Below are positions 1-52,784 of a DNA stretch of 52,784 bases, one piece after another. The position numbers and the translations under genes were made by a program. Within the stretch, counting starts at the first letter, position 1; each line of letters starts with the position of its first letter. The notes under the pieces were generated by a model. The model was not told the origin of the DNA. It searched no databases and was given only the letters and a program-made list of their open reading frames with translations. This stretch comes from a virus (taxonomy: Duplodnaviria; Caudoviricetes): IMG/VR virus record IMGVR_UViG_3300024258_000612, positions 1 to 52,784 of that record. One strand, 5' to 3'.

Positions 1-919
1 CCTTAAGTTCGCTATTACTCTTGATAGTTGTGCAGGACGCGCTCCTCTACAGTTATTTAATAACGGGGGTATTAGTAATAACCCTGAGTGGGAGCTTTAT
101 ATCACAAACCATCAGAACAACGAGCTCCTGCATTCTGAGTCTTATACTGAAATGGTCCGCGCTATATACAATGACGTGGATGTTTTTATTGAGTCAATCA
201 TAGATGATGAGCATATTCAGAAACGTGCATCTTCAATTCTAGGGGCTTTTGATTGGGCTACTAACGTATTTGATAGAATGGATGCTAATGCTACTTGCAC
301 GAACAATTCAACTTTGGTTCCTTTCCCAGAAGTGGACGAGAAGATGGTTAAGCTCGCTATCTATAAAGCTGCTATCGTGCTTAACATGTTCGAAGGTATT
401 AGATTCTTTGCCACATTCGTAACAGCTTGGAGCTTTAGTGAGCAGCCCGATAAGTTAATGGCAGGTTCTAGTAACATCTTTAAGCTAATCGCTAGAGATG
501 AGATGGTGCACTTAGATGTATTCCAGCGTGTGATTAAGATGCTAAGAACTGACCACAGTGAAGGCTTTGTAGAAGTAGCTACTGAGTTAGAAGATGAAGT
601 ATACGAAATGTATCAAACTGGGTACAATGAAGAGATGGAATGGATCGAATTCTTATTTAGTAAAGGCTCACCCCTTATTGGTATGAACGCAGCTATCCTA
701 AGAGAATATATGGACTACATCTTTGCAGTACGACTTACTAACATTGGTTTAGACCCTAAGAGGGTTGGATTAACGTTGGGTAAGAACCCTCTACCATGGA
801 TTGATAACTACTTAGACAGCTCCCATATTAAATCCGCCCCTCAAGAGATTGAGTCAGTTAATTATGTGGCTGCTATTGATAACTCCCAAGATGAGGACTT
901 TGACCTTGACGATTTATAG
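1..919 (+). CDS. nrdB: Ribonucleotide reductase class Ia beta subunit (5' end outside window)
   Basis: Frame is open from base 2 (LKFAITLDSCAGRAP...NELLHSESYTEM), upstream of the listed ATG at 152. Di-iron ligands LDS, ExxH, FEGIRF and RDEMVH, radical Tyr in HSESY, C-terminal APQEIESVNY. Confidence 0.96.
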   Translation, partial: LKFAITLDSCAGRAPLQLFNNGGISNNPEWELYITNHQNNELLHSESYTEMVRAIYNDVDVFIESIIDDEHIQKRASSILGAFDWATNVFDRMDANATCTNNSTLVPFPEVDEKMVKLAIYKAAIVLNMFEGIRFFATFVTAWSFSEQPDKLMAGSSNIFKLIARDEMVHLDVFQRVIKMLRTDHSEGFVEVATELEDEVYEMYQTGYNEEMEWIEFLFSKGSPLIGMNAAILREYMDYIFAVRLTNIGLDPKRVGLTLGKNPLPWIDNYLDSSHIKSAPQEIESVNYVAAIDNSQDEDFDLDDL

Positions 920-1352
920 TAAAGTAGTAGAGTTAATGGAAGAGGTATTCGAGATATTACCCGAAGGAGTAGACCTGTCAAAAGGAGGACTAGGAGAGTT
1001 AGCTTTAGCAGACCATCTAGGACAATACTTGCACAAAGGAGACAAGGGTGCAGATGCCTACGATATGGAAGGCAACTACTACGAGTATAAGATTTCAACT
1101 ACTGACCAGTTCAACTTCCATTTTGGTTCTAGGGTGCTCAACCCCGAAGCATCGGTAGAAAAGCACTTTAAAAACATAAAAGGAGCTTATTGTGCTAAAA
1201 GAGTGGGTATGAAGATAGTAGACTGTGCTTATGTACCTACTGAACTCTTAGTACCTGCCTTGATTAAGCACTTTAATAGTACTAAAGGAGGTCAGCTAAA
1301 TAAGAACTACAGCATGGCTAAGTTCAAGGCTCTACAACCTAAAGAAATTTAA
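906..1352 (+). CDS. PD-(D/E)XK nuclease, PvuII-like restriction endonuclease fold
   Basis: GADAYDMEGNYYEYK resembles the PvuII catalytic segment as I recall it (GNDAVDNAGQEYELK); similar size. Start uncertain (TTG 906 after GAGGA, or ATG 936). Confidence 0.6.
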   Translation: MTIYSKVVELMEEVFEILPEGVDLSKGGLGELALADHLGQYLHKGDKGADAYDMEGNYYEYKISTTDQFNFHFGSRVLNPEASVEKHFKNIKGAYCAKRVGMKIVDCAYVPTELLVPALIKHFNSTKGGQLNKNYSMAKFKALQPKEI

Positions 1353-1355
1353 TAG

Positions 1356-1383
1356 TTGACAAATTTTAGAAATATGGTATAAT
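1356..1383 (+). promoter_or_regulatory. sigma70-type promoter for the porin gene
   Basis: TTGACA-16 nt-TATAAT with a TG extended -10. Confidence 0.8.
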
Positions 1384-1463
1384 AGTTGTCATATCAAAAA
1401 CTTTTGTATTATTTTGATATAAACTTGTTGCAATTTTGCAACAAAAAACCAAAAGGATATATT

Positions 1464-2333
1464 ATGAAAAAGATTATTATGACTGCAGCATTATTTGCTG
1501 CTACAACTTCAATGGCTGCAGTTGATATTACTGCCAACTATGAGGGCACTATTACTGACGGCAACCCTGGCGCTGCTTCTTATGAGCAGGACTTAGACAT
1601 CACAATGGTAGGCTCTGCTGGGGGTACTACAGTTACTGCAAGTTTTGAAAACCTAACCGGTGGACAGGCGGTAAAGGCTAATCAAGTATGGGTTGATACT
1701 AAGTTTGAGGGTTTAAACTTTAAGGGTGGTAACTTCAAAACTACAAATGGCTCTGGACTTCTACAAAGTGAAGGCGCCGTTGCTAATCAAATGCAAGTAG
1801 GCCTAGATGTTACAGGCGTAAATGTAGTTGTGGGCCAAGTATCTGGTGCTGGCAAAGCTACTGTTGATGCAGCTGCTACTGTAGCAGGTTTGGAAGTGTC
1901 TGCGGAGAACGTAACTGCAACTGATCGTTTAATTACTGTTGTTGCGAATTTCTTCGGTTTTAACACAACTGTAGAGACTCAAGAAACTTCTGTAGCACGT
2001 AACACTGCAGTTTCGGCTGGATTAGATGTTTCTATTGCAGAAGGTACTTCAGTTGCTTTAACTGGTGTTTATATTGATGTTAAAGATGCTGCAGGTGTCA
2101 CTCAAGACGACGGTATCCTAGGAGACATCTCAGACGCTACTACAGGTTCAACTGTTAAAGGGGCGGTTGCTTCATTGAATACTGCTGTAGGTAATGTTAC
2201 AGGTAAGTACTCTGTTAAGAATGATAAGAATACAATTACTGCCGAAGTTGAGCGCGGTGTTTGGACTCTAGGCCATACTAAAACAGAAGATACTTCTGGT
2301 GTAACAACTGCTAAAATTAACGTTGCATTTTAA
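1464..2333 (+). CDS. Outer-membrane beta-barrel protein (porin-like)
   Basis: AAGGA RBS then ATG 1464. Signal peptide MKKIIMTAALFAATTSMA, alternating amphipathic beta-strand pattern, C-terminal beta-signal KINVAF. Confidence 0.8.
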   Translation: MKKIIMTAALFAATTSMAAVDITANYEGTITDGNPGAASYEQDLDITMVGSAGGTTVTASFENLTGGQAVKANQVWVDTKFEGLNFKGGNFKTTNGSGLLQSEGAVANQMQVGLDVTGVNVVVGQVSGAGKATVDAAATVAGLEVSAENVTATDRLITVVANFFGFNTTVETQETSVARNTAVSAGLDVSIAEGTSVALTGVYIDVKDAAGVTQDDGILGDISDATTGSTVKGAVASLNTAVGNVTGKYSVKNDKNTITAEVERGVWTLGHTKTEDTSGVTTAKINVAF

Positions 2334-2351
2334 GTAACCGTTGATTGAAGG

Positions 2352-2374
2352 AGCCCCTTAATTGGGGCTTTTTT
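2352..2374 (+). terminator. Rho-independent terminator
   Basis: AGCCCC-TTAATT-GGGGCT followed by a T-run. Confidence 0.9.
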
Positions 2375-2396
2375 ACGCCTTTCTAAAAAATAATAC

Positions 2397-2425
2397 TTGA
2401 CAAATTGCTTAAAATAAAGTATAAT
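2397..2425 (+). promoter_or_regulatory. sigma70-type phage promoter
   Basis: TTGACA-17 nt-TATAAT with upstream A-tract. Confidence 0.9.
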
Positions 2426-2452
2426 ATTGTTTTAGAAATTGAGAAACTTAGC

Positions 2453-2761
2453 ATGATTTTCGGTAACAATTCTTTCGCATTAGATATAGCCAGCTTTTGC
2501 TACAACTATCTTGGGTTAACTAAAGAGGTTAACATAGACACGGTCGAAGGCTTAGACGCAGACGGCTACTGTTGCGAAGATGGAACTATTGAAATAAACC
2601 ATGCTCTCCCTAAAGAGACTTTTATATTGACGGTGTGCCACGAGATGATACACTGTATGCAGTATGAGAGAAATAGAAACGCCTGTGAAGAAGAGGCGTA
2701 CACACGAGAAGTTGAACTATTCAACAAGTACAAGGAGTACACAAATGCAAAAACTAATTAA
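2453..2761 (+). CDS. Small zinc metallopeptidase-like protein (HEXXH)
   Basis: VCHEMIHCMQ followed by EEEAY. ATG 2453 lies downstream of the promoter; the listed 2405 start is inside the promoter. Confidence 0.7.
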   Translation: MIFGNNSFALDIASFCYNYLGLTKEVNIDTVEGLDADGYCCEDGTIEINHALPKETFILTVCHEMIHCMQYERNRNACEEEAYTREVELFNKYKEYTNAKTN

Positions 2762-2825
2762 ACTATGGGTTGATAACTGCCCTTTACCAAAACTGTACCG
2801 ATACATCAAAACTTTAGATAAATGA
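2745..2825 (+). CDS. Putative 26-aa microprotein (MQKLIKLWVDNCPLPKLYRYIKTLDK)
   Basis: AAGGAG RBS; fills the gap; ATGA overlap with the next ORF. Confidence 0.45.
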   Translation: MQKLIKLWVDNCPLPKLYRYIKTLDK

Positions 2826-3019
2826 AGGCACTAATACTAATGCTCGCTTTAAGCGGAAGTGCACTAGCGTGTAATGAAAATCAACTGCTAGCAAATGGGT
2901 ATATCGCCCAGTATATGGCAATCGAAAGAGAAAGGATGTTAGTTGAAAAACAACTACAAGAGTGGGAGAACTATAAACTGGCCAACGGTTATTGGGACTA
3001 CGTAAACTGGGAGAGATAG
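2822..3019 (+). CDS. Small secreted protein
   Basis: Signal peptide MKALILMLALSGSALA; tightly coupled to neighbours. Confidence 0.65.
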   Translation: MKALILMLALSGSALACNENQLLANGYIAQYMAIERERMLVEKQLQEWENYKLANGYWDYVNWER

Positions 3020-3310
3020 ATGAGCTTAGATAGAACAGGAAACGGGTACTTAGTTGACCCAACAACATGGTCAATAGATGTAATGCATAAAATGGCTATT
3101 GAAGATGAGCTTGAATTAACCGATTCAATGGTTAATCAAATAGAGAAGGCTCGCGAATATTTCGCGGAGAACTCGAGCGTACCCCCAATTAGAACATTTT
3201 CTAAGTATATAGGTATTGATAAGAAGATACTATTTAAAGAATGGCTAACAGGTCCAATGAAGCCTATCACTAAGTACGGTGGTATGCCCCAACCTACGGG
3301 GTGCGTATAA
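3020..3310 (+). CDS. dsrC: TusE/DsrC/DsvC-family sulfur relay protein, single C-terminal cysteine
   Basis: N-terminal GYLVDPTTWS and C-terminal GP...GGMPQPTGCV are family hallmarks; the second Cys of CX10C is absent. Confidence 0.9.
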   Translation: MSLDRTGNGYLVDPTTWSIDVMHKMAIEDELELTDSMVNQIEKAREYFAENSSVPPIRTFSKYIGIDKKILFKEWLTGPMKPITKYGGMPQPTGCV

Positions 3311-3432
3311 TGGAAGTAGTAGACGTACTATTTGGCTTCGTAATGATGCTAGGGGCCTGGTTGGCTTACTTATGTGGTCGAGACACTAGTTGTTTAAAAT
3401 GCAAGAGTGGAGAAACAGAATGCGACAAGTAG
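3310..3432 (+). CDS. Putative 40-aa membrane microprotein with Cys-rich tail
   Basis: MEVVDVLFGFVMMLGAWLAYLCGRDTSCLKCKSGETECDK; TAATG overlap with the dsrC stop. Confidence 0.5.
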   Translation: MEVVDVLFGFVMMLGAWLAYLCGRDTSCLKCKSGETECDK

Positions 3433-3821
3433 AGAAGTACAAATATAAGAACGGGTGGGTTCAAAATCTTAAATGGTGTACAATCCCCATTCTATTAGTA
3501 GCCTCTTTAGCACTTACTAGCGTTGCTAAAGCTGGTGATGTTTATGCGGTTTGGGTACCTAAAGGTGTTATTACTATGGACGTAGTTAAACAAGACGGCC
3601 AAGGGAGTTCAGGTACTTGGCTGTGTAAGTCCTTAAAGGCCTGTTATACTAAAGTACTAGAGGCAGAAGAAAGAGGTGCCACAGAGTACTGCGAGACTAT
3701 CACTATCAAGAGGGATGGAGTGCCCGTATGGCATAGAGATTACACCTCCCCCTACTGGGTAGCACTGCAGAATACTAGTAGTATGGAATTCCCTACGAGA
3801 GGTAGACAGTGGGAGCATTAA
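3420..3821 (+). CDS. Hypothetical exported or membrane-anchored protein
   Basis: GGAG RBS before ATG 3420; hydrophobic segment ending in AKA; several Cys. Confidence 0.65.
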   Translation: MRQVEKYKYKNGWVQNLKWCTIPILLVASLALTSVAKAGDVYAVWVPKGVITMDVVKQDGQGSSGTWLCKSLKACYTKVLEAEERGATEYCETITIKRDGVPVWHRDYTSPYWVALQNTSSMEFPTRGRQWEH

Positions 3822-4027
3822 GTCAGCACTTTGAGGAACTAGAAGAGAAACATAAAGAGGCAGTAATAGCTCTAGAAGTTAGAATCTTAGACCTAGAAGC
3901 TGAGTTATCAAACCTCAAAAGCCGTTACGATTCTCTATGTGGGAAAGTTAGGAAAAACGCTAATGATGCTAGAAACTACTCGGAAGGGGATAACTTTTTA
4001 AGAAGTTATGCAGCAACTTGGAAGTAG
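3809..4027 (+). CDS. Hypothetical coiled-coil protein
   Basis: Heptad pattern; GAGG RBS. Confidence 0.6.
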   Translation: MGALSQHFEELEEKHKEAVIALEVRILDLEAELSNLKSRYDSLCGKVRKNANDARNYSEGDNFLRSYAATWK

Positions 4028-4029
4028 GT

Positions 4030-4155
4030 ATGTTCGAAGTATTAATAGGGTTATACATGATGTGGGTAGTATGGCTGGTAGCATCCACCGTAGATATAGT
4101 GGATGTTATTACGGGGGGTAGACGTAGAAAACGTGTTAAAGTAAATAGAGGTTAG
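4030..4155 (+). CDS. Putative 41-aa membrane microprotein with basic tail
   Basis: MFEVLIGLYMMWVVWLVASTVDIVDVITGGRRRKRVKVNRG; starts 2 nt after the previous stop. Confidence 0.5.
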   Translation: MFEVLIGLYMMWVVWLVASTVDIVDVITGGRRRKRVKVNRG

Positions 4156-4168
4156 CTTAAAAAATATC

Positions 4169-4197
4169 TTGACAGTCTGTTGAAACTTCTGTATAAT
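4169..4197 (+). promoter_or_regulatory. sigma70-type phage promoter
   Basis: TTGACA-17 nt-TATAAT with upstream A-tract. Confidence 0.9.
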
Positions 4198-4232
4198 ATA
4201 CATTATAAAGAATCGAAAAAGGAAAATAAGAA

Positions 4233-4505
4233 ATGAAAGAGATAAATTTTCAGTATAAGAAGACCCCTAGCGAAGTAACTCTGAGAAAAGCTTTTGTGCT
4301 ACAACAGCCTACCAATAATTACTTTACTTTAGACACAACGGAACTAAACTTTGAGGAGCAGAAGGAGTTAGAGGAAGGTTTGCAAATGCTTCAACAAAAC
4401 ATCGACGAAGCATTTGCTAGCAGGACAGCCTGGGTTAAAGAGCACGGGTTTGGCTCCTACTATAGAAGCTTTAACCAAGAAAAGATGAGTATATTTAGAG
4501 ATTAA
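4233..4505 (+). CDS. Hypothetical protein
   Basis: ORF with AAGGA RBS downstream of the promoter. Confidence 0.7.
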   Translation: MKEINFQYKKTPSEVTLRKAFVLQQPTNNYFTLDTTELNFEEQKELEEGLQMLQQNIDEAFASRTAWVKEHGFGSYYRSFNQEKMSIFRD

Positions 4506-4569
4506 CGCTATCTCTTCGTACGGCTAATGAAAACCTTATAAGTATTTTTGACATAAAATAAAATAAAAC

Positions 4570-4598
4570 TTGACAAATTGGTTAAACTTTAGTATAAT
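4570..4598 (+). promoter_or_regulatory. sigma70-type phage promoter
   Basis: TTGACA-17 nt-TATAAT preceded by AAAAT repeats (UP-like). Confidence 0.9.
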
Positions 4599-4666
4599 AT
4601 ATATTCTGAAATCGAGAGATTAAGCAGAAAATCGATAAATAACAATTAAATATAGGATAGAATAAG

Positions 4667-5020
4667 ATGGCATGGGATGACGAAAAGAAAGCACAAGCAG
4701 TAGCAATGTATGAAGGGGCTAACCCGACTCCGGAAAACTCAATGGAAGTTGTAAAGGATTTAGCAGATGAATTAGACGAGTCACCAAACGGTGTAAGAAT
4801 GATTCTAACTAAAGCAGGAGTTTATATCAAGAAGGCAGCCTCTAGTAAGAGTGCTAGTGGTGGTACTGCTTCAAAGCGTGTATCTAAAGCAGACAGTCAA
4901 GATGAATTGATCTCTGCAATTACAGATGCAGGACAGACAGCGGACGAAGATATTATTACTAAGTTATCAGGCAAAGCCTGTCTGTATATGGCTAGTGTAA
5001 TTAAGAAAATTAACGGCTAA
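4667..5020 (+). CDS. D3: T5 D3-like DNA-binding protein
   Basis: SMEVV...PNGVRMILTKAGVYIKK...RVSKA...IITKLSGKA recalled as T5 D3; synteny. Confidence 0.8.
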   Translation: MAWDDEKKAQAVAMYEGANPTPENSMEVVKDLADELDESPNGVRMILTKAGVYIKKAASSKSASGGTASKRVSKADSQDELISAITDAGQTADEDIITKLSGKACLYMASVIKKING

Positions 5021-5031
5021 ATAATAAAGTT

Positions 5032-5057
5032 ACTGGAGGCTGCTCCAGTTTCTTTTT
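5032..5057 (+). terminator. Rho-independent terminator
   Basis: ACTGGAG-GCTG-CTCCAGT followed by TTCTTTTT. Confidence 0.75.
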
Positions 5058-5074
5058 CTAATAGGAGATAACGT

Positions 5075-5692
5075 ATGGCACGAGGTGGTATTAAATCTAA
5101 GGAAGGCGAGAAGCTAGACGAAGTTAACGTACAGTATGTAATCGGCCTATTAGAAAAGGAGACAAAACCTATAACCAAGAAAGAAGCGTGTTCTATACTT
5201 CGTATAGCATACAATACTACTAGGTTAACTAAGATTGTCGAGAACCATAAGGAACAACAAGCAACGTACGCCCGTCTTAGGGCAAAGAAGCGAGGGAAGC
5301 CTGCATCTGACATAGAGGTCAGTAGTATAATCGAGTATTATATTAAAGGAGACTCTATGGTAGACATCTCGAAATCTTTGTTCAGGAGCGTCGCCTTTGT
5401 AAAGGGTATTTTGGAAAGGTATAACGTTCCGAAACGCTCTACATCAACGGACTATTTCAGCCCAGAGTTGCTCCCCGATGAAGCTCTTTCCGAAGACTTC
5501 GACAAGGGTGAAGTAGTATGGTCTGCTAGGTATAATACCGTTGCGACAGTAGAAAGCTTTCTGCCTTTGAACAGTATTCATGGCAAATGTTATAGAATAT
5601 GGATAAAGGGTAGTCGTGCAAGATACGCGTCACAACCTTGGTATGAACTCGGCAAACTATCACACTTAAACAACCTAGGAGTAAAAATTTAG
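5075..5692 (+). CDS. D2: T5 D2-like protein
   Basis: TKKEACSIL, KKRG, YIKGDS...RSVAFVKGILERY, GEVVW, CYRIW and HLNNLGV recalled as T5 D2; synteny. Confidence 0.75.
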   Translation: MARGGIKSKEGEKLDEVNVQYVIGLLEKETKPITKKEACSILRIAYNTTRLTKIVENHKEQQATYARLRAKKRGKPASDIEVSSIIEYYIKGDSMVDISKSLFRSVAFVKGILERYNVPKRSTSTDYFSPELLPDEALSEDFDKGEVVWSARYNTVATVESFLPLNSIHGKCYRIWIKGSRARYASQPWYELGKLSHLNNLGVKI

Positions 5693-5964
5693 TGGATAGA
5701 AAAGTTCTAGAAAGTAAGATGGCATCATTCGGTGATGCTGTAGTAACCTACAGAAGTAAAGTTAGTAAGAAGTTAAAGTACAATGTGTGTACCTCTAACT
5801 TTGATAATAGCTATATACAAGATAAACGTAACGTAGTTAAAGTTAGTGATGACTGTATACTACTTTTCTGTTGGGATACAAATAGTTATAGACAAATAAA
5901 CGTACAGGATATCACTGGAGTACAACCTCTAGGGGCCTCCTTACGAAACCAGAGAAAATACTAG
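5692..5964 (+). CDS. Conserved T5-like hypothetical protein
   Basis: Lies between D2/D3 and the PC4-like gene; translational coupling. Confidence 0.65.
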   Translation: MDRKVLESKMASFGDAVVTYRSKVSKKLKYNVCTSNFDNSYIQDKRNVVKVSDDCILLFCWDTNSYRQINVQDITGVQPLGASLRNQRKY

Positions 5965-6273
5965 ATGAATGAAGTAGATAGCAACGATGTCTACGAGAGA
6001 ATAATTTACGAAAATCCAGATAAAGAGACACAGTATCGAGTAGTTGTATCAACTTTTCGAGAGATAGAATATATACATATCAGGAAGTATTATTTAGACT
6101 TTGAAGGGGAGTACATGCCAACTAAAGAAGGCGTATGTTTCCCATTTGAACTAACTAATGTTTCCAACTTATTCGCAGCATTAGTAGAGATACTTTCACT
6201 AGCTGAGTCTAAAAGTGAGATACTAGAACATTTTGAAGAACAGATAAGAGACTTATACCCTAATGACAATTAA
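5965..6273 (+). CDS. PC4/p15-like ssDNA-binding protein
   Basis: VSTFREIEYIHIRKYYLDFEGEYMPTKEGV is the PC4 signature. Confidence 0.85.
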   Translation: MNEVDSNDVYERIIYENPDKETQYRVVVSTFREIEYIHIRKYYLDFEGEYMPTKEGVCFPFELTNVSNLFAALVEILSLAESKSEILEHFEEQIRDLYPNDN

Positions 6274-7195
6274 ACTATTAAAACAAGCTAGTAAAGCATA
6301 CTATGAAGGCACTCCAATCATGTCAGATGATGAATTTGACAGGCTTGCTGACACCCATAAGTGGGAAGATATAGGTTACAGCCCTGATTCAAGGGAGCCT
6401 CATATCTTCCCACTTTTTTCTCTCCAAAAGGTTTTCTTAGGGGAGGACGTAGCTCCAGAGTACGGAACTAAAGTTATTGAAACCCCTAAATTAGATGGTG
6501 CCGCCATCTCCTTATACTATAAAGGAGGTAACCTAGTTAGAGTGCTAACTAGAGGAGACGGTAAAGAAGGTATCAATGTTACCGGCAAGTTCAAAGCCAG
6601 CAACATTGTCCCTTTAACCATCAATAACTTTGGGGAGGTCCAAATAACTGGTGAAATAGTAGCCCCGAAAGAAATAGCTAATGCTAGGAACTACGCTGCT
6701 GGTGCTTTGAACTTAAAAGAAGCATCGGAGTTTATGAAACGTGAGTTAACATTCATCGCTTATAATGTACAGCCTTGCTTTAGTGATACGTACTCTAATG
6801 ATATGTATTTACTAGAAGCTTTAGGGTTTAACGTAGTTACTAAAGAGTCTTGGAGCCAGTTCCCCGAAGATGGTAGAGTATTTAGAGTAGACTCTAATGA
6901 ATCGTTCGAAGACCTAGGGTTCACTGCCCACCACCCAAGAGGAGCATTTGCTTTAAAAACTCGAGAACAGGGAGTCGTAACTACTCTATTAGACGTAGTA
7001 TGGCAGACCGGTAAGAGTGGTAAAGTAACTCCTGTTGCTCTTTTAGAGCCTGTTTACATCGAAGAAGCTAAGGTATCACGAGCTACTTTGAACAACATGG
7101 CTTATATAGAAGAACTCAACTTAGAGATAGGTTGTGAAGTGGAAGTTATCAGAGCTGGAAAAATTATACCCTGTGTAATTTCCAGAGTCTATTAG
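6263..7195 (+). CDS. ligA: NAD-dependent DNA ligase subunit A (adenylation and OB domains)
   Basis: AYYEG..IMSDDEFD, KLDG adenylation motif, TRGDG, RATLNN. Confidence 0.95.
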   Translation: MTIKLLKQASKAYYEGTPIMSDDEFDRLADTHKWEDIGYSPDSREPHIFPLFSLQKVFLGEDVAPEYGTKVIETPKLDGAAISLYYKGGNLVRVLTRGDGKEGINVTGKFKASNIVPLTINNFGEVQITGEIVAPKEIANARNYAAGALNLKEASEFMKRELTFIAYNVQPCFSDTYSNDMYLLEALGFNVVTKESWSQFPEDGRVFRVDSNESFEDLGFTAHHPRGAFALKTREQGVVTTLLDVVWQTGKSGKVTPVALLEPVYIEEAKVSRATLNNMAYIEELNLEIGCEVEVIRAGKIIPCVISRVY

Positions 7196-7214
7196 ACATT
7201 CTAAAAAATAAGAC

Positions 7215-7243
7215 TTGACATTATGGTCAATTGTTAGTATAAT
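7215..7243 (+). promoter_or_regulatory. sigma70-type promoter between the ligase halves
   Basis: TTGACA-17 nt-TATAAT. Confidence 0.9.
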
Positions 7244-7268
7244 ATATATTCAAAAGTGAGAAATAGAT

Positions 7269-8024
7269 ATGCAATTTAAGAAAATAGTTGCTCCTACTAC
7301 GTGTCCTTCATGTAGTTCCGAGTTAGAGATAGTTAAAGATCAATTATTCTGTCGCAGTAAAGATTGTTCCGCCCAATCAACAAAAAAGGTAGAACATTTT
7401 GCTAAGACATTGAAGATCAAAGGCCTAGGGCCAAAGACTATTGATAAACTAGAGTTGAATAGCATCCCCGATATCTACGCTATCTCACCTGATGTAATAA
7501 ATGCCGTAATTGGGGATAAGCTGGGTGACAAGCTGTTTAGCAAAATAGAAGAGAGTAAACAAGCTGACCTAACTACCCTAATCGCGGCATTTTCTATCCC
7601 ATTAATCGGTAGCACTGCTGCTAGTAAATTGTCTAAAGTAATTACTCATATAGAGGACATTGACTTAGACTACTGCTCAAAAGCAGGACTAGGACCTAAA
7701 GCGTGTGACAGTTTAATGGCCTGGATGTACTCTGACTACTATGGAGAACTTGAATCATTACCCTTTGATTTCAAAGTCTCTGAAGTATCAGAAGTCTCTC
7801 CAGTAGAAACCAACGGTAAAAGTGTTTGCATCACCGGTAAACTACTAAATTACAAGAATAGAACCTTGGCAGGTGCTTACTTAGAGTCTTTAGGATATTC
7901 AATTATGAAATCCGTTACAAAAAAGACAGATTATTTAGTAGATGAAGAAGGCAAACAATCAAGCAAACGTACCAAAGCAGAGAGCTATGGTACACCTATT
8001 GTAAATATAAAAGATTTAATTTAA
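7269..8024 (+). CDS. ligB: NAD-dependent DNA ligase subunit B (Zn finger, HhH, BRCT)
   Basis: CPSC...FC...C zinc finger, IKGLGPKT HhH, VCITG...SVTKKTDYLV BRCT. Confidence 0.93.
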   Translation: MQFKKIVAPTTCPSCSSELEIVKDQLFCRSKDCSAQSTKKVEHFAKTLKIKGLGPKTIDKLELNSIPDIYAISPDVINAVIGDKLGDKLFSKIEESKQADLTTLIAAFSIPLIGSTAASKLSKVITHIEDIDLDYCSKAGLGPKACDSLMAWMYSDYYGELESLPFDFKVSEVSEVSPVETNGKSVCITGKLLNYKNRTLAGAYLESLGYSIMKSVTKKTDYLVDEEGKQSSKRTKAESYGTPIVNIKDLI

Positions 8025-8036
8025 GGAAAATATAAA

Positions 8037-8774
8037 ATGGCAAATTCAATCCCAAAGTGGACAGACGAACGCACAGACACATTAACAAACCTAGTAGGCT
8101 CAGAGTCTCCAGTAACTCAAGCTATGGTATCTTCTACAGCGACAGCTTTAGACACTACTACTCGCTCAGTTAGCTCAAAGCTACGTAAGATGGGTTTTGA
8201 TGTAGAACTAGCATCTGCATCACACACAAAAGCATTTTCAGATTCTGAAGAAGCTACTTTACGTTCATTCGTAGAAGACAACAGCGGTTCTTACACTTAC
8301 GCTGACATCGCTGGTTCATTCTCAGACGGTAAATACTCAGCTAAGAGCATCCAAGGAAAGTTACTTTCTATGGAACTAACTGCACACGTTAAGCCTACTG
8401 AGAAGCCAGTAACTGTACGTACTTACACTGAAGCTGAAGAAGCTACTTTCTTAGAAATGGTTAGCAATAACGCATTCGTAGAAGAAATCGCTGATGCGTT
8501 AGGTAAGTCAATCAATTCTGTACGTGGTAAAGCATTGTCTTTCTTACGTAACGGTGACATTTCTGCTATTCCAGCACAGAAAGAGTCTCGTGCTGCATCT
8601 AAAGTAGACGCATTAGACGCTATCGGTGACATCACTAGCATGACTATTGAGCAAATCGCTGAGTCTATCGACAAGACTGCTCGTGGTGTAAAAACTATGC
8701 TTACTCGTCGTGGCTTGACTTGTTCAAACTACGATGGTGCTAAGAAAGCAGCTAAAAACGCAGCTAAAGCCTAA
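8037..8774 (+). CDS. D5: T5 D5-like DNA-binding transcription regulator
   Basis: Repeated HTH-like units; KTARGVKTMLTRRGL; follows ligB as in T5. Confidence 0.85.
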   Translation: MANSIPKWTDERTDTLTNLVGSESPVTQAMVSSTATALDTTTRSVSSKLRKMGFDVELASASHTKAFSDSEEATLRSFVEDNSGSYTYADIAGSFSDGKYSAKSIQGKLLSMELTAHVKPTEKPVTVRTYTEAEEATFLEMVSNNAFVEEIADALGKSINSVRGKALSFLRNGDISAIPAQKESRAASKVDALDAIGDITSMTIEQIAESIDKTARGVKTMLTRRGLTCSNYDGAKKAAKNAAKA

Positions 8775-8797
8775 GTACTAAAGGTATAGTTAGTTTA

Positions 8798-8834
8798 GGG
8801 CGGGTTTAGGAATCCTAATCTCGCCCATTTTTTT
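8798..8834 (+). terminator. Rho-independent terminator
   Basis: Imperfect stem GGGCGGGTTTAGGA / TCCTAATCTCGCCC followed by T7. Confidence 0.8.
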
Positions 8835-8849
8835 GTCTGGAGAATTTTT

Positions 8850-9149
8850 ATGTTAATCAAAGCAGCTTTTCACGACCTGGATAGTTTTACCTCGCATGAG
8901 GCTATCAGACGTGCACAAGACTTATTGGGGGAGTTTACTGAAGTAAAAGCCTTCCCTAGTTCTACAGACCCCTGGGACAACATTTACTTTGCCATCCAAG
9001 AAGTCATAACAACTGACCAACTAGACCTCATATTTGACGAAGGCCCTTTATACCCCGAAAAGGTAAAAGAACTAAGGGCCCTTGTATTGAGTAAGTTAGA
9101 AAGTGAGTTGGACGAGGTTATAAAAGATAACGAACAGAAGGTTAAGTAA
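8850..9149 (+). CDS. Hypothetical protein
   Basis: GGAG RBS; TAATG coupling to the helicase gene. Confidence 0.7.
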   Translation: MLIKAAFHDLDSFTSHEAIRRAQDLLGEFTEVKAFPSSTDPWDNIYFAIQEVITTDQLDLIFDEGPLYPEKVKELRALVLSKLESELDEVIKDNEQKVK

Positions 9150-10525
9150 TGGATATCGGAGCGGTTGTTCTACACAAATTGTTAGAAGAACAAAGCCTCG
9201 AAGGGTGGTCTAGGTTACGAAGTGAATTTTTTGATGCTTCATTTAAGTCCGTTTATACGGCAATAAATAAGTATTATAAGGCACGCAATGAGATACCTAG
9301 TTTCGAAGACTTAGGTGTTAAAGTCAGAAACCCTAAGCTAGAAAAAGATGTAGCTTCTTTAGAGCTTTTAGAAGTTCCAGAGATAGATCTTGATCTAGCT
9401 ATTGATGCTTTAATCGATCAATTTGCACAAAATTCAACATTAGATATGCTTGATGACTATATCAAGGATATTACCATGATGGATGTTGAAGAGATAAAGT
9501 CTGGGATATCCGAAATCGCACTGAAGTTGGATGAAAAGACTCAGACTAATGAAATGGTAGCAACCATGGATAGTATTAGCTTGTTTCAAGAAGCGGCAGA
9601 TACTGAACATACTTGCTTCCCTATCGGTATTAATAATACCTTTGATAGCAAAAATGGCGGACTATACCGAGAAGATCTAATATTACTTGGTGGTAAAAGA
9701 GGTTCTGGTAAGTCTCTAGTAAGTGCCAACATGGTGGCTAACCAGTATGCTATGGGGAACACGGCAATATTCTTTACTATTGAGATGACGGCAATGGAAA
9801 CATTCCACCGTATCAGTAGTATGTTATCGGGAGTGTCCTACTCTCAGATAAGAAAGAATGCACTCGAGAAAGAGGAAGAGTTCGCCCTAGCTAAGATGCG
9901 TGCTGATATGTTCTTAGGAACGGAAGAAGTATACAATGACTTCCTAGAACATAGAGACCCCGTAAGGCTGGAAAAACACCTAATAAAAGATTGCAAACTA
10001 AAACCAGATAACCAAATTATTATTGTGGATGACAGGTCTCTGTCTCTGACTAGTATTGATTTACAAATACAGAAAGCTAAGGCACAGTTTGGAGACAAAC
10101 TAACTTTAGTAGTTGTAGATTATGTAAACCAAGTAGAGACAGGTATAGGCAAGGATTTGTATGATTGGCAGTCACAAATCTTTGCAAGTAAGAAACTAAA
10201 AGAGTATGCTAGAAAGTATGAAGTAGCAATTGTTAGCCCGTATCAAATTGATGATTCAGGTGCTACACGATTTGCTAAAGGACTACTAGATAGCCCGGAT
10301 ATGGCATTCTTAATTGATGCACACTCTAAAGAGGACAAGGCTGTAACGTTCACCTCTACTAAAGTTAGAAGTGGACCAGACCTTGAATTTACAAGTATAA
10401 TGAATTGGGACAACTTAAGACTAGGCCCTCAAGACACTGCGAAACCCGCAGAAAAGAAAAGTATAAAGGACGGCACTAGAAAAATAGGTCAACAACCAAA
10501 ACCAGAGGACAGCGATTTAGTATAA
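9149..10525 (+). CDS. D6: DnaB-like replicative helicase (T5 D6-like)
   Basis: Walker A GGKRGSGKS, FTIEM, Walker B VVVDYVN. Confidence 0.92.
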   Translation: MDIGAVVLHKLLEEQSLEGWSRLRSEFFDASFKSVYTAINKYYKARNEIPSFEDLGVKVRNPKLEKDVASLELLEVPEIDLDLAIDALIDQFAQNSTLDMLDDYIKDITMMDVEEIKSGISEIALKLDEKTQTNEMVATMDSISLFQEAADTEHTCFPIGINNTFDSKNGGLYREDLILLGGKRGSGKSLVSANMVANQYAMGNTAIFFTIEMTAMETFHRISSMLSGVSYSQIRKNALEKEEEFALAKMRADMFLGTEEVYNDFLEHRDPVRLEKHLIKDCKLKPDNQIIIVDDRSLSLTSIDLQIQKAKAQFGDKLTLVVVDYVNQVETGIGKDLYDWQSQIFASKKLKEYARKYEVAIVSPYQIDDSGATRFAKGLLDSPDMAFLIDAHSKEDKAVTFTSTKVRSGPDLEFTSIMNWDNLRLGPQDTAKPAEKKSIKDGTRKIGQQPKPEDSDLV

Positions 10526-11364
10526 TGGATGTAGAACAGTTATTAAATGAACGTAAAATAGAGTTTAGACCTAAGGGTCAAGACTTCGTGGTAAGGTGTT
10601 TAAACCCCGAGCATGAGGACAATAATCCTTCTATGCATATCGATAAACTAAGTGGTGCATATAACTGCTTTAGTTGTGGGTTTAAAGGGAATGTTTTTAA
10701 ATACTATAACGTTGATAGAGACTGGCAAGACCTACGAGTTAAAAAGTTACAGAGAGCAATCACAAAGATACGACAAGAAGCTAACGGGCTGCCAATGCCC
10801 GCAGGCTTCGTCCCTTACAACAGGGATTTTAGGGGTATTAGGAAAGAGATTCTAAGAGAGTATAATGCGTTTACGCATAAAGACCACGAAGATAGAATTA
10901 TCTTTCCTATCCCCGACATTACCGGCAAGGTACGAGCGTTTATTGGTAGATACATAAATAGTGACGCTCACCCCCGGTACCTAATTTTCCCAAAAGGGGC
11001 AGATTTACCCCTTTTCCCTTCCAAGGTACAGCCTATTAACGGCAGTGTAATACTTGTAGAAGGATCGTTAGACGCTCTTAATCTAATCAGTGGAGGCCTT
11101 GTAAATGCAACCGCTGTGTTAGGAGCTAATAACATAGATAAAGAGAAACTAGAAAGTCTAAGATTTTTAGGCGTTAGAAAAATATATATTATGTTCGATG
11201 CAGATGATGCAGGAAGAAAGGCAGCCGCAAGAGCTGAAGAGGTATTAGAACAGATATTCATAATAGAACAATTAGCATTACCAGAAGGCTTAGACCCTGG
11301 AGACCTGTCTATAGAGGACATAAAATCAATCAAGGAGGAATTATATGAAAGTAGCGATAGTTGA
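10525..11364 (+). CDS. pri: DNA primase
   Basis: C..H...CFSCG zinc finger; TOPRIM VEG..D and FDADDAG. Confidence 0.95.
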   Translation: MDVEQLLNERKIEFRPKGQDFVVRCLNPEHEDNNPSMHIDKLSGAYNCFSCGFKGNVFKYYNVDRDWQDLRVKKLQRAITKIRQEANGLPMPAGFVPYNRDFRGIRKEILREYNAFTHKDHEDRIIFPIPDITGKVRAFIGRYINSDAHPRYLIFPKGADLPLFPSKVQPINGSVILVEGSLDALNLISGGLVNATAVLGANNIDKEKLESLRFLGVRKIYIMFDADDAGRKAAARAEEVLEQIFIIEQLALPEGLDPGDLSIEDIKSIKEELYESSDS

Positions 11365-13606
11365 TAAGCACCCCACAAACGTAAATTATTCAAAGCATTT
11401 TACGTTTGAATTTGAGGTATTTCACTTATCTTCAACAAAGACAAAGAAGCTGTTGAAGAAGGATGTAGACTTAGAATTTAATGCCGAGGAGTTTGACCTA
11501 GTAATATTAATAGGTTCTGAAGCTTCTAAGTTCATTGGAGGGGTCACCTCCGTAACAGAGTTTGCAGGGCATTTAGTGGAGGATAAATTCGTGCCAATGA
11601 TTAACCCAGCAATGTTAAGTTTCAAGCCTGAAGCCAAGCCGCATTTTGATAAAGCTATTGAGAAAGTAGAAGGGTATGTTGCAGGCGTTAAGCCTCCTAC
11701 AGTTACAGGAGACTTTGAGGGTATCACAGAAGAGGAAAGAGCAAATGAATATTTGGAAGAGATATTGGCAGACAACTCAATTCGGCACATTGCGTGCGAT
11801 ACGGAGACATCTTCTCTCTATCCAAGGGACGGTTATGTACTGGGTATTAGTATTACACATAAAAGTAAGCAGGGCGTATATATCTCGACTGAATGCGTCA
11901 GCGAGAAGACTGAAAAACTGCTGCAAGCTATATTTTCCAGTAGACTAGTAGTATTTCACAACGCTAAGTTTGACTTGAAGATGTTGCAGTATCACTTCAA
12001 TTTCAAGTTCCCTAAAGTATCTGATACAATGCTGATGCACTATTTATTAGATGAAACTCAAGGCACGCACGGACTAAAAGCCCTAGCCATGAAGTTCACG
12101 GACTATGGGGACTATGACAGAGCCTTAGATGAGTTTAGAACAAACTACTGTAAACAGAACGGCATTTTAAAGGGAGAGTTCTCTTATGACTTAATTCCTT
12201 TCGATATCCTTGCAGAATATGCAGCAATCGATACCGCAGTTACATACGACCTATACACATTATTCAGTAAGAAGCTACTATCTAATAAAGCCCTTACTAA
12301 AGTATATAAAGAACTGATGGTTCCAGGAATGTTGTTCTTAACAGATGTGGAGGAGAACGGAGTTCCCTTCGACATAGGTAGACTAAAGAAAGTTCAAGCA
12401 TTAATGGAAGTTGAAGTGCAAACTGCTAAAGACGAGCTGTACAAGCACGATGCAGTACACACTTTTGAAAAAGAGCAAGGCAAAGTATTCAACCCTAATA
12501 GTACTCAACAGTTAAGAGTACTGTTATTTGACTACCTTGGGTTGACCCCTACAGGGAAGTTAACAGGGACGGGAGCCGCAAGTACAGATGCAGAGGTTCT
12601 AAAGAAATTAGCAGAGGAACACCCTATCCCTGGAGTCCTTCTTAACATTAGACAGAAGTCTAAAATTAAGAATACTTACTTAGATAAGATTATCCCTGCC
12701 TTAGATAAGGATAGCAGAATTAGAACAGGTTTTAACTTAACCTCCACTACTTCTGGGAGACTGTCTAGTTCTGGCAAGATTAATATGCAACAGTTGCCTA
12801 GAGATAACGCAGCTGTTAAAGGGTGTATTAAAGCAACTCCAGGTTACAAGATAATTCAGCAGGATTTAGCAACTGCAGAGGTATATGTTGCTGCTATCTT
12901 ATCTGGGGACAAAAACTTACAAAACGTATTTAAAAGTGGCGGCGACTTACACTCTACTATTGCAAAAATGGTATTTCAATTGAAAGAACCTGCAAGTGAG
13001 GTCAAAGAAAAGAACCCTACCGCTAGACAGGCTGCTAAAGCTATTACTTTTGGTATTATGTACGGGTCTGGGCCTGCTAAAGTTGCAGAAACAGTTACTA
13101 AAGAGAGTGGTAAACCCTTTTCGGTACAAAAAGCAAAAGACACTATTGCCAAGTACTTCGATACGTTCAGTAGTCTAAGAAGCTGGCTACAGATGTCCAA
13201 AGAAGATATTGAGGCCAATGGGTACATATATAGCATCTTTGGCAGAAAGCGTAGACTCTCCAATGTATTCAGTTCTGATAAGGGAGTAGCTTCTCATGAA
13301 GTTAGGAGTGGGATTAACTTTCTTATCCAATCAGTTGCATCAGACATTAACTTATATGCAGGTATTGAACTAAACACATGGATTAAAGAGAATAATTATG
13401 ATGCTAAAATCATCGCTCTCGTGCATGACTCATTAGTGTTGGAAATTAAAGAGGATCAAGTAGACGTAGTATGTGAAAAAATGGCTGAGTTAACTCAAAT
13501 GGATAGAGGGTGTACAATTCCCGGAAAACCTGTTGGAGTGGACCTAGACGTAGGGGAGGACTACAGCTTTGGAAAATTTGAGAAGCAATACCCTGACATG
13601 GTCTGA
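11345..13606 (+). CDS. polA: Family A DNA polymerase with 3'-5' exonuclease
   Basis: DTET, HNAKFD, YAAID exonuclease motifs; SGRLSS; motif A DLATAE; motif B RQAAKAITFGIMYG; motif C VHDS. Confidence 0.97.
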   Translation: MKVAIVDKHPTNVNYSKHFTFEFEVFHLSSTKTKKLLKKDVDLEFNAEEFDLVILIGSEASKFIGGVTSVTEFAGHLVEDKFVPMINPAMLSFKPEAKPHFDKAIEKVEGYVAGVKPPTVTGDFEGITEEERANEYLEEILADNSIRHIACDTETSSLYPRDGYVLGISITHKSKQGVYISTECVSEKTEKLLQAIFSSRLVVFHNAKFDLKMLQYHFNFKFPKVSDTMLMHYLLDETQGTHGLKALAMKFTDYGDYDRALDEFRTNYCKQNGILKGEFSYDLIPFDILAEYAAIDTAVTYDLYTLFSKKLLSNKALTKVYKELMVPGMLFLTDVEENGVPFDIGRLKKVQALMEVEVQTAKDELYKHDAVHTFEKEQGKVFNPNSTQQLRVLLFDYLGLTPTGKLTGTGAASTDAEVLKKLAEEHPIPGVLLNIRQKSKIKNTYLDKIIPALDKDSRIRTGFNLTSTTSGRLSSSGKINMQQLPRDNAAVKGCIKATPGYKIIQQDLATAEVYVAAILSGDKNLQNVFKSGGDLHSTIAKMVFQLKEPASEVKEKNPTARQAAKAITFGIMYGSGPAKVAETVTKESGKPFSVQKAKDTIAKYFDTFSSLRSWLQMSKEDIEANGYIYSIFGRKRRLSNVFSSDKGVASHEVRSGINFLIQSVASDINLYAGIELNTWIKENNYDAKIIALVHDSLVLEIKEDQVDVVCEKMAELTQMDRGCTIPGKPVGVDLDVGEDYSFGKFEKQYPDMV

Positions 13607-14102
13607 CATAACATACCCAATATTCCCCCTAGCAGGCACAGTAGAAGGCTTCTACAAAGAAGAGGATATTTTGTTCGCTAAAGATGATCGCGGTTATAGG
13701 ATATTAGACGACACTACCTTAGAGGGGAACTCTTTAGGCGTAAGAAGGCTAAAGATCAAGGCAGATAGAAAGAGTATATACCCTTTAAAGAGGAAGATAG
13801 ATACTTTTATAGACTTAGTGAAGTATTCCGCTAAATCTAAGTTATATCTAGATTATACAGGAAAACCTTTCAAGTATAAGAAAACCCGGTATGTTAGCTT
13901 AGTCTACAAACCTATTAACTTTAGAAAGTATGTAGATGGCAAAGGTACCTTGTTTACAGCAAAGGGTGTTAACAATTGGTTTGAAGTACCTGCTATAGTA
14001 GGTCCCGAGATTCCTTTTGTTATTTTATTAAAGATAGACCAATCATACGTATTGTATGGTTTGAGCAACACAAAAGGGTTAGATACTAGGAGAATGATAT
14101 GA
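13569..14102 (+). CDS. Conserved T5-like hypothetical protein between pol and D10
   Basis: Synteny; start codon uncertain. Confidence 0.7.
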   Translation: MENLRSNTLTWSDITYPIFPLAGTVEGFYKEEDILFAKDDRGYRILDDTTLEGNSLGVRRLKIKADRKSIYPLKRKIDTFIDLVKYSAKSKLYLDYTGKPFKYKKTRYVSLVYKPINFRKYVDGKGTLFTAKGVNNWFEVPAIVGPEIPFVILLKIDQSYVLYGLSNTKGLDTRRMI

Positions 14103-15403
14103 CGACTACGTTTGATAAGAAAGCTGTTGTTTCGAACAGAATATATCTAAAAGCTGATAAAGCACTGCAGGATAAACTCAATGACGAGTTAACATATATT
14201 ATTCCCACATACGGAATAGACCAACCTCCTTTAGTTATAAAAAACATAGGTAGAATCAACAAGGACTTAGTAAGCATCCCTGTTGGAAGGAGGGATCTGG
14301 TACCTGAGGACTACGAAATTATAGATAAAACTTTGCTTGCGCCGATGACCATGCCGAAGTTTAAGTTCGAATTACGTGCGAGTCAACAAGATGTATACGA
14401 CAAGGTAACAGGCAATACAATTATTAATGCCCCTCCTAGTTGGGGAAAGACATTCACTGCTTTAGCTATAGTTGCAAAGTTAGCCCAAAAAACATTAATA
14501 GTAGTACATACTATTGCTTTGAGAGACCAGTGGGTTAAAGAAATTGAGTATACTATGGGGTTTAAGCCCGGTATTATAGGTAGCGGTAAGCTGGAGTTAG
14601 ACCCACCTATAGTAGTAGGGAACGTGCAGACTTTAACTAAGAAAGTGCCCGATATAAGAGACTTATTTGGAACAATCGTGTTGGACGAAATGCACCACGT
14701 GTCCTCCCCTACTTTTGCTAAGATTGTAGACAAGTTGCCTGCAAGATACAAGATAGGGCTTAGTGGTACTTTGAAGCGAAAGGACGGTAAGCACGTGGTG
14801 TTCAATGATTATTTTGGGTACGATGTACATATACCCCCAAAAGAGAACTATATGGTTCCTAGGATTGCTACGGTTAGATCAGATATAAGATTCCCAGACG
14901 GAGCAAGAACTCCCTGGGCAAAACGAGTTAATGTAGTAGCTTATGATCCTAACTACCAAAGCTTGATAGCACAGATAGCTTCAGTATATGCAGCTAAAGG
15001 GCATAAAGTCCTAGTTGTAAGTGATAGAGTACAGTTTCTAAAAAACTGTGCAGAATTAACAGGAGATAGAGCAATATGCGTAACAGGAGAACTACCACAT
15101 GAACTTAGGGAAGGAGAGCTTCAGAAAATTAAAGATGACGAGGCAGACGTATTATACGGAACTCAGAGTATTTTTTGCGAAGGTATTTCGCTTAATGAGT
15201 TATCTGTTCTTATTCTTGGGACTCCTATCAATAATGAACCACTTCTTATTCAGCTAATAGGAAGAGTTATAAGAAAGCAGGAAGGTAAGTTACAACCTGT
15301 GGTAGTAGATATCCATTTAAAAGGGAAAACAGCTACAGCACAAGCGAGTGCTCGAATGGGAGTTTATATCTCAGAAGGGTACGAAATAAAAAATTATACT
15401 TGA
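14099..15403 (+). CDS. D10: SF2 helicase (T5 D10-like)
   Basis: WGKT, DEMH, LSGT, QLIGRVIR. Confidence 0.93.
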   Translation: MTTTFDKKAVVSNRIYLKADKALQDKLNDELTYIIPTYGIDQPPLVIKNIGRINKDLVSIPVGRRDLVPEDYEIIDKTLLAPMTMPKFKFELRASQQDVYDKVTGNTIINAPPSWGKTFTALAIVAKLAQKTLIVVHTIALRDQWVKEIEYTMGFKPGIIGSGKLELDPPIVVGNVQTLTKKVPDIRDLFGTIVLDEMHHVSSPTFAKIVDKLPARYKIGLSGTLKRKDGKHVVFNDYFGYDVHIPPKENYMVPRIATVRSDIRFPDGARTPWAKRVNVVAYDPNYQSLIAQIASVYAAKGHKVLVVSDRVQFLKNCAELTGDRAICVTGELPHELREGELQKIKDDEADVLYGTQSIFCEGISLNELSVLILGTPINNEPLLIQLIGRVIRKQEGKLQPVVVDIHLKGKTATAQASARMGVYISEGYEIKNYT

Positions 15404-15428
15404 CAATTATGTTAAACTTTAGTATAAT
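15400..15428 (+). promoter_or_regulatory. sigma70-type phage promoter
   Basis: TTGACA-17 nt-TATAAT; shares GTTAAACTTTAGTATAATATATATTC with the promoter at 4570. Confidence 0.9.
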
Positions 15429-15454
15429 ATATATTCCAAATCAGAGGAGTTTCA

Positions 15455-15838
15455 ATGATTTTTTTCAATTGGGAAACAATGAGCTTAATGGCCCAAGGTG
15501 ACCCTAGAAACATTATTATAATGGTAGCAAGGCTTACTTACAATCTAACGTGTCACAGTCGTGATAGAAGTAAAGACAAACTTTACAAAGTAGATTTAAG
15601 AGGAGATAGCTACTTGTTAGAACCGGAACTACTCTTGAGGAACGAGAAAGGCGTCTCTATGAAGTACTTAGCAGAGTATGTAGGATTAGCTAGTTATAGA
15701 AGGTATATAGACTACCAGATGGCTAATGACTCTACACTCTCAGTTTTGCACACTCATATGGATCGAGAAAAAATAGAAAATAACCCCTTACTATACGTAA
15801 GGAATGATAAAATACACTTCAAATTAGAGGAACACTAG
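15455..15838 (+). CDS. Conserved T5-like hypothetical protein
   Basis: GAGGAG RBS; synteny upstream of D11. Confidence 0.7.
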   Translation: MIFFNWETMSLMAQGDPRNIIIMVARLTYNLTCHSRDRSKDKLYKVDLRGDSYLLEPELLLRNEKGVSMKYLAEYVGLASYRRYIDYQMANDSTLSVLHTHMDREKIENNPLLYVRNDKIHFKLEEH

Positions 15839-15842
15839 AAAA

Positions 15843-16475
15843 ATGGCAATTACATTTAAGAACGTAACAGGAAAAGCAAAGAAATCATCAGCAGAAGCAT
15901 ACACATACAAAGAAGGCGACAATACAGTACGCATGGTAGGAGACATCTTACCAAGATATGTATACTGGACTACAACAACAGACAATAAGAGAGTTCCTAT
16001 GGAGTGCTTAGCATTTGATAGAGAACAAGAAAGATTTGCCAACTTAGAGAAAGACTGGGTGCAACATCACTTCCCAGAGATGAAGTGTTCTTGGGCGTAT
16101 GCAGTGCAAGTTGTAGACGAAGGCAAGCTTAAGGTACTAAACCTTAAAAAGAAATTATTTGAACAAATTCTTACAGCAGCGGAAGACTTAGGCGATCCAA
16201 CAGACCCAGTAACAGGTTGGGATGTTAGATTTAAGAAAGTTAAAACTGGACCACTACCTTTCAATGTAGAGTACACTCTACAAGTACTGAAGTGTAAAGT
16301 TCGTGAACTTTCAGAGGACGAAAAGACAGCTGTCGAAGCATTGAAGCCTATTGACGAAATCATCCGTAGACCTTCAGCTGATGATCAAAAGACCTTCATT
16401 GAGCAGAACATCTTAGAAGGAGGCTCTACAGAGGTGCCTTCTGAGGTAGCTGAGGAAGTTAAGGACCTACTGTAA
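15843..16475 (+). CDS. D11: Single-stranded DNA-binding protein (T5 D11-like)
   Basis: ILPRYVYW, KKKLFEQI, DLGDPTDP..GWD, KTGP; acidic tail. Confidence 0.85.
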   Translation: MAITFKNVTGKAKKSSAEAYTYKEGDNTVRMVGDILPRYVYWTTTTDNKRVPMECLAFDREQERFANLEKDWVQHHFPEMKCSWAYAVQVVDEGKLKVLNLKKKLFEQILTAAEDLGDPTDPVTGWDVRFKKVKTGPLPFNVEYTLQVLKCKVRELSEDEKTAVEALKPIDEIIRRPSADDQKTFIEQNILEGGSTEVPSEVAEEVKDLL

Positions 16476-16487
16476 TAATATAGAATT

Positions 16488-16523
16488 AAAGCCCCTAGGT
16501 AATTAACCTTAGGGGCTTTTTTT
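16488..16523 (+). terminator. Rho-independent terminator
   Basis: AAAGCCCCTAGGT-AATTA-ACCTTAGGGGCTTT followed by a T-run. Confidence 0.9.
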
Positions 16524-16542
16524 GGCTTGGAGAAACAACATA

Positions 16543-17478
16543 ATGAAAATACTATTTTCAGCAGACTGGCATTTAAAGTTAGGTCAGAAGAACGTCCCCG
16601 TTACTTGGGCGACTAACAGATACGATTTGCTATTTAAAGAAATATATAAGCTAGAAAAAACTGTGGACTTACACATTATAGGCGGAGATCTGTTTGACAG
16701 GTTACCTACCTTAGATGAGTTAAGTCTATACTTTAAGTTTATAAAAGGTGTTAGTATACCTACACTAATTTACCCTGGAAACCACGAGGCGTTAAAGAAG
16801 AATACATCTTTCTTTACTAACTTGAAAGAGGTTACTGCGGCTGTAAATGACAAAGTTACTATTATAGATGACTACCATAAGATAGATAATATGGACTTTA
16901 TACCTTACACTAAACTAAAGGAATTTGATCCAGAAGACTTCTCAGGGGATGTTCTGTTCACCCATGTTAGAGGGGAGATCCCGCCACATGTACAACCAGA
17001 AATAGACCTTGATACCTTAGCAGGTTGGGATCTAGTAATAGCAGGTGACCTACACTCTCACGAGAATTCACAGAAAAACATTATATACCCTGGTAGTCCA
17101 GTTACTACTTCATTCCATAGAAATCCTGTGGATACTGGTGTACTATTGTTTGATAATGAGACAATGAAAAGCTCTTTTATGAAGCTAAAGCTGCCTCAGC
17201 TTATTAGACAGACGGTTGCTTCACCAGAGCAGATGAAAAAGACAAACTATAACCATACTATATATGAGTTAGAGGGCGACTTGACTGAGCTGGCTAAGGT
17301 AGATGGAGATACGGAGTTGTTAGATAAGAAACTCGTTAAACGTAAGTCAGAGGCTGCCCTAATACTGGGTAGTGATATGACTATAGAGGAAGAGCTGTCT
17401 GAGTACTTACAATATATTGTAGGACTTAATACTAGCAAAACCAAAGAAGTACTAGGAGTATTCAATGATTATACTTAA
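16543..17478 (+). CDS. D12: SbcD/Mre11-like nuclease (T5 D12)
   Basis: ADWH, GDLFD, GNHE, GDLH, YPGSP; ATG 16543 follows a GGAG RBS. Confidence 0.93.
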   Translation: MKILFSADWHLKLGQKNVPVTWATNRYDLLFKEIYKLEKTVDLHIIGGDLFDRLPTLDELSLYFKFIKGVSIPTLIYPGNHEALKKNTSFFTNLKEVTAAVNDKVTIIDDYHKIDNMDFIPYTKLKEFDPEDFSGDVLFTHVRGEIPPHVQPEIDLDTLAGWDLVIAGDLHSHENSQKNIIYPGSPVTTSFHRNPVDTGVLLFDNETMKSSFMKLKLPQLIRQTVASPEQMKKTNYNHTIYELEGDLTELAKVDGDTELLDKKLVKRKSEAALILGSDMTIEEELSEYLQYIVGLNTSKTKEVLGVFNDYT

Positions 17479-19267
17479 AGAATTAAAATGGAGTAATTGC
17501 TTCAGTTATGGAGAGGACAACACTCTAGATTTAGAGAAAGATATACTTACTCAATTAGTTGGAACTAATGGAGCAGGTAAAAGTTCGATTCCTATCATCA
17601 TAGAGGAAGCTCTATTTAATAAGAACTCGAAAGGGGTGAAGAAAGCAGATATACTAAACAGGCATAATGGTGCGAAAAGTTATAGTATTGCCTTACACTT
17701 TACAACTGATGGAGTATCCTACATAGTAGATATTCACAGAGCGGCTAACTTAAAAGTGCTTTTAACAGCTGATGGAGAAGACATCTCTTCGCACACTGCT
17801 ACTGGTACATTTAAGACACTTGAATCGGTATTGGGCTTAGACTTTAAAACATTCTCACAATTAGTGTACCAGAGTACTACAAGCTCTTTGCAGTTTTTAA
17901 CTGCCACAGATACTAATAGAAAGAAGTTCTTAATTGAGCTGCTAAACTTAGAAAGGTATATTGGCCTATTTGATGTATTTAAAGATGCACATAAGGAGTC
18001 CGCTGAAACTCTTAGCGAGATTAGAGGGGAGATCAATACTATAGAACAGTGGCTCGTACAACATAAGTTAAGCTCTTTAGAGAAGCGAGCAATAGAAAAG
18101 CTGCCAGATATGCCTACAGATGAGTTAGACGAGTTAGCCAGCCTACAGCTAAGATTAAGGAATATCGCTAAAACCAATAGGGATATATCTCAAAATGAGC
18201 AGTACAAAGCTTTATTAGGAAGAATAGACGCAGGGCAGCTAACTGAAGTAGTAGAGGCACCCGAAGACCCTAAAGACATTAACGCAGAGGTTGGGGCGCT
18301 TACCTCAGAAAGAAATCAAGCTAAAGCTGTTCTTACTAAACTGAACAGCTTAGAAGGAGTTGCTAAGTGCCCAACTTGCTTGCAAGAAATAGATGACGAG
18401 TTCAAACAAGAATTAATAGTTGAAGCGAGCTCATCTGTTAAAAGCAAGCTGGCTCAAATGAGTAAGCTAACCGAGGCTCTAAAAGGTATTCGTACTCAAT
18501 CTCAGAGATTTGAGGAACATAAGACAGTTGTGGCAGAGTTTGAAAGACTCTCCACTTTGATAGACAAGGATATACCTGCCAAGCTAGAAGATGAGGCGGA
18601 TATTGTCTCGAGTATTACGGAAGTACAGAACTCTATACAAGAGGTACAGGCTCTAATTTCTTCGATAGAAAAGGCTAATATAGCTGCTACTAAACATAAT
18701 ACCGAACTTGAGTACGTATCAAAGCAGATAGAAGAGTTTAAGGCTTCACTAGAGAAAAAGACGGTTAAGTTAAAGAACATTAATAATGAGGCCGCTAACT
18801 TAGAAGTGCTAAAGAAGTCATTTAGTACTAATGGTCTAGTAGCGTACAAAATAGAAAACTTAGTAAAAGACTTAGAGGAAATAGCTAATGTATACTTATC
18901 CGAGTTATCAGATGGGCGCTTCCAGCTTACCTTTGAAGTTACTAATGATAAGTTAAATGTTATCATTTCAGACAATGGGGATACTATACAAATTCTTGCT
19001 TTAAGTTCTGGTGAACTTGCTCGAGTTAATACAGCTACTCTACTTGCAATTAGAAAACTAATGGCTACACTATCTAAGTCTAAAATCAATATGCTATTCT
19101 TAGACGAAGTTATCAACGTGCTAGATGACGCGGGTAGAGAGAAGTTGATTGAGACTTTATTAAAAGAAGTAAATTTAAACACTTTCCTTGTATCCCACGG
19201 GTACACACACCCATTACTAGCTAAAGTTAATGTGGTGAAAGAGAAAGACACATCGAGGTTAGACTAA
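17465..19267 (+). CDS. D13: SbcC/Rad50-like ATPase (T5 D13)
   Basis: GTNGAGKS, coiled coils, CPTC hook, LSSGE, LFLDE. Confidence 0.95.
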   Translation: MIILKELKWSNCFSYGEDNTLDLEKDILTQLVGTNGAGKSSIPIIIEEALFNKNSKGVKKADILNRHNGAKSYSIALHFTTDGVSYIVDIHRAANLKVLLTADGEDISSHTATGTFKTLESVLGLDFKTFSQLVYQSTTSSLQFLTATDTNRKKFLIELLNLERYIGLFDVFKDAHKESAETLSEIRGEINTIEQWLVQHKLSSLEKRAIEKLPDMPTDELDELASLQLRLRNIAKTNRDISQNEQYKALLGRIDAGQLTEVVEAPEDPKDINAEVGALTSERNQAKAVLTKLNSLEGVAKCPTCLQEIDDEFKQELIVEASSSVKSKLAQMSKLTEALKGIRTQSQRFEEHKTVVAEFERLSTLIDKDIPAKLEDEADIVSSITEVQNSIQEVQALISSIEKANIAATKHNTELEYVSKQIEEFKASLEKKTVKLKNINNEAANLEVLKKSFSTNGLVAYKIENLVKDLEEIANVYLSELSDGRFQLTFEVTNDKLNVIISDNGDTIQILALSSGELARVNTATLLAIRKLMATLSKSKINMLFLDEVINVLDDAGREKLIETLLKEVNLNTFLVSHGYTHPLLAKVNVVKEKDTSRLD

Positions 19268-19647
19268 TGGAAAAGACAACAGCAAATAAAGCGGCAGCTA
19301 TGGTTAAGAGGTTCCCTCTTGTACACGTAGTATGGCATAAAAAAGATTGCCCTGTATGTGAGCATTTTATCCCAGACTTGGAAGAATTGTCTGAACTTCT
19401 ACCTAATTGGAGATTCTTCAAGGTAGACGCAGATGAACATAAAGAGCTTACAGAAACTGTACTATGGGAGCCAACAGCGTTCCCTATCTCCTATCTATTT
19501 GTAGAAGGGCAGAGAAAGTTTGTAGCTATAGGAGCTGCCCCTATGGAGGCTATTTTAGATACTCATAACAGTATAGAGAACGGTACTTGGAAGACTCCAG
19601 AAGAAGTGGAACAGGAGCAAATTGATGCCAGTAGCGAACAAGAGTAA
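19267..19647 (+). CDS. Thioredoxin-fold protein
   Basis: WHKKDCPVC, FFKVDADE, cis-Pro region AFP. Confidence 0.8.
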   Translation: MEKTTANKAAAMVKRFPLVHVVWHKKDCPVCEHFIPDLEELSELLPNWRFFKVDADEHKELTETVLWEPTAFPISYLFVEGQRKFVAIGAAPMEAILDTHNSIENGTWKTPEEVEQEQIDASSEQE

Positions 19648-20101
19648 AGCTAAAGGTACTAGGGCCGAAGCAGCAGCCTGCGTAGTTCTTAGAAAATACA
19701 CAGGCTGGAACTGGGAGAGAATACCTCTTTCGGGTGCCTTGGATGCTAAACACGGCTTGAAAGGGGATATATACATCCCTAAAGAATTGATGAAATACTC
19801 AGTTGAGATAAAGCATTACAAAGATGACCACCTAACCAGTAAGATGTTGACGGGTAAAACCCCTCAAATACAGGAGTGGTGGAACCAAACATTAAGAGAG
19901 CAAGAAGAGAATGAAGTAGAAAACCCTTTACTAATATTTAAATTTGATAGAAGCAAGTGGTTTTGTGCCTTCCTAGAAGAGCCTGTAAACGACTACCGTC
20001 ACTTTTACTATTCAGAGGGGTACTACCTCGCTCTACTTGAAGATTATTTAACAGACAGAACAAAAGAGGATTGGGTATGGCAAAGAGTTTCAAGGAAATA
20101 A
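19625..20101 (+). CDS. D14: Holliday junction resolvase-like nuclease (T5 D14)
   Basis: SKAKG.RAE, RIPLSGA, GDI, VEIK. Confidence 0.88.
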   Translation: MPVANKSKAKGTRAEAAACVVLRKYTGWNWERIPLSGALDAKHGLKGDIYIPKELMKYSVEIKHYKDDHLTSKMLTGKTPQIQEWWNQTLREQEENEVENPLLIFKFDRSKWFCAFLEEPVNDYRHFYYSEGYYLALLEDYLTDRTKEDWVWQRVSRK

Positions 20102-20901
20102 TAGCGGGGGATGACGATACCATCCTGGTTCTAGACGCTTTAAATTTAGCATTTAGATATAAACACCAGAAAAAACGTCACTATGCAGAGGACTACCTAA
20201 ACACAGTACACTCCTTAGCACATTCGTATAAAGCAAGTGAAGTAATTATAGTGTGTGATAAAGGCTCTTCTTCATACAGAAAAGCTATTCTACCCGATTA
20301 TAAGGGTAATCGTAAGGCAAAGTATGAGAAGCAGACAGAACAAGAAGCAGCAGAGTTTGCACTATTTCTAGAAGACTTCGAAGAGACTGTGAAGTTACTA
20401 GAGCAACACTTTAAAGTATTTAGGTATCAAGGAGTGGAGGCAGACGATATAGCCGCGTATATTACTCAAGTATCTAATAAAAAGATATGGCTAATATCTT
20501 CTGATAAGGACTGGGATTTACTAATAAATGATAAGGTAAGTAGGTTTTCATATGTGACTAGAAAAGAAATAACAAAGGAGAATTGGAATGAGCATTACGA
20601 TGTTACAATTGATGATTATATTAGTTTTAAGTGCCTCACTGGGGATGCTGGCGACAACGTTCCTGGGGTCAAAGGGGTGGGGCCTAAACGTGCCGTCGGT
20701 CTTATTGAGCAGTATGGTTCTGCTTTTGACATTGCTGATGCTCTACCCTTGGATAGTAAATACAAGTTTATTCAATCCTTGAACGACTTTGGAGCGGAAG
20801 CTATCTACAAGAATTACGAGTTAATGGACTTGCTAACTTATAGTGCTGAAGCAATCGGAGCCGAGAATACTTTAGAAATCGATAGTTATTTCAAAAAATA
20901 G
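20077..20901 (+). CDS. D15: Flap endonuclease / 5'-3' exonuclease (T5 D15)
   Basis: DALNLAFR, YKGNR, GVEADD, SSDKD, GDAGDNVPGVKGVGPKRA. Confidence 0.95.
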   Translation: MAKSFKEIIAGDDDTILVLDALNLAFRYKHQKKRHYAEDYLNTVHSLAHSYKASEVIIVCDKGSSSYRKAILPDYKGNRKAKYEKQTEQEAAEFALFLEDFEETVKLLEQHFKVFRYQGVEADDIAAYITQVSNKKIWLISSDKDWDLLINDKVSRFSYVTRKEITKENWNEHYDVTIDDYISFKCLTGDAGDNVPGVKGVGPKRAVGLIEQYGSAFDIADALPLDSKYKFIQSLNDFGAEAIYKNYELMDLLTYSAEAIGAENTLEIDSYFKK

Positions 20902-20948
20902 TCCTTATAAAAATTTAGGTAAATGACTTACACCAATAGGCGATTATA

Positions 20949-21728
20949 ATGAGTAAAACAATAAGAAAAAAGAACTACCCACTTGACACGATTGGAATTA
21001 TCGGATACGGTATGGTGGGTAAGGCCGTGGAGTACGGGTTCCCAAACTGTAAACATTTAATATCGGATCCGGCGTATAACAATACGTCTGCTACCGATGT
21101 ATGCAACGGTAGACCTTCAGTTATTTTTATTGCTGTTCCTACCCTTACCGATGACAAAGGTAAGATCGAACATCAGATATTAGATAATACTTTAGATGAG
21201 GTGGAAGCCTCTGGTTACACGGGTTTAGTAGTAGTTAAGTCAACTATTCTACCACACTTCCTAGAAAATAGGGGCATAGTATATAACCCAGAGTTTTTAT
21301 CTAGAGCCACTTCCTTTAACGATTTCGTAAACCCTCCTATGTTAATTCTAGGAGGCGACCGTTCTAAAGAAGTGTTGGATCTGTACAAACTTAATTCTAA
21401 TGTACTAACGGATAAAGTATTTTTAACGGATGTTAAGACTGCTGCATTTGCAAAGTATGCTATGAACACTTTCTATGCTACTAAGATTACGTTTATGAAT
21501 GAGCTGTACCACGCTTTTGATGGAGACTGGGAAGAGTTAACGAGTATCTTAAAGGAGCACCCTTGGATGGGATCTCATCACTTTGAGGTACCTGGGCCTG
21601 ATGGAAGCTTCGGCTTTGGAGGCCCTTGCTTTCCTAAAGACACTAAAGCGCTGGCTACGGAATATAACATGGAATTATTAAATAAGGTACTAGAGTTAAA
21701 TGATAAGTATACTAATATTAACACATAA
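20949..21728 (+). CDS. ugd: UDP-glucose/GDP-mannose dehydrogenase family protein lacking the C-terminal domain
   Basis: GYGMVG, KSTI, YNPEFL, KYAMNTFYATKITFMNE, catalytic GFGGPCFPKD. Confidence 0.88.
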   Translation: MSKTIRKKNYPLDTIGIIGYGMVGKAVEYGFPNCKHLISDPAYNNTSATDVCNGRPSVIFIAVPTLTDDKGKIEHQILDNTLDEVEASGYTGLVVVKSTILPHFLENRGIVYNPEFLSRATSFNDFVNPPMLILGGDRSKEVLDLYKLNSNVLTDKVFLTDVKTAAFAKYAMNTFYATKITFMNELYHAFDGDWEELTSILKEHPWMGSHHFEVPGPDGSFGFGGPCFPKDTKALATEYNMELLNKVLELNDKYTNINT

Positions 21729-23160
21729 TAGGCCCAAACTATTCACAAGAGCAATACGAAGTATTCTAGACAACTTACCGGAGTACCCTGTAGAGATACT
21801 AGTGAATAACGACTCGAAAGACATAGAGGAAATAGAGGGGGCGACTTACTACTACGAGAAGCATGAGGACTTGTCGGATACGTATAAGTTCCTCTTAGAC
21901 AAAGCTACTCAAGAGCACGTATACTTCTTAGAGGACGACGACTATATAACCCCTAAGTTCTTCCACAAAATAGACTTTAGTTATAATATTAACTTCCTAA
22001 ACTATAGGCATGAAGACATTAATGAGTGTATAGATAGGTCTAAAAGAGAGTTTGCAGTAGAGGAGGAAGACTTCCAACTAGGGCAAATAATGTTTAAAAA
22101 GTCTTTAGTAAAAGAATTTCCTAAAGGTAATAATTTGGAGAACGATTGGGCACTGTTCCAATCTTTAGACCAGAGTAGTATGAAACTAATAAAAGACATA
22201 ACGTGGGTTCAGACTACTGATGGGAAAGATAATTTAAGTTTTCCTTCCTTAAATAAGGACACACGGTTCTTAGATGTAGTATCTAGTGGTAGTAGAGACT
22301 TTAGTACCTTATACTTTTCTTGGTTCTTAACCAGTTGGTGTAATTATAGTTGTTCCTATTGTTCCGTGGCCAGGGTATTGGACGACACACTTGACAAAAC
22401 CACAGCCTATAGCAGCTATGAACTAGTCATAAGGAAGCTACGTTTCGTAGAGAGCCCCTTTGTAATTGAGCTGCTAGGAGGGGAGCCTTCCATACATAAA
22501 GACATACTTAAGATACTTAAGATGCTTAATAATATAAGTAGCTGTAAACAGATTGAGTTTATAACAAACTTGTCGAGGTCCTACGAATTTTATGCTAAGC
22601 TAGACAGCGAGGAGTATGATAAAGTTGAGCTAACTGCCTCTTACCATTATGAGCATCATACCCCCCACTTTAATGAGAAGTTACTTAAATTAAGTAAGCT
22701 AAAGGGTATAACTTTATCTGTAAGTGTAAATCTGCCTACAAACCCTAAGTACTGGGGGGAAACGAAGAAGCTAATAGACTTCCTAGAAGAGCATGACATC
22801 TTTATAATGATCAACTTTCTACATAGCACACTAGATTGGTCCTCTAATTACTCTTCTGAATTCTTTAAGCAGTTTAAGGAGTATTTTGAGGAAGAGAAAA
22901 TTGAGTTTGTATTCAAAGACGGGTCTAAAAGTTACTTGTACGAGGACGAGGTTATAGAGAAAAAGCTGAATAGATTTAAGGGGTATAACTGTATGTCTTT
23001 GTCTTATGATATCTACAAGGACGGGTCTATTAGACGCTCTTGTAATAATGATTTAATAAATCTAACTATGACTAACCTAAGGGAGCGTATAACCTGCCCA
23101 GTAGATACCTGTGACTGCTACACCCTACTGCAGTTCCATAAAGAGAGACCTAACCCATGA
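21700..23160 (+). CDS. GT2-like glycosyltransferase fused to a radical SAM domain
   Basis: N-terminal ISILILTHNRP, LVNND, FLEDDD; then CNYSCSYC, LGGEP and C-terminal CPVDTCDC. Confidence 0.85.
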   Translation: MISILILTHNRPKLFTRAIRSILDNLPEYPVEILVNNDSKDIEEIEGATYYYEKHEDLSDTYKFLLDKATQEHVYFLEDDDYITPKFFHKIDFSYNINFLNYRHEDINECIDRSKREFAVEEEDFQLGQIMFKKSLVKEFPKGNNLENDWALFQSLDQSSMKLIKDITWVQTTDGKDNLSFPSLNKDTRFLDVVSSGSRDFSTLYFSWFLTSWCNYSCSYCSVARVLDDTLDKTTAYSSYELVIRKLRFVESPFVIELLGGEPSIHKDILKILKMLNNISSCKQIEFITNLSRSYEFYAKLDSEEYDKVELTASYHYEHHTPHFNEKLLKLSKLKGITLSVSVNLPTNPKYWGETKKLIDFLEEHDIFIMINFLHSTLDWSSNYSSEFFKQFKEYFEEEKIEFVFKDGSKSYLYEDEVIEKKLNRFKGYNCMSLSYDIYKDGSIRRSCNNDLINLTMTNLRERITCPVDTCDCYTLLQFHKERPNP

Positions 23161-24098
23161 AAAAGCAATATGATGAGGCCCATAAAATACAAAGGCTGTA
23201 TATACATTGGGATGTAAGTACCCAATGTAGTCTTAAGTGTAGCTATTGCTACGCTTGGAAACAGTATGGGAAAGACTGGGGTAAACTTGCGGGATGGGCG
23301 TCTCAACAATTAGTAATACACGCACTAAGCAGAGCCTCCCTACCTATATTCCTAGGACTATTAGGAGGAGAGCCCACCGACCACCCTAAGTATCTAGAGT
23401 TGCTAGAAAAGGTAAGTACCGTTATTTCTAAGCATAAGGATAGTAGGTTATATATAACTACCAATGGTCTACAAGATAGGGACTTCTTTGAGGGACACCC
23501 TGTATACCCTAATACATACTTTCTATTTAGCTTTCATCCAGAGTATGAGAGTAAGTATGGGGAGGGGTTCAGTTTACTACTAGACAACATCAGAACCATA
23601 CAGGAAAAAGGTTTTAGAGTTAAAGTTAATGTGATGCTTCACCATAGAAAATTCTTTTGGAAAAAAACACAGACATTCGTAGATAAGTTAGAAGAGATAG
23701 GAGACTTGGAAATTCACCCCCATTTTCTGTACGAAGACGGAGATGTGCACAGCCTAGAAAGCTACACAGAAGGGTTCTTTGAGGAGTTTCGCAGATTTAA
23801 GAAATATCCTGGGTACTTAGTTTATGAAGATGAAGAAGGGGCTACCAAAGAAGTGCTTAATGACTATGAGGTTTTCTCTCAGGACAGAACAGACTTTAAA
23901 GGTTGGACTTGTTGGAATAACAATTATGAAATATCCTGGGAAGGTAAAGTTGCTAGGTTTTGTTTTGAGGAACACGCTGATCTAATTACTAACGTGAACT
24001 ACTTTAAAAATATAGAGTCTGTAATACCTAAAACATGTCCACACACCTCTTGCAACTGTGACGGGTTACTAAAAATATATAAAGAGAAACTAGAATGA
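23157..24098 (+). CDS. Radical SAM protein with twitch-like C-terminus
   Basis: CSLKCSYC, LGGEP, TTNG, CPHTSCNC. Confidence 0.9.
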   Translation: MKKQYDEAHKIQRLYIHWDVSTQCSLKCSYCYAWKQYGKDWGKLAGWASQQLVIHALSRASLPIFLGLLGGEPTDHPKYLELLEKVSTVISKHKDSRLYITTNGLQDRDFFEGHPVYPNTYFLFSFHPEYESKYGEGFSLLLDNIRTIQEKGFRVKVNVMLHHRKFFWKKTQTFVDKLEEIGDLEIHPHFLYEDGDVHSLESYTEGFFEEFRRFKKYPGYLVYEDEEGATKEVLNDYEVFSQDRTDFKGWTCWNNNYEISWEGKVARFCFEEHADLITNVNYFKNIESVIPKTCPHTSCNCDGLLKIYKEKLE

Positions 24099-25111
24099 TA
24101 ACAACAGCACAGAAAGGAACTATAAAGCCCTATCATACTTTCGAAGTAGTCAACCAACTAGAGTCCCCCGGAGTAGATGCCGACTATATGGTATTCTGGC
24201 GCATAACAGAGTCATGTAATTTAGATTGCGACTATTGTCATTGGTATGATAAAGGCGCTGCCCCCGAGACCTTTCAAGATCTAAAGACTATTGTTGATGA
24301 ACTATTCGAGTTCTTTAAGCATGAAAACATTAATAGTGTTTTATTCTACTACCATGGAGGCGAGCCGACTAGAATCTCGTTCCTAGATAAAATCATAGAC
24401 TACATAACTGAAACAGGAATAAAGCAGGGGTTGAAGATATTTAACGAACTTCAAACTAATCTAATATGTAATCAAAAGACTATAGCCAACTTGATACCCA
24501 AGGTAGACTTGTTAAATATATCTCCGCATTATTCACAATACATTGGCAAGCCTCAGCTTAAAGATGTATTTGAGAAGAACATGAAGTACATAATGGATAA
24601 CAATATATCAATACATAACTTTGATATTATGCTGGAAGACCTTAGTGAAGAGCACACTAAAAAGTTTAAAGTTTGGATATCAAAGTACCTCAAGTACGAG
24701 CACCTAATCAACTCTGAAATGATTTATAACTACTGGCGGGTAGATAATAACGCAGAGTTAAAAGACATATATAAAGAGTTCTATGATGAGTTCAATATTA
24801 CTAGGCAAACCTACCGGGTGGACGGGGTACTATACGATACTAATGAATTATTTGGTAAAGGACTAAATGCCGTGGGTATGAGGTGCGAGGCAGGTCAAAA
24901 GAGTATTATGTTACTTGGGAGCGGCAATGTATTTGTATGTGGTAGACCTATGACGGACTTTCTAAATAAGTTACCAGACTCTGACCCCTATACTAATATA
25001 CTAACGGATAAGCACGCTAAAACGAAGTTATCAGTGCTTTACAAATTTGGTACGGTATGTGATAGTGACGAGTGTGGGGGAGAGTATTACCTAAAGAAGG
25101 TTATAACATGA
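24095..25111 (+). CDS. Radical SAM protein with twitch-like C-terminus
   Basis: CNLDCDYC, HGGEP, LQTN, CEAG...GNVFVC...CDSDEC. Confidence 0.9.
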   Translation: MITTAQKGTIKPYHTFEVVNQLESPGVDADYMVFWRITESCNLDCDYCHWYDKGAAPETFQDLKTIVDELFEFFKHENINSVLFYYHGGEPTRISFLDKIIDYITETGIKQGLKIFNELQTNLICNQKTIANLIPKVDLLNISPHYSQYIGKPQLKDVFEKNMKYIMDNNISIHNFDIMLEDLSEEHTKKFKVWISKYLKYEHLINSEMIYNYWRVDNNAELKDIYKEFYDEFNITRQTYRVDGVLYDTNELFGKGLNAVGMRCEAGQKSIMLLGSGNVFVCGRPMTDFLNKLPDSDPYTNILTDKHAKTKLSVLYKFGTVCDSDECGGEYYLKKVIT

Positions 25112-25776
25112 AGAATATAGTAAAACAACTAATTGAGTATTCATACGCCAATAACTTAAGCCACATCCCTTCGGCTTTATCTATGCTATCGTATCTGGAG
25201 GAACTATTTGAGAAAAAGTTAGTCACTAAAGAGGACTTTATAGTTATTGGGAAGCCCTTTGGGTCCCAGGCTTACTATCTATTGTGGGAGAAGTATTGGG
25301 GGTTGAAAATAGAAGGGCTATCTGCAGGGGTTAAGCACGATGAAATAGACTTCGTTGATTATTCGGAGGAGACTATAGGCAATGCACTAGGTGTTGGGTG
25401 CGGTATAGCGATGACTACTGATAAACTAGTTTGGGTCAATATTACAGATGCTACTCTTCAGATGGGTAATACGTTAGAAGCTATTCAGTTTATAGGGCAA
25501 ATGCAGCTAAAGAATATTGCACTAACTATTGATTATAATAACTCACAAGTATTGGGGTCCACTAGTGATATTATAGATGTTGACCCTGTTATACAGATGT
25601 TTAAGGCGTACAACTGGCATGTTGAACACGACTTAAGTAATTTTGGAATGACCGTCCGACCCAGAGTATACGTACTAAAGACAACTAAAGGGGATGGAAT
25701 TCCTGTTATGGAAGACAATATTAAAGAATGGCATTATAAGGTACTAAATGAGAAAGACTTTAAACAAATTTATTAG
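25108..25776 (+). CDS. Transketolase-like N-terminal (ThDP-binding) subunit
   Basis: SHIPSALS, IGNALGVGCGIA, DATLQMGNTLEA, IDYNNSQ, TTKGDG, WHY. Confidence 0.85.
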   Translation: MKNIVKQLIEYSYANNLSHIPSALSMLSYLEELFEKKLVTKEDFIVIGKPFGSQAYYLLWEKYWGLKIEGLSAGVKHDEIDFVDYSEETIGNALGVGCGIAMTTDKLVWVNITDATLQMGNTLEAIQFIGQMQLKNIALTIDYNNSQVLGSTSDIIDVDPVIQMFKAYNWHVEHDLSNFGMTVRPRVYVLKTTKGDGIPVMEDNIKEWHYKVLNEKDFKQIY

Positions 25777-26212
25777 GCGTAACCCAGACATCATATTACT
25801 TCATTGTGATATGTGGGGGTTTGATTGCCCCTCTATAAACATGGGAATACAAGAACCTAATATGGTTAATGTAGCTGCAGGTCTGGCATCACAAGGTAAG
25901 AAAGTTGTTGTATACGGCGTTGCTGGCTTTGTGTTGTATAAAGCCTACGAACAAATGAAATTGAATGTCAAGGGCTGGGCTGAGAACTATGGTTCTATTG
26001 TATTTGTTAATGCGGGAAGAAATGGTTGTTACTCTGTATGTGGCAGAGGGCACTTAGTAGAAGATGACCAAGACTTATGTAAGGCTTTAGACTTAGACTT
26101 GTACACCCCAGAAACTAGAAAAGAATTTCTAAGGTGCGTTAAAGAAGGTCTACAAACTAAAGGCTCCAGATTTATTAGACTAGGTAATGATGGCGAAGTA
26201 TGGACAGAGTAG
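25748..26212 (+). CDS. Transketolase-like pyrimidine-binding subunit (short)
   Basis: INMGIQEPNMVNVAAGLASQG, KAYEQMK, FIRLG. Confidence 0.85.
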   Translation: MRKTLNKFIRRNPDIILLHCDMWGFDCPSINMGIQEPNMVNVAAGLASQGKKVVVYGVAGFVLYKAYEQMKLNVKGWAENYGSIVFVNAGRNGCYSVCGRGHLVEDDQDLCKALDLDLYTPETRKEFLRCVKEGLQTKGSRFIRLGNDGEVWTE

Positions 26213-26817
26213 TAGTTACTGGAGCTAGTGGATTTATAGGATCTCATCTGGTTGCCAACTTGAAAAAGCAGCATGAAGTTATAGAGGTGCAATACCCTTA
26301 CCCAGAGGTGAAAGATTGTACACGAGTGTATCATTTGGCTGCGCCGGCGACCACAGAGTTCATTACTCAAAACCCTTTACAGGTACTGGACTACATTGTA
26401 GCATGGACGAAATCTGCTATGAAAATAAACCCCGAAGCTCTCTTTATAAATATAAGCAGTATGGGAGCAGAAAACACAAGGGGTGAAGAAGAACAGGCTT
26501 GTTATAATACAGCAAAAAGATATATGGAGCTATATATTAAGTATTCTAATATAAGAGGGGTGAACTACAGGCTTCCTGCAGTGTATGGGGAGGGTATGCA
26601 CTCTGACTATTATATTAAGAGATGTATCGATGGAACCGCTACCGAGCCTATAGAAGACAAGGAATACTTTATTACTCATATAGATGAGGTAGTAGATGCT
26701 TTAGTAGCAGTAAGAAACTTACAAATAACAGAAACAACAATAAAGGAGATATATGAATTATTTACTACTGGGAGGCGCGGGATTCATTGGAACCCATTTA
26801 GCCAAGAATTTAATTGA
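26200..26817 (+). CDS. NAD-dependent epimerase/dehydratase (short)
   Basis: VTGASGFIGSHL, YHLAAP, YNTAK, VYG. Confidence 0.85.
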   Translation: MDRVVVTGASGFIGSHLVANLKKQHEVIEVQYPYPEVKDCTRVYHLAAPATTEFITQNPLQVLDYIVAWTKSAMKINPEALFINISSMGAENTRGEEEQACYNTAKRYMELYIKYSNIRGVNYRLPAVYGEGMHSDYYIKRCIDGTATEPIEDKEYFITHIDEVVDALVAVRNLQITETTIKEIYELFTTGRRGIHWNPFSQEFN

Positions 26818-27640
26818 AGAAGGACACAGCGTTACAATAGTAGACTCTCTGAGTACCTCAGAAGTACCAGACTACGGGGCAGTTTTCCTTAAAGGGGATG
26901 TATCCACAATGGATTTAAACGCTCAAATGGAAGAAGCTGATATAGTGTACTACCTAGCAGGTTCTGTAGGAGTGGAACATATTGACAAAAACCCTTCAAG
27001 TACTCTATTTAATAATATTAGTATAATGAGTAAGCTTATACCCTTATTTGAGAAACACCAAAAGAAAGTTATCTTTTCCTCCACTTCAGAAGTATACGGC
27101 GAAGGCCCTACGTTTAAAGAGAGTGACCACTTAAGTATTGGATCTCCTGATAAACTTAGATGGGGGTATGCATGTGCTAAACTTATGACAGAGTTCATGA
27201 TCAAGGCCTCTACGTTCCCTTCTGTCATTATTAGATTCTTTAATGTGGTAGGCCCGGGGCAGTCTGGAGAGTACGGAATGGTACTTCCTAGGTTTATTTC
27301 AGCAGTAAACACAGATAAGAGTATAGTAGTATACGGGGATGGTAAGCAAGTAAGATCGTTTTGCCACGTTAAAGATGCCGTAGTGGCCCTAAGACTTTTA
27401 GAGGGTGAAGAAGGTACGTATAATGTAGGAAATGACTCCCCTACTACTATAGTAGATTTAGCTATTAGTGTAATTCAAACTGCTAAAGTGAAGTGTAGAG
27501 TGGAGTTTAGAAAGTACGAACAGGACTTCTCAGACCAACACGGAGATATAATGAACAGAGTCCCCGATATAAGTAAACTAAGAAAGCTAGGGTATGAGCC
27601 CCAGTATAATTTAATGGATATAATTAAGGATATGTTATGA
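26753..27640 (+). CDS. NDP-sugar epimerase/dehydratase/decarboxylase (extended SDR)
   Basis: GGAGFIG, SSTSEVYG, YACAK, RFFNVVGP, GDGKQVRSFCHVKD. Confidence 0.92.
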   Translation: MNYLLLGGAGFIGTHLAKNLIEEGHSVTIVDSLSTSEVPDYGAVFLKGDVSTMDLNAQMEEADIVYYLAGSVGVEHIDKNPSSTLFNNISIMSKLIPLFEKHQKKVIFSSTSEVYGEGPTFKESDHLSIGSPDKLRWGYACAKLMTEFMIKASTFPSVIIRFFNVVGPGQSGEYGMVLPRFISAVNTDKSIVVYGDGKQVRSFCHVKDAVVALRLLEGEEGTYNVGNDSPTTIVDLAISVIQTAKVKCRVEFRKYEQDFSDQHGDIMNRVPDISKLRKLGYEPQYNLMDIIKDML

Positions 27641-28284
27641 AGATACTATTTATTTTTGCCCACCCAGATGATGAGGCGTATGGCCCAGCAGGAACAATAC
27701 ACAAACTAGCTAATGCAGGTCACAGTGTTACAGTGGTTTCTATGTGTAAAGGTGATCGCCCTGGGTCAGAAGAAGTATCTACAGGGCGAATGGCTGGATT
27801 TGAAAAGAGTTGTATGGCGCTAGGGGCGGCTCCAATCATATTCTTAGGCAGTGATTGCAAGTTAGAGTATTGTGACACTCTCAAACAGATTGAAGAAGTT
27901 GTTAATGATTTAGAACCTGAGGTTGTATACACCCATAGTATATCTGATATACACAAAGACCATAGGTTAGTTGCTGAATGTGTTATGGTAGCGACCAGAC
28001 CTAAACCAGGCTCTTCGATTAAAGAATTGTATATGTGTGAGCTACCGTCTTCTACCGACTGGGCGTTTGGCCAGCTAGGAGGGTCATTTGTACCTAATAC
28101 GTATGTAGATGTGAGTATGGAGATATATAAGAAACAGCAGGTGATGGGGTACTACACAACTGAGACGTACGATTACCCTGACGCTAGATCCATTGAAAGT
28201 ATGGAAAGTTTAGCTATGTACCGAGGTAAGCAAGTTGGTATGCACAGAGCGGAAGCTTTCAAACAAATTTTCAAACTAGTCTAA
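27637..28284 (+). CDS. PIG-L/LmbE-family de-N-acetylase
   Basis: AHPDDE, HKDH, PNTYVDVS, AEAF. Confidence 0.92.
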   Translation: MKILFIFAHPDDEAYGPAGTIHKLANAGHSVTVVSMCKGDRPGSEEVSTGRMAGFEKSCMALGAAPIIFLGSDCKLEYCDTLKQIEEVVNDLEPEVVYTHSISDIHKDHRLVAECVMVATRPKPGSSIKELYMCELPSSTDWAFGQLGGSFVPNTYVDVSMEIYKKQQVMGYYTTETYDYPDARSIESMESLAMYRGKQVGMHRAEAFKQIFKLV

Positions 28285-29304
28285 TACAGGACTCCCTATC
28301 ATATTACTTCTACAGTAATGTATAGGGTCTCCAATCTTCTCTCCCTCTTCTGGGAACACAGGCATTTCTTGCCCCTTCTCCACTCCATCACATATATAAA
28401 AGTGTTTACAAGTTATGCATGTCAAAGGCTTCTGGTAAGAGGAGGCTCTTTGCAGCTCTGCTGTACTATACAAGTCTTTAAGGTTATCCTTAGTAAGTAC
28501 AATACCTCTATCATCTTGGGCGTAGTAGGCAATATTCCAATCATACAAATCAAAAGGTAATTGCATGTACCCTATCACATACTTTTCGTACCCTTTCATA
28601 TAGCACATAGGTATGTACCTAACATTTACGTACCTAATTGACGCTATCTCATCTAAATAGTTGTGAAGATACTTGGACATATCTCCATAGTCTATAGTGG
28701 TCTTTTCGTGCCTATTATCTCCCCAGTAATTAACAACAATAAAGTTTAACTGTAAGGGTCTAAGAGACTCTAAAACTTTTGTATCAATGCACTTGTAGTT
28801 CTCAAAAGATACAGTACAGTTTATTCTAACAACTATACCTAGTTGATGCGCGTTCTCTATTGCTTGTACGATTTTCTTAAAAGAGCCTTTACGCTCTGTT
28901 ATCTTGTCATGAATTTCGGCAGTTTGCCCATGTACAGAAAATAGAATCTCTCTAAGACCTGCATCTTGTGATTTCTTAAGGAAGTCTATATTTGCAAACT
29001 TTCCCCCGTGGGACACACAAGATAAGTAGTCGAACCTCTTATTTGCGTACTCTAATATGTTGAACCAGTTGGGTTCAACAGAGCTCTCTCCCCCTGAGAA
29101 ATCTAAGGAAGTCATTCCGTACTCTTTTGCATAATCTATTTGAGAAAATATCTCCTCTAGAGGTCTTCTCTCCGATAGCTGTAACTTGTAGTAGCAAAAA
29201 TTGCACTTGTAGTTACAAAAAGGGCCCGTGTCTATACGAGCCCTTTTACATATGGTGTCAGATATTACGTCTACTTTCTTTGCAGACATCAGCGATAGGC
29301 TCAT
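28276..29304 (-). CDS. Radical SAM protein with C-terminal CxxCx5C
   Basis: CNYKCNFC, FSGGE, IPMC, CITCKHFYICDG. Confidence 0.9.
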   Translation of the reverse strand: MSLSLMSAKKVDVISDTICKRARIDTGPFCNYKCNFCYYKLQLSERRPLEEIFSQIDYAKEYGMTSLDFSGGESSVEPNWFNILEYANKRFDYLSCVSHGGKFANIDFLKKSQDAGLREILFSVHGQTAEIHDKITERKGSFKKIVQAIENAHQLGIVVRINCTVSFENYKCIDTKVLESLRPLQLNFIVVNYWGDNRHEKTTIDYGDMSKYLHNYLDEIASIRYVNVRYIPMCYMKGYEKYVIGYMQLPFDLYDWNIAYYAQDDRGIVLTKDNLKDLYSTAELQRASSYQKPLTCITCKHFYICDGVEKGQEMPVFPEEGEKIGDPIHYCRSNMIGSPVLD

Positions 29305-30179
29305 GCTAGCTCCTTTATAAGGGTTAATAAATAATCAGAGGAGGTCAACTCTAAAGACCCAAAATCGTTTTCTATATCATACTTACGGGCATTTAAGCCG
29401 GCATCTTCATAATCAATCTTATAGTAGTGAACTGGTATATTATAGTAAGCACACTCCGCTATTAATCTAGGGGAGCAATCCATTCTAGAAATACTAGAAA
29501 TACTAGCCCCGGGGCAGAACACTGGGGTGTAAATGTAAGCATTGATCTGATTTATAAGGTTGGGAATAGGTTTATCGGTACAAGTGATGTAGCTGTCAAA
29601 CCCGTAAGCGCTTTTTACTTCTTCGATATCATACCTTCTACAATTCTGCGTTAAATATAAGAACGCAGAAGTACCTGGGGATGTTTTGGGCTTTAAAGCA
29701 CTGAACAAAAGTTTCTTCTTGTAATCAATAGTATTGAGTAAGGGTTTATCCGTGTATACCCTATTATCCTGTAGTAAGTATACGTTGTCTCTGTTTTTTA
29801 AAGAGTCAAAGGAATCAATCTTACCGCATCTAAATATTATTAGGTTTTTACAAAATATAAATCCGCCCATACTGAAGAGCATAGAGGCGGACCCGTCTGT
29901 TATTATAACCGTTTGATGAGGTGCTTGTAATATTTTTACGCCCTCTGCTACTAGTATATCTTCTTCAGCGGGTAAGATGCTATACTTGTCCCTTGCTAGA
30001 TTTAGTAGTTCTTCTTTTGAAGTACCATCCCCTAGGAATATGGCTACCTTATAGAACTTGCTAAGAAATAAATAGTAGTCTAAGACCTCGAAAGAATGCC
30101 CAGATATCTTACCATGTGTTACCTTGTACCAGGAGTATGAAATTACTATATCATATTCTTCTGGCACCTTGTATATCAT
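29301..30179 (-). CDS. Hypothetical protein, possibly a degenerate GT-B glycosyltransferase
   Basis: Full-length coupled ORF; DCSPRLIAEC loosely resembles the GT-B donor-binding loop. Confidence 0.5.
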   Translation of the reverse strand: MIYKVPEEYDIVISYSWYKVTHGKISGHSFEVLDYYLFLSKFYKVAIFLGDGTSKEELLNLARDKYSILPAEEDILVAEGVKILQAPHQTVIITDGSASMLFSMGGFIFCKNLIIFRCGKIDSFDSLKNRDNVYLLQDNRVYTDKPLLNTIDYKKKLLFSALKPKTSPGTSAFLYLTQNCRRYDIEEVKSAYGFDSYITCTDKPIPNLINQINAYIYTPVFCPGASISSISRMDCSPRLIAECAYYNIPVHYYKIDYEDAGLNARKYDIENDFGSLELTSSDYLLTLIKELA

Positions 30180-30766
30180 AGTAGGTCTTCTACGTCAATC
30201 CTCTCACTACCGAATGTGTTGGGTATCTTGTACAGTTTTTTAACTACAGCAGTGTACAACTCGTTGTACGTATTGTTGTAAGGGAAGCAAAAGTAGTTAA
30301 TCTTCTGCTTTAACTCCTTATCAAACCACTCTACCATTTTAGCAGTATCTTCCTTCATAAAGTTAAACTTGTAACTTAGAGCACTATGGAGAGGATACGC
30401 TTCTTCTTCTAGTATTTTTTCTTTAAAATGAGAAAAGGAATGACCCCCAATAATAGTATTAGGAAGGGACTTCAGATGCTTTATCTGCTTAATGTTCATG
30501 AAAGCATTGCCCCTGCCTGCCTCGAAAAACTGTAGGTGTGCTTCCGTACTAGAGGAGCTCTCGGCTTGAGGGGTACCGTTCTCTGTATGTAAAATCCCTG
30601 GAGAAATAAAGTATACTTTTGTAGTGGGTATACTATTAAAATGCTCCCAATGTACGTACTGACTATATAGACCATCGTCAAACGTTATAAGGTACTCTGC
30701 GAGCGTCTCTTTAGGGATCGCTAGGATCTCGGGGGTTACCTCATGAATACATAAAACCTTTGCCAT
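30176..30766 (-). CDS. Polysaccharide deacetylase (NodB/CE4)
   Basis: ITFDDG, GHSFSH, FCFPY. Confidence 0.88.
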   Translation of the reverse strand: MAKVLCIHEVTPEILAIPKETLAEYLITFDDGLYSQYVHWEHFNSIPTTKVYFISPGILHTENGTPQAESSSSTEAHLQFFEAGRGNAFMNIKQIKHLKSLPNTIIGGHSFSHFKEKILEEEAYPLHSALSYKFNFMKEDTAKMVEWFDKELKQKINYFCFPYNNTYNELYTAVVKKLYKIPNTFGSERIDVEDLL

Positions 30767-30767
30767 T

Positions 30768-31376
30768 TTAACTACCTATACTAAAGAATTGGGTTCTTAA
30801 AGTCTCGACTTCCTCTTCAGTCTCTGAGGCAAGTACCGCTGTTTTAAAAATTTTATACTGCTCCCATAGGAATCTTTTAGCGGATAGTTGGTCCTTAGCC
30901 TCTAAATACTCTTCCAGTTGTTGGATTAATGCAGTGTTACCTGTATTAAGAATAGCCAAGTAGTTCTCCTCCCTATTAGCATCGGTGATATTATACCCAG
31001 CATCTTGCAACACGTTATTACCCTCCATATAGTTGAATAAAACGACTACGTTAAGAGTAGTAAACCTTTGATACATTCTTGTGCGTGCGGAAGATATAGC
31101 ACTATTGCGCACCCTCTCTATTCCCTCGGTGCTTTCTGTAATTTGCAGGTCTCCAGGTTGCAACTCTGGGCCACTTAAGTCCGTAGACTTAGGTATTACC
31201 ACGGTATGTCCGTCCTCTAACATTTGTTGCAAGATATCTGCCGTTACTGCAGATAGTCTCATATAAAAACCTCCTGCAGTATCTAAAAATTGAGTGTCGC
31301 TTACTACAACACCCGTCAACTGCCACTCTGTGCCAATATCTTCTATACTAGCTACTTCATATACTCTACTTGCCAT
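30768..31376 (-). CDS. Hypothetical protein
   Basis: Overlaps the end of the Cys-rich/S74 gene; helical C-terminal half. Confidence 0.7.
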   Translation of the reverse strand: MASRVYEVASIEDIGTEWQLTGVVVSDTQFLDTAGGFYMRLSAVTADILQQMLEDGHTVVIPKSTDLSGPELQPGDLQITESTEGIERVRNSAISSARTRMYQRFTTLNVVVLFNYMEGNNVLQDAGYNITDANREENYLAILNTGNTALIQQLEEYLEAKDQLSAKRFLWEQYKIFKTAVLASETEEEVETLRTQFFSIGS

Positions 31377-32190
31377 TGTTTAGTTTCTCCGATAATTCTT
31401 TTACTGCGTTTATTAAAATTGGTACAAGCTCTATATAGCTAACCATTAATTTACCATTTTTGTCCTCTGATACTAAGACGTCATCATTTAATTCTTGGGC
31501 CATAACACCGTAGTGCTTAGCCTCTTTGTCCCACAGGTATTGGAACTTATATGTATCAATATTATTAAGGTAATCTAGTCCTAAATTTAAAGGTTCTATA
31601 TCTCTTTTGAGGGTAATATCACTATAATTACATCTACAGTCTGTGTTACAGGTACATACAGAGTTACAGGCACAATCTGAGTTACAAATACAGTCCCCTT
31701 CTAGTGCTCTGATTCTGTTCCTCAGAGAAGTTACTACTGAAGCAGCAACAGCCGTCCCGTCCCCGGGTATCCCAGTGTTGCCTCCCATCCTGTTTAAGGC
31801 AGAGTTCACATTAGAGAAGTGGGCGTTGTCTATAGCAGATCCGGCGCTTACATTAGAGCCCGGCACACTAGTAGTATACGAAAAGTCCTTATGAGTATTC
31901 CTACTAGTGAGTTCCTCAGATATAGCAGTTCTTAACTGATTTACGTGATAGTCTCTAATAGACCACCCAGCTGCAAGGCTTCCATCTGAAAACCCTGTCT
32001 TATTTCCTGTGCAGGTACTTCTATGCCCTGCACAAGATGCTAGCCCTACAGGTACGCCTTCAGTATGTGCACTACAAATACCCGTACTTTCCCCTTCTGT
32101 AGCCCCTGAATAATTGTATGTAACAGTTGAACCTTGCGCATTAGTGTACGTGAAGCTCTGCCCTGAGGTTAAAGTCTTAGTATACGCCAT
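31366..32190 (-). CDS. Cys-rich protein with C-terminal peptidase S74 autocleaving chaperone domain
   Basis: CICNSDCACNSVCTCNTDCRCNY followed directly by SDITLKRDI...GVMAQE...VSYIELVPILINAVKEL (S74/ICA signature). Confidence 0.88.
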   Translation of the reverse strand: MAYTKTLTSGQSFTYTNAQGSTVTYNYSGATEGESTGICSAHTEGVPVGLASCAGHRSTCTGNKTGFSDGSLAAGWSIRDYHVNQLRTAISEELTSRNTHKDFSYTTSVPGSNVSAGSAIDNAHFSNVNSALNRMGGNTGIPGDGTAVAASVVTSLRNRIRALEGDCICNSDCACNSVCTCNTDCRCNYSDITLKRDIEPLNLGLDYLNNIDTYKFQYLWDKEAKHYGVMAQELNDDVLVSEDKNGKLMVSYIELVPILINAVKELSEKLNNGK

Positions 32191-33325
32191 TATTACTCCT
32201 TTCTATCAATAGTTCCTGAAAGGCTCTATCTACTTTTCCAAAATACTGGAAGTATGAACACATTTGTGGTTGGTTGGTATCATCGTACCATCTATCTTCT
32301 AAAGACATCTTCTTACTTATTTGTGATTTAAGAGCAGGGCACTTAACACAGGTTGTGGCTGGACAAGTTATACAAGGGTCTGGAGTTGTATAGTCGTGAT
32401 TTATTAAATTGCCTTTAAATACTTCCAACTTACTAAAGAACTCCTCATTAGAGTCCTCAATGTTTGCTAAGTGCAGCTCTTCCCTGTTTTCTTGATAGAT
32501 AACACCATGACATGCCAGCACATCCCCTTCTACAGTTATAGCTGTAATGCTCTGCCCTGCAGCACACTGAGATCCTTTAACACCCCCATACCAGCTAAAT
32601 AAAGTATGGCCATTCTTTTCAGAGAAGGCGAGCTCCTTCTTAGTTAGGGCAACAATCTTGCTCTTATACATTTCCATATAAGCGTGTTGGTCACTATCAT
32701 CATAGTAGTCTATAGTAGGGGAATAAGCCAGCTGTAACCCTTTCTCTTTAAACTTATAGTACAGGTCCTCGTAGTCGTCCCATATATCTTCGAGGTGTAC
32801 AAAGTACTCAGGAACTAAAGTAGCTTTTAGGTGCAAATTAATATTAGGTATCTCTAGTAGCTTAAGTATGTTATCTCTAACTCTTTGAGTACTGTCCTTG
32901 CCAGTTATCGTCAATCTGAGAGGGTCTGGCATTAATCCATCATAGGACACTTGTATCTGAACCCTTTCATCTAACATATCTCTTAACTCTCTAAGGTCAT
33001 ACCCATTAGTATACATGTGATACTTTACAGGGTGCCCTTTAAACTCCTCTAAGAACTCTTTTATTAAAGGCTTATTTAGGGTAGGCTCTCCTCCCCAGAA
33101 GTCAATCTTAACACCTCCATACTCCCCTAAGTTTTTTAACTTGTGGTGTATCTTCTCTTTAGTCAGCTTTATCTGTTCTGGGGTTAGTAGTGTCTCATTG
33201 AGCTTATAATTTTCGTCGGGGTTATCTCCACAGCCTTCAAAGCAGTATGAGCACCCTAAGTTGCACTGCTGAGTTGTGGTTATCTCGAATGTGTAATATC
33301 TTTTTACCGGGGTGTAGTCGTCCAT
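32177..33325 (-). CDS. Radical SAM/SPASM maturase (anSME/peptide-maturase-like)
   Basis: CNLGCSYC, FWGGEPTL, YTNG, QVSYDG; SPASM-type CAAG...GDVLACH...CITCPATTCVKCP...C. Confidence 0.9.
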   Translation of the reverse strand: MDDYTPVKRYYTFEITTTQQCNLGCSYCFEGCGDNPDENYKLNETLLTPEQIKLTKEKIHHKLKNLGEYGGVKIDFWGGEPTLNKPLIKEFLEEFKGHPVKYHMYTNGYDLRELRDMLDERVQIQVSYDGLMPDPLRLTITGKDSTQRVRDNILKLLEIPNINLHLKATLVPEYFVHLEDIWDDYEDLYYKFKEKGLQLAYSPTIDYYDDSDQHAYMEMYKSKIVALTKKELAFSEKNGHTLFSWYGGVKGSQCAAGQSITAITVEGDVLACHGVIYQENREELHLANIEDSNEEFFSKLEVFKGNLINHDYTTPDPCITCPATTCVKCPALKSQISKKMSLEDRWYDDTNQPQMCSYFQYFGKVDRAFQELLIERSNNGVY

Positions 33326-33522
33326 TATGTCATTAGTAGTTGTTTAAATTGGTTCTTCTCTTCTTCAGGGAAGTACGCTTTATCTTCGGGGATAATAGAC
33401 ATAAAGTCTTGCGCTTGTATTAAGTACTCAGAAGAGAGCTCCAAGTCTATAGGCTCTAACTCTTTAGCTATATTGAAGAGGCTTTCCGCTACTCTAGCTA
33501 TTCTATCATATGACTCCGCCAC
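33325..33522 (-). CDS. Small acidic hypothetical protein
   Basis: One-base overlaps with both neighbours. Confidence 0.6.
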   Translation of the reverse strand: MAESYDRIARVAESLFNIAKELEPIDLELSSEYLIQAQDFMSIIPEDKAYFPEEEKNQFKQLLMT

Positions 33523-33788
33523 TAGCTATAAACCGCAGGGTATACTTGTTTCCAAGATCCTGCTGCCCTAATATAGATATTGCTCCCACTAATGTATATA
33601 TTACCATTATGCCCTGTATTGCCGTCTATTCTAGCGTACGTTCCATCGTGTCCGTGTCCTGAAGTAGCAAACTCACTAGAGTTTTTACCGTCTAGTAAAT
33701 CTGCATCTAGTGTCGAGCCCGACCCATCGTTACCTTTTTGCCAAGCCTTGTTACCATCAATGGTGGTATCTACTTTTAATTCTGCCAT
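33522..33788 (-). CDS. Short tail-fibre-like protein
   Basis: GNDGSGSTLDADLLDG fibre motif, GHGH; AGGAG RBS. Confidence 0.7.
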   Translation of the reverse strand: MAELKVDTTIDGNKAWQKGNDGSGSTLDADLLDGKNSSEFATSGHGHDGTYARIDGNTGHNGNIYISGSNIYIRAAGSWKQVYPAVYS

Positions 33789-33808
33789 TTAATTCTCCTT
33801 CTGTATAT

Positions 33809-34990
33809 TTATTTGTATATGTATATAGTACCTGTTTGCCCATTATGCTTGTAAGAACCTGCTACTAGTGCTCTATCTGACACACCAACGGGGTGCCCAA
33901 ACCAGTCACCTTGGGCACTGTTAGTTGCCGTTATTTTCGCAAGAAATACTCCACTCGTATCATATAGGTATACAGAGCCGGAACTAAGGACACCATTATC
34001 ATCATCAGAACGAGATCCTATCGCTATAAGACTGTCCGATACGGATATGGAGCTACCAAAGTTATCATAATCTTCGATATCGTACGCAATTACTTTAGTT
34101 ATAAGAGTGCCATCAACATCATATATATATACAGCTCCTCGTTGGGTAGGGTGCTCCCTGCTGGGGGCTCCTATCGCTATAACCGTGTCAGAAATAGCGA
34201 CAGGAGCACCAAAAACGTCATTCGCTTGACCATCGTAGGCAGTTATTTTTTTTATAAAGCTGCCGTTGATGTTGTATAAGTAGGCTGCCCCTGCGGTATC
34301 TCCTAAATCATCGTCTCCTAGTGCACTTACTACTATTCTAGTGTCAGAGGCTGCTACGTTGTTTCCAAACCTGTCAAAAACCTGGGTATCATGAGCGGTT
34401 ATTTTTGTAAGAAAACTCCCGCTCGTACTGTATAGGTATAGGGCTCCGGAACTCTGGTAGGGAGTATCGTGGTCTGGGGCACCTATGGCAATAACAGTAT
34501 TAGAGATAGCAATAGTAAAGCTGCCAAAATTATCATACGCGCTACCATCAGGAGGCACGAGTTTAGCTTGATACACCCCATCAATACTATATAGGTAAGC
34601 TGCTCCTATATTGTTATCCCTCGGAGCACTAATAAGAATGGAAGTATCTGAAACCGCTACCTGAGTACCAAACTGGTCACCGTTTATACCCCCTGGGGAA
34701 GTTATGTGGTGCAACTGGGTACCATTAATATCATATATGTATATAGATCCTACTACGCCCGATTGTTGTCCATCATACGTACCTACTACTATTCTATTGT
34801 CCGAAACTGCTACTGAAGAGCCAAATCGGTAGCCCCCGGGTACAGAGGGGTATATCTGAGACTCAAGGGAGAGGCTGTCTCCTTCAATACTCCCAGACCA
34901 AATCTCCACTCCGTCAAGATTTATAATTTTAATAGCGGTACCGTTGAAAGTTACATTCTTAATATCGGCTAAATTAATGCTTTGCGACAT
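33809..34990 (-). CDS. FG-GAP (integrin-alpha-like) beta-propeller protein
   Basis: About 7 repeats of D.FG..VA.SD....GAP......GA.YLY...G. Confidence 0.85.
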   Translation of the reverse strand: MSQSINLADIKNVTFNGTAIKIINLDGVEIWSGSIEGDSLSLESQIYPSVPGGYRFGSSVAVSDNRIVVGTYDGQQSGVVGSIYIYDINGTQLHHITSPGGINGDQFGTQVAVSDTSILISAPRDNNIGAAYLYSIDGVYQAKLVPPDGSAYDNFGSFTIAISNTVIAIGAPDHDTPYQSSGALYLYSTSGSFLTKITAHDTQVFDRFGNNVAASDTRIVVSALGDDDLGDTAGAAYLYNINGSFIKKITAYDGQANDVFGAPVAISDTVIAIGAPSREHPTQRGAVYIYDVDGTLITKVIAYDIEDYDNFGSSISVSDSLIAIGSRSDDDNGVLSSGSVYLYDTSGVFLAKITATNSAQGDWFGHPVGVSDRALVAGSYKHNGQTGTIYIYK

Positions 34991-35003
34991 ATCTATATAC
35001 CTA

Positions 35004-35747
35004 CTATGTTGTTATATTTAAAGTATCCCCGGATACAGAGAAGGAGGCCCCTACAGGTCCTTGAGGGCCTTGAGGTCCTGCTGGTCCTTGAGGGCCTTGA
35101 GGGCCTTGAGGGCCTGTAGCACCTTGAGGGCCTGCAGCACCTTGAGGGCCTTGCAGTACTGCAGTACTAATAGTAGCTCTACCGTTCACGCCCCCTGAAA
35201 CGTCATATATAGAAATATAGTCATTAGAAGAAGGAGAAGAAATAATAGGAAGTGCAGCCATACTATGACTATGCCCCGAGGCAGCATACCCTGCACTACC
35301 ATGATCTCCCCAGCCCCACGCAGAGTTCCAATGACTAATACCTGTAGTAGTTACACCGCTTGCTGCATGGGTGCTTGCTAAGGCACCTACATGTCCTGCA
35401 TTTAATACTACAGAACCCGTCTGAGTATTAACACTTGATACTGTATCAGCAGGGGTCTGTAGTTCTACCCAGTTTGTGCCGTCATAAATATAGTTAGTGC
35501 TATTACTAATAACAATCGCCATATCACCACTCGTTGCGCTTAGAGCGTTTCTTGCGGTAATGTCTGCTACTTGGGTAACTGAGCTAAGTTGTCCTGCACG
35601 AGCTAAAGCGAAGCCCCCTAAGGTGGCCCCGTCATGAATGACTACCGTATTCTTATCTGAATCGTAAGTAATCTCTCCTGCAGAGCCTGTAAAGGCCGCA
35701 TGTTCAGTAGAGGTACCACTTCGTAGTTGCAGAACATTAGTTAACAT
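35004..35747 (-). CDS. Tail fibre with Mtd-like N-terminus and collagen repeat
   Basis: LQLRSGTSTEHAAFTGSAGEITYDSDKNTVVIHDG (Mtd N-terminal motif), VSSVNTQTGSVVL, 12 G-X-Y triplets. Confidence 0.8.
   Translation of the reverse strand: MLTNVLQLRSGTSTEHAAFTGSAGEITYDSDKNTVVIHDGATLGGFALARAGQLSSVTQVADITARNALSATSGDMAIVISNSTNYIYDGTNWVELQTPADTVSSVNTQTGSVVLNAGHVGALASTHAASGVTTTGISHWNSAWGWGDHGSAGYAASGHSHSMAALPIISSPSSNDYISIYDVSGGVNGRATISTAVLQGPQGAAGPQGATGPQGPQGPQGPAGPQGPQGPVGASFSVSGDTLNITT
35048..35153 (-). repeat. 9-nt period tandem repeat encoding collagen-like GPQ
   Basis: Repeated CCTTGAGGG units on the + strand. Confidence 0.9.
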
Positions 35748-35757
35748 AGGTTACTCC

Positions 35758-35973
35758 TTAGGCAGCTTTAGACTCTTCTTCCAATTCTATATTTAGAGCT
35801 GCTAGGTAGCCTTTTCGAGCCATCTCAAGCTGATTGTAGTCTGCCTGTAATTGGTTCTGTTTTTGCTGTAGAGACGCTAGTTGTTGAACTGCGTCCTTTG
35901 CTACCTCAGATAAGTCCTCAAAAATATGGTCTGTACCGTCAATATTGATTGTTTGCTTAGTTTCTTCTGTCAT
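35758..35973 (-). CDS. Small coiled-coil hypothetical protein
   Basis: ATG 35973 (MTEETKQTINIDG) with AAGGA RBS, downstream of the promoter. Confidence 0.7.
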   Translation of the reverse strand: MTEETKQTINIDGTDHIFEDLSEVAKDAVQQLASLQQKQNQLQADYNQLEMARKGYLAALNIELEEESKAA

Positions 35974-36022
35974 TTTCTTTCCTTTGATTGTGTTTAAAAA
36001 ATTTACCCTAAGGCAAGATGTT

Positions 36023-36051
36023 ATTATACCACCGGGCACCTAAAATGTCAA
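36023..36051 (-). promoter_or_regulatory. sigma70-type promoter on the minus strand
   Basis: Minus strand reads TTGACA-17 nt-TATAAT with upstream A-tract. Confidence 0.85.
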
Positions 36052-36071
36052 GTGGTATTATTTTTTATGTA

Positions 36072-36227
36072 TTAATAGTTGAAGGCATCAGATATAGAAG
36101 TTTCTCTTGCGAGTAGTACTTCCATTTGAAGCTTCTGTGACTCTTGCTTTGCCTGCATATTCAATGCTGTTAACTTAGCAAAGAATCCTAAGGCAATTGG
36201 TAGTATACTTGTTAATAGGGTTAGCAT
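36072..36227 (-). pseudogene. 51-aa membrane ORF, possibly a truncated holin-like gene
   Basis: MLTLLTSILPIALGFFAKLTALNMQAKQESQKLQMEVLLARETSISDAFNY: one N-terminal hydrophobic helix plus a Q/K-rich helix, then a stop. Confidence 0.4.
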
Positions 36228-36233
36228 ATGGTT

Positions 36234-36557
36234 TTATTCTTCTACTGTTTCTACCCAAGAGGTAGTGTCTTCATCCCAAGAGTACATTAAGTCATCTGTT
36301 GGGTAAGCTATAGGTGCGTTCCAAGTAAAGTCAGCATCTAGTGTCCACGAAGGGAATGGTTGAGGTGAAATAAATACTTCATTTACCTTATCCCAAGTGT
36401 CACCGATAGAAGCATACTTGCCCCTAAAGTTTCCGTTGTAAGATGTTTGAATCCATAGAAATGAATCACCTACAGCACCTGAATTAATAAAGTCTTGTTC
36501 AGCAACAATTACTTCTGTAACAATGTTGTTACTCTCTACCTTTGCAAAATGACTCAT
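36234..36557 (-). CDS. Tail-fibre-associated small protein
   Basis: MSHFAKV...WIQTSYNGNFRGKYA.IG...FISPQPFPSW...YSWDE, a pattern I recall downstream of Gly-rich fibres. Confidence 0.75.
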   Translation of the reverse strand: MSHFAKVESNNIVTEVIVAEQDFINSGAVGDSFLWIQTSYNGNFRGKYASIGDTWDKVNEVFISPQPFPSWTLDADFTWNAPIAYPTDDLMYSWDEDTTSWVETVEE

Positions 36558-38803
36558 ACTGCATACCTCACTATTACTATTCCTGAACCACCACTACCAG
36601 CAACGGTACTGTTGTGTCCTGCAGCACCACCTCCTGAGCCTGTGTTAGCACCACCGTTGCCTCCACCTGACGTACTACCTGAACCACCTGAGTTGAGAGC
36701 CCAAGCACCTCCATATGACATGCCACCTGAATCAGAGCCACCGCCGCCGCCGCCGCCGATACCACCCATACCACCTGTACAATGTACGTAGTTACCACCG
36801 CCACCACCACCGCCCCAATAATAGGTAGCACCATTAGGACCCATTTTCATTATTTGCTTTCCTGGGCCACCTGTGCCACCTCCACCTGTCGTACCGCTGT
36901 CACCCGCACCGTTTGCGCCACCACCGCCACCTGAACCATAACAACCGCCACTCACACTACTGCCACCATTAAATCCGGCATAAACTAAATACCCAGAAGC
37001 AGACGGTGCAGTACCGATACCACCACCATAACCTCTGTTACCGCCACCACCGTTTGCGCCATTACCACCAACGCCGATACCACCTGAACCTAAACCTCCA
37101 CCTGTTGCAGTTACGCCAAAAATAGAGGTTGAGCCACCAGCACTATTAGCACTGCCACCGTTTCCAATGGTGACACTATAGCTCTGAGGAGTGACCGTAA
37201 GAGAAGTTCTGTGTAGAACTGCACCACCGCCGCCACCACCGCCCATTTGACCAGTAACACCTGCACCACCACCGCCGCCGCCAACAATAAGAACATCAAC
37301 AGAACCTGAAGCTTCAGCAGTAAACGTACCTGAAGATGTAAACGTATGAACTTTGTAATTAGTACCGCCTGATGCGTATGTTGATACAGTACCACCAGTA
37401 GCCGAGAATTTATTACTCATTGTGTCCCAACCAGAACCTGACCATACCTTCATAGCACCACTAGTAGTATCAAACCACATATCGCCTTGAGCAGGATTAT
37501 CCGGGTCTGTAGCTGATACTGTAGCAGCATCGATATCTGTTAGAGCAGCACCACTAATAGCAGGTAAAGAACCGGTTAACGTAGCAGCATTAATACCTAA
37601 AGAATCTACATGACTCTTAGTAGCAGGAGGACTTAACTCAACAACCTTAGCATCAGTCTCAGCCTTAGTGTATCTATCAGCCAATGTAGTAGCAGCAGTA
37701 CTTGCACTTGATGCAGCTGCCGAAGCAGAACCAGAAGCATCAGATGCCTTTGTAGTTGCTGTTGAAGCAGAAGCAGAAGCACTTGATGCAGAAGAAGCAG
37801 CTTCAGAAGCTTTAGTAGTTGCAATCCCAGCATTAGTTACTGCAGTATCCTTATGACCACTTGCTGTACTTGCAGAACCAGCAGAAGCAGAAGCACTTGC
37901 CAATGCATCAGCAGCTTTATTAGTTGCGGTTACAGCAGAAGCAGTGGCACTTGTTGCCTTTGTAGTAGCTAAAGTTGCCTTTGTTGATGCTGTTGAAGCA
38001 GAACCACTTGCTGCCGCGGCAGAACTTGATGATGCAGAAGCAGAACTGGCAGAAGCAGTAGCAGAAGTTTCTGCATCATCTTCACTTGATTGGGCATCTG
38101 TAGCACTTGAACCAGCACTAGTAGCAGAAGCAGTAGCACTAGTAGCAGAAGCGGTAGCACTTAATTGAGCAGCTTCAGCAGCACCTTGTGCAGTTTCTGA
38201 ATGAGCTTGAGCAGTTTCTGCATGAGTCTCTGCTAATTCAGCATTGGTCTCTGCAGTTTCTGAATGTGTTTCAGCAACCAAAGCAGCATTCTTATATGTC
38301 TCTGCATTGGTAGCACTGATAGTAGCCGCGGCAGCTTTAACAGTTGCAGTGTTTGCATCTATAGCAGCTTGTTGAGCTTGATACTTAGCAGAATATTCTC
38401 CACCATCAACAGCACCTGTAGTCTTAGTTGCCCATTGTTGAGATAAACCTTCAGCACTTTCAGCAGCAGTTTGTGCAGCTACAGCATTATTCTTTGAAGT
38501 TTCAGAAGCGGTTTGTGCTATTAAAGCATCTGTCTTAGCAGTTGCAGCAATACCTTGAGCGGTTTCAGCAGCAGTCTTAGCGTTCTCAGCTAGCGTCTGT
38601 GCAGTTTCAGCATCGGTCTTAGCGGTATCTGCTAAACCTTTAGCAATCTCTGCTCCGGCCTTTGCAGTCTCTGCAGCTTGTTTCGCTGTATCTGCCGAGG
38701 CAATCTTACCATCCATATCTGTGATACGTCCAGTAACTGTCGTTTGCAGTGTTGTTGTGTTTGATACTAGCGTATTTACTGCATCAGTTAAACTTGTTGG
38801 CAT
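36554..38803 (-). CDS. Tail fibre: Ala/Ser/Thr-rich coiled stalk plus glycine-rich C-terminal domain
   Basis: ATTKASEA repeats, GDMWFDT, HTFTSSGTF...VDVLIVGGGGGG...GGSGIVIVRY. Confidence 0.85.
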   Translation of the reverse strand: MPTSLTDAVNTLVSNTTTLQTTVTGRITDMDGKIASADTAKQAAETAKAGAEIAKGLADTAKTDAETAQTLAENAKTAAETAQGIAATAKTDALIAQTASETSKNNAVAAQTAAESAEGLSQQWATKTTGAVDGGEYSAKYQAQQAAIDANTATVKAAAATISATNAETYKNAALVAETHSETAETNAELAETHAETAQAHSETAQGAAEAAQLSATASATSATASATSAGSSATDAQSSEDDAETSATASASSASASSSSAAAASGSASTASTKATLATTKATSATASAVTATNKAADALASASASAGSASTASGHKDTAVTNAGIATTKASEAASSASSASASASTATTKASDASGSASAAASSASTAATTLADRYTKAETDAKVVELSPPATKSHVDSLGINAATLTGSLPAISGAALTDIDAATVSATDPDNPAQGDMWFDTTSGAMKVWSGSGWDTMSNKFSATGGTVSTYASGGTNYKVHTFTSSGTFTAEASGSVDVLIVGGGGGGAGVTGQMGGGGGGGAVLHRTSLTVTPQSYSVTIGNGGSANSAGGSTSIFGVTATGGGLGSGGIGVGGNGANGGGGNRGYGGGIGTAPSASGYLVYAGFNGGSSVSGGCYGSGGGGGANGAGDSGTTGGGGTGGPGKQIMKMGPNGATYYWGGGGGGGNYVHCTGGMGGIGGGGGGGSDSGGMSYGGAWALNSGGSGSTSGGGNGGANTGSGGGAAGHNSTVAGSGGSGIVIVRYAV

Positions 38804-38815
38804 TTATATTTTCTC

Positions 38816-39157
38816 CTATGGATGATTTGTTATAATAGCATTTTGAGCAGCAACAATTGCTGCAGCGTTAGACACCACCGATAATTCATTTGCGTCAATA
38901 CCATCTTCAAGCTCTCCGAGTGTATCGAAGTCAACTGAAGCGGTACCTTTAAGTGTATTTATAATTGAGTCGACCTGACCCATATTGTAATACGTTGATA
39001 AATCAGTTGGAGGACTTAACGTTACAATGTTAGAGTCCGTTTGTGATTTCGTATAGTAATCACTTAAATCTGTTGGCGGAGATAGTTCTACTACCTTACC
39101 GTCGGTTTCTGACTTATTGTAAAAGTCAAATTCTGCTAATTGTCTTATTCTACTCAT
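38816..39157 (-). CDS. Small tail-associated protein
   Basis: Repeated Y.K..(T/V)D and LSPPTDLS units; FDTLGEL motif. Confidence 0.7.
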   Translation of the reverse strand: MSRIRQLAEFDFYNKSETDGKVVELSPPTDLSDYYTKSQTDSNIVTLSPPTDLSTYYNMGQVDSIINTLKGTASVDFDTLGELEDGIDANELSVVSNAAAIVAAQNAIITNHP

Positions 39158-39435
39158 TATATAGGCTTAGGATAAGCATCCTTAACTGCGTCTAAAGCAT
39201 CATCAAGTGTTGTAGTACCGTTCTTTCTATCCCAGTAAGCCATATCAGCTTGCTCTTCTAATGAAGGGTATTGTCTATCCCTTGTGTATTGATCAAGTTG
39301 CCATTCTAAAATGAGTCTTTGCTTTTCAGCCTCCAATTCAGAACTGGTCGCCTCAACACCCAAGTTCTGGGCTGCGACACCATCTGCGTCGAATGGACCT
39401 CCGTCTGGACCTGGCGCTGTTATTAGTTTTATCAT
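39157..39435 (-). CDS. Putative tail fibre chaperone
   Basis: YTRDRQYPSLEEQADMAYWD...VKDAYPKP; start 39435 coupled to the upstream stop. Confidence 0.7.
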   Translation of the reverse strand: MIKLITAPGPDGGPFDADGVAAQNLGVEATSSELEAEKQRLILEWQLDQYTRDRQYPSLEEQADMAYWDRKNGTTTLDDALDAVKDAYPKPI

Positions 39436-40838
39436 TATCCTGCTCCTAAATATGTAATTGTGATCATTGAATATGTGCCGCCATGGTGCCAAGTGTAACT
39501 ATTGGTACTACCACTCTTGTAAACGCTAAAACCAACAAACTCCCCTGCCGTAAATTTATGAGCAAGGCTGAAGTTATGATCCATCCATTGTGTTCCGTAA
39601 GTGTGAGTATGGTGATATACCGCACCATTAATTCTATGATGGGCATAGTATCTATCGTTGTCGTGTGACATAGCGAAGTAATCTATCGAATATACTCCAG
39701 GAACATCAAATGTAACCGTATTTCCTGATACTGTTATGTAATTGGTATCAGGAGGGGTTTCGAACCAATTCAATGTAATATCTGTCCAGACATTCGAACT
39801 TTGATTACTCGAGTTGTTATACCCCGCCATAACAACTTTTGGAGAATAATCTGTAAATATAGCATCAGTCTCAGCCTTAGTATATCTATTACCCAAAGCT
39901 GTAGTTGTTGTAGATGCATAATTAGCATCATCTCCAAGAGCAGCAGCCAATTCATTCAATGTATTTAGGTTAGCAGGGGCGGTATCAATAACAGCATTAA
40001 CCGCGGTCGTTGCAGCACTTGAAGCACTTGAAGCACTTGAAGCTGCAGCACTAGCAGAACTTGATGCTTCACTAGCTTTAGTAGTTGATATACCTGCTTG
40101 GGTTGCAGCAGTATTGGCTGAAGCAGATGCTTCACTAGCTTTAGTGGTTGCAGTACTTGCAGAAGATGCCGAAGCACTTGCCGAAGCACTTGATTCAGAT
40201 GCCTTAGTGGTTGCAACACCTTCAGAGGCACTAGCAGCATTCTTACTTGCCAATGCATTATTTTCACTTACGCCTGCTGCAGTATTTTCAATTGCAGCTT
40301 TTGCACTCCAATGTTTAGCACTATATTTACCAGTTTCAACCGAAGCATCTTCAGCATTATCTGCCCATTGACCAGCTTTAGTCTTATGTGAATTAGCAGC
40401 TGCAGCACTTGTTGAAGCATTCACCTCTGCAGTTTCTGCAAGTCCTTGGGCAACAACAGAAGCATTCTTAGCCGTAATAGAATCACTTCTATTAGTTGAA
40501 GCAGATACATCCGCTGCAATTGAAGCATCTCTTGCCGCTTCAGCAGATGTCTGTGCTGCACTTGCCGCTGACTGAGCCGCTAATGCATCTGATTTAGCTG
40601 TTTGAGCATCAACCTTTGCAGTAGATGCCACATCTCTTGCAGTCTCTGCTAAGCTCTGGGCTGTTTGTGCCGATGTTTCAGCAATCTCTGCATTAGTCTT
40701 AGCTGTTTCAGCCGCTACCTGTGCTGAGTTAGCTTGGGTAATCTTACCATCCATATCGGTAATTCTACCCGATACCGTATTAGTTAATCCCGTTGTTTGG
40801 GTAACTAAGGCATCTAAGGATTCTTGAATTGTAGGCAT
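39435..40838 (-). CDS. Tail fibre: Ala/Ser/Thr-rich stalk plus C1q/TNF-like head
   Basis: N-terminus paralogous to 36554-38803; APANLNTLNELAAALGDD; head with TFDVPGVYSI...AGEFV...ITITYLG. Confidence 0.8.
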   Translation of the reverse strand: MPTIQESLDALVTQTTGLTNTVSGRITDMDGKITQANSAQVAAETAKTNAEIAETSAQTAQSLAETARDVASTAKVDAQTAKSDALAAQSAASAAQTSAEAARDASIAADVSASTNRSDSITAKNASVVAQGLAETAEVNASTSAAAANSHKTKAGQWADNAEDASVETGKYSAKHWSAKAAIENTAAGVSENNALASKNAASASEGVATTKASESSASASASASSASTATTKASEASASANTAATQAGISTTKASEASSSASAAASSASSASSAATTAVNAVIDTAPANLNTLNELAAALGDDANYASTTTTALGNRYTKAETDAIFTDYSPKVVMAGYNNSSNQSSNVWTDITLNWFETPPDTNYITVSGNTVTFDVPGVYSIDYFAMSHDNDRYYAHHRINGAVYHHTHTYGTQWMDHNFSLAHKFTAGEFVGFSVYKSGSTNSYTWHHGGTYSMITITYLGAG

Positions 40839-40853
40839 ATAATGTTCTCCTTT

Positions 40854-41315
40854 TTATACGTGTTCTGTTATGTATTTGTCTTGCAAGTCAATGATAGACG
40901 CTGCCGTATTCATTGCTTGTATGTTTAAATTTGTGGCGTAATCTGGATCGTCGCCAAGGGAGTCAGCAATTTCTGCTAGTGTATCCATTGAGGCAGGAGC
41001 ATTTCCGACTAATGCTGATATTTTAGAGTCAATAAAGGCTCCGATATTTGCCGTATGTGTGGTACCATCTGAAGTATTAACAGTTAGGTCTCCCGAGGTC
41101 CCATTAAAGTTTATATTGTCAACTCCAGCAACTGCTGTAGTTGATATCGCTGTGATCTTACCTTGGCGATTAACTGTAAGGACCGGTACAAGAGATGAAG
41201 AACCAAACGATTTGGTTTCTACGTCACCTGCATGGGCAACTAATTCTTTTACATTACCTTCTTTGACCTTACCGTCAGATCCAAGTAGTTGGGAAAATAG
41301 TCTTGACTTACTCAT
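40854..41315 (-). CDS. Small tail-associated protein
   Basis: FGSSSLVPVLTVNRQGKIT and LVGNAPASMDTLAEIADSLGDD fibre motifs. Confidence 0.75.
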   Translation of the reverse strand: MSKSRLFSQLLGSDGKVKEGNVKELVAHAGDVETKSFGSSSLVPVLTVNRQGKITAISTTAVAGVDNINFNGTSGDLTVNTSDGTTHTANIGAFIDSKISALVGNAPASMDTLAEIADSLGDDPDYATNLNIQAMNTAASIIDLQDKYITEHV

Positions 41316-41395
41316 CTATTGTTGTCTCCTTTCTTTATACAGTTATTTATAATGATTTGAATTTGAATAGGGTATTTCACCCTCTTATGTTTTTC

Positions 41396-42748
41396 TTACC
41401 CTTTAAATCTTTTTAATGAGTTGCTCGCTTTGTTTTTATCAATGTGACCTAGTCCTGCCAAAATCCAATTCCACAACATGACACCTGAACACCCAAAATA
41501 ATGCTCTAAAGTTAGGGCTGATGGAACAGATGTTTTGCTAATAGACAACATATATTTAACTGTTTTTGTCCAAGTATCTCCGCTATTCACATGCCTCCAA
41601 AACTCTGTGTCATCTCTACCACCTGTGTAATGTACTACAAGAAAATCTCTAATGTCATCGTACAACTTTATCATTTCTTTGTTATAGTGATTGATTCTAT
41701 ATTGATTACATGTTTCTTTCTTGGTTTCTTGTAAGTGTTCCATAACAAAAGACATTGCTTGGATGATAGTTGTATGTATAGATGTAGCTTCTAAAGGCTC
41801 TGCAAATGCGGCTGACAATCCTAAAGCTAGGCAGTTATTTTTCCATAAAACTTCTGAACGCCCTGAAGTGAACTTGAATTTTCTAAGAATTTCTACGTCA
41901 CCAAACTTTGCTCTCAATTCCTCTTCAGCTTTAGCATCTGTTATAAACTTAGAGGAGTAAACATAACCACACCCAAATCTTTCTGTAGTTGGTATTTTCC
42001 AACACCACCCTGAATCCATTGCGGTGGCAGTTGTAACAGGCTCATAGTCGTCTGTAAGTGGCATCTGAAATGCTATTGCGCTATCAACAGGTAAGTTTTT
42101 CTCGTAAGACTCCCACTGAATATCCATAGCCCCACACAATACCCTTTTAAACCCACTACAGTCTATAAAAAAATCACCTTCATGGGTGTTGTTGTCAGTA
42201 TCTAATAAACTTATAATTTCACCGTTATCAGTTTTAACCCCATAAATCTCAGCATCTATTACTTTAACACCTGCTTTTATAGCATGTTTTGCGAAAAATT
42301 CCCCAACTTTAAAAGCATCAAAGTGGTAGCTCACGTTAATAGGCTCTTTTGCTTCGTATTTCCTACCTATTTCAGATGCTAGATGGAATTTGTCACCATT
42401 TACTATTAGGTTCTCACAGAACTCTGTATCAGGGGATAATCCCGAAGTTGATGAGCCATCTAGTGGAGCAAAGTAAGAAGACCCGTCACCCGTCCAATTA
42501 ACGTGTTTTATGCCCATCTTTGGTGTTACGTTGCAATATTCTATAAACTCCTTTATGTCGATACCTATGTCAAACCATGTGCCCGATACAAAGTCATGCA
42601 ACATCTGTGTTGCCCCCTCACCCGCACCAACAATGCCTATCTTCTTAGACTCTATCAGAGTCACATTATGAGTTGAACCTTGGGTCTTTATAATAGACAA
42701 AGCCATTAGCCAACCCGCTGTTCCACCACCAACAATAACTATGTTCAT
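41396..42748 (-). CDS. Flavin-dependent halogenase (tryptophan halogenase/PrnA family)
   Basis: IVGGGTAGW, GAGE, PKMGIKHVNW (catalytic Lys), FIDCSGF, WCWKIP (WxWxIP), FAEPLEATSI. Confidence 0.92.
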   Translation of the reverse strand: MNIVIVGGGTAGWLMALSIIKTQGSTHNVTLIESKKIGIVGAGEGATQMLHDFVSGTWFDIGIDIKEFIEYCNVTPKMGIKHVNWTGDGSSYFAPLDGSSTSGLSPDTEFCENLIVNGDKFHLASEIGRKYEAKEPINVSYHFDAFKVGEFFAKHAIKAGVKVIDAEIYGVKTDNGEIISLLDTDNNTHEGDFFIDCSGFKRVLCGAMDIQWESYEKNLPVDSAIAFQMPLTDDYEPVTTATAMDSGWCWKIPTTERFGCGYVYSSKFITDAKAEEELRAKFGDVEILRKFKFTSGRSEVLWKNNCLALGLSAAFAEPLEATSIHTTIIQAMSFVMEHLQETKKETCNQYRINHYNKEMIKLYDDIRDFLVVHYTGGRDDTEFWRHVNSGDTWTKTVKYMLSISKTSVPSALTLEHYFGCSGVMLWNWILAGLGHIDKNKASNSLKRFKG

Positions 42749-42751
42749 AAG

Positions 42752-43150
42752 CTAAGTAAAAGTATCTTCTTCGACAGCCACAGCACCCTGTAGTGGGGTG
42801 TCTAACTTTGCTATAAGCTTAGGAAATTTCTCTTTAATACTAACCCTTTCTTCTTGAATTTCATCTATAGCCGTTGAAGATAATCCGTCTAATTCAACCA
42901 ACTTCTCCCAAAGAGCAACCACCAAAGAATCGGTGCTTGGATAAACGGGCTTTCTATTACGAGAATGTTCCGTTTTATAACTATTATCTACGATATCTTG
43001 GTATTGCGTCTCAATTTCTGCGTCTGTTGGCGCAATATCTTTGTCAATCCAAATAACCTCAGAATAACTAATAGCAGCATCAGGTATCTCCCACGCTTTG
43101 TCTTTGTAGTTTTTTTCTAAAACAACTCTTACTTTTATAATATCCACCAT
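42752..43150 (-). CDS. Putative tail fibre chaperone
   Basis: RNRKPVYPS...LVVALWE...IKEKFPK, same pattern as 39157-39435. Confidence 0.7.
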   Translation of the reverse strand: MVDIIKVRVVLEKNYKDKAWEIPDAAISYSEVIWIDKDIAPTDAEIETQYQDIVDNSYKTEHSRNRKPVYPSTDSLVVALWEKLVELDGLSSTAIDEIQEERVSIKEKFPKLIAKLDTPLQGAVAVEEDTFT

Positions 43151-43164
43151 AATATTTCCTTTTT

Positions 43165-45648
43165 TTATCTAACCCAAAGTCTTCCCGGTAGTGTGTTGAC
43201 AACAGCAGACGTGTTCCACTCTCCATACCCACAAGACCATGTCCGTGGGGCGTTTCCTGCGCAACCACCGAAACCAAAACCTGAGTCAGAGCCGCCGTTA
43301 GAGGCGTTACTCGCCCCAAATGTATAACCCCCTTCGTCCATCGCTGCGCCAACCCTTGCTCCTGCCCGACCCACTGAACTTAGCGATGCGTTATCGGTGG
43401 TGCTGTTGGTAGAGGTATTAGCAAAACAGTTTATACCATATTTCTGAATGTGTCTCTCATGGCCTGTCTGTAGAGAGAAACTTGAACCTGAGTATATAAA
43501 GCCACTATCTATATATTGTATACCTGTATATGTTGGGTTTGTTGAATTGCACCCTAGCCCACCAAAGGCAGCACTAGAATTGTTTTGCATGGCGTTGTAC
43601 ATGGTTCTACTTGTAGTGTACACCATAATACAAGGCACGGTTCCGTTCATATCTAACAAGACTCTGTTAAAGCTGTAGTAGTTCCATGATTTATATTTAG
43701 CCCATGAGCCACCTGTTATATTGGAGTCTGTATCGTTATTTGTTGTACTATTAGTCCAATACGAAGAGCCTGATGGCATATCACCCCTAGCGTGTACTTT
43801 TAAAACTAAAATCCAATGACTACTCTCATGCCAATCAAACTTTGTGTAAGCCTGATATGTATTAGTTCCGTCTGTGTACCAATACATACCATTACTAGCA
43901 GATGAATTGTCTGCCCTAACATCTGCAGGGGTTGATGCAGGAGACCCTGAAGTTGTTCCCCTAGGTACGATAACAATACTCCACGAATACGCTTGGTCAG
44001 CAGTATCACCGTCTGTATCTGTAGCTCTAATAGTGAATGAATATGCTGTTGTACTTGCTACTTGACCCATAGTTCCTGAAATAACACCTGTTGAGGTATT
44101 AAGACTTAAACCTGAAGGTAAAGTACCACTTGCCAAGCTGTAAGCTGAGAAAGTAGAACCTGCAGTAAATGTAAAGTTTGTATCTACATCGTAAGACGCG
44201 GATGAACCTTCATTTACTGCTGAGATTGTTACTGTGCCACCTGTTGTAGTTGCAGCGACTGTGTTAATTGTTTGTTGGTAATTCTGAGTAGCTGTGCCAC
44301 CTGAAGTATCAGTAGCTTTAATAGTCCAAGTATAATTAGTGTTACTTGATACATTTCCAGCGGTGCCTGTCAATGCTGAATTGCCTAGACTAGGTAACAC
44401 ACAGCCTGTAGGCATAGTTCCTAATACTAAGGTGTATGTTAATTGAGCATCAGTATCTACATCATCTGTAAAATCAATACCTAGATTATATGAGAACGTA
44501 CCACCTTCAGATAAAGCACCAATAGTTACTGTGCCACCTGTTGTAGCAGGATTTGCATTAGATACTAAGTTCCACTGGGTACCATTACTAATATAGAAAA
44601 TATCATTATCAGACTTATAAAATAAAGAACCTTCAGGAGATACTGGGCTAGGTAGCGTAGTACCTACTACAACAGCATCAATACCAGTCAAAGCACTACC
44701 ATCAATTGCAGGTAAAGCACCTGTCAGCATTGAAGCTGGGTGAGTCGCTGGATGTGTATAGTTGTTAGCACTTGTAGCTATGCCATCTAACTTAGTATTA
44801 TCAGCAGTAGTAAAATTAACCTGAGTTAACCCACCATCGCCAACTGAATATGTAGTGTTAGTATCAGTAAACAAAGCTCCAACAGGAACTGCTGTTTCAA
44901 CTAAAGGATGTGCAACATTAGATACTTTAGCATCATTCAATAGAACTCTAGTGTTTAATGCCTTACCTTGTGCTGCACTTAACGCCTCTGTTGTACTTGT
45001 ACTTGTTAAAGTATTATTAACCGTTACTGTTGTGTCATCTAAAAATGCACTCATGTTAACATCAAATGATGTAGCATCACTTCGTGTAAATGTAGCAACA
45101 CCGGTTGATCCGTTTAATGAACCAGAAGCAATATAAGCCGCATTGGTATCATCAAGGTATAAACTTAAATCAATATTAGTTGCCAAGCCATCTTCATCTG
45201 TATATGTTAATATGTTAGCAGCAACTGATAATGTTGTGGTAGTATCTGTATCTGTTGGTATTACCCAAGTGTTATCCCCTCTTAAGAATGTAGAGGTATT
45301 TGGTGTACCAGTAGCACTTAGTTGGGTAATACCAACTGTGTCATCACTAGGTATACCAATATCTACATTCTGACCTTGGAATACACACCAGAAGGTTGAT
45401 CCGGTTGCAGGAGCTGATGAGAATACAATGTTTGATCCTGAGACTAAGAAGCCTTCAGTACCTGTGTCATCAGGTTCTTGTAATACACCGTTAATGCTTA
45501 CTAATAACTGTCCTGACTTAGCGGGGTTAATAGTTTGTGTTGCCGCTGTTAAAGCAAATGTTGTTAGTACACCGTTGAAGGAAGCACTTATGTCATCAAC
45601 GATTTGATAATTACCAATGTTAGCTGGACTGTTTCCTATGTAAGGCAT
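43165..45648 (-). CDS. Tail fibre/adhesin with two Ig-like (He_PIG-type) domains and a C-terminal lectin/fibrinogen-like domain
   Basis: MPYIGNSP start; LLVSINGVLQEP; SGTLPSGLSLNTSTGVISGT; NGMYWY...WILVLK. Confidence 0.8.
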   Translation of the reverse strand: MPYIGNSPANIGNYQIVDDISASFNGVLTTFALTAATQTINPAKSGQLLVSINGVLQEPDDTGTEGFLVSGSNIVFSSAPATGSTFWCVFQGQNVDIGIPSDDTVGITQLSATGTPNTSTFLRGDNTWVIPTDTDTTTTLSVAANILTYTDEDGLATNIDLSLYLDDTNAAYIASGSLNGSTGVATFTRSDATSFDVNMSAFLDDTTVTVNNTLTSTSTTEALSAAQGKALNTRVLLNDAKVSNVAHPLVETAVPVGALFTDTNTTYSVGDGGLTQVNFTTADNTKLDGIATSANNYTHPATHPASMLTGALPAIDGSALTGIDAVVVGTTLPSPVSPEGSLFYKSDNDIFYISNGTQWNLVSNANPATTGGTVTIGALSEGGTFSYNLGIDFTDDVDTDAQLTYTLVLGTMPTGCVLPSLGNSALTGTAGNVSSNTNYTWTIKATDTSGGTATQNYQQTINTVAATTTGGTVTISAVNEGSSASYDVDTNFTFTAGSTFSAYSLASGTLPSGLSLNTSTGVISGTMGQVASTTAYSFTIRATDTDGDTADQAYSWSIVIVPRGTTSGSPASTPADVRADNSSASNGMYWYTDGTNTYQAYTKFDWHESSHWILVLKVHARGDMPSGSSYWTNSTTNNDTDSNITGGSWAKYKSWNYYSFNRVLLDMNGTVPCIMVYTTSRTMYNAMQNNSSAAFGGLGCNSTNPTYTGIQYIDSGFIYSGSSFSLQTGHERHIQKYGINCFANTSTNSTTDNASLSSVGRAGARVGAAMDEGGYTFGASNASNGGSDSGFGFGGCAGNAPRTWSCGYGEWNTSAVVNTLPGRLWVR

Positions 45649-46001
45649 TAGATTGCTTCTCCTGGTTTTATTGGCCAAATTACACTGAGAGGGTCAGTTT
45701 GTGTTGTTACATCACGCAATCCCTGTCTGTATATCTGATATTCTAATTTAATGTTGTCAGGAACATCAGCACCTTGAGTCCAATCAGACTCTTTTAATTT
45801 CAAATCTCTTTCATACCGGACATTATTCCAGTTTCCCTCTAATACAGCCGTTATGGCTTCTGCGTCTGACATGCCTAGAAATTCTTTCAGTGTTTGACCA
45901 TAACCATCAATAGGGTTTCCCTCTGGGTCAAATTCAGGACATGGTATTAGCAAGTTAGGATTAAATGTGAATTTTTCGTTATTGTATATAAAATAAAACA
46001 T
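45648..46001 (-). CDS. Phage tail assembly chaperone
   Basis: WNNVRYERDLKLKESDWTQ..D...YRQGLRDVT.Q...VIWPIKP. Confidence 0.85.
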   Translation of the reverse strand: MFYFIYNNEKFTFNPNLLIPCPEFDPEGNPIDGYGQTLKEFLGMSDAEAITAVLEGNWNNVRYERDLKLKESDWTQGADVPDNIKLEYQIYRQGLRDVTTQTDPLSVIWPIKPGEAI

Positions 46002-46012
46002 ATTAGACTCCT

Positions 46013-47509
46013 TTAGTATGTATATAAACTAGTCATATACATATTTGGTAAGTAATTGTGTGCTGTTTGATCTAGATCTACTCTTACTCCTATACTATTA
46101 CCGTAAGTATTAGATTTACGTATCTTCAAGACATGCCAGTTATTAGTTGAGTCCCATGCCCACGGAGTTACTGCAAAGGAACTTGTACCCGTGTTATTCA
46201 CCCCATCTAGTGACCATGTTTCTCCATAATTGCCTGCACCATTGTGGTTATAAGTAAATTCATATTTTTTGCGGCCAGCTTGATTCTGGTGAGAGTAAGC
46301 AGCACTTAGTATTATAGTACCACTCGTCCAAAAACTATTAGCAGGCATAATTATGTCAACTCCCTGATTGCCAATTCCATTGGTGAAATATGGGCTTTGG
46401 AAATATCTACTGCCAGATTCGGAATAGCCGCCGGTACCCATTGTTATATAGGGGGTGGCGTGCCTCATTCCAATACCGGAAGAAATATCCAATTGAGAAG
46501 ATGAATTTCCACTAAATGAATTAGCAGTAACACTACCAGTAACATCAATACCAGTAGAGGTTGTTTCAAACTTTGTAGAATTATCGTGTCTTAGCTGGAC
46601 TGAACCATTAGTATTAAAGTTAGCCATCGTTTTAGTTTCAGCGTGATTTCTTATCATTACCCCAGTACCATCAGACGTTAAGACTAAATTACCTTGTGCT
46701 ATATCTTTAATCAGACTATCAGTACCATCGTGATATATCTGTAAATCATCACTAGCACCAAACTTAGCCTTGACGTTATCACCTAGTGATACATCGCCAG
46801 TCATAGTGCCACCTGCTTTAGGTAATGCTGCATTAGCTGTAGCACCTTGAGCAGCAGTAGCATAATCAGTAGAATCAAAAGCTTTTACTTGAGTTAGATT
46901 AGTTACCTCAGAGTCCATCAAAGCACCTGCTGCAGTTACATTAGTTGTATCAGTAACATTAGCACCAGCTTCAATACCGTCTAACTTAGTATTATCAGCA
47001 GTAGTAAAGTTCTTTTGAGTTAACCCACCATCTCCAACTGAATATGTAGTATTAGTATCTGTAAACAAAGCACCAGAAGGAACATTGGTTAAAACTTGTG
47101 AATCATCAACCTTACCTGCTAACGCAGTGGTCACTGTCGCTGCATAATTAGCATCATCACCTAAGGCTGCTGCTAACTCGGTTAATGTATCTAAAGCTGC
47201 TGGGGCTGCTCCAATAACATTTGTAATCTGAGTATTAACATATGTTTCAGTTGTCTTACCATCAAGTAAACCTTGAAGACCTGTTACTTCTGAAACTGTA
47301 TGAGCACTTGGGTGGGAATAGTTATTAGCATTATCAGCAACACCATCTAATTTATTCTTATCAGCAGGGATCATTAAACCAGAAGCAATTGAAGATGCAC
47401 CAGGAGTTGCCGCTAGTTTATCCTGTGATATGCTAGTGGTTGCACTGATGTCTTCATTAGTGATAGTACCATCTTTGATACCACCAGTTGTTACTTTAGT
47501 TAATGCCAT
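46013..47509 (-). CDS. Tail fibre protein
   Basis: MALTKV start; KLDGIEAGANVTD, ALPKAGGTMTG, FGASDDLQIYHDG, KFETTSTGIDVTG. Confidence 0.85.
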   Translation of the reverse strand: MALTKVTTGGIKDGTITNEDISATTSISQDKLAATPGASSIASGLMIPADKNKLDGVADNANNYSHPSAHTVSEVTGLQGLLDGKTTETYVNTQITNVIGAAPAALDTLTELAAALGDDANYAATVTTALAGKVDDSQVLTNVPSGALFTDTNTTYSVGDGGLTQKNFTTADNTKLDGIEAGANVTDTTNVTAAGALMDSEVTNLTQVKAFDSTDYATAAQGATANAALPKAGGTMTGDVSLGDNVKAKFGASDDLQIYHDGTDSLIKDIAQGNLVLTSDGTGVMIRNHAETKTMANFNTNGSVQLRHDNSTKFETTSTGIDVTGSVTANSFSGNSSSQLDISSGIGMRHATPYITMGTGGYSESGSRYFQSPYFTNGIGNQGVDIIMPANSFWTSGTIILSAAYSHQNQAGRKKYEFTYNHNGAGNYGETWSLDGVNNTGTSSFAVTPWAWDSTNNWHVLKIRKSNTYGNSIGVRVDLDQTAHNYLPNMYMTSLYTY

Positions 47510-47573
47510 TGGGGTTTACTCCTTATTGATCTATTTATACTTCTATTGCTACTTCCTGCCACGGTGTGATGCT

Positions 47574-47900
47574 TTAGTTGCCATCTGTTACTCCGTCTAA
47601 TTTTTTAGACATTAAAGGTTTTTCTGAAAGAACTCTTTCTGCTTCTTTTAAATGCCATTCTCTATTTTGCGGACCATCAAATATCTTTGATTCAATCCAA
47701 GAAATAATCTGGTCTTTAGTTAAATCATCAAATTGAGTAAAACCAGAAGAAGGAGGATTCATATCTAATACATTGTTTACTTCGTAAAAGCTTGAACCAT
47801 CACTAAAAATTTGTGTATAGTCAACTTTTCTTACTACATTTAAATTAGATTCATCGTTTTGAACAATTAAATCATTAATTTTATATTCTATAGTTATCAT
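47574..47900 (-). CDS. Tail-fibre-associated small protein
   Basis: FTQFDDLTKDQIISWIE motif; coupled to the upstream fibre gene. Confidence 0.7.
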   Translation of the reverse strand: MITIEYKINDLIVQNDESNLNVVRKVDYTQIFSDGSSFYEVNNVLDMNPPSSGFTQFDDLTKDQIISWIESKIFDGPQNREWHLKEAERVLSEKPLMSKKLDGVTDGN

Positions 47901-50770
47901 ATTCCGTATCTACCTCTTCCAGCATTAAAGTTTTGTTGGACTTCGGCCGAAGTCAAATTTTGTCCATAGAATTGCCATTCAGATCCATAGCCGTATAAAC
48001 GATGGTTAACATTAATTGCCGCCGCTTGAAAAGTGGTGGAGGTTGTACCAGAAGATGCTGATCCAGACTGAATTAACGAACCATTTACATATACCGCATA
48101 ACTACTTCCATCAAAAGTTAAAACTTGATAATACCATTGTCCAGATGATAATTGATGGCTAATTTCTCCACCTGTTCCAGTACCAATATAGAAATATACA
48201 TTGCCTCCATCTTTGATCCCTTGATAAGTGTATCCTCCTCCTGCCTGGATTCCTTGCAATTGGAAACTTTCACCAGCTGGTTGTGTTGTACTGCTATAAT
48301 ATACCCACATGCCAAAAGCTCTTGCTCCTGCAGGAGCTGTAAAGGAAGAACTAATATAATCGCCATAACCATCAAATATCATATAGCCATTGTTTGAACT
48401 GCTATATGTAGGATTTCCTTGAATAGTTCCGTTATATCCGTTTCCGCTTATATCATTCACTGTACTACCAGAACCAGAATAACTACTACCATTAGTCATA
48501 TCCCAATGTAATAACAAATTTGATTTTATAATTCCATCAGAGCTTACATCTTGCCACGTTGATCCGTCATAAAATTTTACTTTTTGACCAAAGCTATTAT
48601 AATAAAGCTGTCCAGCTCTAGTTCCAGTAGGATCAGAAGCAGCCGATAATAAACCAAATGGCTTCTCAACATTAACTTCGGTATCGTCTAATACTAAAAA
48701 CGTGTCTCGGCCATTGGTATTGTTACCTTTATTTGTGAACTTAGAAATTTCAAATCCACCATCAGTAACTAACATACCATAGTTATTATTACCAGTTGAA
48801 GACCAATCTCCCGCACCTCTAGCTAATTTAATTCCAGAATAATATCCACCGAGTGAGTTTACGGTAATCCATTCGTGTTGATCAGCTGCATTTCCGACTT
48901 GTAAAGAAGCGCTTGGATCGTCTGTTCCAATACCAACGTTACCTGCTGAGGTGATGCGCATACGTTCTTCAACTGCATCCTCTGCTATAACAACTCCTGT
49001 CTTGTTGACAAAGGCTATATCCCCACCCCACTTATGGAGTATACCTGAAGCACCATATGAACTGTGCCCTGCCCTTACCGTAGGAGTGGTAGTGTTACCA
49101 TTGAAATGTATATTTGTGCCACTGAGGCCAGCACCAGCGCCTACGCCATCTAGGGTTAGACCGAAGTTAGGGTTACCCACACTAACATCTCCAAAAACAT
49201 CTAACTTAGAGCCAGGACTCGTAGTACCAATACCTAGCTTGCCACTAAGGTAGTTCTTATCTTCACCATTGATGTGTAAGCCATAAGCGTTTGTAACAGT
49301 TCCAGCCGATATGGCATAAGAGCCATAGAATAATTGGCCGTTTGTTATTGTGCCTGCATTACTATCAATATGGGATTCAAAGCCTCTTGCCGTTGAAATT
49401 GTACTAGAACCATTTGATTCTACTTCTCCAAAAACTCCTCGGATAGTTCCTACATTACCAGTATGTCCTACGAGGGTGGCCGCTTTATTATATGACCCGT
49501 AGGCGGTGGTAACAGTACCAGTACCAGTTGTATCTATATAAGCAAATGTAGAAGAACCGTAAAGATTGGTCACTGTACCTGCTGAGTTTCTAGCATATAC
49601 TTGTGAGCTTATACCCTTTAATTCAGTAGTTGATCCTACTGAATCAAGCACGGATTCTGTTACAAATCTACCACCATATACTAAATCACTATCACCCGTA
49701 GCTCTAGTATCAACATTAAGCCCATATACTCTATGTTCATTAGTTGTATCACCACCTGTTGTACTTGAGTCTACATCAATAAACAAACCACCTTGTTCTC
49801 TATCTCCGCCCGTGGCAGAAACACCTGAGAAGTTACCATCAATGATCTGAGCGAAATAATAGTCCAGCGCTGGATCAGTTATATTATGAACCAGTTTTAG
49901 TGGATATTGACTATTATCTGATCTAATATCTAATTTAGAAGATGGCGAGTTGGTGCCTATACCAACACTTCCCAATTCTTTAATAACCATTGTGGATATA
50001 CCAGACCCGGCAGTACCGTTACCAATATAAGTGTCACCTGTATTATTCATTATAATTGGATAATAGTTATTAGTTAAATCTCTTATATTTAAATTACCGC
50101 CACTTCCCAATTGCATAGACCATTCGTAATCGGCTTTTGATACTCCACCAGATCTTTTAATATTAATACCCGGAAAGTGATCACCAACTGCAGTAGATTT
50201 AATGTAACCTGATGAAGCTGTAGACACTTCTAAGTTCCCGGTGATTATTCCACCTGCGAGAGGTAGCTTAGTACCAATACTATTAGTTACTGTGGTGGCA
50301 AAGTTAGGATCATTACCTAAGGCCGCCGCTAATTCGTTTAATGTATCTAAAGTAGCTGGAGATGAAGCAACAAGAGCCGCCACCTGAGTATTAACATATG
50401 TCTCTGTTGTCTTACCATCAAGTAAACCTTGAAGACCTGTTACTTCAGAAACTGTATGAGCAGCTGGATGACTATAATTATTAGCGCTATCGGCTATGCC
50501 GTCTAACTTAGTTGAATTTAACTTAGCGTCTGTAATAGCATTGTCTGCTATATCCGCTGTAGCGTGAGTAGTAGGGTGACTATAATTATTAGCGCTATCG
50601 GCTATGCCATCTAACTTAGTTGAATTTAACTTAGCATCGGTAATAGAATTATCTGCTATATCCGCTAGTTCAATCGAACCATCAACAATCTTAGATGCAT
50701 CAATACTATTGGCTGGAATATCATCAATAGTAACCGGTGACGGGGTTGGAGTTCTACCTACGTATGGCAT
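47897..50770 (-). CDS. Long tail fibre with C-terminal LamG/concanavalin-like domain
   Basis: GIGT..P..KL repeats, ERMRITSAGNVGIGT; SYSGSG..VNDISGNG...LTSAEVQQNFNA. Confidence 0.88.
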   Translation of the reverse strand: MPYVGRTPTPSPVTIDDIPANSIDASKIVDGSIELADIADNSITDAKLNSTKLDGIADSANNYSHPTTHATADIADNAITDAKLNSTKLDGIADSANNYSHPAAHTVSEVTGLQGLLDGKTTETYVNTQVAALVASSPATLDTLNELAAALGNDPNFATTVTNSIGTKLPLAGGIITGNLEVSTASSGYIKSTAVGDHFPGINIKRSGGVSKADYEWSMQLGSGGNLNIRDLTNNYYPIIMNNTGDTYIGNGTAGSGISTMVIKELGSVGIGTNSPSSKLDIRSDNSQYPLKLVHNITDPALDYYFAQIIDGNFSGVSATGGDREQGGLFIDVDSSTTGGDTTNEHRVYGLNVDTRATGDSDLVYGGRFVTESVLDSVGSTTELKGISSQVYARNSAGTVTNLYGSSTFAYIDTTGTGTVTTAYGSYNKAATLVGHTGNVGTIRGVFGEVESNGSSTISTARGFESHIDSNAGTITNGQLFYGSYAISAGTVTNAYGLHINGEDKNYLSGKLGIGTTSPGSKLDVFGDVSVGNPNFGLTLDGVGAGAGLSGTNIHFNGNTTTPTVRAGHSSYGASGILHKWGGDIAFVNKTGVVIAEDAVEERMRITSAGNVGIGTDDPSASLQVGNAADQHEWITVNSLGGYYSGIKLARGAGDWSSTGNNNYGMLVTDGGFEISKFTNKGNNTNGRDTFLVLDDTEVNVEKPFGLLSAASDPTGTRAGQLYYNSFGQKVKFYDGSTWQDVSSDGIIKSNLLLHWDMTNGSSYSGSGSTVNDISGNGYNGTIQGNPTYSSSNNGYMIFDGYGDYISSSFTAPAGARAFGMWVYYSSTTQPAGESFQLQGIQAGGGYTYQGIKDGGNVYFYIGTGTGGEISHQLSSGQWYYQVLTFDGSSYAVYVNGSLIQSGSASSGTTSTTFQAAAINVNHRLYGYGSEWQFYGQNLTSAEVQQNFNAGRGRYGI
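50469..50666 (-). repeat. 108-nt period direct repeat (2 copies) in a fibre gene
   Basis: ADIADN.ITDAKLNSTKLDGIADSANNYSHP twice, 36-aa period, near-identical DNA. Confidence 0.9.
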
Positions 50771-51093
50771 TAACCCATCTCCATAATGCTTAAAGTAGCA
50801 TCAAGTGAATTAATAATGGATCCTTGTACTTGTAGAATATCACTAGGCTCCATTACTACTTTATTGCCTGCCATAACCTCTACTGAAGAGCCTGAAGGAA
50901 TAGGAATGTCTTTAATGATGTACGTGTCATCACCCGAGTTAACCAATCTAATACTTGCAGTAATGCTTGAACTTGAAATGTTAGCTAATGTGCAACCAAG
51001 AACTACTGTTGTTGTACTTGCCGGAACCGTATATACCGCTACCAAAGTTGTATCAATGTTTGCTACAGTCTTTCTTTTAAATGTATTTGCCAT
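50770..51093 (-). CDS. Small virion structural/connector protein
   Basis: MANTFK...VYTVP..TTTVV...LAN...GNKVVME..D.L, a pattern typically following genes that end in AMAIALG. Confidence 0.75.
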   Translation of the reverse strand: MANTFKRKTVANIDTTLVAVYTVPASTTTVVLGCTLANISSSSITASIRLVNSGDDTYIIKDIPIPSGSSVEVMAGNKVVMEPSDILQVQGSIINSLDATLSIMEMG

Positions 51094-51099
51094 ATCTTA

Positions 51100-52784
51100 T
51101 TATCCTAATGCAATTGCCATCGCGACAGCTTCGGCCCTTATGTTATCTAATTCTGCTTGAAGTCCTGTAACCTCTGAAATACTATGGGCTGCAGGATGTG
51201 TATATATTGTATCAGTGAATACCGCTCCTACCGGGACTGCTGTTTCAACTAAAGGATGTGCAACATTAGATACCTTGGCATCATTTAATGCAACTCTAGT
51301 TTCAAGACCATCAGCTAAACCTTTTAAGACTTTACCTTGATTAGCACTTAACGCTTCAGTTGTACTTGTACTTGTTAATGTATTGTTTACAGTAACACTC
51401 GTATCATCTAATAAAGCACTTAAATCAACTGTGAAAGTTGAAGCGTCACTTCTTGTGAACGTGGCAATACCAGTTGACCCATTTAAGGCACCACTAGCGA
51501 TGTAAGCTAGGTTGGTGTCATCTAAGTACAGAGATAAATCTAAGTTTGTTGTTGCGCCTAATTCATCTACATAAGAAAGAATGTTAGTAGCAATAGATAG
51601 TGTTGTAGTGGTTTCAGTGTCTGTAAATACAGCACCAGAAGGTACATTAGTCAACACCTGTGAATCATCAACCTTACCATCTAAGGCTGTTTGTAATCCT
51701 GTTGTATCTGCTATTGCATGGGTATGTGCAAAGTCAGCAACAGCAAAGTTTAATTTGCCGGTAGTATCGTTATACGTAACAACAATATTTGTTTCGGTGT
51801 TGGCATCAACCATTGTACCAACGATATCTTCAATCTCTTCGGCATCAATGAAACCAACTTTATCCCAAGAAGATGTACTTCCATTATAAACTTCGGTTGA
51901 ATTTAAATCTGTGTTCCATCTAAGGTAACCAGCCTCTGGAGAAGCATCTCTGTCCGCGGTAGATCCAGCAGGAATGATTGCGGAAGTGCCTGTATTATTA
52001 ACAACAGAAGCTAAAGCAATAATCTTAATATGAATAATTGTTACTTCATCATCGAGATCAGCTGGATCTGTAAGAACAACATTTGTTCCATCGGTGTATG
52101 TAAAGTCAACAGAACCTAATAACTTAATACCATTAATGAATACTTCTAAGTTATCAACAGCCCTATTATATCCCCCATTAGGTATTACAAAGTCTGTTTG
52201 ACCAGATGTAGCAACATATTCGTGTTCTGTAATGTCAGAACCATTAGCAAGGTTAAGGGCTTTGATGACTTCGATAGTGACGATGTCATCAACTAAAGCT
52301 GGATCAGATAGTACAACAGATGTACCAGAGGTTGCGGTGTAATCCACTTCAGGCAGTTTCATACCATTATAAAATACGTTTACATGGTCACTTAGTGTGT
52401 CATATAAAGCCGCAAACGTTGTATCCCCCGCAATGGTAATGTACTCGACAGTGATAATTTCACTAGCACCCCCACCACCTCCTCCAGATACTGGGAACCA
52501 CTGAGAAACTCCGGCAGAGTCTTGAATATATTTATAGAGTAAAGAGTCGTCGGTATCCCACCACTCATCTCCTAAAGTAGGGTTCGCTGGTTGAGAAGTA
52601 CTAAAGCTATTAGTATGCCCGTCCTCTAGACCTATGATTAATTGCTTTGGAGTAGTACTACTGTCGGTAGTAATAACAACGTTATTACCTGCCACAATTT
52701 GTAGACTTTCTTCTCCTGAAGGAGATAGTGTAGTTTGTCCAGCAATAAGCAGGTCTTTCCAATGAGAACCTAAAGATACCTTAA
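51100..52784 (-). CDS. Tail/baseplate fibre protein (5' end outside window)
   Basis: Frame stays open from 52695 to the window edge (KVSLGSHWKDLLIAGQ...); VF.NG.KL repeats, IPAGSTADR, C-terminal AMAIALG. Confidence 0.85.
   Translation of the reverse strand, partial: KVSLGSHWKDLLIAGQTTLSPSGEESLQIVAGNNVVITTDSSTTPKQLIIGLEDGHTNSFSTSQPANPTLGDEWWDTDDSLLYKYIQDSAGVSQWFPVSGGGGGGASEIITVEYITIAGDTTFAALYDTLSDHVNVFYNGMKLPEVDYTATSGTSVVLSDPALVDDIVTIEVIKALNLANGSDITEHEYVATSGQTDFVIPNGGYNRAVDNLEVFINGIKLLGSVDFTYTDGTNVVLTDPADLDDEVTIIHIKIIALASVVNNTGTSAIIPAGSTADRDASPEAGYLRWNTDLNSTEVYNGSTSSWDKVGFIDAEEIEDIVGTMVDANTETNIVVTYNDTTGKLNFAVADFAHTHAIADTTGLQTALDGKVDDSQVLTNVPSGAVFTDTETTTTLSIATNILSYVDELGATTNLDLSLYLDDTNLAYIASGALNGSTGIATFTRSDASTFTVDLSALLDDTSVTVNNTLTSTSTTEALSANQGKVLKGLADGLETRVALNDAKVSNVAHPLVETAVPVGAVFTDTIYTHPAAHSISEVTGLQAELDNIRAEAVAMAIALG

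Follow-up and report, generated by a model that had tools for sequence, protein, structure and literature searches.

A radical SAM enzyme gene apparently coupled to the gene of a cysteine-repeat protein, its predicted substrate, in a phage genomic island

We have found, in a window of 52,784 nucleotides of viral DNA (the whole stretch analyzed, IMG/VR record IMGVR_UViG_3300024258_000612), a conserved and, judging from the gene arrangement, apparently translationally coupled pair of genes. One codes for a radical SAM enzyme with a SPASM-like auxiliary domain, the other for a protein with a cysteine repeat located just before a Peptidase_S74 chaperone domain. A larger mobile island surrounds these genes, which form its core. 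We see about an even chance that these overlapping genes form an enzyme-substrate pair in which the enzyme cross-links the Cys tail by thioethers and the S74 domain is removed. Such an enzyme-substrate module is apparently undescribed: our literature search found no description of the pairing, and in the available part of one cyanophage paper a radical SAM "maturase" is mentioned only as an antibiotic-synthesis gene (PMC12801897). The features of the region, all on the minus strand, are the following.

28276..29304, minus strand: second radical SAM enzyme of the island, phrog_27238 (Pfam, PHROG, NCBIfam)
29301..30179, minus strand: conserved island protein of 292 aa, phrog_24441 (PHROG E 8.7e-22)
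30768..31376, minus strand: conserved downstream partner of 202 aa, phrog_25260, overlapping the Cys-repeat gene by 11 nt (PHROG E 1.8e-14)
31366..32190, minus strand: Cys-repeat protein gene, 274 aa (ORF list, Pfam S74, homologous clusters, AF2 model)
31369..31623, minus strand: Peptidase_S74 intramolecular chaperone and autocleavage domain, residues 190-274, with a Ser190-Lys195 dyad (Pfam, alignment, endoNF spacing)
31624..31692, minus strand: eight-Cys repeat, residues 167-189, ending in the invariant Tyr189 (sequence, alignments, 18-bp tandem array)
31696..31953, minus strand: helical core with helices 80-97, 122-133 and 150-165 (AF2 block of pLDDT 85-95)
32002..32076, minus strand: N-terminal Cys/His-rich units CSAH, CAGH and CTGN, residues 39-63 (sequence and alignment)
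32177..33325, minus strand: radical SAM/SPASM enzyme, 382 aa, putative maturase (Pfam, NCBIfam, orthologue alignment, fold)
32258..32566, minus strand: seven-Cys SPASM-like auxiliary-cluster region, C254, G267, C272, C318, C321, C326, C329 and C356 (invariant in 15 orthologues)
33242..33265, minus strand: CxxxCxxC radical SAM cluster motif, C21, C25 and C28 (invariant in 15 orthologues)
33325..33522, minus strand: ORF of 65 aa in the slot of a small acidic helical protein of related loci (position only)

The cysteine-repeat protein

The enzyme ORF (32177-33325) and the Cys-repeat ORF (31366-32190) overlap by 14 nt. Residues 167-189 of the 274-aa protein read CICNSD-CACNSV-CTCNTD-CRCNY, that is, eight Cys in four CxCNxx-type units, and are followed immediately by SDITLKRDI. 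A preliminary description of this DNA had pointed out a (CxCNxx)4 repeat right before an S74 domain, in a gene overlapping a radical SAM gene, and CSAH, CAGH and CTGN units towards the N-terminus; the ORFs, the Pfam S74 match and the overlap confirm the former, and the latter are present at residues 39-63. At least six Cys within 30 residues were found in one of the 62 window ORFs of at least 80 aa, namely the Cys-repeat ORF, and the DNA of the repeat is an 18-bp tandem array of 3.4 copies.

The 74 informative loci described below contained 61 distinct Cys proteins, with 24-82% identity to the window copy. Their length ranges from 150 to 530 aa, with a folded core that is predicted confidently. 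Over these 61 sequences the best-conserved part is the repeat itself: six of its Cys and Y189 are invariant, and C167, C175, N170, S171, D172, N176, V178 and N188 are kept in at least 90%. A pure metal-thiolate site, as known from metallothioneins, would not need conserved residues other than Cys, and the conservation of N170, S171, D172, N176, V178, N188 and Y189 may speak against a metal-only site. The three NxxC motifs of the preliminary description are found in the window repeat, but only two are conserved, the third position being H, Y or F in most homologues. Units of the form CxxxHC...H...CxxHR are seen in the N-terminal part of homologues, and R57, C60 and N63 are invariant in a 10-sequence alignment (A1). 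By eye, no cleavage motif was evident in the alignment ahead of the repeat.

None of the 66 homologous protein clusters of the Cys protein carries a functional name. The AF2 monomer has an overall pLDDT of 72.6, with values below 50 at the repeat and at residues 30-53, where the N-terminal Cys units lie, making the Cys geometry unreadable from this model. Its comparison with the PDB by Foldseek gave no fold match at E<=0.001, core included. GenBank phages queried with the protein gave only S74-domain matches (residues 189-274, in 12 records), so a cultured relative of the whole protein was not found that way. Matches to PHROG tail fibres cover mostly the C-terminal part including S74, those reaching farther being weaker.

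The S74 domain and the mature C-terminus

Residues 190-235 matched Pfam Peptidase_S74 with 40.9 bits, above its cutoff of 22 (E 2.6e-10), and a second detection covered 31486-31623 (43.2 bits). S190, D191, L194 and K195 are found in at least 90% of the 61 sequences, the dyad coming right after Tyr189. The Ser190/Lys195 spacing is the same as that of the Ser-Lys dyads of endoNF (S911/K916) and MyRF (S587/K592) given in the available part of PMC8326128, where cleavage by S74 domains is stated to happen only once the trimer is assembled.

The prediction of a homotrimer gave an ipSAE of 0.89, against 0.00 for the best control; in the calibration of this score, 20 of 30 solved pairs attained the mark, as did 1 of 23 single chains. 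At least 51% of the contacts were shared between runs, with partner pLDDT of at least 73; S74 trimers have already been solved, so that likeness to them is possible. The interface of the predicted trimer is confident only at residues 187-270, i.e., the S74 domain, and not at the repeat with its pLDDT below 50. As the confident contacts are limited to S74 and resemble solved trimers, the model is uninformative on the repeat and on the choice between metal and cross-link.

S74 is optional within the family, many members being without it or with 12 residues in its place; some homologues keep after the repeat only a 12-aa follower, SDxRLKxEIxYC. At least 11 homologues without S74, identified with a strict pattern, end 0-2 residues past the conserved Tyr, and two more (L013 and L098, recognized by eye) do the same. 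Because the genes of these relatives stop there, and the dyad of the window protein follows the same Tyr, the sequences indicate that the repeat forms the mature C-terminus, which agrees with the Cys tip proposed earlier. The S74 chaperone is predicted to be a follower-like, removable part.

Conservation of the pairing

A forward survey retrieved 81 loci with a Cys-protein homologue: 17 came from IMG/VR and genomes, 64 were metagenomic. Of the 81, 7 were left out as uninformative, their Cys ORF touching the contig 5' end. Taking as enzyme orthologues the ORFs with at least 90 bits to the A3 HMM, an orthologue ended between -29 and +33 nt from the Cys gene start in 73 of the 74 informative loci. 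In the remaining one (L100) there were only 138 nt upstream, which match the enzyme C-terminus at E 5e-11. Cys-repeat genes commonly found without a radical SAM neighbor would have spoken against the pairing first proposed; in the informative loci such a neighbor, or in L100 the matching end of one, was always there. Since the Cys gene sits directly behind the enzyme gene throughout the informative loci, the two probably code for an enzyme and its protein substrate. The whole island is common to most loci, and hence much of this co-occurrence may be inherited synteny and not independent association.

The reverse survey, carried out in IMG/VR, found an adjacent Cys-dense ORF other than a radical SAM gene in 29 of 33 loci with an enzyme orthologue; it was missing in three loci from jumbo phages (L042, L043 and L045) and in L044. 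The partners include other repeat types, such as (CTCNCNY)n, (CHSD/N)n in L046 and a form beginning CICDSHCNCD, and in L041 and L051 the Cys proteins are duplicated in tandem. To judge from these sequences, what the partners have in common is a Cys-rich tail rather than one fold.

The radical SAM enzyme

The enzyme matched Pfam Radical_SAM (PF04055) with E 7e-14 and 52.8 bits (cutoff 29.5). The central spacing of its seven-Cys region is CX2CX4CX2C, the canonical SPASM spacing being CX2CX5CX3C. Pfam SPASM (PF13186) gave no match to the window enzyme at E<=0.01, and the orthologue of the Campylobacter phage CP220 reached 16.8 bits, under the cutoff of 21.5. Our SPASM assignment is based on the seven-Cys pattern and on likeness in fold and profile; the SPASM label of the preliminary description is kept on these grounds, with the invariant Cys in its favor and the Pfam result against it.

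In NCBIfam the top match was PapB (E 6.4e-19, 68.3 bits against a cutoff of 340), followed by QhpD (E 1.6e-15, 56.8 against 453 bits), and there were also matches to the SCIFF maturase (E 7.9e-13, 48.1 bits against 425) and anSME (E 5.7e-10, 38.8 against 349 bits), the latter being the only curated family that matched over the full length (residues 17-370). All scores are far under the curated cutoffs, including those for RiPP maturases. A PDB profile search placed CteB first (5wgg, E 1.8e-18, chain residues 102-423) and anSME next (8e-13). The AF2 model (pLDDT 77.6, pTM 0.80) gave the same two by Foldseek, CteB with 1.2e-13 (TM 0.60) and anSME with 1e-12 (TM 0.61), with later matches to ChlB, TigE, SkfB, SuiB and PqqE. 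An RRE domain is absent from the enzyme, whose CxxxCxxC begins at residue 21 and to which CteB aligns from chain residue 102. By sequence and model, the closest solved enzymes are the Cys-acting SPASM enzymes CteB, which forms thioethers, and anSME. Of the RiPP-like maturase envisaged in the preliminary description, the relationship to Cys-acting SPASM enzymes stands, while the RRE and a score at the level of a curated family are lacking.

Comparison with known systems

Like the maturases of the CteB/SCIFF and PapB/ranthipeptide systems, which are its best sequence-profile and fold matches, the phage enzyme combines a radical SAM core with a seven-Cys auxiliary domain and is encoded beside a gene for a Cys-rich repeat substrate, here a predicted one. 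PapB joins Cys to Asp/Glu carbons according to the available part of PMC12373016, and the Cys-x-x-Asp spacings of the phage repeat are near those links. The phage enzyme differs from CteB in having no N-terminal RRE and from both families in its scores far under the curated cutoffs. Its partner is not a short leader-core peptide but a folded protein, 150-530 aa long and in many cases carrying S74, and the pair sits in phages and in a multi-enzyme island.

anSME resembles the phage enzyme in its length of about 380 aa, in the lack of an RRE and in the full-length profile and fold match, and it acts on the Cys of a protein and not of a leader-bearing peptide, as is predicted for the phage enzyme. 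The sulfatase motif, C/S-x-P/A-x-R, is not in the phage repeat, however, no sulfatase is found nearby and the score is 38.8 bits against 349. QhpD cross-links the small subunit of quinohemoprotein amine dehydrogenase, forming thioethers in a subunit that stays in the complex, but here the dehydrogenase genes are absent, the substrate is unrelated and the score is 56.8 against 453 bits. NxxcB forms a Cys-Asn thioether on an NxxC motif; compared by motif, the window repeat has three such spacings, of which only two are conserved family-wide, the third Asn being mostly His, Tyr or Phe. The Cys protein has in common with endosialidases, the T5 L-shaped tail fibre and further phage fibres, all bearing S74 chaperone domains, the Pfam match, the dyad at the endoNF spacing and a trimer, here a predicted one. 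Unlike in those fibres, a 23-residue Cys repeat after a helical core precedes the cleavage site and no triple beta-helix is recognized.

Among described phages, CP220 came up through the enzyme search only and not through that with the Cys protein. Its gp136 is an enzyme orthologue (E 5e-42), 30% identical along an alignment that takes in 96% of the query. CP220 and CPt10, both Campylobacter phages of group II, have 11-12 radical SAM genes, called "highly unusual" in 2010 (PMC2853527), and the 21-bp repeat of a CP220 Cys-repeat protein was already reported there. The available part of that paper proposes a metabolic role and does not link the enzyme with the repeat protein. In CP220, unlike in the window, the Cys-repeat gene lies about 2.2 kb from the enzyme gene with three genes between, and its product has an internal repeat and lacks S74.

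The island around the pair

The Cys gene of the window stands at the end of a block of tail-fibre genes. An ORF similar to the 202-aa partner of the window, about 200 aa long, comes directly after the Cys gene in most of the 17 loci inspected by eye, L011 and L012 being exceptions; for the partner itself there is a weak Atlas lead, to be taken only as such, to tail-fibre-assembly-like clusters (0.89). The 292-aa protein possibly has a GT-B glycosyltransferase-like fold, as its modeled structure has a TM of 0.66-0.67 to GT4/BshA clusters in the Atlas, again only a lead. ORFs resembling the second radical SAM enzyme were seen by eye in related loci, and a GT-B-like protein and nucleotide-sugar enzymes are conserved neighbors of the pair. 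The 65-aa ORF had no match in Pfam or PHROG, and hhalign against a 12-sequence profile of the small acidic proteins found upstream in related loci gave E 0.0069 with a probability of 5.6%. Pfam/PHROG scans, which covered 11 ORFs of the window along with the L002 cassette and a portion of L015, found no protease or exporter families.

Altogether the window has five radical SAM genes, four besides the enzyme, plus several sugar enzymes. A larger island, with radical SAM and sugar enzymes, surrounds the pair, so that to speak of a simple RiPP-like pair would understate the system. The pair was also found in a chromosomal island of Halobacteriovorax. We considered a prophage as the origin of this cassette and rejected it: the flanks, about 20 kb each, consist of housekeeping genes and further island enzymes with no phage hallmark genes, and a Pfam scan of 26 flank ORFs detected no capsid, portal or terminase families at E<=1e-5. 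The phage RiPP-like pair of the preliminary description holds as a conserved pairing, but with an optional S74, an occurrence in a bacterial island and a setting of many enzymes.

Alternative explanations

The repeat could also be a metal-binding or cluster tip, in which the CxC of three chains together with His/Asn hold metal along the trimer axis, while the enzyme has another target in the island, for instance a sugar or a different protein. Iron or zinc is bound in a similar way by the HxH units of T4 fibre and spike proteins, and the third-unit H of most homologues, the all-(CHSD/N) variant of L046 and the N-terminal Cys/His units would suit such a tip, as would the trimer implied by the S74 domain. 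Besides, the island is rich in enzymes without an obvious protein substrate, having four radical SAM genes beyond this one and a number of sugar enzymes. We consider this explanation unlikely, given that in 73 of 74 loci the two genes lie within -29 to +33 nt of each other, that this tight coupling extends to divergent repeat types, that the repeat residues Asn, Ser, Asp, Val and Tyr, which are not ligands, are nearly invariant, and that the nearest relatives of the enzyme modify Cys of peptides or proteins, not sugars. Metal binding and enzymatic modification can, in addition, coexist. Quite unlikely in our opinion is another radical chemistry on the Cys tail or the N-terminal Cys units, such as an oxidation of the anSME type that turns Cys into formylglycine, a reaction at the C-terminal Tyr or the preparation of attachment sites for the sugar that the island makes. 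It would agree with anSME being the only full-length curated match (17-370) and second in the PDB-profile and fold searches, with the size of about 380 aa and lack of RRE common to both, with an invariant Tyr189 at the mature end and with the GT-B-like protein and nucleotide-sugar enzymes conserved nearby; but the anSME score is 38.8 bits against 349, its motif is absent from the repeat and the matches with the top E-values are thioether formers.

The layout of the Cys protein, with a helical leader, a 23-residue core and an S74 or short-tail follower, is like that of Cys-rich ranthipeptide and SCIFF systems, and one could imagine a precursor from which a free, cross-linked peptide is released. 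The module in a bacterial chromosome away from phage genes and the tandem duplications of L041 and L051 point in the same direction. Nevertheless we hold a released peptide to be improbable: S74 cuts only after trimer assembly according to the available part of PMC8326128, protease and exporter families are absent from the scans mentioned above and, by eye, the alignment shows no cleavage motif in front of the repeat. The window copy, moreover, closes a tail-fibre gene block. Every radical SAM enzyme needs a reductant, and an iron-sulfur electron donor or scaffold for the many enzymes of the island, five in the window and 11-12 in CP220 and CPt10 (PMC2853527, available part), may be conceived as well. 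This appears to us extremely improbable, for no ferredoxin- or flavodoxin-like families were matched, the self-cleaving trimerization chaperone and the C-terminal position would be left unexplained, and the pairing is limited to one particular radical SAM enzyme and not the others.

Proposed mechanism

In the enzyme-substrate reading that we prefer, the substrate would be a small protein with a helical core and, as the final 23 residues of its mature form, four CxC(N/H)xx-type units that close with the invariant Tyr. The S74 chaperone would trimerize it and then, by means of the Ser190-Lys195 dyad, release itself between Tyr189 and Ser190, leaving a mature window protein that ends in ...CxCNY, like the relatives whose gene stops there. 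The enzyme, with one predicted radical SAM [4Fe-4S] site, a seven-Cys auxiliary-cluster domain and no leader-binding RRE, would most likely have the cysteines of this tail as its target. Because the nearest characterized relatives make sulfur-to-carbon links, thioether cross-linking is, by analogy, our best guess for the chemistry, from Cys to neighboring Asn/Asp side chains or to backbone carbons; a trimeric fibre-like protein would then be tipped by a knot that withstands reduction. Further enzymes of the island (radical SAM, nucleotide-sugar and glycosyltransferase-like) may add modifications. We infer the modification of the tail by the enzyme, the thioether product, the order of modification and cleavage and the location in the virion.

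Several observations count against the thioether reading: the richness in Cys and His (third-unit H, CHSD variant, N-terminal units), which fits metal binding; the 4 of 33 enzyme loci without a Cys-dense neighbor, together with the gene spacing and internal repeat of CP220; and, for the enzyme, the lack of an RRE, the scores far under the curated maturase cutoffs and the missing Pfam SPASM match. A bolder version, possible but doubtful in our view, is that a leader-independent enzyme welds the tail of a trimeric fibre-like protein by thioether bonds, possibly between chains, with further decoration by other island enzymes, for example with a sugar, and with S74 as a disposable follower whose loss exposes the tail.

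Significance

Radical SAM/SPASM maturases are known from small secreted peptides and a few enzyme subunits. Here one SPASM-type enzyme is locked to a protein bearing the kind of trimerizing chaperone, able to cut itself off, that phage fibres and spikes typically have. If the proposed reaction takes place, this would be, to our knowledge, the first RiPP-type radical cross-linking in a phage structural-type protein; in the bolder version, RiPP-type chemistry would build a structural or host-recognition part of the virion, a new class of virion post-translational modification. The reaction would also explain what some of the 11-12 radical SAM genes of the Campylobacter phages do (PMC2853527, available part), and would point to an enzyme that modifies Cys independently of a leader and recognizes a compact tag of 23 residues, maybe of use for protein stapling. 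Phages of aquatic and gut metagenomes and the predatory Halobacteriovorax appear to have the mobile island in common; that predators carry it hints at a means of attack on other bacteria used by both.

A cysteine-repeat gene overlapping a radical SAM gene

The IMG/VR virus record analyzed (the window; 52.8 kb, estimated completeness 47%) contains the following overlapping genes:

32177–33325, minus strand: radical SAM enzyme, ORF of 382 aa, with a 14-nt overlap at the Cys gene start
31366–32190, minus strand: cysteine-repeat protein (Cys protein), ORF of 274 aa
31624–31692, minus strand: Cys repeat (residues 167–189), eight Cys in four six-residue units, with an Asn-Tyr end
30768–31376, minus strand: next gene 3' of the Cys gene, overlapping its end by 11 nt

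Reading of the ORFs, together with a Pfam Peptidase_S74 match above cutoff at residues 190–235, confirmed what the preliminary description had noticed, i.e., a Cys repeat that precedes an S74 domain and adjoins a radical SAM gene. The repeat, encoded by an 18-bp tandem array, is directly followed by Ser190-Asp-Ile-Thr-Leu-Lys195, and three more Cys/His units are found in the N-terminal part (residues 39–63). Among the 62 window ORFs of at least 80 aa, this is the only one reaching six Cys per 30 residues.

A protein search with residues 40–192 matched 66 clusters, none of them with a functional name, and the strict four-unit pattern was present in 64. In an alignment of 61 Cys proteins the repeat was the best-conserved segment. 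C169, C173, C179, C181, C185, C187 and Y189 were invariant, and C167, C175, N170, S171, D172, N176, V178 and N188 were conserved in at least 90% of the sequences, as were S190, D191, L194 and K195 after the repeat. Three NxxC motifs had been singled out as possible cross-linking sites; the Asn of the first two (N170 and N176) are among these conserved residues, but the third motif is not conserved, its Asn (third unit) being His, Tyr or Phe in most homologues. The AF2 model has a confident helical core (helices 80–97, 122–133 and 150–165, block pLDDT 85–95), both Cys-rich segments have pLDDT below 50, and no PDB fold matched the model at E ≤ 0.001. A contig labelled as human gut metagenome (locus L092) contains a family member of about 406 aa with the enzyme gene immediately 5' of it, indicating that the module is not restricted to aquatic samples.

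A candidate new family of SPASM enzymes

Fifteen orthologues of the enzyme have in common the radical SAM motif C21/C25/C28, seven more invariant Cys (C254, C272, C318, C321, C326, C329 and C356) and G267. The seven-Cys pattern is SPASM-like, with a central spacing slightly shorter than in the canonical form. The Pfam SPASM model did not match the window enzyme and there is no room in it for an N-terminal RRE domain. Searching NCBIfam gave PapB (6.4e-19), QhpD (1.6e-15), SCIFF maturase (7.9e-13) and anSME (5.7e-10, full length), all of them far under the curated cutoffs. Against PDB sequences the enzyme profile aligned best to CteB (1.8e-18), only over chain residues 102–423, a region that leaves out the CteB RRE, and then to anSME (8e-13). 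Foldseek with the AF2 model (pLDDT 77.6, pTM 0.80) retrieved CteB (1e-13) and anSME (1e-12), then ChlB, TigE, SkfB, SuiB and PqqE. Cysteine is the substrate residue of the two nearest solved relatives, CteB and anSME. Taken together, these searches point to a new family among the SPASM enzymes that modify peptides and proteins.

Co-occurrence of the enzyme and the Cys protein

The forward survey covered 81 loci containing a homologue of the Cys protein (IMG/VR and reference genomes, 17; metagenomes, 64). Seven were left out as uninformative, their Cys ORF touching the 5' end of the contig. The 74 remaining contain 61 different Cys proteins; some contigs occur among both the IMG/VR and the metagenome loci. 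In 73 of the 74, an enzyme orthologue scoring 90 bits or more with the HMM of the orthologue alignment was found on the same strand, its end lying between -29 and +33 nt relative to the start of the Cys gene. In the remaining locus, L100, the contig extends just 138 nt upstream, a stretch that matches the enzyme C-terminus (E 5e-11). The preliminary description had asked whether such homologues commonly lack a radical SAM neighbour; they do not.

In the reverse direction, the enzyme alignment retrieved 36 IMG/VR loci, reduced to 33 orthologue loci (L018–L050) after setting aside three weak or partial matches (L051–L053). An adjacent non-radical-SAM ORF with at least six Cys in 30 residues was present in 29 of the 33, directly downstream of the enzyme in 28 and 302 nt upstream in L029. 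Only 31 of the 241 non-radical-SAM ORFs of these loci were Cys-dense, and 29 of the 31 adjoin the enzyme. The partners vary in repeat type: (CTCNCNY)n in L039–L041 and L048, a Cys-His repeat in L046 and a CICDSHCNCD-type tail in L036 and L038. Near the weaker enzyme match of L051, two (CTCNCNY)-type proteins are located about 0.9 kb downstream. L041 (5141–6289) and L051 (6257–7479) carry tandem paralogous Cys-repeat proteins, two per enzyme gene, an arrangement similar to the tandem precursors common in multi-precursor RiPP clusters. No Cys-dense neighbour was found in four of the 33 loci (L042, L043, L044 and L045); L042, L043 and L045 are jumbo-phage contigs whose enzyme is extended at the N-terminus, with a Cys-poor ORF (790 aa or longer) located after or near it.

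Campylobacter group II phages also encode orthologues of the enzyme, at 30% identity and 96% query coverage (E 5e-42). The gene after the CP220 orthologue, gp136, codes for 1159 aa with three Cys, and gp140 (L054, 2161–3765), about 2.2 kb upstream of gp136, for 534 aa with a (CNYCTCD)n array and at least six dispersed CxC(N/D) units, with no S74 or other Pfam match. The passages of PMC2853527 dealing with CP220 and CPt10 count 11 and 12 radical SAM proteins, termed 'highly unusual', note the 21-bp repeat within the gp140 gene that encodes its array, and propose metabolic roles for the radical SAM genes without linking them there to the repeat gene. For phage IBB_35, 38 virion proteins are listed in the supplementary tables of PMC3322345.

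The S74 domain and the mature C-terminus

The Cys-protein family comes in three forms. Some members have a full S74 domain, with 66–90 aa beyond the Tyr; others only a 12-residue follower, SDxRLKxEIxYC; and in the third the ORF ends 0–2 residues past the Tyr, with no S74. By a strict pattern, this last form accounts for 11 of the 61 distinct Cys proteins; inspection by eye adds L013 and L098. The 12-residue remnants, present in many family members (L088, L095–L097, L099, L101 and L104; protein clusters P0019, P0026, P0038, P0050, P0056, P0064 and P0066), retain both dyad residues, Ser and Lys, and in most cases end in Tyr-Cys. In L029 (3175–3968) and L048 (5046–5857), the Cys-repeat part and the remaining S74 are split into separate adjacent ORFs.

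The Cys protein has the Ser-Lys spacing of the S911/K916 catalytic dyad in endosialidase NF, an enzyme whose cleavage at the Ser is described as taking place only after trimer assembly (PMC8326128). Given the dyad and the S74-less members, cleavage of the window S74 would yield the C-terminus that relatives obtain by a stop codon. The earlier proposal that autocleavage exposes the tail is supported by this comparison to S74-less relatives and to the endosialidase NF dyad; the Cys repeat is the probable mature C-terminus, and S74 a follower that is optional and can be removed. Folding residues 54–274 as a homotrimer gave a pass (ipSAE 0.89 vs. 0.00 for the best control, with at least 51% of contacts in common between runs and partner pLDDT of at least 73; in calibration the mark was reached by 20 of 30 solved pairs and 1 of 23 single chains), but all confident contacts are within residues 187–270, the S74 part, similar to solved trimers, so that the score reflects this likeness and is silent on the Cys repeat.

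Bacterial copies

The pair, without S74, was also found in two Halobacteriovorax genomes and one Bdellovibrionales MAG, indicating that the module is not restricted to phages. In one Halobacteriovorax genome (G001; L015/L119/L120) it lies within a chromosomal island bounded on both sides by housekeeping genes. On one side are chorismate synthase and, immediately upstream of the cassette, an EPSP synthase/DHQS fusion; the far end has GMC-oxidoreductase- and CN-hydrolase-like genes. A predatory bacterium thus carries the whole island in its chromosome, flanked on one side by aromatic amino-acid genes. Besides the S74-less Cys protein, the island contains several radical SAM genes, sugar enzymes, a DegT aminotransferase and, as a separate protein, an S74 fibre-like protein of 526 aa; the genome has at least four further S74 proteins. 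No capsid, portal or terminase families were detected among the 26 ORFs scanned, about 20 kb either side of the pair. In the window, the Cys protein would be a virion protein, as suggested by its S74 domain and its position at the end of the fibre gene block.

The surrounding genes

A cassette common to related loci was recognized by eye from ORF tables and motifs. It comprises, in order, a UDP-glucose-dehydrogenase-like gene, a radical SAM gene (~335 aa), a small acidic helical protein, the SPASM enzyme, the Cys protein, a ~200-aa protein (phrog_25260), one or two proteins of ~260–300 aa (phrog_24441 type) and further radical SAM genes. The neighbourhood in the window includes:

20949–30766: convergent island of radical SAM and sugar genes
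21700–23160, 23157–24098, 24095–25111, 28276–29304 and 32177–33325: the five radical SAM genes of the convergent island
33809–34990, minus strand: seven FG-GAP repeats (E 6.4e-71), just upstream of the pair
35004–35747, minus strand: Mtd_N and collagen-repeat fibre protein, also just upstream
36554–38803, minus strand: 749 aa with long Ala/Thr/Ser-rich and Gly-rich low-complexity stretches, phrog_2295 (function unknown)
41396–42748, minus strand: tryptophan-halogenase-like gene amid the tail-fibre gene block, phrog_2928 (E 3.9e-104)
6263–7195 and 7269–8024, plus strand: NAD-dependent DNA ligase as two adjacent ORFs

The island also codes for UDP-glucose-dehydrogenase-like, nucleotide-sugar epimerase, PIG-L deacetylase and polysaccharide-deacetylase-like proteins, a gene content suggestive of a pathway to an unusual sugar that involves several radical steps. 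As leads only, the phrog_24441 protein had TM 0.66–0.67 to GT-B glycosyltransferases (Atlas structure search), and the features of the 202-aa downstream protein only weakly resembled those of tail-fibre-assembly clusters (0.89). In another IMG/VR contig (L012, 9611–12111) four consecutive paralogous radical SAM genes of ~190–230 aa are located downstream of the pair. The two ligase ORFs correspond to the N- and C-terminal halves of phrog_3869, and two separate half-length PHROGs match them as well; the ligase may therefore be a natural split form.

A probable enzyme and its substrate

Several lines of evidence argue that the Cys protein is the substrate of the enzyme. Adjacency is strict across deep divergence, with probable translational coupling, and persists through changes of repeat type; the nearest relatives of the enzyme act on Cys; the non-Cys residues of the repeat are conserved; and the tail would be a free, probably flexible C-terminus. 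Against over-reading count the four loci without a Cys-dense neighbour and the spaced-apart arrangement of CP220; besides, most loci have the whole island in common, so part of the co-occurrence signal is inherited synteny. On balance, we consider it very probable that both proteins are functionally coupled.

What the enzyme would do to the tail is a different matter. As far as Cys/His composition goes, a metal-binding tail is an equally good fit. We regard as evenly poised the complete account in which the enzyme acts on the Cys tail, with thioether cross-links as the best guess, and S74 is cut off at Tyr189|Ser190; thioether links specifically are a tentative assignment. In the limited full-text collection searched, no paper was found that describes a radical SAM enzyme as the partner of a Cys-repeat/S74 protein. 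The module is real and wider than originally noticed, a family-wide association of enzyme and Cys-repeat protein in which S74 is optional. It represents a known theme, that of the radical SAM/SPASM maturases, on a fibre-type protein, which is new with respect to the literature searched.
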